Assembly: GCA_001897305.1 (NCBI GenBank)
Contig: MKSO01000001.1
Location: 540,001-572,000, forward strand
Length of the DNA: 32,000 nucleotides
Origin: Candidatus Saccharimonadota bacterium
GTDB taxonomy: Bacteria > Patescibacteriota > Saccharimonadia > Saccharimonadales > Saccharimonadaceae
Direction: 5' to 3'
The notes under the pieces are model-generated. The model saw only the letters and a list, made by a program, of their open reading frames with translations. It ran no database searches and had not been told where the DNA came from. Of this stretch, positions 1 to 32,000 are shown piece after piece. The translations under genes were made by a program, and so were the position numbers. Position 1 is the stretch's first letter. Each line of letters begins with the position of its first letter.

Positions 1-1481
1 GATAGACGGTGAAGTGACGGTGCACGGTTCAAAAGAACGTACTTGCCTTCGATTACTGCATCAAGTGCGTCCCATACTACTGCTTCGCCAGCTTCAATCA
101 GGCGTGAAGCAGAACGAATGTTGTGGGCGTACTCGTTGCGAATCAACCAGCTAATAACAAATGGTTTGAAGAGTTCAAGGGCCATTTGCTTAGGCAGACC
201 ACACTCGTTGATCTTTAGCTTAGGACCAACCACAATAACTGAACGTCCAGAGTAGTCGACACGCTTACCAAGTAGGTTTTGACGGAAACGACCCTGCTTA
301 CCCTTAAGCATGTCAGAGATTGACTTAAGACGGCGGCGACCACCGGTTGCATTAACCGCACGGCCACCACGGGCAGCTGAGTTATCAACCAAGGCGTCAA
401 CGGCTTCTTGGAGCATACGCATTTCGTTGCGACGAATCACTTCAGGGGCGTTAAGCTCAATCAGCTTCTTTAGACGGTTGTTACGGTTAATGACACGGCG
501 GTAAAGATCGTTAAGATCTGAGGTCGCAAAACGGCCACCCGTAAGCTGTACCATTGGACGGAGGTCCGGAGGAATAACAGGCAAAACGGTAAGCGTAAGG
601 CTACTTGGCTTAATACCAGCAGCTTGCATACCTTCAAGCACCTTCAGACGCTTCAAGATTTTCTTTTCACGTTGACCCTTAGCACCTTCAGCTTCTTCGG
701 TGAGTTCAGCAATCAGTGTTTCAAGGTTAATTTCGTCAAGTAGTGCCTTGAGTGCTTGGCCACCCATACCAACCTCGATGAGATCTTGGTACTCTTCAGG
801 AAGGTTACGGTAGTCAACTTCGCTCATGAGTGAGTTCTTAGTAAGACTTTCGAGCTGAGCCTTCTTTACAGTGTAGGCTTCATCAAGATCGTTCAGTTCA
901 CGAGTTTGAGCTTCAGCGAGCGCCTTTACATCGGCACCTTCTGGTTCAGCTTCTTTTTCGTAACGCATCTTGATAGCCATGCGGCCAGCTTCGGTCTCGG
1001 CTTCAAGGTCAGCTAGGAACTTGTCGCGAGTCTCTTCATCGGCTTTCAATACAACGTAGGTTGCAAAGTAAGCAATGCGTTCGAGGTTACGAACAGTGAT
1101 ACCAAGCAGTAATGACATTGCACTTGGGGTGCCACGCATAAACCAAATGTGGGCAACTGGCGCAGCTAGGCTAATGTGACCCATACGCTCACGACGAACG
1201 ATTGCCTTGGTAACAAGGTCACCGTTTTTGTCGACAGCAGCTTCACGAGAGCGAACGCCCTTGAGCTTCGAGTCGTGTGGGTTGATGTCTTTTACTGGAC
1301 CGAAAATACGCTCACAGAACAGACCATCACGCTCTGGTTTTTGAGTACGATAGTTAATCGTCTCAGGCTTAGTGACTTCACCGTAGCTCCATTTGAGGAT
1401 GTCATCTGGGCTAGCGACACTTAGGCGAATAGCATCAAAGTCAGCGATGCCGTTGTTGGTGTTAGTGACGACGCGCGACAT
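1..1481 (-). CDS. rpoC: DNA-directed RNA polymerase subunit beta' (N-terminal ~493 codons; continues past the window start)
   Basis: It is absent from the ORF track because it is open at the window edge. My reverse-strand translation from ATG 1481..1479 gives [62 protein letters not shown]...[19 protein letters not shown]...[35 protein letters not shown]...[27 protein letters not shown]...[12 protein letters not shown]. This is colinear with bacterial beta'. The gene starts 1 nt after the rpoB stop. Confidence 0.95.
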
Positions 1482-1482
1482 A

Positions 1483-4400
1483 TTACACCTCCTCCTTTAC
1501 TTCGTCAATTTCATCAATATCCTGGATACTCAGGCCGTCCTCTTCGAGGTCGTCCATCTCAGCGTCAGCTTCATCCATGATTGTTTCTACATCTTCAGCG
1601 AGATCGACATCTGCAGCAGCAACTGGCTGGCCGTTAATAACACTACCAATCACTTGCTCAGCGTCAATGATCGCTTCTTCGCTTTCGTCCATCAGGTCGA
1701 CACGAAGACCAAGACCTTGGAGTTCCTTAACAAGCACGTTAAATGACTCTGGGAGTTTTGGACCAACGATTGGCTCGTCCTTAATGATCGATTCGTACGC
1801 TTTTGCACGTCCATATACGTCGTCAGACTTAATAGTAAGCATTTCCTGAAGGGTTGCGGCAGCACCATATGCTTCAAGTGCCCACACCTCCATCTCACCA
1901 AAGCGCTGACCACCGTTTTGTGCCTTACCACCAAGTGGCTGTTGGGTCACCATAGTGTAAGGACCAGTTGAACGGGCGTGAATCTTGTCGCTTACCATGT
2001 GGTGAAGCTTCAACATGTGCATCACACCAACTGTGGTTCGCTCTTCAAAGGCTTCACCAGTACGGCCGTCAAATAGTTGGCTCTTACCATCACGAGACAG
2101 ACCAGCTTTTTCTAGTTCACTTGAAATAGTTTCGTCAGATACACCGTTAAATGGTGGAGTAGCAACCTTGTAGCCAAGAGCACGAGCCGCCATACCAAGG
2201 TGGGTTTCAAATAGCTGACCAATGTTCATACGAGAAGGCACACCGAGTGGGTTAAGCACTACATCAACAGGTGTTCCGTCTTCTAGGAATGGCATATCTT
2301 CTTGTGGAAGAATACGGGCAACAACACCCTTGTTACCGTGACGACCAGCCAACTTGTCACCGACAGAAATCTTACGGAATTGAGCAACGAAGATCTGGAT
2401 TTGCATCAGTACGCCGGCTTTAAGTTCGTGACCGTTTTCACGGCTGAAGATCTTAACGCCAACTACTTTACCACCACCAGCATTGTTCATGCGTTGTGAG
2501 GTATCGCGTACATCCTTGGCTTTTTCACCGAAGATAGCACGGAGCAGACGTTCTTCAGAAGAAAGCTCTTGCTCACCCTTTGGTGTAATCTTACCAACCA
2601 GTACATCGCCAGCTTTTACTTCAGAACCAAGTTGAACAATACCGTTCTCGTCGAGGTGACGAAGTGATTCTTCTGATACGTTTGGAATGTCACGGGTGAC
2701 AATTTCTGGACCAAGCTTGGTTTCACGGACTTCAACGGTGTAATCTTTAATGTTTACACTTGTAAGGGTGTCGTCTTCAACGAGCTTACGTGACAATACG
2801 ATAGCGTCGTCCATGTTGTATCCATTCCAAGGCATGAAGGCTACCAGAAGGTCTTTACCGAGGGCGATTTCACCATCAGCTACTGAAGCACCTTCAATGA
2901 GAATGTCACCAGTCTTTACCTTGTCACCACGGTTAACACGGACTTTTTGGTTGATCGAACGGTCGTCATTTGACTTTACGAAGTGAACTGGTTCGTAGGT
3001 TTTTACACCATCTTTGTACTTCACTTCAACGCTCTTGCCATCAGCCTTTACAACTTCACCATCACCTTCAGCGACAATAAGTTGGCTGGTGTTACGAGCA
3101 ATCACCTCTTCAATACCAGTACCAACAATCGGAGATTGTGGCTGGAGCAGTGGCACAGCTTGCTTCTGCATGCTTGAGGCCATCAATGAACGGTCAACAC
3201 GGTTCTTTTCAACGAAAGGCACCAGTGCGGCAGTTGAACCAAGAATTTGCTTGTGCGCAGCATCCATGTAGGTAACTTCACTAGCATCGACTTGCTCTGG
3301 AAGCAATCCGTTACGAGCTGATACGCGCTCGTCGCGGAAGGTACCGTCGTCGTTGAGTTCTGCACCGGCGTCGGCGATCACTTCGACAGCTTCTTGTGAA
3401 GCGTCGAGATAGACAACTTCATCGGTAACCTTACCATCCTTAACCTTGAGGTATGGCGTTTCAATGAAACCGTACTCGTTAATACGAGCATAGGCAGCAA
3501 GGTTCAATACCAATCCAATGTTGGCACCTTCCGGTGTCTCGACAGAACAAAGACGACCGTAGTGGGTTGGGTGGGCGTCACGAACGTCAAAGCCGGCACG
3601 CTCACGAGACAAACCACCAGGACCCATTGAGCTAAGACGACGCTTGTGAGCAAGCTCAGCTAGTGGGTTGGTTTCATCCATAAGCTGTGAAAGCTGTGAA
3701 CTGGCGAAGAATTCACGAACCGCGGCAACCACTGGGCGGGCGTTAATAAGTTGTGATGGTGTAACGGTTTCAATTTCAGACATTGACATACGGTCCATAG
3801 CGTTACGCTGCATACGGAGCATACCAACACGGAATTGACGAGCAACCAACTCACCAACCAATTTCACGCGACGGTTTGACAAGGCATCAATGTCGTCTGG
3901 GTTTTCTTGAGTGTTATTAAGACGAATCACTTCTTTCACGATAGCGATAAGGTCTGATACTTGGAACACACGGTTTTCAGTAACGTTTGCAACATCAAGA
4001 CCAAGACGTTGGTTCAATTTGTAACGACCAACACGAGAGTAGTCGAAACGCTTGAAGTCGAAGAACATACGCTCGATCATTTGCTTAGCGTTATCAACGG
4101 TAGCAAGGTCGCCTGGACGTAGGCGGCGGTATACCTCGATGAGGGCTTCGTTGGTGCCACGAGCTGGGTCCTTGTCGAGTGTAGCGTCGATGTATTTCAC
4201 ATCACCAGTATCAACATCAGCAAAGAGTTCTTTAATTTCAGTAGTTTTGTTGTAGCCGAGGGCACGGAACAGCGTCGTGACAGGCAGTTTACGACGGCGG
4301 TCGATCTTTACGTACACCGCACCGTTTGAAGCAGTTTCAAACTCGAGCCAAGCACCACGGCCTGGAATAAGCTTCGCACCGTAGTAGTTACGGGTAGCAG

Positions 4401-4848
4401 CACGGTCGGCCGTGAAGAATACACCAGCAGAACGGATAAGCTGAGATACGACCACACGCTCTGTACCGTTAATAATAAAGGTACCGCGGTCAGTCATCCA
4501 TGGGTAGTCACCCAAGTAAATTTCTTGCTCTTTTACCTCACCGGTTACTTTGTTGGTAAGCTCTACAATCGCGTGGAGCGGTGCATCAAAGGTAAGGTTG
4601 TTTTCTTTTGCCGATGCTTCAGAGTTTTTAGGCTCTTGGAAGGCATATTTACCAAAACGAAGCGCCAGCTTTTGGCCGGTGTAATCATCGATTGGGTTAA
4701 GTTCTGCAAAAATTTCACCAAGACCAGTCTCGACGAAATCTTTCCAACTTTCTTTTTGGTGTTGAATTAGGTTTGGTAACGGAAGGGCGGTGTCATCACT
4801 CGTGAAGAACACACGCTTGCTATTTGTACCTTTAGGAGTACCTGCCAT
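1483..4848 (-). CDS. rpoB: DNA-directed RNA polymerase subunit beta
   Basis: 1121-aa ORF with ATG at 4848. It carries hallmark beta blocks: [75 protein letters not shown], and [44 protein letters not shown]. Confidence 0.97.
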
Positions 4849-5084
4849 AGGCGTACGTTATACCTCGCATTAATTATGGGTTGTTGTAGGGATTGGCGCC
4901 GAAGATTCCCTAACCCCTTAGATATTCCTACGCATGACTGCCACATCGGCGCAGGTACTATTGCTTGCATAATTGCCGTATGGCAATTTTTGGCCAATAG
5001 CTACCCAGGGCTACACTACTTCTTAATGGCCATTATGAACGTTTTAAATAAATTAATCAAGGGCTAATTTCAAGAAAATTACTC

Positions 5085-5134
5085 CTCTATGGGTTGCGGC
5101 TACGTCCTATGCGACGGCAACACAACCCATAGAG
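5085..5134 (-). terminator. Strong stem-loop between clpP and rpoB (possible terminator or attenuator)
   Basis: Perfect 12-bp inverted repeat ctctatgggttg (5085-5096) / caacccatagag (5123-5134) around a 26-nt loop. On the minus strand it is followed by only a modest T-rich tract (gagtaattttctt). Confidence 0.3.
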
Positions 5135-5159
5135 ATCCCCCTCAAGTACCACAGGCCGC

Positions 5160-5261
5160 CTAGTAGCGATGCTGTTGCCAGAAATCGCCCGTAAACCAGG
5201 TGTACTGGTGGCCGAACCACGCAACCAAACGGCTGAGCGGAGAAAGGCGCTTCGTTGACAT
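5160..5261 (-). CDS. Possible 33-aa small ORF (MSTKRLSPLSRLVAWFGHQYTWFTGDFWQQHRY)
   Basis: It is below the track cutoff. ATG at 5261..5259 is preceded by AGGAG with a 5-nt spacer, and the 12-bp hairpin follows the stop by ~25 nt. No recognisable family, so this is weak support only. Confidence 0.2.
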   Translation of the reverse strand: MSTKRLSPLSRLVAWFGHQYTWFTGDFWQQHRY

Positions 5262-5318
5262 CTTGACTCCTAACTCGTGATGGGATGAGGTAACTATATA
5301 ATATACAAGCCCGCTTGA

Positions 5319-5915
5319 CTAGGCTTTGCTGATAACTTCGTCAATCAAGCCATACTCTTTAGCTTCCTCGGCGCTCATCCAAAAGTCACGATCGGCGTCT
5401 TTTTCAACTTTCGATAATTTTTGACCAGTGTTTTTAGCTAAGATCTCGTTAAGGCGTTGTTTTAAGAATAGACCCTCACGGAGCGTAATTTCTTGATCAC
5501 TAATTTTACCCTGAGTACCACTTGATGGTTGGTGGATCATGATGCGGCTGTTTGGCAACGCATAGCGCTTGCCTTTGGCACCACTTGAAAGCAGGAAGGC
5601 ACCCATACTTGCCTGTAAACCAATACCGATCGTTTGCACGTCTGGTTGAATGTGTTGGATTGTGTCGTAAATACCAAGACCATCATATACACTTCCGCCT
5701 GGGCTATTTATGTACAACTTAATATCTTTTTTAGGGTCTTCGTACGCCAAGTACAAAAGTTGGGCAATAACAATATTAGCCGTGTGTTCATTAACCTCTT
5801 CGCCGAGGAAAATAATACGATCTTTTAAAAGACGAGAATAAATATCAAACGCGCGCTCACCATCGTGAGACTTTTCAATAACTGTTGGAACTAAATAATT
5901 TTTAGGAGTACTCAT
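5319..5915 (-). CDS. clpP: ATP-dependent Clp protease proteolytic subunit
   Basis: 198 aa, ATG at 5915. ClpP blocks present: [54 protein letters not shown] (Ser nucleophile context) and RIMIHQP. Confidence 0.95.
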
Positions 5916-5998
5916 ATACCAATTGCCTCATTTCTGTATACATTGTATATGAAAATTAGCACTCAGGTCAAGTGAGTGCTAATTTGTAAGAAGGTTTT

Positions 5999-7303
5999 TT
6001 AGTTGTGTGGCGTAACAGTACCACCATTGAGTGTAACGAGTCGCTCGATGGTCTTTTCAGTTACGTAGTGGTTAGCGATATCGCGACGTACTTCTGGGGT
6101 TTCAAACTGCTTCAAAACCTCTGGGTTATTAGCGTACTGGCGCTTGTGTACCTCAACATGCTCGTCGATTTCTTCATCTGTTGCAGTAATGGCTTCAGCT
6201 TGGCTTAGCTCATTTAGTACAAGACTAGCCTTAACGCGCTTTTCAGCGGCTGGCTTGACTTCTTTTTCGCGCCATTCGTCTTCGTCTTTAAACTTGTTCG
6301 CGTCTAGGTAAGTTTGGAGGTCTACACCACGGTACATCAAGTTTTGTGCAAAGTCTTGCTCAATGGAGCGCATTTGGTCAGCAATAAGTAGCTCAGGTGC
6401 TGTTACTTCGCTCTTTTCAATAAGAGCGTCGAGCAGTGCATCCTTAAGTTTGTCGTTAGCCTCGCGCTGCTTTTGGGTGGTAATTTCAGCCTTAATATCA
6501 TTCTTAAGGTCTGCTAAGGTTTCGAAGTCACCAGCTTTTTTAGCAAGCTCGTCATCAACTTTAGGCAAGCTCACTTCAGTCACCTTTTTCAAAGTAGTCG
6601 TAAATACTACCGATTGGCCAGCCAAGTCTTTAGCATGGTAATCTTCAGGGAATGTCAACTCAAGATCGAACGTTTCACCAGCTTTGTGCCCAATAATACC
6701 TTCTTCAAAACCTGGAATGAATTGGTTAGACCCAAGCTTTAGTGTGTAGTCGGTGCCGGCACCACCATCAAAGGCAACGCCGTCTTTCTTGCCAACAAAA
6801 TCAATGACTGTTTCGTCGCCATCTTTTGCAGCCCGTTCTACTTCTTTCTTTTCAGAAAAGCCAGCTCGCATACGTTCAATAACGTCGTTAACATCAGCGT
6901 CGGTTACTTTCACCGCTTCGGCTTTCTTATCGAGCTTTTTGTAATCACCAAGTTTTACCGGTGGGAGTACTTCAACTTCAGCCGTAAATTCTAGGAGGTC
7001 ACCAGGTACATATTTCTTAATATCTACCATCGGACGGTCGAGAGCTTGAATTTTTTCAGCCAGAAAAGCTTCAGCAACAGCTTTGCTAATTGCATCGTCA
7101 AGGAGTTGCTCCTGCAAGGCTTGTGGGTCAACATGCTTAGCAGCTACAGAGGCAGGCACTTTGCCTTTACGAAAGCCAGGAACCTTTACAGTCTTACTGA
7201 GTTTTACGGTCGCAACTTTTTCTGCGTCAGCTAAGGCTTCGGCGTCAAGAATAATCGTTAATTGTACTTTAGTGTCGGATAGGTTTTTTACAGTTGTCTT
7301 CAT
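5999..7303 (-). CDS. tig: Trigger factor (ribosome-associated PPIase chaperone)
   Basis: The track start at 7339 is a TTG. The ATG at 7303 gives MKTTVKNLSDTKVQLTI, a typical trigger-factor N-terminus. There is a central FKBP-type block VIDFVGKKDGVAFDGGAGTDYTLKLGSNQFIPGFEEGIIGHKAGE. The start is ambiguous between 7303 and 7339. Confidence 0.9.
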   Translation of the reverse strand: MKTTVKNLSDTKVQLTIILDAEALADAEKVATVKLSKTVKVPGFRKGKVPASVAAKHVDPQALQEQLLDDAISKAVAEAFLAEKIQALDRPMVDIKKYVPGDLLEFTAEVEVLPPVKLGDYKKLDKKAEAVKVTDADVNDVIERMRAGFSEKKEVERAAKDGDETVIDFVGKKDGVAFDGGAGTDYTLKLGSNQFIPGFEEGIIGHKAGETFDLELTFPEDYHAKDLAGQSVVFTTTLKKVTEVSLPKVDDELAKKAGDFETLADLKNDIKAEITTQKQREANDKLKDALLDALIEKSEVTAPELLIADQMRSIEQDFAQNLMYRGVDLQTYLDANKFKDEDEWREKEVKPAAEKRVKASLVLNELSQAEAITATDEEIDEHVEVHKRQYANNPEVLKQFETPEVRRDIANHYVTEKTIERLVTLNGGTVTPHN

Positions 7304-7354
7304 TAGACTTAGTATAACAGAGGTCAAAAGGTGGGGCAAGTTTTGCCAAATGAA

Positions 7355-8650
7355 CTACGTGCTAAATTTCTCAGCTATTTGCTCAACGGTTAGCTTTTCT
7401 TCTTGCTCGTTTTCAACCCTTTTTAGCGAGTACTCACCCGTTGCTACGTCTTGTGGACCCACAAACAAAAGATAGTCGATGCCCTTTTTTACCGCCGTCT
7501 TGATTTGCTTATCGAGCTTGCGTCCAGTAATGTCTACTTCGACGTTTATTCCACTGCTGCGTAATTCAGCAGCAATACCGCGAGCATCATCAAGCGCTTC
7601 GTCGGACACAACAACCACATATACATCAGTCTTTGAAGTATTCTGGGGTAGCAAACCGTGGACTTCAAGGAAATTCTCTATCATGGTGTTACCAGGCGCC
7701 ATACCTACTGCACTGATTGGCTCGGCACCGAACAGACCTACAAGACCGTCATAGCGACCACCCCCAAAGAGTGAACGGTTATTATCTGGGTGCGTATCAA
7801 AAGCTTCAAAAACAGTACCGGTGTAGTAATCAAGGCCGCGCATAAGAGTGGCGTCGAAAATCGCGCCATCGACACCTGCTTTATTCAGCCCATCAAAAAG
7901 GGTTTTAATTTCTTCAATAGCCGAGACGTGCTGAAGAGCCTCGGGTAGCTGTTCGATACTTTGAGCGGCAATAATTTGGTTTATCTTTTCTAGATCACCA
8001 GCCTGCTCGCTGCCGAGAATCTCAAGGGCCTGCTCTTCAAAAGCTTGCTGGTCAATTTTGTTACGACGGTCAAATAGTTTGATCATTTGATGGGCCGCAA
8101 CCGCATCCAGACCAAGATACTCAGCCATCATGTAATGGACGAATTTGCGGTTATTAATACGTAAAACGTAATCACCCTTTTTAGCGCCGAACTCTTTTAG
8201 AATAGCGTCGGCTATGCTGATAATTTCAACGTCGGCTGCAAGCGTGTCAACGCCAAACATATCGACGTTTAGTTGCCAAAACTCGCGCTCACGACCCCTT
8301 TGCGGACGTTCGTAGCGCATAAAGTTGGCAATAGAATAAAGACGAGCTGGGTAGGCTAATTCCTGACGGCGAGCTGCCACCATCCGGCTAATGGTTGGGG
8401 TCATCTCGGGGCGGATAGCCACTGTGCGACCACCACGGTCGGTAAAGGTGTAGGTTTGCTCATTCACCAACTCTTGGCCACTTTTAGCGGCATAAATTTC
8501 GATATTTTCCAGAATAGGCGCGCCGTATTCTTCGTAGCCAAAACGTTCTACGACACGTTTCCAGGTATCAAAAATATAGTTTTGGAGCCGTTTTTGCTCT
8601 GGATAATAATCTCGAGTTCCTTTATAGGGCTGCGGGGAGAGTGAAGTCAT
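7355..8650 (-). CDS. hisS: Histidine--tRNA ligase (class II)
   Basis: 431 aa, ATG at 8650. Motifs: N-terminal KGTRDYYP, RYERPQRGREREFWQLNVDMFG, GGGRYDGLV, and a C-terminal anticodon-binding-like domain. Confidence 0.93.
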   Translation of the reverse strand: MTSLSPQPYKGTRDYYPEQKRLQNYIFDTWKRVVERFGYEEYGAPILENIEIYAAKSGQELVNEQTYTFTDRGGRTVAIRPEMTPTISRMVAARRQELAYPARLYSIANFMRYERPQRGREREFWQLNVDMFGVDTLAADVEIISIADAILKEFGAKKGDYVLRINNRKFVHYMMAEYLGLDAVAAHQMIKLFDRRNKIDQQAFEEQALEILGSEQAGDLEKINQIIAAQSIEQLPEALQHVSAIEEIKTLFDGLNKAGVDGAIFDATLMRGLDYYTGTVFEAFDTHPDNNRSLFGGGRYDGLVGLFGAEPISAVGMAPGNTMIENFLEVHGLLPQNTSKTDVYVVVVSDEALDDARGIAAELRSSGINVEVDITGRKLDKQIKTAVKKGIDYLLFVGPQDVATGEYSLKRVENEQEEKLTVEQIAEKFST

Positions 8651-9237
8651 GAAGCTAGTATATCATCTTGGCGCTCTCTGGTGCGAATAGTTCGCGGGCG
8701 AAGAGCATCTGGGGTATTTACATTAACAAGCGCAAGCTCGTCAAATACGTCTCGCGGATGCGATTGGAGATGATCGCGTAAATCATCCAGAGCATCGACA
8801 CGAGGTGGCTTAAAATCTGCGCTCCCTACCCCGGGCAGTGCGTAATATACCGACAACGTTAACGCGTCGGGTCCGTTATCATTAAAAACTGGTGGAATAA
8901 TAATTCTACTAGCCGCCTGATGACCTAGGCTAACACCAAGCCGAATGAAACGATCCGCCACTTCGAAACGAGCATCGGCTCCAAAACTAGCCCTATTATA
9001 ATCGTCAATTTTACGACGATAAGAACCAAATGCCAGTTCTTTATCACTTTTACCGTCAATATAATCGTCCGGGTTGTGAACATATGCTTGCTCAGAGAAT
9101 ACATATAAAAAACCCGGCAAACTACGCCGGATTGCAGGTGCTGATAAATTAGCCAAAAGCCCATCAGTTGTTTCATCACGTACAGTTAAACGTACACGAT
9201 ATTTTTCGCCTGGTGGTGTATTCTCTGGCGTCTTCAT
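8647..9237 (-). CDS. Hypothetical protein (196 aa)
   Basis: ATG start at 9237. The stop overlaps the hisS ATG by 4 nt (ATGA), which suggests co-translation with hisS. I recognise no motif. Confidence 0.6.
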   Translation of the reverse strand: MKTPENTPPGEKYRVRLTVRDETTDGLLANLSAPAIRRSLPGFLYVFSEQAYVHNPDDYIDGKSDKELAFGSYRRKIDDYNRASFGADARFEVADRFIRLGVSLGHQAASRIIIPPVFNDNGPDALTLSVYYALPGVGSADFKPPRVDALDDLRDHLQSHPRDVFDELALVNVNTPDALRPRTIRTRERQDDILAS

Positions 9238-9263
9238 GCCGTCATCATGACATAAGGGGTCAA

Positions 9264-9788
9264 TTACTGCAAGCGGTTTTGTTGTATCCAGGTATACATT
9301 GCTATACCCGAGGCCACGCCAACATTGACTGAACGAGTAGAGCCGAACTGTTCAATCATTACTACTTGCTTCGCCCCATGTAACAGCTCATCTGATAAAC
9401 CCGGACCTTCGGCACCAAATACAAGTACCGAATTAACCGGTAGTCGTACTCTACCAAGAGGCTGAGCACCCTCCACGATATCTATAGCTATTACCTCTTT
9501 ACCTCTTTCAGCCATCGCTACAAAGAACTCAGCTGCAGTTTGATAGTAATAGATATGTACATATGCATCCGTTTTCATTGCTCCACGCTTATTCCATTGC
9601 TTACGTCCAATAACATGTACAGCCTTAACGTTAAAAGCGTTGGCGTTACGTACAATCGTACCCATATTAAAGTCACGTTCAAGATTTTCTACGGCAATTT
9701 CAAGATCACTGCGAGACTCATCGAGGTCTTTCACTATATCTTCAACTGATTGATCCCTATATTTATCTACTACATTTCTAGTATCCAT
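9264..9788 (-). CDS. SpoU/TrmH-family RNA 2'-O-methyltransferase
   Basis: C-terminal SpoU-type motifs VLVFGAEGPGLS and IEQFGSTRSVNVGVASGIAMY. The track start at 9821 is TTG; the first ATG is at 9788 (MDTRNVV...). Confidence 0.8.
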   Translation of the reverse strand: MDTRNVVDKYRDQSVEDIVKDLDESRSDLEIAVENLERDFNMGTIVRNANAFNVKAVHVIGRKQWNKRGAMKTDAYVHIYYYQTAAEFFVAMAERGKEVIAIDIVEGAQPLGRVRLPVNSVLVFGAEGPGLSDELLHGAKQVVMIEQFGSTRSVNVGVASGIAMYTWIQQNRLQ

Positions 9789-9857
9789 ATGTCCATCATA
9801 CTCTATATAAATAATCGGCAAGTTACGTACAGAAAAAGTCTTGGCATTTTGTCAAAC

Positions 9858-10511
9858 ATGCCCCATAGTTGGAGCGAGATGGACGAAGAACAAAAACAAA
9901 CTCGCACAGACACCCCTTCAATAACAGGAAGAATGGTACTGCAACCGCTTGACCCCGAACGTTTGAATAGGGAGTTGGCTGAAGTAGCAGCAAAAGAAGA
10001 ACCTCCGCACAGGACACAACCATCGACAGGCGTATCAGCTACCAACACCCTCCCAAACCCACCTCTCTCCGAAACCCCCTATATCGCAGAAGTCGCAAAA
10101 CCTACACCTACCTCATTTGCATTGATTCGTTTTTACGGCACAGTCACCGCCATTGCGGGTATCGTGACACTTATTTACGTGTCTACTACTATGACCAAAT
10201 CGGCAGGAAGCAGTTTTAACGCTATGCTTCTCTATGCTGGCAGTATTACATGGGGGTTCGGATGTTTTTTTGGAGGTATCGGGCTACTCCTTCTTAGAAT
10301 TTGGGCACGCTCACTTTTGATCTTTACTTTCGTTATATCCGGTCTGCTCATGCTGCCATACCTACCCTTTATGCTTTTCCTAGGAGCGTATGCTTTTGCG
10401 TCTATATCTACCTATCCGATATCCGCCGTATTCATTCTTCCAGTCTCGTTTACTCTCCTCTTCGTATTTCCCTTCGTTTTCTCAAAAAAAGGCAAAGAAC
10501 AGCTATCGTAA
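9858..10511 (+). CDS. Hypothetical membrane protein (Pro-rich N-terminus plus about 4 TM helices)
   Basis: The track ORF 9750..10511 overlaps the methyltransferase gene. The ATG at 9858 (MPHSWSEMDEEQ...) avoids that overlap. The C-terminal half is made of long hydrophobic segments. Confidence 0.6.
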   Translation: MPHSWSEMDEEQKQTRTDTPSITGRMVLQPLDPERLNRELAEVAAKEEPPHRTQPSTGVSATNTLPNPPLSETPYIAEVAKPTPTSFALIRFYGTVTAIAGIVTLIYVSTTMTKSAGSSFNAMLLYAGSITWGFGCFFGGIGLLLLRIWARSLLIFTFVISGLLMLPYLPFMLFLGAYAFASISTYPISAVFILPVSFTLLFVFPFVFSKKGKEQLS

Positions 10512-10773
10512 TTGGCCTCGAGCTAGTCAAAAAGCGCCTCACAGAAGCCTGGAAACGATTAAAGGCCCTTTTTGAGGTACCTTTTATTAGAAACCATAGG
10601 AGACTTGCTCGTTGCCCTGCATGAGGGTGGTTACAGTAAATCTCCTATGGTGCGCCTCATCGACTCTCAATGGCACCGCGTTCTACCTAGTATCACGACA
10701 ATGTACAACAAGTTAATCGACTTGGGCTTTACCTATTATAACGGAGAAGTCCATATTGTCGAACCGGAGGATA

Positions 10774-11217
10774 ATGAAAATGCTAAAAAGTAGCCTCTAC
10801 AACCAAGATACCTTTTATAAGAGCCTCGTTCACGAGTTACGATCGGCACGAAGCGAGGTTATTATAGAGAGTCCATTCATAACAGAACGACGCATGATGA
10901 CATTACTACCCGTCTTCGCCAAAATGCGTCGTCGTAACGTGAAGATAATCATAAACACCCGCGACCCTATTGAACATGATGGGGATTACTATCGCCAGGC
11001 TCTTGATGCGGTTGCTACTATGCAGGATTTAGGCATTGAGGTTCTTTATACGAGCGGACTTCACCGAAAGCTCGCTATAATAGACAGGAAGACTATTTAT
11101 GAGGGAAGTCTCAACATCCTTTCTTTCAGCGACAGTTGTGAGATAATGAGAAAAACGGTATCGAAAGTGATCGCCAAAGATCTTCGCAAGTTTATCGCAA
11201 TCGACCGATACATATAG
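10774..11217 (+). CDS. Phospholipase-D-family (single HKD) Nuc-like endonuclease
   Basis: HKD motif HRKLAIIDRKTIYEGSLNI (HxK-x4-D-x6-GSxN). It is a ~147-aa single-domain protein, like the Nuc nucleases of conjugative plasmids. The track start at 10756 is TTG; ATGs at 10774 and 10780 follow GGAGG (10766-10770). Confidence 0.8.
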   Translation: MKMLKSSLYNQDTFYKSLVHELRSARSEVIIESPFITERRMMTLLPVFAKMRRRNVKIIINTRDPIEHDGDYYRQALDAVATMQDLGIEVLYTSGLHRKLAIIDRKTIYEGSLNILSFSDSCEIMRKTVSKVIAKDLRKFIAIDRYI

Positions 11218-11227
11218 GAGCTTGATT

Positions 11228-11443
11228 ATGACACAGTACGAAGAATACGAAATGACAGAAGCAGATATTGATAAAACCATCAATTATCTTAAGACTCTTG
11301 GCTACGAGGACGCTACACCAGAAGATGCAATCGCCTACCTTGAAAGGCTTCAGGCAAAAGTTCACGCCGCCGGACACGTTCTGAGCGATGAAGAGATGCA
11401 GGAACTCTACAACGAGTTCTCGTCAGATTACAAAAAGAACTAG
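11228..11443 (+). CDS. Hypothetical small acidic protein (71 aa)
   Basis: ATG at 11228 is preceded by AGGAG (11214-11218). The track start at 11222 is TTG. No family recognised. Confidence 0.55.
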   Translation: MTQYEEYEMTEADIDKTINYLKTLGYEDATPEDAIAYLERLQAKVHAAGHVLSDEEMQELYNEFSSDYKKN

Positions 11444-13929
11444 CCTCTCGTCGCCTCGATATCAAGACCTCCTGTTGCCACTTTTGGCTCAGGGGTCTTT
11501 TTCTTAGCCTTTGTTTCGGGCCTGGATTCTTCCTTTTCCGGCTCCTCTTTCTTGTGAGCAAACAGGCTACGTGAGAGTTTGACGACCTCCTCCAATATCG
11601 CCTCACTCCCCTCTCGTTCAAGAAGCAACGTCTGGCCAGATAGTGGTTCTTGCGGTAATATAGCCGAAAGTTTGGCGTAGAAATTAAAGGCTGGCAGGTT
11701 GGCAATTTCCCCTTGTTCGATGTATGGGCTAAACAGTGGCAACAAAGCCTGTTCATCCTGCGGATTACCAGTTCTAAAACAAATCACCGTACCCACGTTA
11801 GCAAGAATGATACTTACCATCTGCTGATCCTTTTGCTGAGAAGTAGACTGTTCAGCCATAATCATGAACATCTTATACTTTCGAGCTTCTGAAAGCATCT
11901 GGACAAAGGAGGCGGTAGCAAAGTTCTGAAACTCGTCCACGTACAGATAGAACGGACGACGCTCACTCTGCTTAATGCGAGCGCGACGGAGTGAAGCGAG
12001 CTGGAGTTTGGCAAGGACGGTGATGCCGAATAGCTCGGAAGTGTCCTCTCCGATTAAGCCTTTGGAGAAATTGCATATCAGAATCTTGCCATTATTGATG
12101 ATGTTATCAAAATCAATCGTGGACTTTGGCTGTTCAAGAATCTGCCGAGCCGATGCTGAGAACAGGAAACGACCAATCTTGGCCGTGATACCGGCCGCCA
12201 TCTTCACTTTCTGCATTTCTCCAGCTTTGCCTAGCTCATTCTTCCAGAAATTGATGAGGTTCTTATCCTCCAAGTCTTTCAGGACTTTCTTGCGATACTT
12301 TGCGTCATTTAAGAGGTCAAAGACGGTGAATAACGTGGCATCTTCCACAGTGAGAGCGGTCTGCACGGCGTTACGGAGGACATACTCAATACGGTGTCCG
12401 CCCGTATCTTCCTCTGAGAAGATTTTCCGAAATACCGATATAACCGATTCTGTAATGATATCCTTTTCTCGGAGCAATTCATTTCCCTCTAGCCCCTCTG
12501 TGAGTTCTAGGAGGTTCAACCCGATTGGATACTCTAGGTCGTCCGGATTGAAATAGACGACATCTTTAATGCGGTCTTCCGGCACATAGCTAAGTAAGGT
12601 TTCCGCCATGTCGCCGTGGGGATCAATGACCGCTACTCCCCGACCCGCTTCCATATCCTGCACGATTTGATATTGAAGCATGGTTGTTTTACCATTTCCC
12701 GTTCCTCCAATGATATAGAGGTGTCGCCAACGTTCCGCTTCGGTCAGTCCGACAGTCGTCACAACATCGTGGTGGATATTCTCACCCAGTACAACATCAA
12801 GTTTGGCGTTTTGCTTCAACGAAATCGGAGCCGGTAATGTCCGAGAGAGCGAGGTAATCAGGTTATCCGTCCGACTGATTCGGCTTGACGGAAAGTGGTA
12901 GAGTCCGGCTACTTCGGCGGCAGATAGTATCAAAGAGCCTCGCCTATAAAGATTTGGTAGTCGCTTTTCAGCCAGTTTCTGGCGGTGCTGTTGCAGAAGT
13001 GGCATCCTCACCTTGCTCCTCAAAGACTGGTACAAAGGCACACTATAGCCATCCAGCGCCGTTCGGAGAGACTGGATATTTTCTTTGGCATTCTCGCCGC
13101 TCGCCATAATTCTAAACGACACTTGGAAGTGCGGCTGGGTGACTTTCTTGTGCATGGATTCCATCAACTCCAATTCAAAGGCACTCAGCGTTCTCGCCGG
13201 ACGCTGGCGTTTGGTTACTTGGTCTTTGAACGTATCCTGCTTACCAGAGGTTTGTGTGTAGTAGTCACCGGACACCGTGCCGTGATAGACCTCATTGGTC
13301 AGATCGACGGCTCCCCACATCGCCCCGTTCATCACGTCGCTGATTTTTTGGAGGAAATCGAGCGGACTGGAATTGAGTGACGATAGAACGTCCTCATTCC
13401 GCAGAATCTTTCGGGATAATTTGCCGGCCTCCCGCAGTTTGATCGGAGCAATGACTAACTGAAGCGTGACCCGTTCATCATCACCAAGTTTGGTCATAGC
13501 ACTGGTCACATAAGAGAGCGGGTCATGCTGGGCAAACGCGGAGGTCAATGTTAATGGCAAGACATAGTGACCCTGCTCCTTGAACTCCAAGACCTTGCTA
13601 TACGAGCCACTCGGCGCGTCTATCTCTTTTACTTTGGCATCAGGAATGTAGGCGCTGACCGCCTTTTGCAATGCGTCGGCACGTTCTCGTTCTACTTGAA
13701 TCAAGTAGCGGATACCGTCTTTCTTGGTCGAGGTGATTTCAAAGCTAAATACCGGTGAGCGATCCATCAACTTGTCGCGAAGCTTCCTCGTGGCGTACAT
13801 TCCGTGAATCACCGAGAAAAGCTGTTCGGTGGCTTCGGGAGTTTTCGACACGGTAGCCGGTGGCGTGACTTCTAGCCAAACCATATCCCTCTTTTGGTAG
13901 TAACGGCGGTTGATATGTTCGGTTATCAT
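11440..13929 (-). CDS. Type IV secretion coupling-protein-like ATPase (VirD4/TraG/TraD type)
   Basis: 829 aa. Walker A LYIIGGTGNGKTT and Walker-B-like FYLYVDEFQNF. It is the last gene of the T4SS operon. There is a ~400-aa N-terminal region with no obvious TM segment. Confidence 0.85.
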   Translation of the reverse strand: MITEHINRRYYQKRDMVWLEVTPPATVSKTPEATEQLFSVIHGMYATRKLRDKLMDRSPVFSFEITSTKKDGIRYLIQVERERADALQKAVSAYIPDAKVKEIDAPSGSYSKVLEFKEQGHYVLPLTLTSAFAQHDPLSYVTSAMTKLGDDERVTLQLVIAPIKLREAGKLSRKILRNEDVLSSLNSSPLDFLQKISDVMNGAMWGAVDLTNEVYHGTVSGDYYTQTSGKQDTFKDQVTKRQRPARTLSAFELELMESMHKKVTQPHFQVSFRIMASGENAKENIQSLRTALDGYSVPLYQSLRSKVRMPLLQQHRQKLAEKRLPNLYRRGSLILSAAEVAGLYHFPSSRISRTDNLITSLSRTLPAPISLKQNAKLDVVLGENIHHDVVTTVGLTEAERWRHLYIIGGTGNGKTTMLQYQIVQDMEAGRGVAVIDPHGDMAETLLSYVPEDRIKDVVYFNPDDLEYPIGLNLLELTEGLEGNELLREKDIITESVISVFRKIFSEEDTGGHRIEYVLRNAVQTALTVEDATLFTVFDLLNDAKYRKKVLKDLEDKNLINFWKNELGKAGEMQKVKMAAGITAKIGRFLFSASARQILEQPKSTIDFDNIINNGKILICNFSKGLIGEDTSELFGITVLAKLQLASLRRARIKQSERRPFYLYVDEFQNFATASFVQMLSEARKYKMFMIMAEQSTSQQKDQQMVSIILANVGTVICFRTGNPQDEQALLPLFSPYIEQGEIANLPAFNFYAKLSAILPQEPLSGQTLLLEREGSEAILEEVVKLSRSLFAHKKEEPEKEESRPETKAKKKTPEPKVATGGLDIEATRG

Positions 13930-14483
13930 TAGAGTTCTCCGATCTTATCGTGGATGAAGTTATAGGAAGCCGCCGAGGATGCGGCAAATGTTCGAGTGGA
14001 TACTACATTGATATGCGGAGCGTTCATCTCTGATATCGTCCATTGTCCAGAAAGAGGGTCAACAAAGCTCACGTAGGCCACGTGACCGAGTTCACTGCCG
14101 CCGTCAGTCTGGAAGATAGCCCCGATGCTTGGTGTGTGATCAACGAGGTATCCATCGCGCCTTGCGTAGTCGTCCCACGTATTAGCGTTGCCCCAACTCG
14201 TCGGAATCGGATCGTCTGCCCAAAAGCGCATAGCGTATGACCACCATGTACAGTTACCCCATGCGTAGGTATTGCCCGGAACGTCCGGCCCCATGTAGAA
14301 GCCTTGCTCCTCAGCGGATTCGGCACTCGGTTGTTGAGAGAGGTAGGTCGTCACATCCCTGCCCATCGCAAAGACTGCTACCACTGGCATCGACAATACA
14401 AACACGAGAACACATAAGGCAATCAAAGCGTACTTGCGGAGGTTTCCGCTAAAAAATAGTGACGCGATGATTGCCGGGTTCAT
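13929..14483 (-). CDS. CHAP/NlpC-P60-type peptidoglycan hydrolase (VirB1 functional analogue)
   Basis: N-terminal TM helix (YALIALCVLVFVLSMPVVAVFAM), then a Cys context GNCTWWSY and a His context GHVAYV with CHAP-like spacing. Its ATG overlaps the upstream gene's stop (ATGA). Confidence 0.8.
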   Translation of the reverse strand: MNPAIIASLFFSGNLRKYALIALCVLVFVLSMPVVAVFAMGRDVTTYLSQQPSAESAEEQGFYMGPDVPGNTYAWGNCTWWSYAMRFWADDPIPTSWGNANTWDDYARRDGYLVDHTPSIGAIFQTDGGSELGHVAYVSFVDPLSGQWTISEMNAPHINVVSTRTFAASSAASYNFIHDKIGEL

Positions 14484-16213
14484 CCGTATAGCTCCGTCGG
14501 ATTGGTGGTAATGAGCGGATGTTCTTTCTCACTGGCGACGACCTTCACCGCCACGTGATTCTGATCGGCGATAATCAGGGCATCACCCCGTTCGCAGGTC
14601 AGCAGGAAGCTCTCCTCATATTCAGACAGGTTGAACTCACTCGCCACATTCTTAATCGTCGTGGTGTCTTGTCGCATTAAGATACGGAGTGCCGATTGCG
14701 AAGCGATGGCACGGCCATAATCAGAGTGCAGGAAGTCGTTGGCTTGCTGAGAGATGATGGACACGCCGAGGTAGTATTTACGGGCGCGGCGTACTAGTCC
14801 CGCTACGAAGCGAGCTGACTCCTCGTGTTCGAGCAGTAACCAGCCCTCGTCGATAATCAGTAGTCGCTTTTCCGGCTTGGCCTTGACCTGATTCTGGACA
14901 AAGTTAGAGATGATGAGCATCATAATCTGACGGAGCGATTCCGGCAGGTCTTTGATGTCGAAGATCACCAGACGGTTCGAGAGGTCGATGTTAGTTTGGC
15001 TATTGAAGACACTCGCCAGTGATCCTGAGATGTACTTTTCCAGCCGTTCACAGAGTTTCAACTGTCCGAGTTTGTTCAGTTCGGCGTACAGGTCTTCAAG
15101 AAGCGGTTGTTCTTTCTTGGCGTTTTTGTAGATTTTAAGAATCGCTTTGTCCACCGCTGCTTTCTCACGAGAGTTCAACCCCTCGGCCATCAGGCTGATC
15201 ACTTCGGTCAGGTCTTGGACGTGTTCGGACAGGTCGTCGATATTGTGAAATGTCGTCGCTAAGTCGAACGGGTTAATCTTCTGCTTGCTCTTGGCGCTGA
15301 GTTTGACGTAGGTGCCATTGACCGATTCGGTGAGGCGTTTATACTCACGTTCCGGGTCAATGACGATAACTTTTGTCCCCTGCATAAGCTGGCGGAGTAT
15401 CTCCACTTTGGTCGTGTAGCTCTTACCAGATCCCGACTGAGCAAACGTGATGGAGTTGGCGTTCGGCAGCCCGAAGCGATCCAAAATCACCAGTGAATTG
15501 TTGGACTTATTGACTCCATAAAGGATGCCCGATTCTTGAACGAGTTCTGAACTCATGAACGGAAAGGTCAGTGCCGCCGAGCTACTGTCTAGGTTTCGCT
15601 TCTGGGCTAACTGGTCTTCGGCTCGCGGGAGGATGCTTTGCAAGGCTTCAATCTGCTGGTAACGAGCGACTTTGCTATAAAACAGACGCGCCGACAAGGT
15701 GGCTTCTAATAGTTTGGTCGTCTTATTGAGTTCTTCCAGACTATCGGCTCGAAGCGTGACGTAGATACTCATCTGGAACAACTTTTCCTGCCCACGCTGG
15801 ATTTTGTCGCGTAGTTCAATGGCCGATTCGAGTGGGTCAGTGACTTCCGATCCCACAATCTTACCGGCTCGGATCATCGCCCGCTTGGTGCTTTCCAGCT
15901 CAGTGATTTTGCGGTGCAGTTTCGGAAGTGCCAGCAGTGCGCTGACTTCCGTCACGTGATAGCTGATGTCGGTATCGTGGTTGAAGTTAATTAGACTATC
16001 CAGCCAGCCAGAGTTCGCCACGAACGGATAACCGTTGATGTAGAGTGTCCGGAGGAACACGCCGTCTAAGTTGATGTAGTCCGGCGTTTCTTCTAAGCTG
16101 GCATAGCTCATCACATCGAGCATATCCTGTTCACCGAATACCAGCTTCAGCTCTTTGGCCTTTAATTCTCTGGCTTCACGACGTTTTCTCATTGTTGCTA
16201 TCGGGCTATTCAT
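14480..16213 (-). CDS. VirB4-family T4SS ATPase, C-terminal ATPase part
   Basis: 577 aa. Walker A FAQSGSGKSYTT and Walker B RLLIIDEGWLLL. ATG at 16213 is preceded by AAGGAGAA and overlaps the upstream stop (ATGA). Confidence 0.9.
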   Translation of the reverse strand: MNSPIATMRKRREARELKAKELKLVFGEQDMLDVMSYASLEETPDYINLDGVFLRTLYINGYPFVANSGWLDSLINFNHDTDISYHVTEVSALLALPKLHRKITELESTKRAMIRAGKIVGSEVTDPLESAIELRDKIQRGQEKLFQMSIYVTLRADSLEELNKTTKLLEATLSARLFYSKVARYQQIEALQSILPRAEDQLAQKRNLDSSSAALTFPFMSSELVQESGILYGVNKSNNSLVILDRFGLPNANSITFAQSGSGKSYTTKVEILRQLMQGTKVIVIDPEREYKRLTESVNGTYVKLSAKSKQKINPFDLATTFHNIDDLSEHVQDLTEVISLMAEGLNSREKAAVDKAILKIYKNAKKEQPLLEDLYAELNKLGQLKLCERLEKYISGSLASVFNSQTNIDLSNRLVIFDIKDLPESLRQIMMLIISNFVQNQVKAKPEKRLLIIDEGWLLLEHEESARFVAGLVRRARKYYLGVSIISQQANDFLHSDYGRAIASQSALRILMRQDTTTIKNVASEFNLSEYEESFLLTCERGDALIIADQNHVAVKVVASEKEHPLITTNPTELYG

Positions 16214-16848
16214 ACTTGTTCTCCTTTCTCTATAAGTGCCGTGTGTATGGCGGATAAGGCGCGGTCGGTTAATGGTTGAATCTTCGCGGCCGTTGGGTTG
16301 TAGAAACTGTAGAACAGGTCGAGGGTTTCCAGACTACTTAACTGCCGTGCGCTCATACCCATCCGGTTCATACCTTTCATAACGATATCGGCGGTCAGCG
16401 CCAATTGCTCTTTGATGAGATCAAAGTCCTTACTGGTACTTTCATACGGCACGATGATATAAAAGTGCCGCGTCAGGATCTTGTTGCTCTGAATCAGTGA
16501 GCGGATGAACTCGTCGTAGTTTTGAAGCTGGTCGCGGTAGATGCGTTCGGTCTCGTTTTCTAGCCGAGCCGACAGGTCTTCAAGATATTTATCCATGTCG
16601 ATTTCGCGGGTACGGATAAGAATCTGGAGCTTGGTGCCGACGGAGTTCAGAAAACTCTCGTAGGTATCAATGATCGCATCCTGCTCGTCTTCGCTTTTTA
16701 ACTCGAAGTTGAGCGAGGATACTTCCAGCACCAGCCGATAGCCGTTGTTCGGTAGGAGCAAGATACCGTCCCGCACTCCCCTGATACCGATTTGCTGACG
16801 GGTCGTGCCGGTGCGTTTCGTCTTATTCTGTTTCTGAGATACGGACAT
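16210..16848 (-). CDS. VirB4 N-terminal-domain-like protein (separate ORF)
   Basis: The sequence IRGVRDGILLLPNNGYRLVLEVSSLNFELKSEDEQDAIIDTYESFLNSVGTKLQILIRT resembles the N-terminal domain of Gram-positive VirB4/TrsE/PrgJ-type ATPases. ATG at 16848 has a GGAGG 5 nt upstream. The track start at 16875 is TTG. Confidence 0.7.
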   Translation of the reverse strand: MSVSQKQNKTKRTGTTRQQIGIRGVRDGILLLPNNGYRLVLEVSSLNFELKSEDEQDAIIDTYESFLNSVGTKLQILIRTREIDMDKYLEDLSARLENETERIYRDQLQNYDEFIRSLIQSNKILTRHFYIIVPYESTSKDFDLIKEQLALTADIVMKGMNRMGMSARQLSSLETLDLFYSFYNPTAAKIQPLTDRALSAIHTALIEKGEQV

Positions 16849-17323
16849 TGAGTCCTCCTTTCTTGGTGGTTTCAAATTTCAACCGCCTAATCGGATCGTC
16901 CAGCTTGGTGTACAGGTACGCCCTTTGGGATGGGTCGAGTTTCGGTAGTGAGATAGGTTTCTTTTCTTTGGTGACAACCGCTTCCGTCTGCCTCACGACT
17001 TCCGGATAGTCTTCCCGGTGGAGCGTGGTGTTCTTGGTAAATAGGTAAAGCCGTGGCCGAGCATGGAACCGAAGCAGGACGAACAGCCATTGCAGTACGA
17101 TTTTTCCTTTGATGCGGATGGACAGACTGAGTGCAATCAGTGACACGATACCGATGATAACCAGTTTGTAGAGCATATAGCCCATACTCGGTGGAAGTGC
17201 GGCATACAGGAGCGACCCGCCGAACACCGGAACACAGAACAAAGCGATCTGAGAGAGCGACAGGTTACCGGTAATCTTGTCTTCAACGGTCGTGACCTGT
17301 GCGGGAACAACGGTTACTTTCAT
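16823..17323 (-). CDS. Small T4SS membrane protein, PrgI/VirB3-like
   Basis: 166 aa with two adjacent TM helices after an N-terminal V(V)PAQVTTVEDKITGNLSLSQ segment. It sits immediately upstream of VirB4, and its ATG overlaps the VirB6-like stop (ATGA). Confidence 0.55.
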   Translation of the reverse strand: MKVTVVPAQVTTVEDKITGNLSLSQIALFCVPVFGGSLLYAALPPSMGYMLYKLVIIGIVSLIALSLSIRIKGKIVLQWLFVLLRFHARPRLYLFTKNTTLHREDYPEVVRQTEAVVTKEKKPISLPKLDPSQRAYLYTKLDDPIRRLKFETTKKGGLNVRISETE

Positions 17324-18843
17324 GACGTTTTTCCTTTCTTGGTAGTTTTCGTGGCAGTCTTAGCCTTTGCGACTGTCGTACTGGTAGTAACGGGTTTCAC
17401 GGCAGTTCTTGGCGTAGCGTTGGCCGCGCCGACTTTCGGTGCTTTGGTAGTCGTGCCAGTCGGAGTACGTTTCGTGGCTTTAGTGGAAGTTCCTCCAACT
17501 ATCGGAGCTTTGGCCGTAGATTTCGGCTGGGTATAGCTTCCGCCGACGCTTGAGCCCTTCATCCCAGACGAACGAGTCAGTCCGGTGCTGGATTTACTGT
17601 CGCTTTGAAGCGCCCATGAAGCAGCTGCCCGACCTTTGCCCCCTAAGTAACTGATACCATTCATGAATTGTGTACCTAGCTGGCGGGTATTCCTCGCGCC
17701 CAGACTCACGTAGCTAAACTGCATCATCAGCCCCTGAGTTTTAAGCAGTGCGATGATCGTTGCGAGGCCTACCGCCATGCTCATGAGAACATTCGGCACA
17801 TCGTTTCCGGAAGTGCTGGATAATCCGACGAATAGTGAACCCGCTAAGGTCAGGATGACCACGTGGACGAATAGGACAAAGATGGTGGTGAGGTAGGTTT
17901 TCATCGCGGTTTCCGAAAAGTCTCGAAACCCCGGCACCAACCAGACTAGAATCACCAGTGGCGAGAGTACCGCTCCGATGTAGAGCGCAACCAAACGTCC
18001 GACGTAGTAGATAAGCAGAATGAACGAGAAGATCAGAAAGACCAGCATGATGAGCAGTGCCGCCAGCCCTTGACCGCCCGATTCTCCAACCACTTTTGTT
18101 AAGGTGTCCCAGACCCCGGCCGCCCCGCCGACTTGCCCGACTGCTGTGATGAGCGCGTTGCTTGCGGCGATGAACCCGTCGATGATGAATATCGAGGAAT
18201 TGAGCAGCACGAATACCAGTAGGATTCTTGGGAGCAGTTGCTTGAACTCAATCTCGTCCAGTCCGAACGTACTGGCACTCATAACGTGGAAACCGATCAG
18301 CGCCACCACGACCACGAAGAATACGTCGGTAATACCAACCATTGCCAACCAGAAGTTAAAGACGGCGGAGTTATCGGTCATGAGCGGAGTTGATTTGGTA
18401 AAGAACTCTAGCGCATCCAGAAATGGCGTAGCGATAGCTTGGATGATGAAACTCAGCACCCCGACGATAGCGTTTATCAAGATGTCGATCAGCCCGTTGC
18501 TCGGTGCTTCCGGCGTGATATCGTTCAGGCTCGGCAAGGCGGCGCTACTCGGTGCTTGCGTATGCGTCATCGCCCCGTTGAGAATGGCGGTCAGTGTGGC
18601 CGCTCCAATGACGATCACCACCCCGATAAGAGCGTTCTTCAACACCCGCTTGGCTTGATCCAGCTTTTCCGGCCGTCCGGTAGAAGTCATGTAAAGGATT
18701 CCGCCGTAGACGATAAAGAAGACACAAGCTAGACCAGCCAGTGCGGTTAAAGTCGTCATGGTCGGATTAACCCAGTCGCGCATCGCTTGGATGGCACCGG
18801 AAGTATCAGCCATGAGCGACAAACTCATGGTGAGAAAGTTCAT
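17320..18843 (-). CDS. VirB6/TrbL-like polytopic T4SS membrane protein with an N-terminal pilin-like module and a Lys/Thr-rich tail
   Basis: 507 aa with many TM segments. The N-terminal ~90 aa are paralogous to the adjacent pilin. The C-terminal ~100 aa are low-complexity (T/K/S/G/A). Confidence 0.7.
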   Translation of the reverse strand: MNFLTMSLSLMADTSGAIQAMRDWVNPTMTTLTALAGLACVFFIVYGGILYMTSTGRPEKLDQAKRVLKNALIGVVIVIGAATLTAILNGAMTHTQAPSSAALPSLNDITPEAPSNGLIDILINAIVGVLSFIIQAIATPFLDALEFFTKSTPLMTDNSAVFNFWLAMVGITDVFFVVVVALIGFHVMSASTFGLDEIEFKQLLPRILLVFVLLNSSIFIIDGFIAASNALITAVGQVGGAAGVWDTLTKVVGESGGQGLAALLIMLVFLIFSFILLIYYVGRLVALYIGAVLSPLVILVWLVPGFRDFSETAMKTYLTTIFVLFVHVVILTLAGSLFVGLSSTSGNDVPNVLMSMAVGLATIIALLKTQGLMMQFSYVSLGARNTRQLGTQFMNGISYLGGKGRAAASWALQSDSKSSTGLTRSSGMKGSSVGGSYTQPKSTAKAPIVGGTSTKATKRTPTGTTTKAPKVGAANATPRTAVKPVTTSTTVAKAKTATKTTKKGKTS

Positions 18844-18853
18844 GAGTTACCCC

Positions 18854-19198
18854 TTAACTCCCGAACGCGTTGGTCGCAACCGATACGATGATATTTGAAA
18901 TGACGAACGCCGCGATAACGATTGCCAGCCCGATCAAAGACCAGAGCAGTGTCCGCTTCGCCCTATCCAGGTGTTCCGGATTGCCGGAGCTGGTGATGTA
19001 GCCGAAACCGCCTACTACAATGAAGCCGGTAGCGACCAATCCCGCCAGACCCGCGATGACACTAATGATGGTGCGGATGAAGTTCTCTACATTATCCACA
19101 CCTGCGACATCTGCGGCCAATGCAGGTTGAGTCAGTACGACGAGCGACCCGACGGCGACGACACTGGCGACTATTTTGATGTTTGTCAGTTTGTTCAT
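18854..19198 (-). CDS. T4SS pilin (VirB2/TrbC-like, CPR/Gram-positive T4SS-pilin type)
   Basis: Signal-like N-terminus ending in ALAADVAG, followed by two TM helices flanking GGFGYITSSGNPEHLDRAKRTL. ATG at 19198 has a GGAGG 5 nt upstream (the track start at 19210 lies further upstream). Confidence 0.75.
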   Translation of the reverse strand: MNKLTNIKIVASVVAVGSLVVLTQPALAADVAGVDNVENFIRTIISVIAGLAGLVATGFIVVGGFGYITSSGNPEHLDRAKRTLLWSLIGLAIVIAAFVISNIIVSVATNAFGS

Positions 19199-19399
19199 AC
19201 AACCTCCCACGTTGCTTATTTTGATAACCTCATTGCCACCGTGAGCAGGTACGAATCACACTTATACCTGATGCCACTAAATCATCCGGAATGTCGGAAA
19301 ACAAGAACGCACTTAAAAGTAAGTAACTTACTAAAAGGTTAGTTACTATCTTCGAGGATAGTACCCATTTAACAGATATGGAAATGCTCAAAAACAACA

Positions 19400-19438
19400 A
19401 AAACTCCGCCTGTGGATAACGACACGAAACGGAGTTTT
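19400..19438 (-). terminator. Rho-independent terminator downstream of the HxlR gene
   Basis: 9-bp stem aaaactccg (19400-19408) / cggagtttt (19430-19438). On the minus strand it is followed by a T-rich tail (tttttgttgttttt). Confidence 0.5.
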
Positions 19439-19445
19439 TATCTGC

Positions 19446-19790
19446 CTATGAAAAGAGGCCGCCGCGGGCCTCTTTCAGTGATTCAATGGCGGTACTAGCT
19501 TTGGCTAGTGCATTGGCTGATTGGGCTATGGCAAGGACTTCAAAACCTAACGGTGTCAAAGTATATTCGGTTTTTGGAGGTACGGTTGGATAGATGCGGC
19601 GCTTGACCAGTCCATCTTTCTCCAGCTTCTTGAGTGTAGCGATAATCATTTTCTCGGTCGCCTTTGGAAAATGGCGACGGATTTCATGATAGCGACGAGT
19701 ATTGTCTTTAAGTGAATAAACAACCGGGAGAGTCCACTTACCAGCAAGGGTAGTGGCGACTAGACGCAGAGAGCTAAGATCATCAGGCAT
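19446..19790 (-). CDS. HxlR-family winged-helix transcriptional regulator
   Basis: 114 aa. The sequence KWTLPVVYSLKDNTRRYHEIRRHFPKATEKMIIATLKKLEKDGLVKRRIYPTVPPKTEYTLTPLG matches the HxlR/MarR-like wHTH pattern. Confidence 0.85.
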   Translation of the reverse strand: MPDDLSSLRLVATTLAGKWTLPVVYSLKDNTRRYHEIRRHFPKATEKMIIATLKKLEKDGLVKRRIYPTVPPKTEYTLTPLGFEVLAIAQSANALAKASTAIESLKEARGGLFS

Positions 19791-20160
19791 AAGCCAATCT
19801 CCCCGGCGGATCGTTCAAACGCAGTATGGGTCAAAGCGTTGAAGACCGATTACCTACCTCGTAAAAAAGACACTTCCAAAAGATATTACCCTCTTGGAAG
19901 TGTCCTTGTTTATTCAATAAGACCCTTCTAAGAAAAGTCTACACCTTACGACCCCTGTAGGTCAAGGGGTCGATTTTATGACCGGCTGGTACGCCGAAAA
20001 AACTTCTCCCAAAGATTATAAAAGAAAATAGCGGTGCGACGGTTGACTCCAATCCCGTCCGACCCGAAAATGGGACAGTTACCAGAGGTGCTGCGCGGCC
20101 GGATACTTATATCCGCTCTGGCTAACGGACGCTAAATGTAATGAAAAAGGAGGTTTATTT

Positions 20161-20424
20161 ATGAAAACCCTACCACGTATCAACCCGTATAAAAAAGAGA
20201 TCGCCTACTCTATCGAGGAAGTTGCCAAGAAGCTCAGCTTATCACCAGAGGAAGTCGACGAGGCGGTTAATCAAGGACTGCTCCGGATGGTCTTCTTCGG
20301 CAAAGAGGAACGTATCCTCGCCGCCGATCTGACGGAGTACATCGAGAATATCCGCAAGTCTTCCTACCTGCCCGATTGGGAGGCTGCTGTCGCTGGCATC
20401 GGTCGCAAGAAGCGATCCCGCTAG
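20161..20424 (+). CDS. Small helix-turn-helix DNA-binding protein (excisionase/MerR-like HTH)
   Basis: 87 aa with a strong RBS (AAAGGAGG). YSIEEVAKKLSLSPEEVDEAVNQGLL fits an excisionase-type HTH, and the C-terminus is basic. Confidence 0.65.
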   Translation: MKTLPRINPYKKEIAYSIEEVAKKLSLSPEEVDEAVNQGLLRMVFFGKEERILAADLTEYIENIRKSSYLPDWEAAVAGIGRKKRSR

Positions 20425-20437
20425 TACCTAAAAAGCA

Positions 20438-20464
20438 AGCCGCCCGCGACTGAACCGGGCGGCT
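20438..20464. terminator. Bidirectional stem-loop terminator
   Basis: 9-bp GC-rich stem agccgcccg / cgggcggct with a 9-nt loop. It is followed by tttgtac on the + strand and by tgcttttt on the minus strand. Confidence 0.55.
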
Positions 20465-20614
20465 TTGTACTATTCGTCTTACTTTATAAAGTTTAAGAAA
20501 GGACTTTTTAGTAGTAAGACTGGTTATGCAGGTCGGATACTATATGGCACTGACGCAAGATCCGTAGACCTTGCATATCACGCCCCGACAGGTGTCGATC
20601 TGTCGAACTAGTAT

Positions 20615-20739
20615 ACCGGGCAACTCGGAAACCGATGTTCGTGTTCGAGTTCGACGCAGAATTGTTCAAATTGAGCGTCAAGACCCCGGCATTGGAGCCA
20701 TTGTTCCAATTGCCGCCGCGGATGAACGCGCGAGAAGCT
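20615..20739 (-). repeat. DGR template repeat (TR)
   Basis: It is 125 nt, with 114/125 identity to 22392-22516. Ten of the 11 mismatches fall where this copy has T on the + strand (A on the minus strand). In the target reading frame it is rich in AAY codons. Confidence 0.9.
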
Positions 20740-20760
20740 TCAGACCCGATAACCGTAACC

Positions 20761-20784
20761 AGTATATCGCTTTACGCTTATACT
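20761..20784. promoter_or_regulatory. Candidate back-to-back divergent -10 elements between TR and RT
   Basis: Inverted repeat AGTATA (20761-20766) - N12 - TATACT (20779-20784). It puts a TATACT hexamer on each strand, one facing the RT ATG (20793) and one facing the TR. The -35 matches are weak (3/6). Confidence 0.35.
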
Positions 20785-20792
20785 AGGAATAG

Positions 20793-21956
20793 ATGACGAT
20801 GTTAGATGCCACCGCTTTTGCTAAGATTGCTTCACTAGAGGCCTTAGCAAAAGCCCATAAAAAGGCGTTGATAGGAAAGCGCAACAGCCACTCGGCAACG
20901 GCCACCAACTTCCGCTTCATGAGTGATCTGCTTCAAATCCAGAGAGAATTGGTGTCCGGCTCGTACCGCCCGATGGATTATCGTCGCCGGATCATCCGTG
21001 AACCCAAAGTCCGGATGATTGAGGCTCCGGCCTTTCGGGACCGGATTGTTCACCACGCCATGCACGGCATTCTTAGCCCATTCTACGAACGTTCCTTTAT
21101 TCGTGATTCTTATGCATGTCGGCCAGATAAGGGAATCCACCGAGCAATGGCGAGGGTGCAACATTTCCTCAGAAGCGAACCGAACTTGTACGTCTGTAAA
21201 ATTGATATCTCCAAATACTACCCGTCGGTGAATCACGCTAAACTCCGTGAGCTGTTGCGTCGCAAGATAGATGATCCGAGGTTGCTCCGACTTTTGGATG
21301 TCATTATTGACAGTAGTGACAGCGGCGATGAACACGACTACCTATTCCCAACTGACTCCAACTACCATACAAAAGGTCGGCGCGGTATTCCTATCGGGAA
21401 CCTGACCTCCCAGCTCTTTGCCAATATTTATCTTCATGAGGCGGATATGTTTGCGAAGCAGTCGCTTCACGCCAAGTTCTACATCCGCTACATGGACGAC
21501 ATCCTGCTCTTTCATCAAGACAAAGCCGTTTTGCAAGAGTGGCAACGAAAGATCACGGCGTTTCTATACGATGAACTGTACTTGACGGTGAATCCGAGAA
21601 AAGTCCGCATCTATCCAAGTCGTCTGGGAGTCGACTTTGTCGGTTATATCATGTATCCGTATGGTAAACGGGTACGGGCATCGTCGCTCCGAAGATTCCG
21701 ACGGAAGTTCCACCGCAACCTCAAAGCCTACCATAAAGGCGCGGTCAGTGAACAACGGCTGGATGATATGGTGAACGCGTGGTCGGCTCATGTGAGGCAT
21801 GGGAGTGGTGAACCGCTCATTAAGCAAATCACCGAGGAGCTGGATTCCCACAAGTTCATTGCATTTGTCAGGAAGAAGCACCGCCAGAATTTACGGAGGC
21901 TCCGAAAGCCGACCCAATTGTCACTGCTCGACTTCGACGGCTCGGATAGTCGGTAG
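20793..21956 (+). CDS. DGR reverse transcriptase
   Basis: 387 aa. RT motifs include RMIEAP.FRDRIVHHA and YIRYMDDILLF (YxDD box). It also has the DGR-RT signature [I/L]GxxxSQ as IGNLTSQ. The TR is adjacent. Confidence 0.93.
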   Translation: MTMLDATAFAKIASLEALAKAHKKALIGKRNSHSATATNFRFMSDLLQIQRELVSGSYRPMDYRRRIIREPKVRMIEAPAFRDRIVHHAMHGILSPFYERSFIRDSYACRPDKGIHRAMARVQHFLRSEPNLYVCKIDISKYYPSVNHAKLRELLRRKIDDPRLLRLLDVIIDSSDSGDEHDYLFPTDSNYHTKGRRGIPIGNLTSQLFANIYLHEADMFAKQSLHAKFYIRYMDDILLFHQDKAVLQEWQRKITAFLYDELYLTVNPRKVRIYPSRLGVDFVGYIMYPYGKRVRASSLRRFRRKFHRNLKAYHKGAVSEQRLDDMVNAWSAHVRHGSGEPLIKQITEELDSHKFIAFVRKKHRQNLRRLRKPTQLSLLDFDGSDSR

Positions 21957-22307
21957 CCGTTTGTCGCGGGCTGTCTTGATCCACCCACCGGTCATCTTCC
22001 CTACTTCATCGATCCGCTTGGTGATGTGTCCGAGGCTTTTGGCACTAAGGAACTTCATCTCGAACCCAATCCGAAGTAGTCCTCGAAGTACTTCCAACTC
22101 CGTGTTCAGGTCATCCAGCTTCAAGAGTGTCTTCTCTGGATTTTTCAGATTGTTGGCTTGAATGATGAGCCGCAGACACGCGAGGGCGCTGGTTTCAATC
22201 TGTTGTCCCAGCACGAAGCGTTGTTTCTTCGGAAAGGTATTAACCTTATCGAAGATCCATTGCTGCACTTCGAGCATACGGGTGTAGATGATAAAATCCG
22301 GTTTCAT
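21921..22307 (-). CDS. Accessory variability determinant (Avd-like four-helix-bundle protein)
   Basis: 128 aa with a helical pattern: FPKKQRFVLGQQIETSALACLRLIIQAN...LDDLNTELEVLRGLLRIGFEMKFLS...GKMTGGW. This resembles the Avd / 23S-rRNA-IVS protein family. It lies directly downstream of the VR gene, and its 3' end overlaps the RT 3' end convergently by 36 nt. Confidence 0.8.
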   Translation of the reverse strand: MKPDFIIYTRMLEVQQWIFDKVNTFPKKQRFVLGQQIETSALACLRLIIQANNLKNPEKTLLKLDDLNTELEVLRGLLRIGFEMKFLSAKSLGHITKRIDEVGKMTGGWIKTARDKRLPTIRAVEVEQ

Positions 22308-22389
22308 GGGTGCATAGAGGAAGAAAAGATTAAAGATTTAATGTTGTAAGAACTAAGAGTTCAAGAGACAAAAGCTAGGGTCGGGAGTA

Positions 22390-23397
22390 TCACCGGGCAA
22401 CTCGGAAACCGATGTGCGCGTTCGAGTACGACGCAGAATTGCTCAAATAGAGCGCCAAGACCCCGGCATTGGAGCCATAGTTCCAAGGGCCGCCGCGGCG
22501 GAACGCGCGAGAAGCTGAGTCCGCATAGTTCGCGTAAATCTGCCCAACACCCTTACCAGCTCCCCAAGTAATACCAGAAAGACTGACGTTATTGACCGGG
22601 TTTGTCCAACCGTTTAAGGTTGCTGGCTTACTGACGTTTGCTAAGTTGCCGAGACTCAGTGAACCAAGCGTGTAGTCGCGCCAGTTGAATGCTGAGTCGC
22701 CAGAGACACCGACGTTGCTCATAGTGAGTGTTGGTGTACCAATGGCTTGCTGTGTCCATTCCCACACATTACCAGAGAAGTCCCAAATTGCGTCGCCAGA
22801 TGAAAGGTACAGTACGCGAGAGCTGTTATTGCCGGAGTTGGTTCCGATACCACCGGTCATGCCATTCAGGTTGTCGGTATCATCGTCCGAAGCCGCCAAC
22901 GCGCTTCCTGGGTTGTTGTTTACGTGACCCTGATAGATGATTCCGGAGTTCACGCTGCCACCAGACCAGTTCTGTTTCATCGAGAGTACATCAGCCGCAA
23001 TCGTCATCCATTCCGCCTCGGTCAGCAGGTGCCCGCCAGCATTGGTAGACTGCGTAATCGCATCCGTTTGTGTGATCGAGACCCACGGCGCACCGGAAGC
23101 CTGTGAGGTAGCCACGCCACTGACGTTCTTGGCTTCGTACTTCATGACACAGAACGGCGAGGTACCGAGTGTGGAATTGCCGTAGACAAATGAGTAACCA
23201 GCGGGACAATCGTCGATGCCGTTCTGGGCGCGGTAGACAGCAGCCTTTGTTTGGAGTTGCTTGATATCTGCGGTCAGGGCAGCCTTGTTGGCGTTCTGAG
23301 TGATGCCGGTGTACGCCACGATGGTAATCGCCGCAAGAATACCAATCACCACGATGACGATCAGGAGTTCGACGATAGTAAAACCGCGACGATTCAT
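22390..23397 (-). CDS. DGR target protein: type IV prepilin-like N-terminus plus FGE-sulfatase/C-type-lectin-like domain ending in the VR
   Basis: 335 aa. The N-terminus MNRRG|FTIVELLIVIVVIGILAAITIVAY is a class III signal (Gly-1, Phe+1, Glu+5). FGE/SUMF-type blocks are present: HLLTEAEWMTIA, GNVWEWTQ, and RGGPWNYG...GFRVAR at the C-terminus. Confidence 0.9.
   Translation of the reverse strand: MNRRGFTIVELLIVIVVIGILAAITIVAYTGITQNANKAALTADIKQLQTKAAVYRAQNGIDDCPAGYSFVYGNSTLGTSPFCVMKYEAKNVSGVATSQASGAPWVSITQTDAITQSTNAGGHLLTEAEWMTIAADVLSMKQNWSGGSVNSGIIYQGHVNNNPGSALAASDDDTDNLNGMTGGIGTNSGNNSSRVLYLSSGDAIWDFSGNVWEWTQQAIGTPTLTMSNVGVSGDSAFNWRDYTLGSLSLGNLANVSKPATLNGWTNPVNNVSLSGITWGAGKGVGQIYANYADSASRAFRRGGPWNYGSNAGVLALYLSNSASYSNAHIGFRVAR
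22392..22516 (-). repeat. DGR variable repeat (VR), last ~41 codons of the target gene
   Basis: It is the counterpart of the TR and ends 2 nt before the TGA stop. Codon changes TR to VR: ATC>CGC, AAT>CCT, AAT>TAT, ACG>GCG, AAT>TAT, AAC>AGC, AAC>TAC, ACG>GCG, AAC>CAC. Confidence 0.9.
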
Positions 23398-23434
23398 CTG
23401 GTTAGAACCTCGCGGTAGATTTCTTATTCTGGCT

Positions 23435-23458
23435 AGAGAGAGAGAGAGAGAGAGAGAG
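23435..23458. repeat. (AG)12 dinucleotide microsatellite ((CT)12 on the gene strand)
   Basis: Twelve perfect AG units counted directly. The tract lies 37 nt upstream of the target-gene ATG (23397), within its promoter or 5' leader. Confidence 0.95.
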
Positions 23459-23636
23459 CTTTACTTATTTCATTTTTATTGTTTAGTAAGTATTTCACTG
23501 TTTTGCCCGTACCCTTTCGAAAATCTGCGTCGACTAGCGTTGTTATTTAGTCATTACTCAAATTGTATCATAAGCAGTATTGAGCGCAACCCTTTGCTCC
23601 CAGCAAACCATAAGTTTTTACCGCGTCATCCAGGGG

Positions 23637-23667
23637 ACTTCGCCTTTTCTTCCAGAAAAACCGAAGT
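23637..23667 (-). terminator. Stem-loop just after the stop of the 400-aa ORF (possible terminator)
   Basis: acttcg/cgaagt (6 bp) plus ttttc/gaaaa (5 bp), with a small internal loop and a 5-nt apical loop, starting 5 nt after the TAA. There is no clean T-tail, so support is weak. Confidence 0.3.
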
Positions 23668-23671
23668 GTGC

Positions 23672-24853
23672 TTATGGCTTCTGGCGTTTCATCTGTTTGA
23701 CCAGCATTTGATGTATGGCATACGTGAGGGCATTGTCCTCGTATACGAACCCCTCGCGGTTGAACGGGCTTTCTGGTGGCTCCCCTGCCTCCACATGCTT
23801 TTCCCAAACAAGCTCGTCCGTATAGTCAGTAATGCCTAACGCCTGTTTGATAATCTTCTGCATCCCAATCCCAAAAACGAGCAGGGCAATATCAAGGTGT
23901 CTTTGCTTATCGAGGAAGTTGTAGTCATCGGACTTAATCTTGTCACCGTGAATAATTGCGCTTCTCAGTTCATAAAACCTATCAGCCCACATCACCTTGA
24001 TACTTTCATGTTCCCAAACAGCTGGTGCTCTACCGCGAGAACTTTTATAACGACGCTTCGGATCACTCGGCAGAACAAACATGCTATTCATTGTGTTCTT
24101 CAAGTGTTCCCTTTGTCGAGAGTCCGGAATATCAAACAGGGTTTCAAGTGCGCTAGACATCGACAAGACTCGTTGAGATTCTGGAATCTTATCATCATTA
24201 TAATAAGCCTGAACGACAACCTCGATAGCCTGTATGATGCGTCGATACAGTTTCTTGTTCTTCCTATAAAGGCGGGCTAATAGTCCCAAGGTATCATCGT
24301 CAATATTAAATGACATCGGTGACATCACCTGCTGTGGTCGCCGGAAGATCATATCACCCAGCTTGTAGCCCATATCATTCTTCTGGATGATGGACCCGCC
24401 TCGGATACCGAAGTGATCGTCTTGCGTACTGAAGCCCTGCCACACCATATCGAAGTTCTCCGACACAACCATTCGGTGACCTCGGTTTACGTCCGTCAGG
24501 ATTTTTAGGTTCCATACCAACGCACCAGCGAACAGGCGGAGCCTTGCCTCTCGTGCCAGTTTCCGTTCACTGTCGGTATATTCTCGAAAATCTATATCAC
24601 CAACACTGATAATGCCCATATCTGAAATTGCCTCATCGGCTAGTGTACCCATACCCTGAAAGACGTAGTGAACGTTGCTCCCCATGATTGTATCCAGCCT
24701 CGCAAGTACATCCGGATCGGTGATGTAGGCATTCTTCATCAAACCGTAGTTCCAAATCTTAACAGTAAGGTCTGGGAAGTTGACCTCATTCACATCTTTC
24801 ATATTTAGGTAGGGGATGTAGTTGACCTGCATTTCTAGAATCCTAACTGCCAT
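23672..24853 (-). CDS. Hypothetical protein B of an unknown two-gene cassette; C-terminal HEPN-like domain
   Basis: The track start at 24874 is GTG. ATGs at 24853 and 24832 are alternatives; 24832 lies 2 nt after the stop of the upstream ORF. The C-terminal helical region contains SSALETLF...ADRFYELRSAIIHGDK (R-x4-H at 23948-23965). No Walker motif. Confidence 0.75.
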   Translation of the reverse strand: MAVRILEMQVNYIPYLNMKDVNEVNFPDLTVKIWNYGLMKNAYITDPDVLARLDTIMGSNVHYVFQGMGTLADEAISDMGIISVGDIDFREYTDSERKLAREARLRLFAGALVWNLKILTDVNRGHRMVVSENFDMVWQGFSTQDDHFGIRGGSIIQKNDMGYKLGDMIFRRPQQVMSPMSFNIDDDTLGLLARLYRKNKKLYRRIIQAIEVVVQAYYNDDKIPESQRVLSMSSALETLFDIPDSRQREHLKNTMNSMFVLPSDPKRRYKSSRGRAPAVWEHESIKVMWADRFYELRSAIIHGDKIKSDDYNFLDKQRHLDIALLVFGIGMQKIIKQALGITDYTDELVWEKHVEAGEPPESPFNREGFVYEDNALTYAIHQMLVKQMKRQKP

Positions 24854-26370
24854 CGTATCGTCAGCCTGTTCCACTCCGAGAACGTGTCACTTGTTGGGTG
24901 ATTATCTTTTGGAGGGGGTGGCATGTTCGTCAAGTTAGCCGCCTGGACATGGCTCAGTTTCTCAACCGGTGTCGCTCGCATAAGATCATTGACTAGTATC
25001 ACTACCTCCTCGAATAGCTTGTCTACCAGCGTCGCTGGATTGACTTCGTTGAGATTAGCACCGAGGGGCTTCACTCCCCACGCGTCGCGTCCGCCGAGTG
25101 CGTCCATCGAAAGCAAGATATCCGCTTCGTCGTCTTTCGGCAGCCCGAGGATGGTTTCTGTCTTGTTGCCGCTCTGTTTGGTGATGCCTTTGATTGCTTC
25201 ACCGTGGATAGAATTTCGTAGCTTGGTCAGAACGGTAAGCCGATGAGCATTATCGCTCCCCTTTGCCACGGCCGCCGCAAGATTGGCATCCAGCTTCGCA
25301 ACGTCCTTTATCCAGTCTCGTTGCCATGCCGCATTATGTGCTTTGGCCGGATTCATACCGAGGACATAATGTGCCACCCTCGCACTAGCATCAATCGCTC
25401 CCATCAAGGTCATCAAGGTATTGTCGAACGTGCCGAGTACGTCATCATTGATGTCGTTGTTGGTCTTGGAGTTGATGCCGATATGAATCTGGTCCCGTAG
25501 TTCGAGCGATCGTTGCATCCGGCTCATCACCGCACTAGCCAAGTACATCAGCTTATCGTCTTTCGTTCCGGACGAGTGGTGGACGCAAGCCGAAAACCAA
25601 CGCCACGTTTCGGGTACTAACTCGCGCATCCCAACCCAATAGAACATTCCCCTATTTAAATGGTAGCGGAATTTCTTTTGACCAGTCGGAATAATGAACT
25701 CACGTTGCGCCCGCAAATATAAAGAAACAGCCGAGATCGCATCGTCTGGTTGGCAAATAGTTATTGCCCGACCAGCTGCAATACGCCGTGACGGTGCGTA
25801 GAGATAAGGGCGGGTGGTGATATAGATATCAGCATCAATACAGTCGTCGGCGACTTGGACGGCAATCGCATCGGCTTGTCTTTTATCGGCCGCGTCATCA
25901 CCAGTGTAAGTCTTATCAGTAGCGTCGTCCCTTGCTGCAGTGTACAGGTCACCCATAACGCCAGAGTAAGATGCGTTCTTGTCGTCGAGTGCATAGGTCA
26001 CCGGACATAAACCGTTTGACTTTTGTGGGTATAGGACTGCATATCCCTCGTAGGTTGGTTCGATGTTCGGGTTGCCTGTTTCGATTGGCTCGACCGATGC
26101 CGGTGGAGTTTCGGTGTAGCGGTATAGTTCAATCAAGTCGTTATAGAGGAGGCTTCTCAGCAACAGCCCTTTCGTCGGAGTGCCTCGCATGTCCGAAGTG
26201 GTCGATTCATCGAACAGCTCACTATCGATCATGACGCGAAGTTTGCGGAATGGAGCGCGGCGGTCGAACACACTGTCTGTTCTATCTGGCGATTCTGGCC
26301 ATACAGCATTACGCCACATGGCGTTCTTGGCCGTCTTGTTAAACTGCGTCACTCCCATAATATCTTCCAT
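24835..26370 (-). CDS. Hypothetical protein A of an unknown two-gene cassette; HEPN-like R-x3-H motifs
   Basis: 511 aa, ATG at 26370. The C-terminal half is helical and carries LELRDQIHIG and TKLRNSIHGEA (25204-25218). No NTPase or other motif that I recognise. Confidence 0.8.
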   Translation of the reverse strand: MEDIMGVTQFNKTAKNAMWRNAVWPESPDRTDSVFDRRAPFRKLRVMIDSELFDESTTSDMRGTPTKGLLLRSLLYNDLIELYRYTETPPASVEPIETGNPNIEPTYEGYAVLYPQKSNGLCPVTYALDDKNASYSGVMGDLYTAARDDATDKTYTGDDAADKRQADAIAVQVADDCIDADIYITTRPYLYAPSRRIAAGRAITICQPDDAISAVSLYLRAQREFIIPTGQKKFRYHLNRGMFYWVGMRELVPETWRWFSACVHHSSGTKDDKLMYLASAVMSRMQRSLELRDQIHIGINSKTNNDINDDVLGTFDNTLMTLMGAIDASARVAHYVLGMNPAKAHNAAWQRDWIKDVAKLDANLAAAVAKGSDNAHRLTVLTKLRNSIHGEAIKGITKQSGNKTETILGLPKDDEADILLSMDALGGRDAWGVKPLGANLNEVNPATLVDKLFEEVVILVNDLMRATPVEKLSHVQAANLTNMPPPPKDNHPTSDTFSEWNRLTIRWQLGF

Positions 26371-26554
26371 TATATCTCTTTAGGAAGAGTTCTTCCTCCT
26401 CTGTCTTCTTCATGATACGGGTAGACCTGAATCTATCAAGGTCGTTCGTCCACTGGTAAACGTCAGGGGCGCTCCATCTTGACAGCTTCAGCCTTACCCT
26501 GTGCCTCGTTAGACAGAGAGGCAGAAAGCCCTCTCAAGAAGCAAAGGAGGGTCT

Positions 26555-26887
26555 ATGACCACGAAGATACTAACCAAGCAAAAGGAAACGAGTGCCAAGA
26601 TAGCAAGGCTCAACGATGAGTTCCGAGCAGTCGAGATGCTAACGCTCACCAAAGGAATCTATGAGCTTCACGATGTGCTAGGATTGATCCGGGCAGTCAG
26701 GGAGTACAAGGACTTCAACAAAGATAATGACCCGTACGGCGAGCATGATTTCGGCTCGTTTGTCTGGGAGGGTAAAAAGATCTTCTGGAAGATTGACTAC
26801 TACGACCCGAGTTTCGAGCTGTGGTGCGACCCGTTGCACCCGGAATGCGAGCGGGTACTGACCGTGATGCTAGCCGAGGAATACTAA
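26555..26887 (+). CDS. DUF3768-like protein
   Basis: 110 aa with RBS AAGGAGG. The sequence NDPYGEHDFGSF..GKKIFWKIDYYD...ERVLTVMLAEEY matches my memory of the DUF3768 family found on plasmids and ICEs. Confidence 0.7.
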   Translation: MTTKILTKQKETSAKIARLNDEFRAVEMLTLTKGIYELHDVLGLIRAVREYKDFNKDNDPYGEHDFGSFVWEGKKIFWKIDYYDPSFELWCDPLHPECERVLTVMLAEEY

Positions 26888-26957
26888 GTCCTCGGTTTTT
26901 AAGTCCTGAGCGCGACTGAAAACCGCTCGACCAAACTAACCTACAAAGGAGATTGAT

Positions 26958-27137
26958 ATGAATACCGACAAGAAAACGACACTGGCTGAGGCTATCACCG
27001 ACCGGCTCTGCTGGGCGATGGATATCCAGTTGCTCGAAACGCGGCACGGCGGTTTTGGTGAAGATGCCGAAACGTACACCAATGAAGCCCAGACGATATA
27101 CGACATCTTACTGGATGAGCTAGGAGAGGTATTATGA
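26958..27137 (+). CDS. Hypothetical small acidic protein (59 aa, below track cutoff)
   Basis: ATG at 26958 is preceded by AAAGGAG with a 6-nt spacer. Its stop overlaps the next ATG (ATGA at 27134-27137). Confidence 0.5.
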   Translation: MNTDKKTTLAEAITDRLCWAMDIQLLETRHGGFGEDAETYTNEAQTIYDILLDELGEVL

Positions 27138-27343
27138 GTATAGAAGAAAAGATCGAGGCAATGCGGACGATCTGGGCAAACTTCGCAAAGAAAAACGGCT
27201 GGTACTACGAGCCGTTTTTTGTTCAAGTCTGGTTTGACCCGGACGGTGAGGTGGTAGATAGTGTGTCGTTTCGAGGTATGAAAGAAGACATCATCATTGA
27301 GGACTACGTTGAGGATGAGGAGGATTTTGACTTCTTAGACTAA
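27134..27343 (+). CDS. Hypothetical small protein with a strongly acidic C-terminus (69 aa)
   Basis: RBS AGGAGAGG. It is translationally coupled to the preceding ORF. The C-terminus reads EDYVEDEEDFDFLD. Confidence 0.6.
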   Translation: MSIEEKIEAMRTIWANFAKKNGWYYEPFFVQVWFDPDGEVVDSVSFRGMKEDIIIEDYVEDEEDFDFLD

Positions 27344-27391
27344 CTCCCCCGCCCTGAGCATGGCATAAAAAGGCTCGCGTATAATGAGAGT

Positions 27392-27553
27392 ATGGACAGG
27401 AAGAAACGCAACATCATCGCGACGGTTATTATCCTCAGCAGTGTTCTCGTGCTTGCGGCCGGTGCGGTTGGCGTATTCTTTCTGTGGTCTCACGGCTGTG
27501 ACGGAGAGTTGATCTTCGGCTGGAAAGCCTACTACGTGACTGGCTGTCGTTAG
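27392..27553 (+). CDS. Possible 53-aa single-TM peptide
   Basis: MDRKKRNIIATVIILSSVLVLAAGAVGVFFLW... has a basic N-terminus followed by one TM helix. A perfect TATAAT (27380-27385) ends 6 nt before the ATG, which allows a leaderless transcript. Support is weak. Confidence 0.3.
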   Translation: MDRKKRNIIATVIILSSVLVLAAGAVGVFFLWSHGCDGELIFGWKAYYVTGCR

Positions 27554-28368
27554 TCTATTTCTTGAAGGCTCAGGAGGTCATCTGGTTCATCCAGCGTCGT
27601 CCAGATCTTGGCTTCATCGTCCATGTTTTCCAATGCTTTTTGCGTGGTGGTGTAGATTTCCGACTCCTCGTCCGGCTCCATCTTGTTGATGACCCCGCTC
27701 GTGATCCGGCGGATGAGGCGTTCAGTTCTTACGCTTTCGGCCACGAACAGTAGCGTCGGGAGTTCTGCGCCCGTTTCATCCCAGCCGCCTTTATCGAAGA
27801 AGTCGATATAGGCGGACACTCTCCGAAATACCCCCTGCCGATCCAAACTGTCCGGAATGACATCGAGGAAGAACCGCTTGGTGTTGCCGCCAAAAGAGAG
27901 TGAGAGAAATACGTCCGGCGGATTGTCCGGAAAGTATGAGAATTGCGACATATCACGGCGGAGGTAGGCCTTTAATTCTTGGTAGTGACGCTTCAGGCGT
28001 AAGACCACCGAGAAGACCTGTAAGCAGTGGATGACGGTGGAGTTTAAGAGGGATTTGTCGCGGTAGCTGGACTTTATCACTTTCTCGGTGATGTAGCTAT
28101 GATTGTCCAACCCCGCTAGAAAGCGGAGTCCTTTGGGAGTCAGGAAATAGGCGGCAGGTTGCCCCAAGAGCTTCTGGCGATTATCCTGCCGTTTATCAAT
28201 CAAGCCCTGTTTAATTAACACTTCCAATTTTTCAAATAGTCCAGAACCAGCTTTAACACTAAGCACCTCTGCTATTAATTGACGACTACCAAACCTATAT
28301 TTATAGATTACTTCTAAGATGTCTATCTGACCTTGTTTTACCCTAGACCGACCGTCTGGTTTACTCAT
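27550..28368 (-). CDS. Replication-relaxation-family-like wHTH protein (possible relaxase surrogate)
   Basis: 272 aa. The N-terminal QIDILEVIYKYRFGSRQLIAEVL....LEVLIKQGLIDKR......GQPAAYFLTPKGLRFL fits the wHTH pattern of the Replic_Relax family. The function call is from memory of that family only. Confidence 0.55.
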   Translation of the reverse strand: MSKPDGRSRVKQGQIDILEVIYKYRFGSRQLIAEVLSVKAGSGLFEKLEVLIKQGLIDKRQDNRQKLLGQPAAYFLTPKGLRFLAGLDNHSYITEKVIKSSYRDKSLLNSTVIHCLQVFSVVLRLKRHYQELKAYLRRDMSQFSYFPDNPPDVFLSLSFGGNTKRFFLDVIPDSLDRQGVFRRVSAYIDFFDKGGWDETGAELPTLLFVAESVRTERLIRRITSGVINKMEPDEESEIYTTTQKALENMDDEAKIWTTLDEPDDLLSLQEID

Positions 28369-28576
28369 ACTTCTACTCGTTTCATTTCTATATATTTATA
28401 TATAAGAAAGAGAGAAAAAGAGCAATAGATAACAGAGGTAAAATAGATGATATAGGGTGAATAACGAAATTCGGTGTATTTTATAGGTTAATTGTATTGC
28501 TTTTTATTTTAATTAGCCATACAATTATATATAGAGATTGCACGTTGACAATTCGGCTAGATAAGGAGGAAAACCG

Positions 28577-28753
28577 ATGATAGAACGGGAAATTCTTGAA
28601 AGTCTGGCGATTGATGCGGTGTGTGCTTGCCTCTACTACGATTTGCAGGACACGCTAGAAGAAACGCCGGACAAAGAACTGCTGGCCATTATTAACCGTA
28701 CGGAGCCTTGCGAGGTGTGCGGACAAATAGCGGCGGTGGGAGTTTTGTTGTAG
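28577..28753 (+). CDS. Hypothetical 58-aa Cys-containing protein (below track cutoff)
   Basis: ATG at 28577 has an excellent RBS (TAAGGAGGA with a 6-nt spacer). It contains CAC...CEVC pairs. Confidence 0.5.
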   Translation: MIEREILESLAIDAVCACLYYDLQDTLEETPDKELLAIINRTEPCEVCGQIAAVGVLL

Positions 28754-28763
28754 AATATGAATA

Positions 28764-28973
28764 ATGAATACAAAGTTGGTCGGTATGCAAATCAAGACTT
28801 CTAAGGAAGTCCGAGCTTATGCCAAAATCGCGGCAAAGAAGCTCGGCTTCTCGTCAGTTAGTGAAATGATACTTACCCAGCTTGCGAAAGCTAACGATTC
28901 GAAACTAAAAACCTTGATTGAAAAAGACCTCAAAGAGCGTTCAAAACCCGGACGACCTTGGGATAAAGACTAG
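28764..28973 (+). CDS. Hypothetical small basic protein (69 aa)
   Basis: ATG start with no obvious RBS. It is Lys-rich and could be a small DNA-binding protein. The call is weak. Confidence 0.45.
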   Translation: MNTKLVGMQIKTSKEVRAYAKIAAKKLGFSSVSEMILTQLAKANDSKLKTLIEKDLKERSKPGRPWDKD

Positions 28974-29010
28974 CCGAGTTGCCAGCGTGACAATCTCCAA
29001 ATGGAGGGTA

Positions 29011-29190
29011 TATGTCACGACCAAAAGGCAGTAAGAATGTTAATCCACCAGCCGTACCAGACACGGTGAATTTCACGACCGAAGAACGCCTGACTTTTAT
29101 TGCTACCCTCATCGTCGAACGCATTATTGAAGATATAAAAAACGAACAACCACTCTTAAAAAAGATAGGACAAGGTGATGCAACCAACTA
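29011..29190 (+). CDS. Hypothetical 59-aa protein immediately upstream of the recombinase
   Basis: ATG at 29011 is preceded by GGAGGG. The N-terminus is basic (SRPKGSKN). Its 3' end overlaps the recombinase start. Confidence 0.5.
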
Positions 29191-30908
29191 ACGGACAGAC
29201 GCTCCGTACACTACTCGCCGTCCGTGTTTCAACGGTCGGACAAGGTATTGATGGCGACTCGCCGGAAGCTCAGATCGAGCAAGGCGAACGCTACGCGCCG
29301 CTTCACAATATGCGGATCGTGATGACACTCCAATATCTTGAGTCTGCATCCAAAGAACAGCAACCGATGCAGGAGGTTATTAACTACTGCAAGCGTCATA
29401 AGGGCGAGATCGATGTCGTCCTTATTAAATCAATTGACCGCTTCACCCGTGCCGGTTCGACCGTCTACGACCAGCTCAAAGCCCAGCTTGAACCGCTCGG
29501 CGTGACGCTTGTCGATATGTACGGTATTATTAGCACTCAAAAAGTGAACACGCTTGAACACCTCGGCCAAGAATATAAATGGAGTGTCTACTCCCCTACT
29601 CGTAAAACAGAGCTTCTAGAGGCAGAACGTGCCAAAGATGAGGTGCGTGATATCTTGAGCCGTATGATCGGCTCAGAAATCCGTTATACGCAACTCGGCT
29701 ATTGGTCGCGTGGCGCTCGGTTCGGCTATAAGACCGAGAAGATAGAAACCGTCAACGGTAAACGAGCAATTCTTGTACCAGACGGGGATAAGGCCGACAT
29801 TATCCGTATGATGTTTGAAGAACGTGCGGCGGCCGTCTTAAATGACCACGAGATTGCCGAAAAGATGAATGATATGGGATTTGAAACCCCTATTAAAATC
29901 GTACGTGACAAACGGGATAGAACTCGGATCGTCAGCAGGACTGGCGGGAAGAAGATAACCGCCAAGCTACTACGAACATATGTCAAACAAACAATCTATG
30001 CCGGTGTAAATACTGAGAAATGGACAGGCGGCGTGCCAGTGAAGTGTAAGTTCGATGGCCTCGTTTCGATGGAATTATTCAACAAAGCCAATCGAGGCAA
30101 AGTAACGCTCCGTAACAATCCTGACGATATGGATCACCCAATCGTTGAATACGCTAAGAAAGATGAGCGGTTTGTTAAGAAGAATCACCAGAACCCCGAC
30201 TACCCATACAAAAAAGTAGTCACCTGTCCACATTGTCGCAGACCGCTTCTTGGAAGTGCCTCACGGGGCAGACTAGGTAAATACTACGCGGCTTATCACT
30301 GTAGCAATCACGGGCACCACTTCCGCGTACGCAAGGATGAGTTTGAGGGTACAATCGATACGTTCATAAAAACGGTCACAATGCGTCCTGAGCGCGTTGA
30401 GGAGCTGATGCAAGCCGTTATGACCGTCTATGAGCAACGGCAAGGTCAGAAAGTGAAAGCCGAGGAACTAGTTGATAAACGACGCTCCGAGCTTGAAGCG
30501 GAAATCAAAGTCATCGTAGACAAGATGAAGCTGATCAGCTCGGAAACCGCCATTAAATACCTAGAGGAGGACTTATTAAAGCTAGAACGAGAGATTAGCA
30601 ATCTAGACAACCAGAAACAGCAAGAAGCAGCCAAAGATACGGTCGATGTTCCAACGATGTTGACATACGTCAAATACTTTATGGAACACATCAAAGAGCT
30701 ACTCGTTGACCACTGTAATCCAATCAAAAAAGCGCAGTATTTCGGCGTATTATTCGATGAGGTTGCAACTTACGAGGAAATAAAAGCTGGCACCGCTGAA
30801 ATAGAAAAAATCCCAGGGGTGAACGAGCTATTTAAGCTTGCAAACTCCAAGGAAGTTTCATTGGTGCGGATAAGAGGACTTGAACCTCCACGCCCTTGCG
30901 GGCACTAG
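29178..30908 (+). CDS. Large serine recombinase (integrase of the element)
   Basis: Resolvase-type N-terminus LLAVRVSTVGQ (putative Ser nucleophile) and VLIKSIDRFTRAG. It has a recombinase domain, a Cys-rich zinc ribbon (CPHCRRPLLGS...YYAAYHCSNHGH) and a long coiled coil. The track start at 29175 is GTG; the ATG is at 29178. Confidence 0.9.
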   Translation: MQPTNGQTLRTLLAVRVSTVGQGIDGDSPEAQIEQGERYAPLHNMRIVMTLQYLESASKEQQPMQEVINYCKRHKGEIDVVLIKSIDRFTRAGSTVYDQLKAQLEPLGVTLVDMYGIISTQKVNTLEHLGQEYKWSVYSPTRKTELLEAERAKDEVRDILSRMIGSEIRYTQLGYWSRGARFGYKTEKIETVNGKRAILVPDGDKADIIRMMFEERAAAVLNDHEIAEKMNDMGFETPIKIVRDKRDRTRIVSRTGGKKITAKLLRTYVKQTIYAGVNTEKWTGGVPVKCKFDGLVSMELFNKANRGKVTLRNNPDDMDHPIVEYAKKDERFVKKNHQNPDYPYKKVVTCPHCRRPLLGSASRGRLGKYYAAYHCSNHGHHFRVRKDEFEGTIDTFIKTVTMRPERVEELMQAVMTVYEQRQGQKVKAEELVDKRRSELEAEIKVIVDKMKLISSETAIKYLEEDLLKLEREISNLDNQKQQEAAKDTVDVPTMLTYVKYFMEHIKELLVDHCNPIKKAQYFGVLFDEVATYEEIKAGTAEIEKIPGVNELFKLANSKEVSLVRIRGLEPPRPCGH

Positions 30909-30948
30909 CACCTGAAGCTAGCGCGTCTACCAATTCCGCCACATCCGC
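30862..30948 (-). tRNA. tRNA-Leu (anticodon CAG), class II with long variable arm, CCA encoded
   Basis: Hand-folded cloverleaf. Acceptor GCGGATG/TATCCGC; anticodon stem CTAGC/GCTAG with loop TTCAGGT; variable arm GCCC-GCAA-GGGC; T-loop GGTTCAAGTCC; 3' ACCA. Confidence 0.9.
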
Positions 30949-30952
30949 ATAT

Positions 30953-31029
30953 ATTGCACTACGCGCGGCGCGTCTACACATAACTCACGCCCACGCAGCC
31001 GCCTATTACACTACGCGTGGCGCGTCTAC
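30953..31029. repeat. Two 25-bp direct repeats (30953-30977 and 31005-31029, 23/25 identical), each containing a copy of the tRNA D-arm segment gcgcgtctac
   Basis: attGcactacgcgCggcgcgtctac versus attAcactacgcgTggcgcgtctac. The 10-mer gcgcgtctac also occurs inside the tRNA at 30921-30930. Confidence 0.85.
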
Positions 31030-31042
31030 GATTGTTACGTAA

Positions 31043-31059
31043 TCCGCCACATCCGCATA
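31043..31059 (-). pseudogene. Duplicated 5' fragment of tRNA-Leu (acceptor and D-stem start)
   Basis: The 17-mer tccgccacatccgcata is identical to 30935-30951, which covers the genuine tRNA 5' end. Confidence 0.7.
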
Positions 31060-31077
31060 CTTAATAATGCTGGGTTA

Positions 31078-32000
31078 TTATAGCACACTTGCACTGTCGT
31101 AGTCGTGGCGTAGTGCGGCTACGAGCGTGCGAAGTTCAGCTTTTTGCTTTACGCCCGGGTTGAGTGTGTTAAATGGGTCAAAGATTTGACGAATTTGCTC
31201 ATATAAGGCGGCGCGAGGCTCATCTAATAAGCTCCACGCAGCTGTAGATTTTAAACGCCCCTCAGCACCATCAGAGGTAAATGCACCCGAGCAGCGATCA
31301 ACTACTACAGCAAAGTCAGCCATGAGCTTAAATAATTTTTGCTTATCACTTACCGTTTCTAGCTTAAGAAGTGGGTAGACCGCATAGGTATTGTTCAATA
31401 CATTCAATTCTGTTGGTAATTCGATGTGATGCTTCGCACTTAATTCACCAAGCGCAATTTCGAATTCTTCACGGCGATTAATAGGAACCGAAGCGCCGTC
31501 AATAACTGGCAAGGCAAGTTGCTCATCATTAGAACCAAGCAGTAAGGTTTTATTAATACCAGTGATGACTCGGAAATCCTCAGGGTCGCGCTCGGTTGAA
31601 TCTACTATACCCATGTCAATTTTTTGCAAAAGCTTGCGCAGCTTCTTAAGCTTATGTTGTTGGGCACGGTCATTAATATCGCCAAAACGAATATAGACAA
31701 CTGCACCTACTTCATCGATAGAACCTAGAACAGCGAATTGCGAACCTTGTTTAGCAGCTCGCCTAAAAAGCGCGCCATCATATACTGTTAGCTCGGACGG
31801 TTCAAGCTCAATAAGACGCTCGGTAAGATCACGGGCGGTTTGAATACTATCAGCCGTTACGACAGCAAACGTATCGCTCGATGAGTAGAAATCCGTTTTT
31901 AATACTGCTTCCGAAATGATACCGAGAGTTCCTTGGCTACCTATAAATAAAGGTGTCAAGTCAAACGAGCCATCACTATTACGAATGTCGGCAATACGCT
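31078..32000 (-). CDS. FAD-linked oxidase (GlcD / D-lactate dehydrogenase family), C-terminal part; continues past the window end
   Basis: The track start at 31959 is TTG, and the frame stays open to position 32000 (..RIADIRNSDGSFDLTPLFIGSQGTLGIISEA..). The GS.GTLG.I.E block is typical of the junction of the FAD-binding and C-terminal domains. Confidence 0.75.
   Translation of the reverse strand, partial: RIADIRNSDGSFDLTPLFIGSQGTLGIISEAVLKTDFYSSSDTFAVVTADSIQTARDLTERLIELEPSELTVYDGALFRRAAKQGSQFAVLGSIDEVGAVVYIRFGDINDRAQQHKLKKLRKLLQKIDMGIVDSTERDPEDFRVITGINKTLLLGSNDEQLALPVIDGASVPINRREEFEIALGELSAKHHIELPTELNVLNNTYAVYPLLKLETVSDKQKLFKLMADFAVVVDRCSGAFTSDGAEGRLKSTAAWSLLDEPRAALYEQIRQIFDPFNTLNPGVKQKAELRTLVAALRHDYDSASVL

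Follow-up and report, generated by a model that had tools for sequence, protein, structure and literature searches.

The DNA analysed here (32,000 nt from Candidatus Saccharibacteria, referred to below as the window) very probably carries a complete and active diversity-generating retroelement (DGR), in which an RNA of about 320 nt, produced from the minus strand and head-to-head with the reverse transcriptase (RT) gene, serves to diversify a pilin-like adhesin. To our knowledge, no natural system of targeted protein hypermutation other than DGRs is known from prokaryotes. DGRs are abundant in CPR bacteria, yet a function can be assigned to very few of their CPR targets. The known DGR mechanism is left unchanged by the present results, the system being of a well-known kind. 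Its target is readable, as a pilin stalk with a diversified lectin head, and this provides a testable hypothesis for host-range adaptation by an obligate epibiont.

An RT, an Avd protein, a template repeat (TR) and a target gene with a variable repeat (VR), proposed in a preliminary description of this locus to make up a complete DGR, were each confirmed by independent tests, the VR lying in a C-terminal lectin fold (Table 1). The span originally given, 20615 to 23397, holds as regards its components but not as regards its start, since the element reaches to about 20430, some 185 nt further.

Table 1. Features of the retroelement and its target gene, with positions in the window.
Feature	Position	Strand	Remarks
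Terminal hairpin H5, with variable stem and conserved loop GGUUCAGUC	20430..20464	-	9 pairs, 8 with compensatory changes, 100% paired
DGR RNA gene, ~320 nt: 5' leader, TR and structured 3' spacer (~185 nt)	20430..20754	-	Predicted ends
Hairpin H4, then conserved A-rich GACGAAUAGUA	20467..20520	-	H4: 6 pairs, 3 with compensatory changes
3' strand of long-range duplex, GACCUGCAUAACC	20522..20534	-	Pairs with leader
Conserved single-stranded block AUAUAGUAUCCG	20535..20545	-	Followed by 3' duplex strand
Hairpin H3 of 3' spacer	20546..20584	-	15 pairs, 8 with compensatory changes, 96.3% paired
Stem-loop CGACAG...CUGUCG	20586..20605	-	Immediately 3' of TR
Template repeat (TR)	20615..20739	-	26 A on minus strand
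5' leader strand GGTTATCGGGTC of long-range duplex enclosing TR	20743..20754	-	Pairs with 20522-20534
-10-like box TATACT, putative DGR RNA promoter	20761..20766	-	In 53-nt gap between TR and RT start codon
DGR reverse transcriptase, 387 aa	20793..21956	+	RVT_1 E=3.6e-22
Avd accessory protein, 128 aa	21921..22307	-	Between target and RT
Target gene, 335 aa	22390..23397	-	Prepilin N-terminus, long alpha-1 helix and C-type-lectin/FGE-like domain
Variable repeat (VR)	22392..22516	-	Final 41 codons of target
(TC)11 dinucleotide tract	23436..23457	-	~40 nt upstream of target start codon

Template and variable repeats

A repeat search of the window found a 125-nt repeat at an offset of 1777 nt with 91% identity, and no third copy. 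Base-by-base counting gave 114/125 identities. Ten of the 11 mismatches fall at a + strand T of the copy nearer the RT, that is, at an adenine of the minus strand, and the other falls at an A. As the TR has 26 such T residues, substitution has affected 10/26 of them, against 1/99 of all other positions (Fisher exact p=2.9e-7). Re-alignment and tabulation of the mismatches thus returned the figures of the preliminary description. The nine codons of the target frame that are changed from TR to VR (ATC>CGC; AAT>CCT; AAT>TAT, twice; ACG>GCG, twice; AAC>AGC; AAC>TAC; AAC>CAC) also match those it had listed as an AAY-codon mutagenesis pattern; they are of the AAY, ACG and ATC types, and lie at the 3' end of the target gene. 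The sole mismatch outside the template adenines (T>G) is found in the majority of VR variants; it is probably a long-standing difference at the 5' limit of the rewriting.

At the 3' end, the final 24 nt of the VR are identical to the TR even though three adenines occur there, as would be expected of an IMH-like segment. Directly after this block a 1-nt indel sets the VR (GGTGATACT) apart from the TR (GGT-ATACT); if it is allowed for, the homology runs on for 5–6 nt beyond the stop codon (20610-20614 and 22386-22391). The same boundary indel (VR GGTGATAC vs TR GGT-ATAC, or GGGATA in some) recurs among the relatives examined. The unmutated 24 nt and the indel together have the character of an IMH-type 3' boundary, and may well function as one. 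A GC-rich hairpin or cruciform 3' of the VR is absent: the 90 nt after the VR fold at -5.6 kcal/mol, vs -5.9+-2.1 kcal/mol for shuffles. According to Wu et al. 2018, a GC-rich inverted repeat downstream of the VR occurs in about 34% of DGRs; it is thus not obligatory.

The same pattern is seen in nature. Five other contigs of the lineage have a TR with 100% identity to that of the window; they carry at least four different VRs, which vary at 25/26 of the TR adenines (Fisher p=3e-17). Among 13 proteins there are 10 distinct VR peptides, and 14/14 variable codons are A-templated. In related lineages that share an identical RT and TR, the variable VR columns fall at a TR adenine in 24/30 and 15/17 cases. 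VR variation spread evenly over all bases, which had been named in advance as evidence against a DGR, was looked for in the lineage contigs; the variation there is confined to TR adenines and the TR is invariant. Adenine-specific diversification of the VR is therefore ongoing in this lineage. The nearest contig to the window, its 99% twin L001, has a VR identical to that of the window, so that activity is shown for the lineage and not for this individual genome.

This shared VR would also fit a decayed or frozen remnant, whose RT or RNA no longer functions in this genome and whose repeat pair is left from past activity. Decay does occur in the group: locus L101 retains target and avd, but its TR is gone and its RT is cut to the last ~74 codons. 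Here, however, the open reading frames for RT, Avd and target are intact and keep all invariant residues, and the 3' spacer RNA retains its pairs; these facts, with the invariant TR and multiple VRs of the five same-lineage contigs, make a remnant very improbable.

Reverse transcriptase and Avd

The RT contains the motifs IPIGNLTSQ and YMDD, both invariant in 31 homologs; the preliminary description had assigned it to the DGR type on IGNLTSQ and YMDD. Its best solved relative in the PDB is bRT of phage BPP-1 (8ub7, E=2.6e-46), the best group II intron RT reaching 3e-23, and homologs at 37–47% identity flank canonical A-biased TR/VR pairs in 45 loci. A position outside the DGR RTs, raised earlier as a possible objection, is not what these comparisons point to; they support placing the enzyme with the RTs of DGRs. 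Its nearest relatives (49–76% identity) are all from Saccharibacteria MAGs. In a phage database the RT and TR matched nothing but DGRs of Vibrio and Aeromonas phages, and these weakly; there was no sign that the locus is a prophage.

The protein encoded between target and RT, first described as Avd-like, matches bAvd (PF22296) with E=3.8e-24 and scores 88.1 bits against the NCBI model NF033474 (DivGenRetAVD), above the curated cutoff of 80. The avd gene converges on the RT gene, with an overlap of 36 nt in ORF coordinates that recurs in relatives.

NCBIfam and PADLOC assign the RT only sub-threshold matches to group II, Drt and UG-type models, which might suggest a group II intron, retron or defence-associated RT beside an ordinary duplication of a gene 3' end. 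These matches are only sub-threshold because neither library holds a DGR-specific RT model, and all are far under the curated cutoffs (for group II, 146 bits vs 300). With an E-value for bRT 23 orders of magnitude below that of any other solved relative, a curated DGR Avd present, and both the mismatch spectrum (p=3e-7) and the population variation adenine-specific, the probability that the locus is anything other than a DGR is negligible.

The template RNA gene

The TR and the RT gene are on opposite strands, and the DGR RNA is transcribed away from the RT gene. Outside the TR, its 40 base pairs, conserved in 11 aligned relatives, are 93.8% paired and 23 of them show compensatory changes; none of 500 shuffles equalled this, and slid controls were 37–44% paired. 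The 52 G-U cells, vs 6 C-A cells, favour an RNA of the minus strand. The covariance model R1 places the RNA antisense to the RT wherever the locus is of the Saccharibacteria type, untrained loci included, and the weak R1 matches in L060 and L055 sit immediately 3' of their same-strand TRs. An Rfam scan of 20300-22600 gave nothing at E<=1.

The leader and the spacer form a long-range duplex that encloses the TR (helices 1-2: 10 pairs, 4 with compensatory changes, 88–94% paired). In relatives, the sequence TATA(C/A)T recurs, invariant or nearly so, at a constant spacing 5' of the TR, and the leader strand of the duplex begins directly after this -10-like box. A generic promoter scan did not call the box at 20761-20766; its conservation nevertheless suggests that it is the promoter of the DGR RNA, and the start and end of the RNA are likewise predicted from conservation. 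Where the window has its stem-loop directly 3' of the TR, 8 of the 11 relatives fold a hairpin whose sequence is unrelated; L012, L018 and L058 have none. By position the stem-loop would be the analog of the Avd-binding stem-loop, and it may have the same role. At the 3' end, H5 is followed in the window by a U-run, missing from some relatives, and terminator-like sites are called at 20451-20435 on the minus strand. H5 is thus terminator-like, and is possibly a protein-binding element too.

In each of the 15 close loci, and in 12 GTDB loci, the bases that mutate are + strand T, and the head-to-head layout of RNA and RT is kept across a Saccharibacteria clade. DGRs split between strands had already been noted by Wu et al. 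2018. In L023-L025 both avd and target lie on the RT strand, as does avd in L058, yet the TR RNA keeps its head-to-head orientation to the RT. (The RT translation of L058 is frame-broken, with 15 stops, and its position in the neighbour-joining (NJ) tree carries no meaning.) These loci bear on the source of the RNA, which might have no promoter of its own and arise instead by read-through of the target-avd transcript, antisense through the RT gene and into TR and spacer. Target, avd and TR are indeed all on the minus strand, no terminator-like site is called on that strand between avd and TR, and the convergent overlap of RT and avd makes antisense transcription through the RT gene plausible. 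Against this stand the conserved box at its fixed distance from the TR and the leader strand that starts right after it; and, given the layout of L023-L025 and L058, read-through cannot be the general source. It is accordingly regarded as improbable, and a separate RNA gene is preferred. Such a compact gene, with its promoter-like box, covariation and terminal hairpin, could aid comparative work on the recognition of RNA by RT and Avd.

The following scheme is proposed. An RNA of about 320 nt, comprising a short 5' leader, the 125-nt TR and the structured 3' spacer of about 185 nt, would be made from the minus strand, and RT (+ strand) and Avd (- strand), produced from separate transcripts, would bind it in trans. 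If BPP-1 is a guide, the duplex of leader and spacer would act with the stem-loops of the spacer to position the RNA for self-primed cDNA synthesis, during which template adenines would be copied unfaithfully. For a template:primer duplex between the 3' end of the TR and the conserved block AUAGUAUCCGG, the energies in most relatives exceeded those of shuffles by no more than about 1 sd, and in L058 the shuffles did better. The likely benefit would be fast change of adhesin binding in an organism whose life is spent attached to other bacteria.

Comparison with known DGRs

The prototype, mtd-avd-TR-brt of BPP-1, has the same four parts and the same adenine-specific flow of information from TR to VR. 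The present RT aligns over its full length with bRT, the Avd proteins are homologous, and in both systems a C-type-lectin fold has the VR as its C-terminal face, Mtd being among the fold matches of the present target. Taking the published BPP-1 RNA architecture (bioRxiv 10.1101/2023.10.23.563531) as reference, the leader:spacer duplex, stem-loops and A-rich segment flank the TR in the order of the cPRT Stop and the binding stem-loop: the leader strand would be the analog of the 'cPRT Stop' upstream strand, and H4 with its A-rich block resembles the stem-loop plus unpaired adenosines of the cPRT Stop. The two systems differ in that BPP-1 is one-stranded, with the spacer between TR and brt, whereas here the leader-TR-spacer module is inverted and divergent from the RT; in that avd here converges on the RT gene and overlaps it; in that the present locus is without a GC-rich hairpin after the VR; and in that BPP-1 is a phage with a tail-fibre target, whereas here the host is cellular and the target a pilin.

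With the DGRs reported from CPR bacteria, or Patescibacteria (Paul et al. 2017; the 'CPR set' of Wu et al. 2018; DGR clade 2 of Roux et al. 2021), the element shares its host phylum, its location in a cellular chromosome and its single adjacent target. According to Wu et al. 2018, 90% of the CPR set has the arrangement TR-(avd)-RT (type B3), in contrast to (TR)-RT-(avd)-(target) here, and few CPR targets are assignable to any family, in contrast to the pilin and lectin found here.

On account of some homologs labelled Microbacterium or Leucobacter, transfer into an actinobacterial host was considered and set aside. L101 has a Saccharibacteria-like GC content, and L103, with a GC content of 0.57, has no DGR.

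The pilin-lectin target

The target protein begins MNRRG|FTIVELLIV, which has the G(-1), F(+1) and E(+5) of a class III signal peptide together with a hydrophobic N-terminal helix, and is recognised by pilin profiles (N_methyl PF07963, 29.4 vs 21.2; TIGR02532, 29.4 vs a cutoff of 16.3). Residues 2-58 align with pilins of the PDB, and the AF2 model (pLDDT 93.4) has a helix at 8-58. A profile search found an FGE-sulfatase domain, and the best Foldseek matches were the DGR variable proteins TaqVP, Mtd and TvpA, and also FGE. The target is clearly a type IV pilin stalk carrying a DGR-diversified C-type-lectin head, with the VR in the C-terminal lectin fold.

For the globular domain, the best structural matches are TaqVP of Thermus aquaticus (5vf4, E=5e-10) and TvpA of Treponema denticola (2y3c, E=3e-3), which share the FGE-like C-type-lectin fold and the C-terminal VR; they differ in sequence, at 12–19% identity, and neither has a type IV prepilin N-terminus. 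Cultured Saccharibacteria find and hold their bacterial hosts by means of type IV pili. The window has no genes for type IV pilus assembly; Saccharibacteria have been reported to possess type IV pili (PMC12206443), and the target protein may be incorporated into a pilus. GspG-type pilins have been described as rare DGR targets (PMC11661182). In the Bacteroides type V pilus adhesins (bioRxiv 10.1101/2024.11.15.621889), a DGR is likewise aimed at an adhesive pilus component; type V pili are, however, unrelated to type IV pilins, and the present pilin family, which occurs in Saccharibacteria, has a link to a T4SS island.

The (TC)n tract upstream of the target has 9–17 units among relatives, and its length differs between contigs that encode an identical target protein; the tract goes with the target gene and does not form part of the DGR. 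Two genes at 23672-26370, downstream of the target, were likewise considered as DGR parts and rejected: they are without a Pfam, NCBIfam or PADLOC match, and their sequence is not conserved with the DGR.

The T4SS island

The DGR sits within a T4SS island, with conjugative T4SS genes at 11440-19210 for a coupling protein, a CHAP hydrolase, a VirB4-like ATPase, PrgI, TrbL/VirB6 and a VirB2-like pilin. It is tempting, if rather unlikely, to view the pilin-lectin as the partner-recognition adhesin of this island. DGR and (TC)n tract would then act as a two-layer switch, of what is bound and whether the adhesin is made, that retargets the cell or the conjugative element to new host or recipient surfaces, and the divergent TR-spacer RNA would come from a DGR RNA gene that acts in trans and is typical of the clade. 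If this were true, the switch would be a retroelement-based counterpart, in an obligate epibiont, of the shufflon of the IncI1 plasmid R64. In R64, the C-terminal end of the PilV thin-pilus adhesin is switched, changing the partner cells bound, and the type IV pilus has a role in mating-pair formation. The analogy is functional only, and lies in the switching of the C-terminal end of a type IV pilin-type adhesin carried by a conjugative element: the shufflon works by site-specific DNA inversion among few cassettes, whereas the present system uses reverse transcription.

The island was also compared with an integrative conjugative element. A serine recombinase gene (29175-30908) abuts tRNA-Leu (30862-30948). 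No att-type direct repeats were found to bound the island; there is only a 24-nt partial repeat of the 5' end of tRNA-Leu, 108 nt away. Canonical MOB relaxases are reported to be rare in CPR T4SS clusters, and the only candidate here is a Replic_Relax protein (PF13814), at 33.5 bits vs a cutoff of 25.3.

Repeat pair and protein components

A complete diversity-generating retroelement (DGR) had been proposed at 20615-23397 in a preliminary description, and all of the figures on which that proposal was based were reproduced. A repeat search recovered the template repeat (TR) and the variable repeat (VR) as a direct pair of 125 nt each, spaced by 1777 nt and identical at 114 of 125 positions, with no third copy of the 125-nt repeat within the window. 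The reported bias towards TR adenines is marked: 10 of the 26 plus-strand T residues of TR are mismatched, against 1 of 99 other positions (Fisher p = 2.9e-7), and in the frame of the target ORF nine codons are changed, every one of them AAY, ACG or ATC in the invariant copy. The final 24 nt are identical between the two repeats; directly beyond them VR has GGTGATACT, within which the stop codon lies, where TR has GGT-ATACT. A similar 1-nt difference is found at the TR/VR junction in most aligned relatives, some of which have other bases on either side. There is no GC-rich hairpin 3' of VR in the window; such a hairpin follows VR in only 34% of DGRs (Wu et al.).

The IGNLTSQ and YMDD motifs noted earlier in the reverse transcriptase (RT) are invariant among 31 homologs, and the match of the RT to bRT (8ub7) has E = 2.6e-46 over a nearly full-length alignment, compared with 3e-23 for group II intron RTs. 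The accessory variability determinant (Avd) noted between target and RT was confirmed by a curated model, and the avd and RT genes are convergent with a 36-nt overlap. An AlphaFold model of the target protein, built from 46 homologs (pLDDT 93.4), has a helix of 50 residues at the N-terminus and a globular domain that structurally best matches the DGR variable proteins TaqVP, Mtd and TvpA, together with formylglycine-generating enzymes; VR forms the final 41 codons. The target protein is already in GenBank, annotated as a hypothetical protein, so the element may already be catalogued.

Features of the element and of its surroundings, in window positions
Feature	Position	Strand	Evidence or remarks
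T4SS island	~10.7-30.9 kb		Gene content; tRNA-Leu at end
Terminal hairpin H5	20438-20464	-	Covariation; loop GGUUCAGUC conserved; U-run in window
Hairpin H4	20476-20520	-	Covariation; followed by conserved GACGAAUAGUA
Long-range duplex enclosing TR	Leader 20743-20754 : 3' flank 20522-20534	-	Covariation
Hairpin H3	20546-20584	-	Covariation
TR	20615-20739	-	
Reverse transcriptase	20793-21956	+	RVT_1; bRT of Bordetella phage BPP-1 is the best match among solved structures
Avd	21921-22307	-	NCBI curated DGR-Avd model, 88.1 bits vs cutoff of 80
Target gene, 335 aa	22390-23397	-	Canonical prepilin motif MNRRG/FTIVE at N-terminus; VR at C-terminal end
VR	22392-22516	-	
tRNA-Leu	30862-30948		Adjoins island end

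Diversification within the lineage

Confinement of polymorphism to TR adenines had been put forward as a check on the proposal, and among contigs of the lineage 25 of the 26 TR adenines do vary (Fisher p = 3e-17), while in five other contigs TR is 100% identical to that of the window and the VRs are different. The window target belongs to a 90% cluster of 19 sequences, of which the 13 full-length members carry 10 distinct VR peptides. In these members the variable VR columns number 14, all of them within the 15 adenine-containing TR codons; the remaining 294 target residues contain 11 variable columns, singletons for the most part. Nine of the ten non-adenine variable VR columns are private to the divergent pair of related loci L101 and L102. 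Two related lineages, within each of which RT and TR are identical, have 24 of 30 and 15 of 17 variable VR columns at TR adenines. L001, the 99% twin of the window, has the same VR, and Candidatus Saccharibacteria bacterium 47-87 has the same VR peptide, so that activity is established for the lineage rather than for this single genome.

The sole non-adenine mismatch lies in the 5'-most variable codon, where TR has ATC (20722-20724) and VR has CGC (22499-22501), replacing Ile with Arg. The same difference occurs in 8 of the 13 VR variants of the lineage, and independently in the related locus L010 (ATT to CGT). It is probably an old, ancestral difference at the 5' limit of the tract rewritten by cDNA replacement; less probably, it reflects selection for Arg or misincorporation at a non-adenine beside an A.

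In L101 (1-1750, logan SRR28413660_18529) the target is 94% identical and avd is kept, whereas of RT just the final ~74 codons remain before homology stops; TR is absent from this stretch, and VR bears nine private non-adenine differences. L101 represents either a lineage with a disrupted DGR or an assembly chimera.

A (GA)11/(TC)11 tract lies at 23436-23457, some 40 nt 5' of the start codon of the target gene. Its length in the relatives examined (L001, L002, L004 and L095-L101) is 9, 11, 13, 14, 15, 16 or 17 units, and it differs even between loci with an identical target protein (13 in L095 and 11 in L096; 16 in L099 and 17 in L100). This suggests that slipped-strand, phase-variable or graded expression may be added to the sequence variation generated by the DGR, the alternative being that the length differences are assembly errors.

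A structured RNA gene containing TR

Relatives have three minus-strand features in common: a TATA(C/A)T box ~25 nt 5' of TR, a 5' leader and a conserved 3' flank of ~185 nt. RNAalifold and explicit pair counting gave 40 base pairs outside TR that are 93.8% paired, with compensatory changes in 23; none of 500 column shuffles reached these values, and slid controls were 37-44% paired with 6-9 compensatory pairs. The fold suits a minus-strand transcript better than a plus-strand one (93.8% against 83.4% paired), because G-U cells in the paired columns (52) far exceed C-A cells (6). Directly 3' of TR there is a hairpin in 8 of 11 relatives, although the hairpin sequences are unrelated. No Rfam family was found that matches this RNA. 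TR is, as judged from comparative sequence analysis, part of a structured RNA gene; with the conserved, structured 3' flank included, the element extends to about 20430, past the start originally given as 20615.

A covariance model was built from the 3' flank and scored also on loci on which it had not been trained. Among these it matched antisense to RT in L016 (109 bits), L019 (86), L022 (35) and L020 (25.5). There were three weak plus-strand matches, two of which, in L060 and L055 (E about 0.06), lie directly 3' of same-strand TRs, the expected place of the canonical spacer; the third is in L050, a locus without a callable TR.

Strand layout of TR and RT

The TR adenines are on the minus strand, shared with target and avd, while RT is encoded on the plus strand; a gap of 53 nt separates the end of TR from the start codon of RT, and the two are therefore head-to-head. 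The same antisense arrangement was found in 14 of 14 related metagenomic loci, with RT identity from 99% down to 56%. Among the 57 reference-genome loci with callable TR/VR, TR is antisense in 12 (by label, eight Saccharibacteria, two other Patescibacteria/Parcubacteria MAGs, one unassigned bacterial MAG and one Gammaproteobacteria) and on the RT strand in the other 45. In a rough NJ tree without support values the Saccharibacteria loci form one clade, and two further antisense pairs are placed elsewhere. Members of the clade differ in how avd and target are oriented (L023-25, L058), but TR is divergent from RT throughout.

The 53-nt gap contains a -10-like TATACT on both strands, at 20766-20761 (minus) and at ~20779-20784 (plus), and the plus-strand box is separated from the RT ATG by just ~8 nt; in the related locus L007 the boxes overlap and form a palindrome. 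At the level of sequence, this arrangement suggests overlapping divergent promoters, from which the RT mRNA would be leaderless or have a very short leader.

Genomic context

Housekeeping genes (rpoB, clpP, tig and hisS) occupy the opening ~10 kb of the window. In the T4SS island that follows, the DGR is preceded by genes for a PLD-like nuclease, a VirD4-like coupling protein, a CHAP hydrolase, a VirB4-like ATPase, PrgI, TrbL, a VirB2-like pilin, HxlR and HTH_17, and followed by two unknown genes, DUF3768, Replic_Relax and a serine recombinase. In gene content the island looks like an integrative conjugative element; no att repeats were detected bounding it. Linkage of DGR and T4SS is repeated in L004, L005, L007/8 and L012-15. 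DGRs go unmentioned in a recent survey of the T4SS of Patescibacteria, and a study of type IV pili has found that those of Saccharibacteria mediate host binding.

Directly downstream of the target are overlapping minus-strand ORFs of 400 and 511 aa (23672-24874 and 24835-26370), for which no match was found in Pfam, NCBIfam or PADLOC. Relatives have similar-sized genes at this position, mostly without detectable similarity, one with a weak HEPN_Cthe2314 match; the position may serve as a slot for variable cargo or for defence genes.

Several target homologs are labelled Microbacterium or Leucobacter (P0142, P0161, P0172, P0232, and L103 from Leucobacter sp. NPDC077196, GCA_040687075.1), two actinobacterial groups known to act as hosts of Saccharibacteria. 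In L103, with a GC content of 0.57, the target homolog is 65% identical and lies near a T4SS coupling protein and a Replic_Relax gene, but RT, avd and TR are all missing; L103 may be a contig of the epibiont that was assembled with its host, or else a related conjugative element that the host carries.

Comparison with known systems

The window contains all of the defining DGR features that are open to an in silico test. Cryo-EM of the BPP-1 DGR RNA has revealed an Avd-binding stem-loop right after TR, the upstream:spacer duplex termed cPRT Stop, a stem-loop with unpaired adenosines, and a further RT-binding stem-loop; the order of RNA elements in the window is the same, and by analogy the system would work like the BPP-1 DGR. 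DGRs are well known in CPR bacteria, Wu et al. state explicitly that TR and RT may lie on different strands, and pilin-type targets have been mentioned only as rare. The head-to-head RNA gene, the pilin-lectin target and the T4SS linkage are clade-level traits that deserve a short description, while leaving the DGR mechanism unchanged.

The TR segment 20626-20723 has a 78% nucleotide match to RT-adjacent regions of the Aeromonas phages phiARM81mr and phiWae15, a DNA-level conservation of the lectin-fold TR/VR scaffold across very distant DGRs.

Follow-up and report, generated by a model that had tools for sequence, protein, structure and literature searches.

A type IV pilin-like C-type-lectin protein diversified by a DGR on a predicted mobile island of Saccharibacteria

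The target gene of a diversity-generating retroelement (DGR) found in a 32,000-nt stretch of DNA (hereafter, the window) probably encodes a modular type IV pilin-like adhesin, the ligand-binding face of which is reprogrammed by the adjacent DGR. The gene (22390–23397, minus strand; BGO18_02875) was identified as an open reading frame with Pfam matches and encodes a 335-aa prepilin-like protein with a C-type-lectin-fold (CLec) domain. An identical protein is recorded for Candidatus Saccharibacteria bacterium 47-87 (OJU97096.1), a source of the small-genome, episymbiont type that the original prediction for this DNA had supposed.

Results

The target open reading frame starts with an ATG and has a Shine-Dalgarno GAGG 10 nt upstream. 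Its first 26 residues (23320–23397, minus strand) hold a class III (prepilin) signal and a hydrophobic alpha-1N segment, matched by Pfam N_methyl (PF07963; aa 2–25, 29.4 bits, cut-off 21.2) and by NCBIfam IV_pilin_GFxxxE (TIGR02532; aa 3–26, 29.4 bits, cut-off 16.3). Residues 1–24 consist of the leader MNRRG followed by FTIVELLIVIVVIGILAAI, with cleavage predicted between Gly5 and Phe6, a mature part that starts FTIVELL, Glu at +5 and Gly at +14. In the AlphaFold2 (AF2) model of the target (mean pLDDT, 96; pTM, 0.91) an unbroken alpha-1 helix of 51 residues is predicted at aa 8–58 (23224–23376, minus strand), based on the DSSP assignment and on a profile match to solved pilins. A profile of the target family, compared with solved structures, matched geopilin (E 2.4e-12) as well as Thermus PilA, PilE, GspG, and PpdD; the matched pilin structures (9egp, 7tgg, 6xxd, 8qqj, 2hi2, 1oqw, and 5wda; E 2.4e-12 to 7e-5) were covered over about 55–60 residues, at profile positions ~19–73. 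Among 108 homologs, the Phe, Glu+5, and the hydrophobic stretch are kept in at least 90%, Cys64 is invariant, and Cys83 is nearly invariant.

An FGE-sulfatase/CLec domain follows immediately after alpha-1 (aa ~62–335; 22393–23214, minus strand), as determined with Pfam (FGE-sulfatase, 32.2 bits, cut-off 23.3) and Foldseek. The top Foldseek match was TaqVP, a DGR variable protein (E 1.9e-9), with FGE and Mtd next and phage tail-fibre CLec domains also among the matches, and TaqVP was matched by the sequence profile of the target family as well. The original prediction had named a class III signal with Gly-1, Phe+1, and Glu+5, for which both N-terminal models scored above their cut-offs, and a C-terminal FGE-sulfatase/CLec domain, for which all of the quoted motifs were located (HLLTEAEWMT, aa 123–132; GNVWEWTQ, aa 209–216; RGGPW...GFRVAR, aa 301–335) and Pfam and Foldseek agree. 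It had also anticipated a pilin alpha-1 helix joined to a CLec fold in a predicted structure, which is the arrangement of the AF2 model (helix 8–58, then a CLec domain matching TaqVP in Foldseek); an ordinary signal or anchor at the N-terminus would have spoken against it, and the profile instead matches solved type IV pilins, with geopilin foremost.

The canonical pilin head, a four-stranded antiparallel beta-sheet on alpha-1C, is absent from the AF2 model of the target. The model strands at 68–97 are the N-terminal hairpins of FGE, and neither the profile nor Foldseek gave a pilin structure match beyond alpha-1. As modelled, the CLec domain stands in the place of the usual pilin beta-sheet head. 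Since this sheet is absent, the target is classed here as a pilin-like, modular protein and not as a canonical pilin, and it might fail to pack into a fibre. As in other modular pilins, an IPR012902 motif is combined with a domain not confined to pilus biology (N_methyl with FGE-sulfatase), though alpha-1 alone, and not a complete pilin module, precedes the extra domain in the AF2 model.

The variable region (VR) occupies the last 41 codons of the target gene (22392–22516, minus strand), as delimited by a repeat search and by natural alleles, and 14 of these codons have adenine in the template repeat (TR). The TR (20615–20739, minus strand), located through its pairing with the VR, encodes ...IRGGNWNNGSNAGVLTLNLNNSASNSNTNIGFRVAR and its codons are mostly AAY. 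The pair share the same orientation and align over 125 nt with 91% identity, consistent with the original assignment of the last ~41 codons to the VR. There are 11 mismatches in the homologous stretch, 10 of which fall at TR adenines, with the remaining one a T>G. An 18-mer common to the 3′ ends of TR and VR occurs exactly twice in the window (0.05 occurrences expected), and the homology stops at ...GCCCGGT, after which there is a 1-nt offset.

The DGR reverse transcriptase (RT; 20793–21956, plus strand; RVT_1, 79.5 bits; IGNLTSQ and YMDD motifs in the translation) is encoded on the strand opposite to TR, avd, and the target gene. The gene for the accessory protein Avd (21921–22307, minus strand; PF22296 bAvd, 85.7 bits) overlaps the 3′ end of the RT gene with its own 3′ end by 36 nt, and the protein scores 88.1 bits against NF033474 DivGenRetAVD, above the equivalog cut-off of 80. 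Located 3′ of the TR is a conserved structured RNA, a candidate spacer or priming element (20433–20614, minus strand), for which an alignment of four DGRs yielded 33 pairs in RNAalifold, 14 with compensatory changes. The element is closed by a terminator-like hairpin (20435–20451) and matched no Rfam family.

Natural sequences allowed the action of the DGR to be followed. Nine proteins that are identical over aa 1–299 carry nine different VRs, and all 14 of the adenine-containing VR codons are variable across 16 natural sequences. At the DNA level two alleles, P0001 and P0123, were compared with the window and differ from it by 14 and 18 nt, respectively, every one at a TR-adenine position; the remaining 882 nt of the gene and 1,900 nt downstream match without a difference, such that avd, RT, TR, and the rest of the target gene are identical. 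The TR is likewise invariant (0 differences) in loci with other VR alleles. One further locus (L093, 97% identical) was left out of the allele analysis due to a frameshift near nt 836. As the alleles differ only at TR adenines and the remainder is identical, these sequences indicate that mutagenic retrohoming works in the wild and that the DGR is active in nature. The 14 codons could in principle specify a theoretical repertoire of ~1e14–7e14 protein variants. A single VR allele was identical in at least eight independent assemblies, and the gene may thus be diversified only seldom, or selection on its variants may be strong. All homologs retain the VR scaffold RGG.W..AGV..L.L..GFRVAR.

The 5′ leader of the target contains a (CT)12 microsatellite 37 nt ahead of the ATG (23435–23458, minus strand), and in identical or near-identical loci the tract has 12, 13, 14, 16, 17, or 18 repeats. 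Variation in its length may add on/off or level variation to the expression of the target. Upstream of the target, the element TTGCGC-N17-(TG)ATACAAT (23562–23589, minus strand), read from the sequence and conserved in L009, is a putative promoter of the gene; it was not recovered by a consensus promoter scanner.

The DGR cassette is cargo of a ~20.2-kb integrative conjugative-type island (10648–30868), delimited by assembly comparison and with TGGTGCG at both ends. Right of position 10648, two assemblies (L090 and L091) show 100% identity; left of it they are unrelated, and the 7-mer at the junction is the 3′ end of a tRNA-Leu (30862–30868). This core was recognised only through the comparison of the two assemblies, and no exact repeat of ≥12 nt was found at the island ends. 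Type IV secretion genes of the conjugation type (11440–19210, minus strand; Pfam and NCBIfam) encode VirD4-like, CHAP hydrolase, VirB4-like, TraC/TrsD-like, PrgI, VirB6/TrbL, and VirB2-type pilin proteins. The island further encodes a Replic_Relax (relaxase-like) protein (27550–28368, minus strand; PF13814, 33.5 bits) and, at its right end, a large serine recombinase of 576 aa (29178–30908, plus strand; Resolvase and Zn_ribbon_recom), the 3′ end of which overlaps the integration site, a tRNA-Leu(CAG) (30862–30948, minus strand; Rfam and ARAGORN). By its gene content (recombinase, relaxase-like protein, coupling protein, and VirB4/VirB6/VirB2) and its attachment-site boundaries, the island is an integrative conjugative-type element and is predicted to be mobile. 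Two open reading frames (23672–24874 and 24835–26370) had no Pfam, NCBIfam, or PADLOC match and are missing from the island of L009.

No type IV pilus assembly genes were found by Pfam on the island itself, and neither pilus machinery nor a further pilin gene turned up in the window or within 9–10 kb of either end. The ~9 kb to the left of the window contain rpoC, rpsL, rpsG, four unknown open reading frames, and fusA, and the ~9 kb to the right contain genes for an FAD oxidase, RecG, TyrRS, and a PBP. Two candidates for pilus genes near homologs at other loci were set aside. A ‘PilM’ near the homolog in L005 (Pfam PilM_2) was dropped as a cell-division gene because a search with the L005 protein returned proteins named FtsA. 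A PilB-type ATPase (T2SSE, 305 bits) located 0.9 kb from the L127 homolog is an orphan, conserved beside rplS with or without the pilin, and its tie to the pilin is therefore weak; a search with this ATPase returned no 47-87 copy among the best 120 matches.

At least eight further Saccharibacteria loci have the pilin-CLec-DGR layout (L009, L102, L106, L107, L117, L122, L140, and L144), with the recurrent order target-avd-(RT)-TR and a pilin N-terminus on the target. The RT is inverted, as in the window, in six of these (L009, L102, L117, L122, L140, and L144) and in L015, L037, and L081. The island backbone together with the DGR recurs in L009, L037, and L144. On the L037 island the same DGR accompanies a CLec target with a different, non-pilin N-terminus (a plain signal/anchor), and the pilin module is thus dispensable for the DGR cassette. 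The N-terminus of the target, GFTIVELLIVIVVIGILAAITI, also occurs in dozens of ordinary Saccharibacteria pilins of 150–200 aa, which form clusters of up to nine genes (L082 and L013). Homologs of the target form tandem arrays with further modular pilins of the lectin type (ConA-like, Fib_succ_major, beta-propeller, and T2SSG-like), and most pilin-CLec homologs are located in chromosomal pilin clusters, not on islands. The closest relatives outside of the Saccharibacteria are found on mobile islands with VirD4-type genes in the Microbacteriaceae, an actinobacterial family. The original prediction had not included these Microbacteriaceae homologs, the widespread family, the island, the polymorphic (CT)n tract, or the CLec domain in place of the pilin head.

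Discussion

If the target is a modular type IV pilin-like adhesin, prepilin peptidase would cut after Gly5 and methylate the Phe, and alpha-1N would let the type IV pilus machinery of the Saccharibacteria load the protein. From these sequence features we infer incorporation into a pilus, where the target would most likely be a low-abundance tip or minor subunit, because the 275-aa head is bulky and the normal pilin sheet is absent. Nearly all Saccharibacteria have type IV pili, and Nanosynbacter lyticus TM7x encodes PilD/B/C/T/M/N/O, with host binding driven by lectin-like minor pilins (PMC11623550). All TM7 genomes analysed keep type IV pilus clusters, one of the hosts being a Leucobacter (PMC9894109), PilD occurs widely across the candidate phyla radiation (CPR) (PMC6744442), and a location at the pilus tip has been proposed for modular pilins (PMC8179133). 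The variable face may bind glycans or proteins on the surface of actinobacterial hosts, such that new VR alleles would shift which hosts or strains are grasped, and the island could carry the adhesin module from lineage to lineage.

The class III signal could instead act as a mere membrane anchor or build a short pseudopilus, in which case the lectin would be displayed on the cell surface and a long type IV pilus would never carry it, an arrangement that can be likened to the type II secretion or Com pseudopilus or to the archaeal ‘bindosome’. Such a role would fit the missing beta-sheet head, the sub-threshold N-terminal matches to GspG, GspH, and ComGC that equal those to PilA, the position of the target gene away from pilus genes, and the plain signal/anchor of the L037 relative. 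It is nevertheless considered unlikely, given that the 51-residue alpha-1, Glu+5, and Gly+14 are under selection in more than 100 homologs and exceed the needs of an anchor, that homologs occur within pilin operons next to other lectin-headed pilins, and that the large-headed minor pilins of TM7x work on real pili (PMC11623550). Pilus display is compatible with another proposal, in which the island and not the episymbiosis benefits: the variable pilin would be an adhesin that helps the island's own type IV secretion system to form mating pairs or to recognise recipients, much like the shufflon-switched PilV on the thin pilus of the IncI1 plasmid R64. The cassette sits mid-way in a discrete conjugative-type island, the same backbone and DGR recur in three other loci, the nearest relatives outside of the Saccharibacteria are on actinobacterial mobile islands with VirD4-type genes, and DGR-pilin modules also occur on integrative conjugative elements (ICEs) of Bacteroides (bioRxiv 10.1101/2024.11.15.621889). 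The lack of type IV pilus assembly genes on the island and the predominance of chromosomal pilin clusters among the pilin-CLec homologs make service to the island rather improbable as the explanation.

Two further readings concern the lectin head. Diversification might serve to hide the exposed head from pilus-specific phages, predators, or host defences that would otherwise recognise it, and not to gain new ligands. Pili are often phage receptors, and one allele is dominant across many samples with others present, a pattern that could reflect sweeps. However, the variable positions lie in the C-terminal VR segment of a CLec domain that matches TaqVP and Mtd in fold, and it is this segment that forms the ligand-binding site in Mtd, TvpA, and TaqVP. 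A TR of mostly AAY codons maximises chemical diversity without stop codons, as is typical of binding-site libraries, and evasion as the main purpose appears very improbable. Membership in the SUMF1/EgtB/PvdO enzyme family is suggested by the Pfam FGE-sulfatase match and by the NCBI name of some homologs (‘SUMF1/EgtB/PvdO family nonheme iron enzyme’), but the best structural match is to a DGR variable protein. The catalytic cysteines of human FGE are in the C-terminal GGS.xCxxxxC region, the equivalent of which in the target is presumably the VR. The VR is without any cysteine, and 14 freely varying positions would be intolerable in an active site; together with the fold match, these properties led to the rejection of an enzymatic function, which is scarcely credible.

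The DGR variable proteins TaqVP (5VF4), Mtd (1YU0-4), TvpA, and AvpA resemble the target in their CLec fold and in a VR at the C-terminus that closes with a GFR-type motif. None of them is known to carry a prepilin N-terminus; Mtd forms the tip of a phage tail fibre, and TvpA is a lipoprotein. The R64 (IncI1) plasmid is a mobile element whose shufflon varies the C-terminal end of PilV, a type IV pilin-like thin-pilus adhesin, and thereby alters partner-cell recognition. PilV varies because a few cassettes undergo site-specific DNA inversion, not through retroelement mutagenesis, and R64 encodes its own type IVb pilus machinery.

Tip adhesins of the Bacteroides type V pilus (Macadangdang et al., bioRxiv 10.1101/2024.11.15.621889) resemble the target in bearing a DGR-rewritten C-terminal CLec head on a pilus subunit; many are on ICEs, as is the cassette described here, and adhesion retargeting is proposed for both. 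While type V pilins assemble by strand exchange after cleavage by an Arg-protease, the target has a class III signal and an alpha-1 helix, and the two systems belong to the Bacteroidota and the Saccharibacteria, respectively. The Bacteroides element is a tyrosine-integrase ICE at tRNA-Lys, whereas the present island has a serine recombinase, is located at tRNA-Leu, and encodes a Gram-positive-type type IV secretion system. The RT of the present locus is inverted relative to TR, avd, and the target gene, in contrast to the Bacteroides DGRs.

The modular pilins PilB (vWA) and PilC (lectin) of S. sanguinis (Raynaud et al. 2021, PMC8179133) combine IPR012902 with a ligand-binding module, as does the target, though the extra module of PilB comes after an entire small pilin fold, and the CLec domain of the target right after alpha-1. 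The architecture IPR012902-IPR005532 (pilin and FGE-sulfatase) is already listed there for eight proteins (Dataset S1), and that study draws no tie between modular pilins and DGRs or hypervariation. PilX1 and PilX2 of TM7x (Grossman et al. 2024, PMC11623550) are from the same phylum, have large lectin-like heads, and are implicated in the binding of actinobacterial hosts, and homologs of the target occur in multi-pilin loci similar to theirs. Their heads are a jelly-roll (PilX1) and a beta-propeller (PilX2), in contrast to the CLec domain of the target; they reportedly have no predicted PilD signal, neither is the target of a DGR, and DGRs are unmentioned in that paper. A literature search, the reach of which did not extend to Paul et al. 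2017 (Nat Microbiol), returned no paper tying DGRs to type IV pilins, and the supplements of Roux 2021 contain no pilin or N_methyl term.

DGRs are markedly enriched in CPR bacteria, and the target locus unites this enrichment with the pilin-driven host binding of the Saccharibacteria (PMC11623550, PMC9894109). The pilin-CLec proteins form a recurrent class of CPR DGR targets with a display route that is readable from sequence, which makes the idea of the DGR as a host-range switch directly testable in TM7-host co-cultures. The combination of alpha-1 and CLec domain is also a compact natural scaffold for display engineering. More tentatively, and with considerable doubt, it is possible that the Saccharibacteria, and perhaps other CPR bacteria and DPANN archaea, possess a mobile adhesin that is programmable at two levels, in which a DGR-rewritten lectin tip of the type IV pilus would switch the host, the hypermutable (CT)n tract would tune expression, and the conjugative island would move the module, with relatives having crossed into the Microbacteriaceae. 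Were this true, the host range of an episymbiont would be a horizontally transferable, retroelement-encoded trait, and the enrichment of DGRs in CPR/DPANN lineages would be accounted for. The locus is also a candidate for the passage of an adhesin between the lineages of episymbionts and of their hosts, and the Microbacteriaceae, home of the mobile islands that carry the relatives, include a known host genus.

A prepilin-like protein with a C-type lectin head

The open reading frame at 22390–23397 (minus strand), taken in the original prediction to encode a prepilin-like target of a diversity-generating retroelement (DGR), was confirmed as a 335-residue protein with an ATG start and GAGG ahead of it, and every motif quoted for it was found in the translation. 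An identical protein is deposited as OJU97096.1 (Candidatus Saccharibacteria bacterium 47-87), and its cluster representative carries the name ‘type II secretion system protein’. The predicted class III signal was recovered by Pfam (N_methyl, residues 2–25, 29.4 bits; cut-off, 21.2) and NCBIfam (TIGR02532, prepilin-type cleavage/methylation domain, 29.4 bits; cut-off, 16.3), with sub-threshold NCBIfam matches of the N-terminus to GspG, GspH, PpdD, ComGC, and PilA. A profile of the target family matched solved type IV pilins and pseudopilins over the entire alpha-1, beyond the 25-residue motif (geopilin, E = 2.4e-12; Thermus PilA4/PilA5, PilE, PAK pilin, PpdD, and GspG). The N-terminus GFTIVELLIVIVVIGILAAITI is standard for Saccharibacteria pilins, shared by the target and by ordinary 150–200-residue pilins that form clusters of up to nine genes (loci L082, L013, L063, and L072 from other genomes and metagenomes).

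DGR variable proteins with C-type-lectin (CLec) folds are well known, and the C-terminal domain assigned to this class was likewise borne out, by Pfam (FGE-sulfatase, residues 95–220, 32.2 bits; cut-off, 23.3) and by Foldseek, for which the Thermus DGR variable protein TaqVP was the best match (E = 1.9e-9), followed by formylglycine-generating enzymes (FGE) and Bordetella phage Mtd; TaqVP was also matched by the target-family profile (E = 7e-5), and phage tail-fibre CLec domains were matched in the Foldseek viral library. Structure prediction agreed with the proposed architecture, a pilin alpha-1 helix and then a CLec fold, as the AF2 model (108-sequence alignment; pLDDT, 96; pTM, 0.91) contains a single unbroken helix (residues 8–58) and then a mixed alpha/beta domain. 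The CLec domain starts immediately past the helix, with GYSFVYGNS...FCVMKYEAK forming the N-terminal hairpins of the FGE fold, and the model therefore lacks a separate pilin beta-sheet head. Among 108 homologs Cys64 is invariant and Cys83 nearly so, which fits the noted enrichment of disulfide-forming enzymes for pilins of the candidate phyla radiation (CPR) (PMC6744442). The protein is thus classified as pilin-like and modular, rather than as a canonical pilin.

Cassette architecture and diversification in nature

The last 41 codons (22392–22516) were confirmed as the variable region (VR), being repeated in the same orientation at the template repeat (TR; 20615–20739, minus strand). Across their homologous part the repeats differ at 11 positions, 10 of them TR adenines; the sole exception, a T>G change at codon 300, was shared by all eight loci inspected at the nucleotide level. 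Between VR and TR lie the accessory gene avd (21921–22307, minus strand; NF033474, above the equivalog cut-off) and the reverse transcriptase gene (RT; 20793–21956, plus strand; RVT_1, with IGNLTSQ and YMDD motifs). The RT is encoded on the other strand from target, avd, and TR, its 3' end overlapping that of avd by 36 nt, and the TR begins 54 nt ahead of the RT start codon and is oriented away from it. This architecture is unusual, and the TR RNA therefore needs its own promoter, inside or beside the RT 5' end, or antisense read-through of RT. The order target-avd-(RT)-TR is kept in at least nine related loci, and the inverted RT occurs in L009, L015, L037, L081, L102, L117, L122, L140, and L144. 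Downstream of the TR on the same strand, a non-coding element of ~180 nt (20433–20614, minus strand) is conserved in a comparison of four related DGRs, with three helices and a final terminator-like hairpin; of 33 predicted pairs, 14 show compensatory changes, and no Rfam family matches the element. Its probable role is that of priming/spacer RNA for this DGR lineage, as a putative counterpart of the Bordetella phage DGR spacer RNA, which primes cDNA synthesis, and its transcription would be separate from that of the RT mRNA.

Diversification by the DGR takes place in nature. Nine proteins of the target cluster with identical residues 1–299 carry nine different VRs, and among 16 natural sequences all 14 TR-adenine codons vary while adenine-free codons are almost invariant. 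Two natural alleles were also compared with the window gene as DNA: P0001 shows 14 nt differences and P0123 shows 18, every one at a TR-adenine position, whereas the remaining 882 nt of the gene and 1,900 nt downstream (avd, RT, and TR) are identical. The TR consists mostly of AAY codons, such that ~7e14 protein variants are possible and stop codons are avoided. Turnover is not rapid everywhere, since the window's VR allele was found unchanged in at least eight assemblies.

The 5' leader contains a (CT)12 microsatellite (23435–23458, minus strand), 37 nt upstream of the target ATG. The same length occurs in L001, L004, L093, L165, L166, L168, and L170, with (CT)13 in L002, L003, and L167, (CT)14 in L169, (CT)17 in L171, and (CT)18 in L172, these five lengths occurring in loci otherwise identical over 2.8 kb; L009 (72% identical) has (CT)16. 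The tract resembles a slipped-strand contingency locus superimposed on the DGR and, speculatively, base pairing could occur between its CU run and the GAGG Shine-Dalgarno.

A mobile island carrying the cassette

Two island-sharing assemblies are 100% identical to the right of position 10648 and unrelated to its left, and the 7-mer TGGTGCG at this breakpoint (10648–10654) recurs at the 3' end of tRNA-Leu(CAG) (7-mer, 30862–30868; tRNA, 30862–30948), which abuts the recombinase. These boundaries make the cassette cargo of a discrete ~20.2-kb integrative conjugative-type element. At 11440–19210 the element encodes a Gram-positive-style type IV secretion set, with VirD4-like, CHAP hydrolase, VirB4-like, TraC/TrsD-like, PrgI, VirB6/TrbL, and VirB2-type pilin genes; also present are HxlR, an HTH_17 excisionase-like gene, the DGR cassette, two unknown ORFs, DUF3768, Replic_Relax, and a large serine recombinase. 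Within the secretion set, a 221-residue protein (16210–16875) matches CD1110/Mbov_0397-type VirB4 ATPases (and TrsD) in their N-terminal part only, and its gene runs into the start of the next one, which encodes a 577-residue P-loop protein (14480–16213), such that a VirB4-like function appears to be split over two genes. The two overlapping ORFs (23672–24874 and 24835–26370, minus strand; 400 and 511 residues) share the target's strand and sit directly upstream of it; neither was matched by Pfam, NCBIfam, or PADLOC, and the related L009 island lacks both.

The backbone with a DGR recurs in L009, L037, and partly L144. The L037 island shares the recombinase, a relaxase-like gene, DUF3768, avd, an inverted RT, and type IV secretion genes, and its 482-residue DGR target (5890–7338) joins a related CLec domain to a different, non-pilin N-terminus; the display module is thus exchangeable. 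That N-terminus has no Pfam match and resembles a signal peptide or membrane anchor. Around position 9880 of L091, an identical island adjoins different DNA with metal-resistance genes that terminates in ~45 nt with homology to the right end of the island itself, suggesting tandem or related elements at this site.

Relatives and their neighbourhoods

A protein search with the target returned >4,600 significant relatives, the best 120 of which are mostly Saccharibacteria proteins of 320–430 residues with N_methyl and FGE-sulfatase domains; 150 loci were gathered by scanning species-representative genomes and JGI metagenomes. A pilin N-terminus, CLec head, and adjacent avd/RT occur together in eight loci beyond the window (L009, L102, L106, L107, L117, L122, L140, and L144). 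Many further pilin-CLec genes have no RT within the available flank; all retain the VR scaffold and differ mainly at adenine-templated positions, so they may be targeted by a remote DGR. Other lectin-headed pilins in tandem are frequent neighbours of pilin-CLec genes (ConA-like, L013; Fib_succ_major, L018; beta-propeller, L025), as are T2SSG-like small pilins in L013 and L014, mirroring the cultivated saccharibacterium TM7x, in which pilins are encoded in multi-pilin loci and lectin-like minor pilins mediate host binding (PMC11623550).

A second type of pilin-fused DGR target was observed in Saccharibacteria (L070, 2807–3766; N_methyl and Fib_succ_major, 114 bits), adjoining avd and a same-strand RT. 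Two DGR targets from DPANN-type, low-GC archaea also have related CLec domains (L029, 9554–10825; L047, 9659–11032), with starts (KQAISPVISVILLL... and KAISPLIATILLIVVAV..., respectively) that resemble archaeal class III signals; Pfam Pilin_N scores 23.5 bits for L029, slightly below its cut-off (25.2), and Pfam finds nothing at the N-terminus of L047, where the resemblance was judged by eye only.

Function of the diversified protein

The best-supported reading, held with moderate confidence, is that the target acts as a type IV pilus adhesin programmable by the DGR. Adenine-directed codon rewriting, observed in the wild at 14 codons, alters the DGR-type CLec head of a protein with a prepilin signal and full pilin alpha-1; prepilin peptidase would cleave it, the pilus machinery would load it as a tip or minor subunit, and the variable face would bind host surface ligands. 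The last three steps draw support from the placement of family members within pilin operons and from published work: nearly all Saccharibacteria have pili, which mediate host attachment (PMC11623550, PMC9894109, PMC6744442), and a tip location has been proposed for modular pilins (PMC8179133).

A main weakness of this reading is the modelled head, which is unlike a normal pilin head. As a rival, a non-fibre surface anchor or pseudopilus is a minority prospect. Somewhat less probable is an adhesin that may serve island transfer, by analogy with R64 PilV and its shufflon, a role compatible with a pilus adhesin. That the variation serves evasion is improbable. An enzyme is highly improbable, and the database name ‘SUMF1/EgtB/PvdO enzyme’ was rejected, because the would-be catalytic-cysteine region corresponds to the VR, which is hypervariable and cysteine-free.

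For the pilus adhesin, several precedents bear on its parts. Modular type IV pilins are known, and a bare pilin and FGE-sulfatase architecture is listed for eight proteins in the Raynaud et al. dataset (PMC8179133); ‘GspG-type pilin’ is among the rare VR-holding domains in one DGR survey (PMC11661182), and according to the main global DGR survey CPR DGR targets are usually without recognisable anchoring domains. In Bacteroides, type V pilus tips are diversified by DGRs that reside on ICEs (bioRxiv 10.1101/2024.11.15.621889); the DGR here is likewise on a conjugative-type island, but its target is type IV pilin-like. No paper linking DGRs to type IV pilins was found in the literature searched. 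The locus ties together two active fields, DGRs and type IV pili, and is directly testable.

Cross-phylum homologs and conserved gene orders

High-GC (0.57–0.65) mobile islands of Microbacterium/Leucobacter encode pilin-CLec homologs 58–68% identical to the window protein (L006, 10001–11074; L007, 10001–11035 and 13451–14635; L010, 310–1338; L024), with no RT in the available neighbourhoods. A rough NJ tree shows them intermingled with the two island-borne Saccharibacteria proteins, and L007 was sampled in the same KANT15 bioreactor study, suggesting cross-phylum exchange between episymbionts and a host family; Leucobacter is a documented Saccharibacteria host (PMC9894109).

A conserved Saccharibacteria gene order, DnaE-SpoU-[variable slot]-TylF-like methyltransferase-orphan T2SSE ATPase-rplS, was observed in L127 (3956–7690) and L163/L164 (8305–11623), the slot holding a pilin-CLec gene in L127 and two small ORFs in L163/L164. 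In L089, which extends to the left of the window, four ORFs (18780–22449; 240, 371, 229, and 333 residues) with no Pfam matches lie between rpsG and fusA, interrupting the usually conserved str operon (ribosomal protein S7 and EF-G genes).

Follow-up and report, generated by a model that had tools for sequence, protein, structure and literature searches.

Two neighboring genes in the cargo of an ICE: a putative HEPN ribonuclease of an undescribed family and a separate orphan protein

In ApeA and DARNA, a single HEPN protein is equipped with a sensor domain, and cues provided by an infection activate cleavage of tRNA anticodons. The catalytic motif of the HEPN superfamily is defined as a conserved Rx4-6H in which the residue following R is polar (N, D or H). 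It terminates helix 3 or opens the next loop, and helix 2 carries a conserved acidic residue (PMC3710099). The immune repertoire of CPR bacteria is poorly known. Here we describe two adjacent genes, designated A and B, from a window of 32,000 nucleotides (the whole stretch of DNA that was analyzed). On balance, we consider it probable that they are independent conflict genes in the cargo of an ICE, B being a HEPN ribonuclease of an undescribed family and A a separate gene.

Both ORFs (Table 1) have full-length homologues, with 26–72% identity, and we therefore regard A and B as real genes. The stop codon of A (TAG, 24837–24835) is followed by AA and then by the ATG of B at 24832. A longer alternative for B, 400 aa, would start at an in-frame GTG at 24874 (23672–24874); since all B homologues begin at the matching MQVxYxPYL in the alignment, the 386-residue form starting 2 nt past the A stop is the likely one. 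A Shine-Dalgarno-like AGGA is found 9 nt upstream of this ATG. The consensus scan gave no promoter-like site between A and B, and for this reason co-transcription of the two genes is likely. The site upstream of A comes solely from the same type of scan, which found 6 sites in the region against 4.4 expected. A previous examination of the letters and their translations (the sequence-only reading) had described two tightly coupled ORFs between a DGR and a DUF3768 gene on an ICE; the minus-strand ORFs, the 2-nt gap and the placement on a T4SS-bearing element were all confirmed. Our literature search on DUF3768 gave no papers.

Table 1. Features of genes A and B in the window. Residue numbers of B refer to the 400-aa form.
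Feature	Coordinates	Strand	Details
Gene A	24835..26370	(-)	ORF; 511 aa, ATG start
Gene B	23672..24832	(-)	ORF; 386 aa from ATG 24832, start by homologues and junction
A motif LELRDQIHIG	25477..25506	(-)	R292 invariant, D293 at least 90%; translation-checked
A motif DASARVAH	25369..25392	(-)	D327-x3-R331, H334; translation-checked
A motif KLRNSIHG	25201..25224	(-)	R385-N386-x2-H389-G390, 3-residue spacer; translation-checked
B upstream helix SSALETLF	24134..24157	(-)	Conserved A242, E244, L246; translation-checked
B catalytic-type motif FYELRSAIIHG	23945..23977	(-)	R304-x4-H309-G310; translation-checked
Promoter-like site TTGATA-16-TATCAT	26412..26439	(-)	10/12 matches; 42 nt upstream of the A ATG

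B belongs to an uncharacterized family with 724 representatives at 50% clustering, distributed over several phyla. The AF2 model of B (pLDDT 84.7, pTM 0.84) has a β-rich α/β domain at the N-terminus (~24308–24832) and a helical domain at the C-terminus (~23825–24307). Proteins as large as A and B are expected to contain a bare R-x3/4-H by chance, and therefore conservation is the test of such motifs. In an alignment of 15 sequences of the B family, R304 and H309-G310 are invariant and position 305 is N in 14, the exception being the window's own protein with S; the family consensus of the site is [FY]xLR[N/S]xxxHG. Conservation of the motif stays at 90% or more across 52 diverse relatives, down to ~20% identity, and 112 of 114 full-length relatives keep R-x4-H, with the residue following R being N (93), S (12), H (4) or D (3). 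The sequence-only reading had recognized here a canonical HEPN R-x4-H with a flanking Gly, and had made its idea depend on the conservation of R..H among homologues; for B, this expectation is borne out by the 112 relatives.

The site of B thus has the Rx4-6H form with a polar residue directly after R. [quoted passage not shown] A242 and L246 are invariant and E244 is at least 90% conserved among the 15 sequences, and E and L remain at least 90% conserved in the 52 relatives; E244 may correspond to the acidic residue that HEPN domains normally conserve on helix 2. HEPN_Apea (PF18739) is the sole Pfam family to recur among the 52 relatives. It was matched by 11 of them over the catalytic motif, with a best E of 4.6e-4, every match falling below the Pfam gathering score of 24.4 bits; HEPN_RiboL-PSP was matched once. 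Taken together, the alignments and the model support the C-terminal domain of B behaving as a HEPN RNase domain.

With B of the window as the query, nothing at threshold was obtained by scans of Pfam, NCBIfam and PADLOC, and nothing beyond chance in PDB sequences (phmmer and profile hmmsearch). Foldseek comparison of the B model with PDB gave no HEPN structure at a meaningful score and no match at E <= 0.001; a match to Ire1 had an E of 0.2 and an rmsd of ~20 Å. The chance-level matches to PDB sequences from the searches with A and B were to a P450, catenin and COMMD8, and the top Foldseek matches of the two models had an rmsd of ~20 Å or more. Could the R-x-H motifs then be structural or ligand-binding, with neither A nor B a nuclease but, for example, nucleotide-binding regulators? 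Some HEPN domains are indeed non-catalytic, typically having lost the Rx4-6H motif (PMC3710099). The absence of any fold or profile match at threshold for either protein, together with the non-canonical spacing in A described below, would fit such a role. However, it is the loss of Rx4-6H that typically marks non-catalytic HEPN domains, and 112 of 114 B relatives have kept R, the polar residue at +1, H and G. We regard this explanation as highly improbable, and retain the assignment of B as a putative HEPN ribonuclease.

A is the member of a different family, separate from that of B, which comprises ~100 clusters at 90% identity in six or more phyla. Its AF2 model is confident (pLDDT 89.8, pTM 0.91) and consists of an N-terminal α/β region (residues ~1–240) and a C-terminal helical region (~241–511). 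The invariant polar residues R284, R292, D316, D327, R385, N386 and H389 are in the C-terminal helical domain. The sequence-only reading had pointed out two R-x3-H motifs in A, and these fared differently. In KLRNSIHG, the residues R385, N386 and H389 are invariant in 32 aligned sequences, R-x3-H is present in 88 of 90 members and the x4 spacing in none; the motif is at the end of helix 373–386 and is followed by a β-hairpin in the AF2 model. In LELRDQIHIG, position 296 is H in only ~20 of the 32 sequences and Y, L, N, M or R in the others, and we rejected this motif as an R-x3-H site. DASARVAH, on the long preceding helix 305–336 of the AF2 model, resembles the [DE]x3[KR] element of HEPN domains (PMC3710099); D327 and A330 are invariant, and R331 and H334 are at least 90% conserved in the same alignment.

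Searches with A against Pfam, NCBIfam and PADLOC gave no match, a Pfam scan of 32 members gave nothing relevant, and phmmer and profile hmmsearch against PDB sequences produced chance-level matches only. The AF2 model had no match at E <= 0.001 in PDB or BFVD by Foldseek. When a set of 5.8 billion proteins was searched again with the A profile, the same 99 proteins were recovered, none with a Pfam annotation. The earlier statement that A and B can be placed in no known family thus still stands at the thresholds of the Pfam, NCBIfam, PADLOC and PDB-sequence searches. Judged as a HEPN domain, A has Rx3H (R385-N-S-I-H389) in place of Rx4-6H, and Pfam, hhalign and Foldseek gave no profile or fold similarity to HEPN. 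From the conserved residues and the model we infer its function altogether, and our best guess is a divergent HEPN-like nuclease or a ligand-binding domain; the best reading of the gene is that of a conflict-associated or MGE-associated protein of an orphan family.

The next question is whether A and B form a pair. The sequence-only reading had proposed a paired cassette and had named co-occurrence beforehand as a check that could overturn it. A was found in none of 24 other B loci and B in none of 21 other A loci (the A loci were searched with a 10-sequence alignment). The pair is thus absent from all 45 other loci, which include those of the closest relatives of B (71% identical) and of A (59–62% identical), and the proposal of a conserved two-gene A+B system had to be given up. 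One syntenic ICE (L045) carries A with the DGR target, bAvd, RT and HxlR, and its B slot holds other genes; another (L024) has VirD4, B and then SpoU-hisS-tig, without A. A and B are neighbors and not a dedicated two-gene system. We also considered A and B as paralogous HEPN proteins. Whole-length and domain-level hhalign comparisons gave no homology between them; the A and B HEPN profiles aligned over 12 columns with a probability of 4%, and what aligned was the 8-residue motif only, with a gap (LRNxIIHG against LRNS-IHG). Paralogy was rejected.

It may still be asked whether A and B are a true two-component module specific to this lineage, recently assembled on the ICE, either with A being sensor, regulator or antitoxin for a HEPN toxin B, or as an A-B heteromer in which two HEPN-like sites come together. 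The 2-nt gap, the AGGA and the lack of a promoter-like site between the genes would all be expected of such a module, and both proteins have a helix that ends in a motif of the LRN..HG type. These features have to be weighed against the absence of the pair from the 45 other loci, closest relatives and syntenic ICEs included, and against the fact that the B family occurs nearly always without A, so that B needs no A for neutralization. Moreover, homologues of A are linked as tightly to unrelated genes. At one locus (L027), the gene starting 3 nt after A encodes a Pycsar-type cyclase, a component of another known defense system, and a partnership can therefore not be deduced from a short gap behind A. 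The same caution applies to tight gene spacing in cargo and defense islands generally, which is not evidence of a functional pair. A recently assembled module is, in our opinion, unlikely, and independence of the two genes is preferred.

A different proposal is that A is a conserved hub, a sensor or adaptor with interchangeable downstream modules, of which B would be the one present here, much as effectors are swapped in some defense systems. Among the 21 A loci, 5 to 7 have a gene in the same direction that starts within ~10 nt of the A stop, and these downstream genes are varied: B in the window, a 237-aa protein (L006 and L009), a 328-aa protein (L007) and the Pycsar-type cyclase (L027). 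All-against-all BLAST and Pfam scans showed the genes downstream of A to be mutually unrelated. However, for half of the A loci or more the next gene is distant or on the opposite strand, Pycsar cyclases and members of the B family function (or, at a minimum, occur) in the absence of A, and the packing of independent systems into defense islands explains the same pattern. We find the hub quite improbable. In the boldest combination of these ideas, A would found a new family of nucleases or sensors whose HEPN-like site is compressed (R-N-x2-H and D-x3-R) and whose fold has no counterpart in PDB or BFVD. It would act as a hub for B here, for the Pycsar-type cyclase in L027 and for uncharacterized proteins at other loci, and A-B in this Saccharibacteria ICE would be a real two-component module, for immunity or addiction, of a sort not seen before; this we would consider a long shot. 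Two independent genes remain the preferred description of the locus.

The neighborhoods of the homologues include conflict genes. One B locus, on a 351-kb contig, adjoins a Type ISP/MmeI-like RM enzyme and DUF5677, and in another B is next to a methyltransferase and DUF4238 between two serine recombinases. A is accompanied by HsdR and a RE_endonuc protein in one locus, and elsewhere by a Lit-like Peptidase_U49 with AAA_16, by PIN_12, or by a helicase with MTES_1575; on a Rhodococcus plasmid, a homologue is beside a TIR protein. The defense setting proposed by the sequence-only reading finds agreement in these defense and mobile-element neighbors, which come from about 20 loci and are anecdotal. 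A phage origin of the genes was rejected, a collection of 2.9 million viral contigs giving one partial match to B and none to A.

One or both genes might instead serve the ICE itself, in leading-region anti-defense, establishment, exclusion or post-segregational addiction. They are located between the genes for Replic_Relax (relaxase-like)/DUF3768 and the DGR, homologues of A from Saccharibacteria recur near DUF3768 on similar elements, more distant ones are on plasmids of Rhodococcus and Nocardia (in one case beside a T4SS coupling protein), and B adjoins VirD4 in L024. Nevertheless, in phyla without this ICE A is also chromosomal, with Type I RM and further nucleases as its neighbors, B is beside the Type ISP RM enzyme on the 351-kb contig, and an RNase with an intact HEPN catalytic site is what one would typically see in toxins and in effectors of abortive infection. 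A service to the element appears to us distinctly unlikely, and cargo genes with roles of their own in conflicts are favored.

The following picture would then apply. A and B are packed side by side, and probably co-transcribed, in the variable cargo of an ICE, the host being likely a member of Saccharibacteria. B would be a HEPN ribonuclease made of a single polypeptide, from a family not described before and with a distant likeness to Apea. It may dimerize through its HEPN domains, with two R-x4-H motifs making up one composite, metal-independent RNase site, and its novel α/β N-terminal domain would hold the enzyme silent until a cue of infection or invasion is sensed. Once activated, B would cut cellular RNA, most likely anticodon loops of tRNA or mRNA, and this would lead to arrest of the cell, i.e., abortive infection. 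In B we thus probably have a novel type of HEPN protein that confers "suicide" immunity by cutting RNA; we infer its HEPN fold, RNase activity and defense phenotype from the conserved motif, the model and the neighborhoods. In A, the invariant polar residues appear to be laid out like a HEPN site, with an R-N-x2-H that is one residue shorter.

If B is active, it would be a self-contained HEPN abortive-infection protein and would add a new sensor-domain architecture to the class of ApeA, DARNA and PrrC. It would also provide Saccharibacteria, as well as further CPR bacteria, with a candidate for an immune effector borne on conjugative elements. A, which is spread over at least six phyla on plasmids and ICEs and beside RM systems, is a good target in the search for a new activity: some ten of its polar residues are invariant and its structure is predicted with confidence, whereas the family has no relatives in sequence or structure.

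How do these proteins compare with the described systems? Dazbog, composed of DzbA with a DUF262 domain and of DzbB, is a two-gene abortive-infection system, and PADLOC DzbB was weakly matched by 3 of the 52 B relatives (best E 3.7e-4), the window's B giving no match to it. Membership in Dazbog was rejected; A has neither DUF262 nor any other Pfam domain, and the A-B pair is not conserved. Three features of A recall the HEPN superfamily (PMC3710099): a helix ends with an invariant R that has N at +1 and is followed by H-G; the long helix before it bears D-x3-R; and, as in Csx1, a β-hairpin comes after the motif. Unlike the superfamily, A has a 3-residue spacer, outside Rx4-6H, in 88 of 90 members, and it shows no profile or fold similarity to HEPN.

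B, on the other hand, is to be compared with the infection-activated RNases. DARNA (PD-T7-3), PrrC, RloC and HepS share its logic of a HEPN RNase with Rx4H joined to a sensor domain and activated by infection; none of the searches gave sequence similarity between B and any of the four. In DARNA the HEPN domain is N-terminal and is followed by a helical C-terminal domain, whereas in B it is C-terminal. ApeA is a longer protein of ~580 aa or more, mainly helical, with N-terminal, Mid and HEPN domains, whereas B has 386 aa and a β-rich α/β N-terminal domain. B gave no match at threshold to PF18739 or to the PADLOC ApeA model, and with a different length and a different class of N-terminal fold it is not assigned to ApeA. 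The two nevertheless have much in common. ApeA too is a single polypeptide with a C-terminal HEPN domain (with insertions), it is an RNase effector that brings about growth arrest, and its non-catalytic N-terminal domain(s) sense the trigger, as proposed here for B. By this analogy, the mode of action of B is probably like that of ApeA or DARNA.

The interval 23672-26370 of the window holds two minus-strand open reading frames, here called A and B, which the sequence-only reading had described as tightly coupled and carrying HEPN-like motifs. ORF calling bore out that observation, and all four quoted motifs lie at the expected codons. Since every B homologue starts at MQVxYxPYL, matching the window ATG at 24832, the translated product of B is most likely 386 aa, judging from the alignment. 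The stop of A precedes this start by 2 nt (...CAG TTA GGA TTC TAG AA ATG...), and AGGA is present 9 nt upstream of the ATG. A sigma-70-like site (10/12 positions matching) is found 42 nt upstream of A, a consensus match only, from a scan that found 6 sites against 4.4 expected; no such site was found between A and B by the same scan.

Features of the window and of other loci carrying A or B homologues (L-numbers)
Feature	Sequence	Coordinates	Strand	Remarks
DGR TR	window	20615-20739		
DGR RT	window	20793-21956	+	
DGR gene following RT	window	21921-22307	-	
Next DGR gene	window	22390-23397	-	
DGR VR	window	22392-22516		91% identity to TR over 125 nt
(CT)12 run	window	~23433-23456		inside 275-nt spacer, B stop to DGR target gene start
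B, read from first GTG	window	23672-24874	-	400 aa
A	window	24835-26370	-	511 aa, ATG start
A, gene read for N-terminal elements	window	24838-26370	-	
Serine recombinase	window	29175-30908	+	
tRNA-Leu(CAG)	window	30862-30948	-	overlaps 3' end of serine recombinase gene
Partial copy of tRNA-Leu end	window	31036-31059		24 nt, 88% identity, 108 nt further on
Cluster with A homologue and cyclase	L027	6001-9479		
DUF4238 protein	L045	148-1401		just upstream of A homologue
DUF4238 protein	L025	4961-5965		just upstream of B homologue
Pentapeptide-repeat protein	L010	7656-9269		Ktedonobacterales
Pentapeptide-repeat proteins	L047	2865-3968, 11978-12870		Rhodococcus plasmid

The window B protein was not recognized by the curated libraries (Pfam, NCBIfam, PADLOC), and a search of PDB sequences gave no match at threshold. 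A word-indexed search gave just 15 relatives. HMMER profile searching, run exhaustively over 1.84 billion representatives, returned 724 at E <= 1e-3 (368 at E <= 1e-10), most of them full-length at 340-390 aa, so B represents a sizeable, unnamed two-domain family. Its proteins carry the annotation "hypothetical" in Saccharimonadales, Dormibacteraeota, and Gemmatimonadales. In the confident AF2 model (pLDDT 84.7, pTM 0.84), the N-terminal half is α/β and rich in β-strands, and the C-terminal half is helical and carries two inserted β-hairpins. Here the motif W..FYxLR[N/S]xxxHG closes helix 292-308, with the conserved E244 on helix 232-246 (numbering of the 400-aa form). It is invariant in 15 close relatives, conserved at 90% or more across 52 relatives reaching down to ~20% identity, and found in 112 of 114 full-length relatives, where the residue after R is N (93), S (12), D (3), or H (4). 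It fits the HEPN definition of Anantharaman et al. (PMC3710099). That such R-x-H motifs are non-catalytic seems to us very improbable given this conservation, even with the sparse matches to known HEPN families. When the 52 relatives were scanned singly, the sole recurrent Pfam family was HEPN_Apea (11/52, best E 4.6e-4), and one further relative matched HEPN_RiboL-PSP, all below the gathering score; the HEPN_Apea match spans the RNxIIH motif in both relatives inspected (n=2). Whole-chain Foldseek of the model against the PDB gave no credible match. With Pfam matches below threshold and no credible structural match, the assignment draws on the motif, its position, and weak profile evidence, which together make B a good HEPN candidate.

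The main question then is whether A and B travel together. All translated ORFs of 24 other B-homologue loci and 21 other A-homologue loci were searched with both profiles. The window alone has the pair: A was found at 0/24 of the B loci, ~14 of which have 1.5 kb or more of sequence upstream, and B at 0/21 of the A loci. A and B thus do not appear to form a cassette; the HEPN candidacy of B stands from the earlier proposal, and the paired HEPN cassette failed the co-occurrence test put forward with it. A pair specific to this lineage would suit the close junction. We consider it unlikely, with B homologues lacking A at L024 (50% identity, with VirD4 immediately before it, on an element adjoining SpoU-hisS-tig) and L026 (71% identity). 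At L045 an A homologue (60% identity) is on a syntenic integrative conjugative element (ICE) that shares the block of DGR target, bAvd, RT, and HxlR, and a DUF2690 gene and two small ORFs occupy the slot of B. At L044 the order is DUF3768, a 239-aa gene, and A, with the downstream gene divergent. Could A instead be a hub with swappable partners? The genes immediately downstream of A at other loci are unrelated to B and to one another, and at L027 a Pycsar-type nucleotide cyclase (PDB 7r65, E 5e-11) begins 3 nt after A. As that cyclase is part of another, known defence system, a short gap after A is no evidence of partnership. We regard the hub reading as improbable.

A belongs to a closed family of ~100 clusters, none with Pfam annotation, from Saccharibacteria, Ktedonobacterales, an alphaproteobacterial MAG, Streptomyces, Kitasatospora, Frankia, Solirubrobacterales, Gaiellales, and Dormibacteraeota; Rhodococcus and Nocardia plasmids bear more distant homologues. 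Its AF2 model is very confident (pLDDT 89.8, pTM 0.91), and Foldseek found no neighbour in the PDB or BFVD, nor did profile searches (PDB sequences; Pfam on 32 members) find anything. The alignment of 32 sequences has 15 invariant columns, mostly polar residues of the helical C-terminal half, among them R284, R292, D316, D327, R385, N386, and H389; conservation of D293, R331, and H334 reaches 90% or more. Two R-x3-H motifs had been proposed in A. LRNSIHG is kept, whereas LELRDQIH retains R292 and D293 but not a conserved His. In the model LRNSIHG closes helix 373-386 and precedes a β-hairpin, with D327-x3-R331 on the preceding long helix, a predicted geometry that recalls a HEPN site including its [DE]x3[KR] element. 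Against this, 88/90 members have 3 residues between R and H and none has 4, outside the HEPN definition, and hhalign against the B HEPN profile aligned the motif alone, with a gap (12 columns, probability 4%). Weighing this geometry against the spacer and the motif-only alignment, we keep a HEPN-like A as a doubtful hypothesis, and describe A no further than as an independent, conflict- or MGE-associated protein whose C-terminal domain holds an active-site-like cluster. This orphan family may be more novel than B. In the N-terminal half are a VxVD β-strand (residues 44-49, D49) and an ADxFITxRPYL strand-turn (residues 181-187; D181, T185, R187), which presumably resemble PIN-like or Rossmann-like nuclease folds; fold and profile searches gave this resemblance no support.

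The window passes from housekeeping genes (rpoB, clpP, tig, hisS, SpoU methylase) into a conjugative element with VirD4-like, CHAP, VirB4-like, PrgI-like, and TrbL/pilin genes, then HxlR and a complete DGR. The latter comprises RT, bAvd, and a pilin-like C-type-lectin target, which has an N-terminal pilin-type methylation motif, an FGE-sulfatase/C-type-lectin domain, and the VR at its 3' end; L045 carries the same block. The (CT)12 run could possibly be a slipped-strand phase-variation switch for the promoter or 5'UTR of the target gene. Beyond the DGR follow B, A, DUF3768, a Replic_Relax protein, and a serine recombinase abutting tRNA-Leu, a region that, with its partial tRNA copy, is probably the attachment site of the ICE. 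For A and B alike, the nearest named relatives come from Saccharibacteria or Saccharimonadales, pointing to a likely host in that group.

Elsewhere, B homologues neighbour a Type ISP/MmeI-like RM enzyme with DUF5677, a methyltransferase with DUF4238 flanked by two serine recombinases, and, at further loci, serine recombinases. A homologues neighbour Type I HsdR, a RE_endonuc protein, a RecQ-like helicase, and an integrase; Lit-like Peptidase_U49 with AAA_16; PIN_12; a large helicase with MTES_1575; Pycsar and a DNA methylase with HNH; and, on a Rhodococcus plasmid, a TIR protein with a T4SS coupling protein. Such surroundings are typical of defence islands and MGE cargo, an anecdotal observation that carries no statistic. 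Among 2.9 million viral contigs B had one partial match and A none, so the families are not phage-borne. The defence or addiction flavour first suggested is plausible; a role in the ICE leading region or in addiction, which the conjugative setting would suit and the restriction-modification neighbours would not call for, is quite unlikely. At L027 the A homologue (59% identity) and cyclase are followed by the gene for a PycTM effector and one encoding 236 aa, both convergent to the cyclase, with the DNA methylase and HNH beyond; the arrangement has the look of a compact defence island, carried by a related element that has heavy-metal cargo and DUF3768 as well. DUF4238 may be another recurring gene of cargo regions or defence islands, and the pentapeptide-repeat proteins near A may be coincidence.

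In the best-supported model, which goes beyond motif conservation, B would be a self-contained HEPN abortive-infection RNase, homodimerising through its HEPN domains to form a composite R/H site, with the novel N-terminal domain gating RNase activity. Two characterised proteins come closest to this scheme: ApeA, a tRNA anticodon nuclease that becomes active when deoxydinucleotides occupy a pocket distant from its active site, and DARNA, for which SSB-bound ssDNA is the activator. B belongs to neither family by membership tests; it would be a single-protein HEPN effector, a known type, with a new sensor domain.
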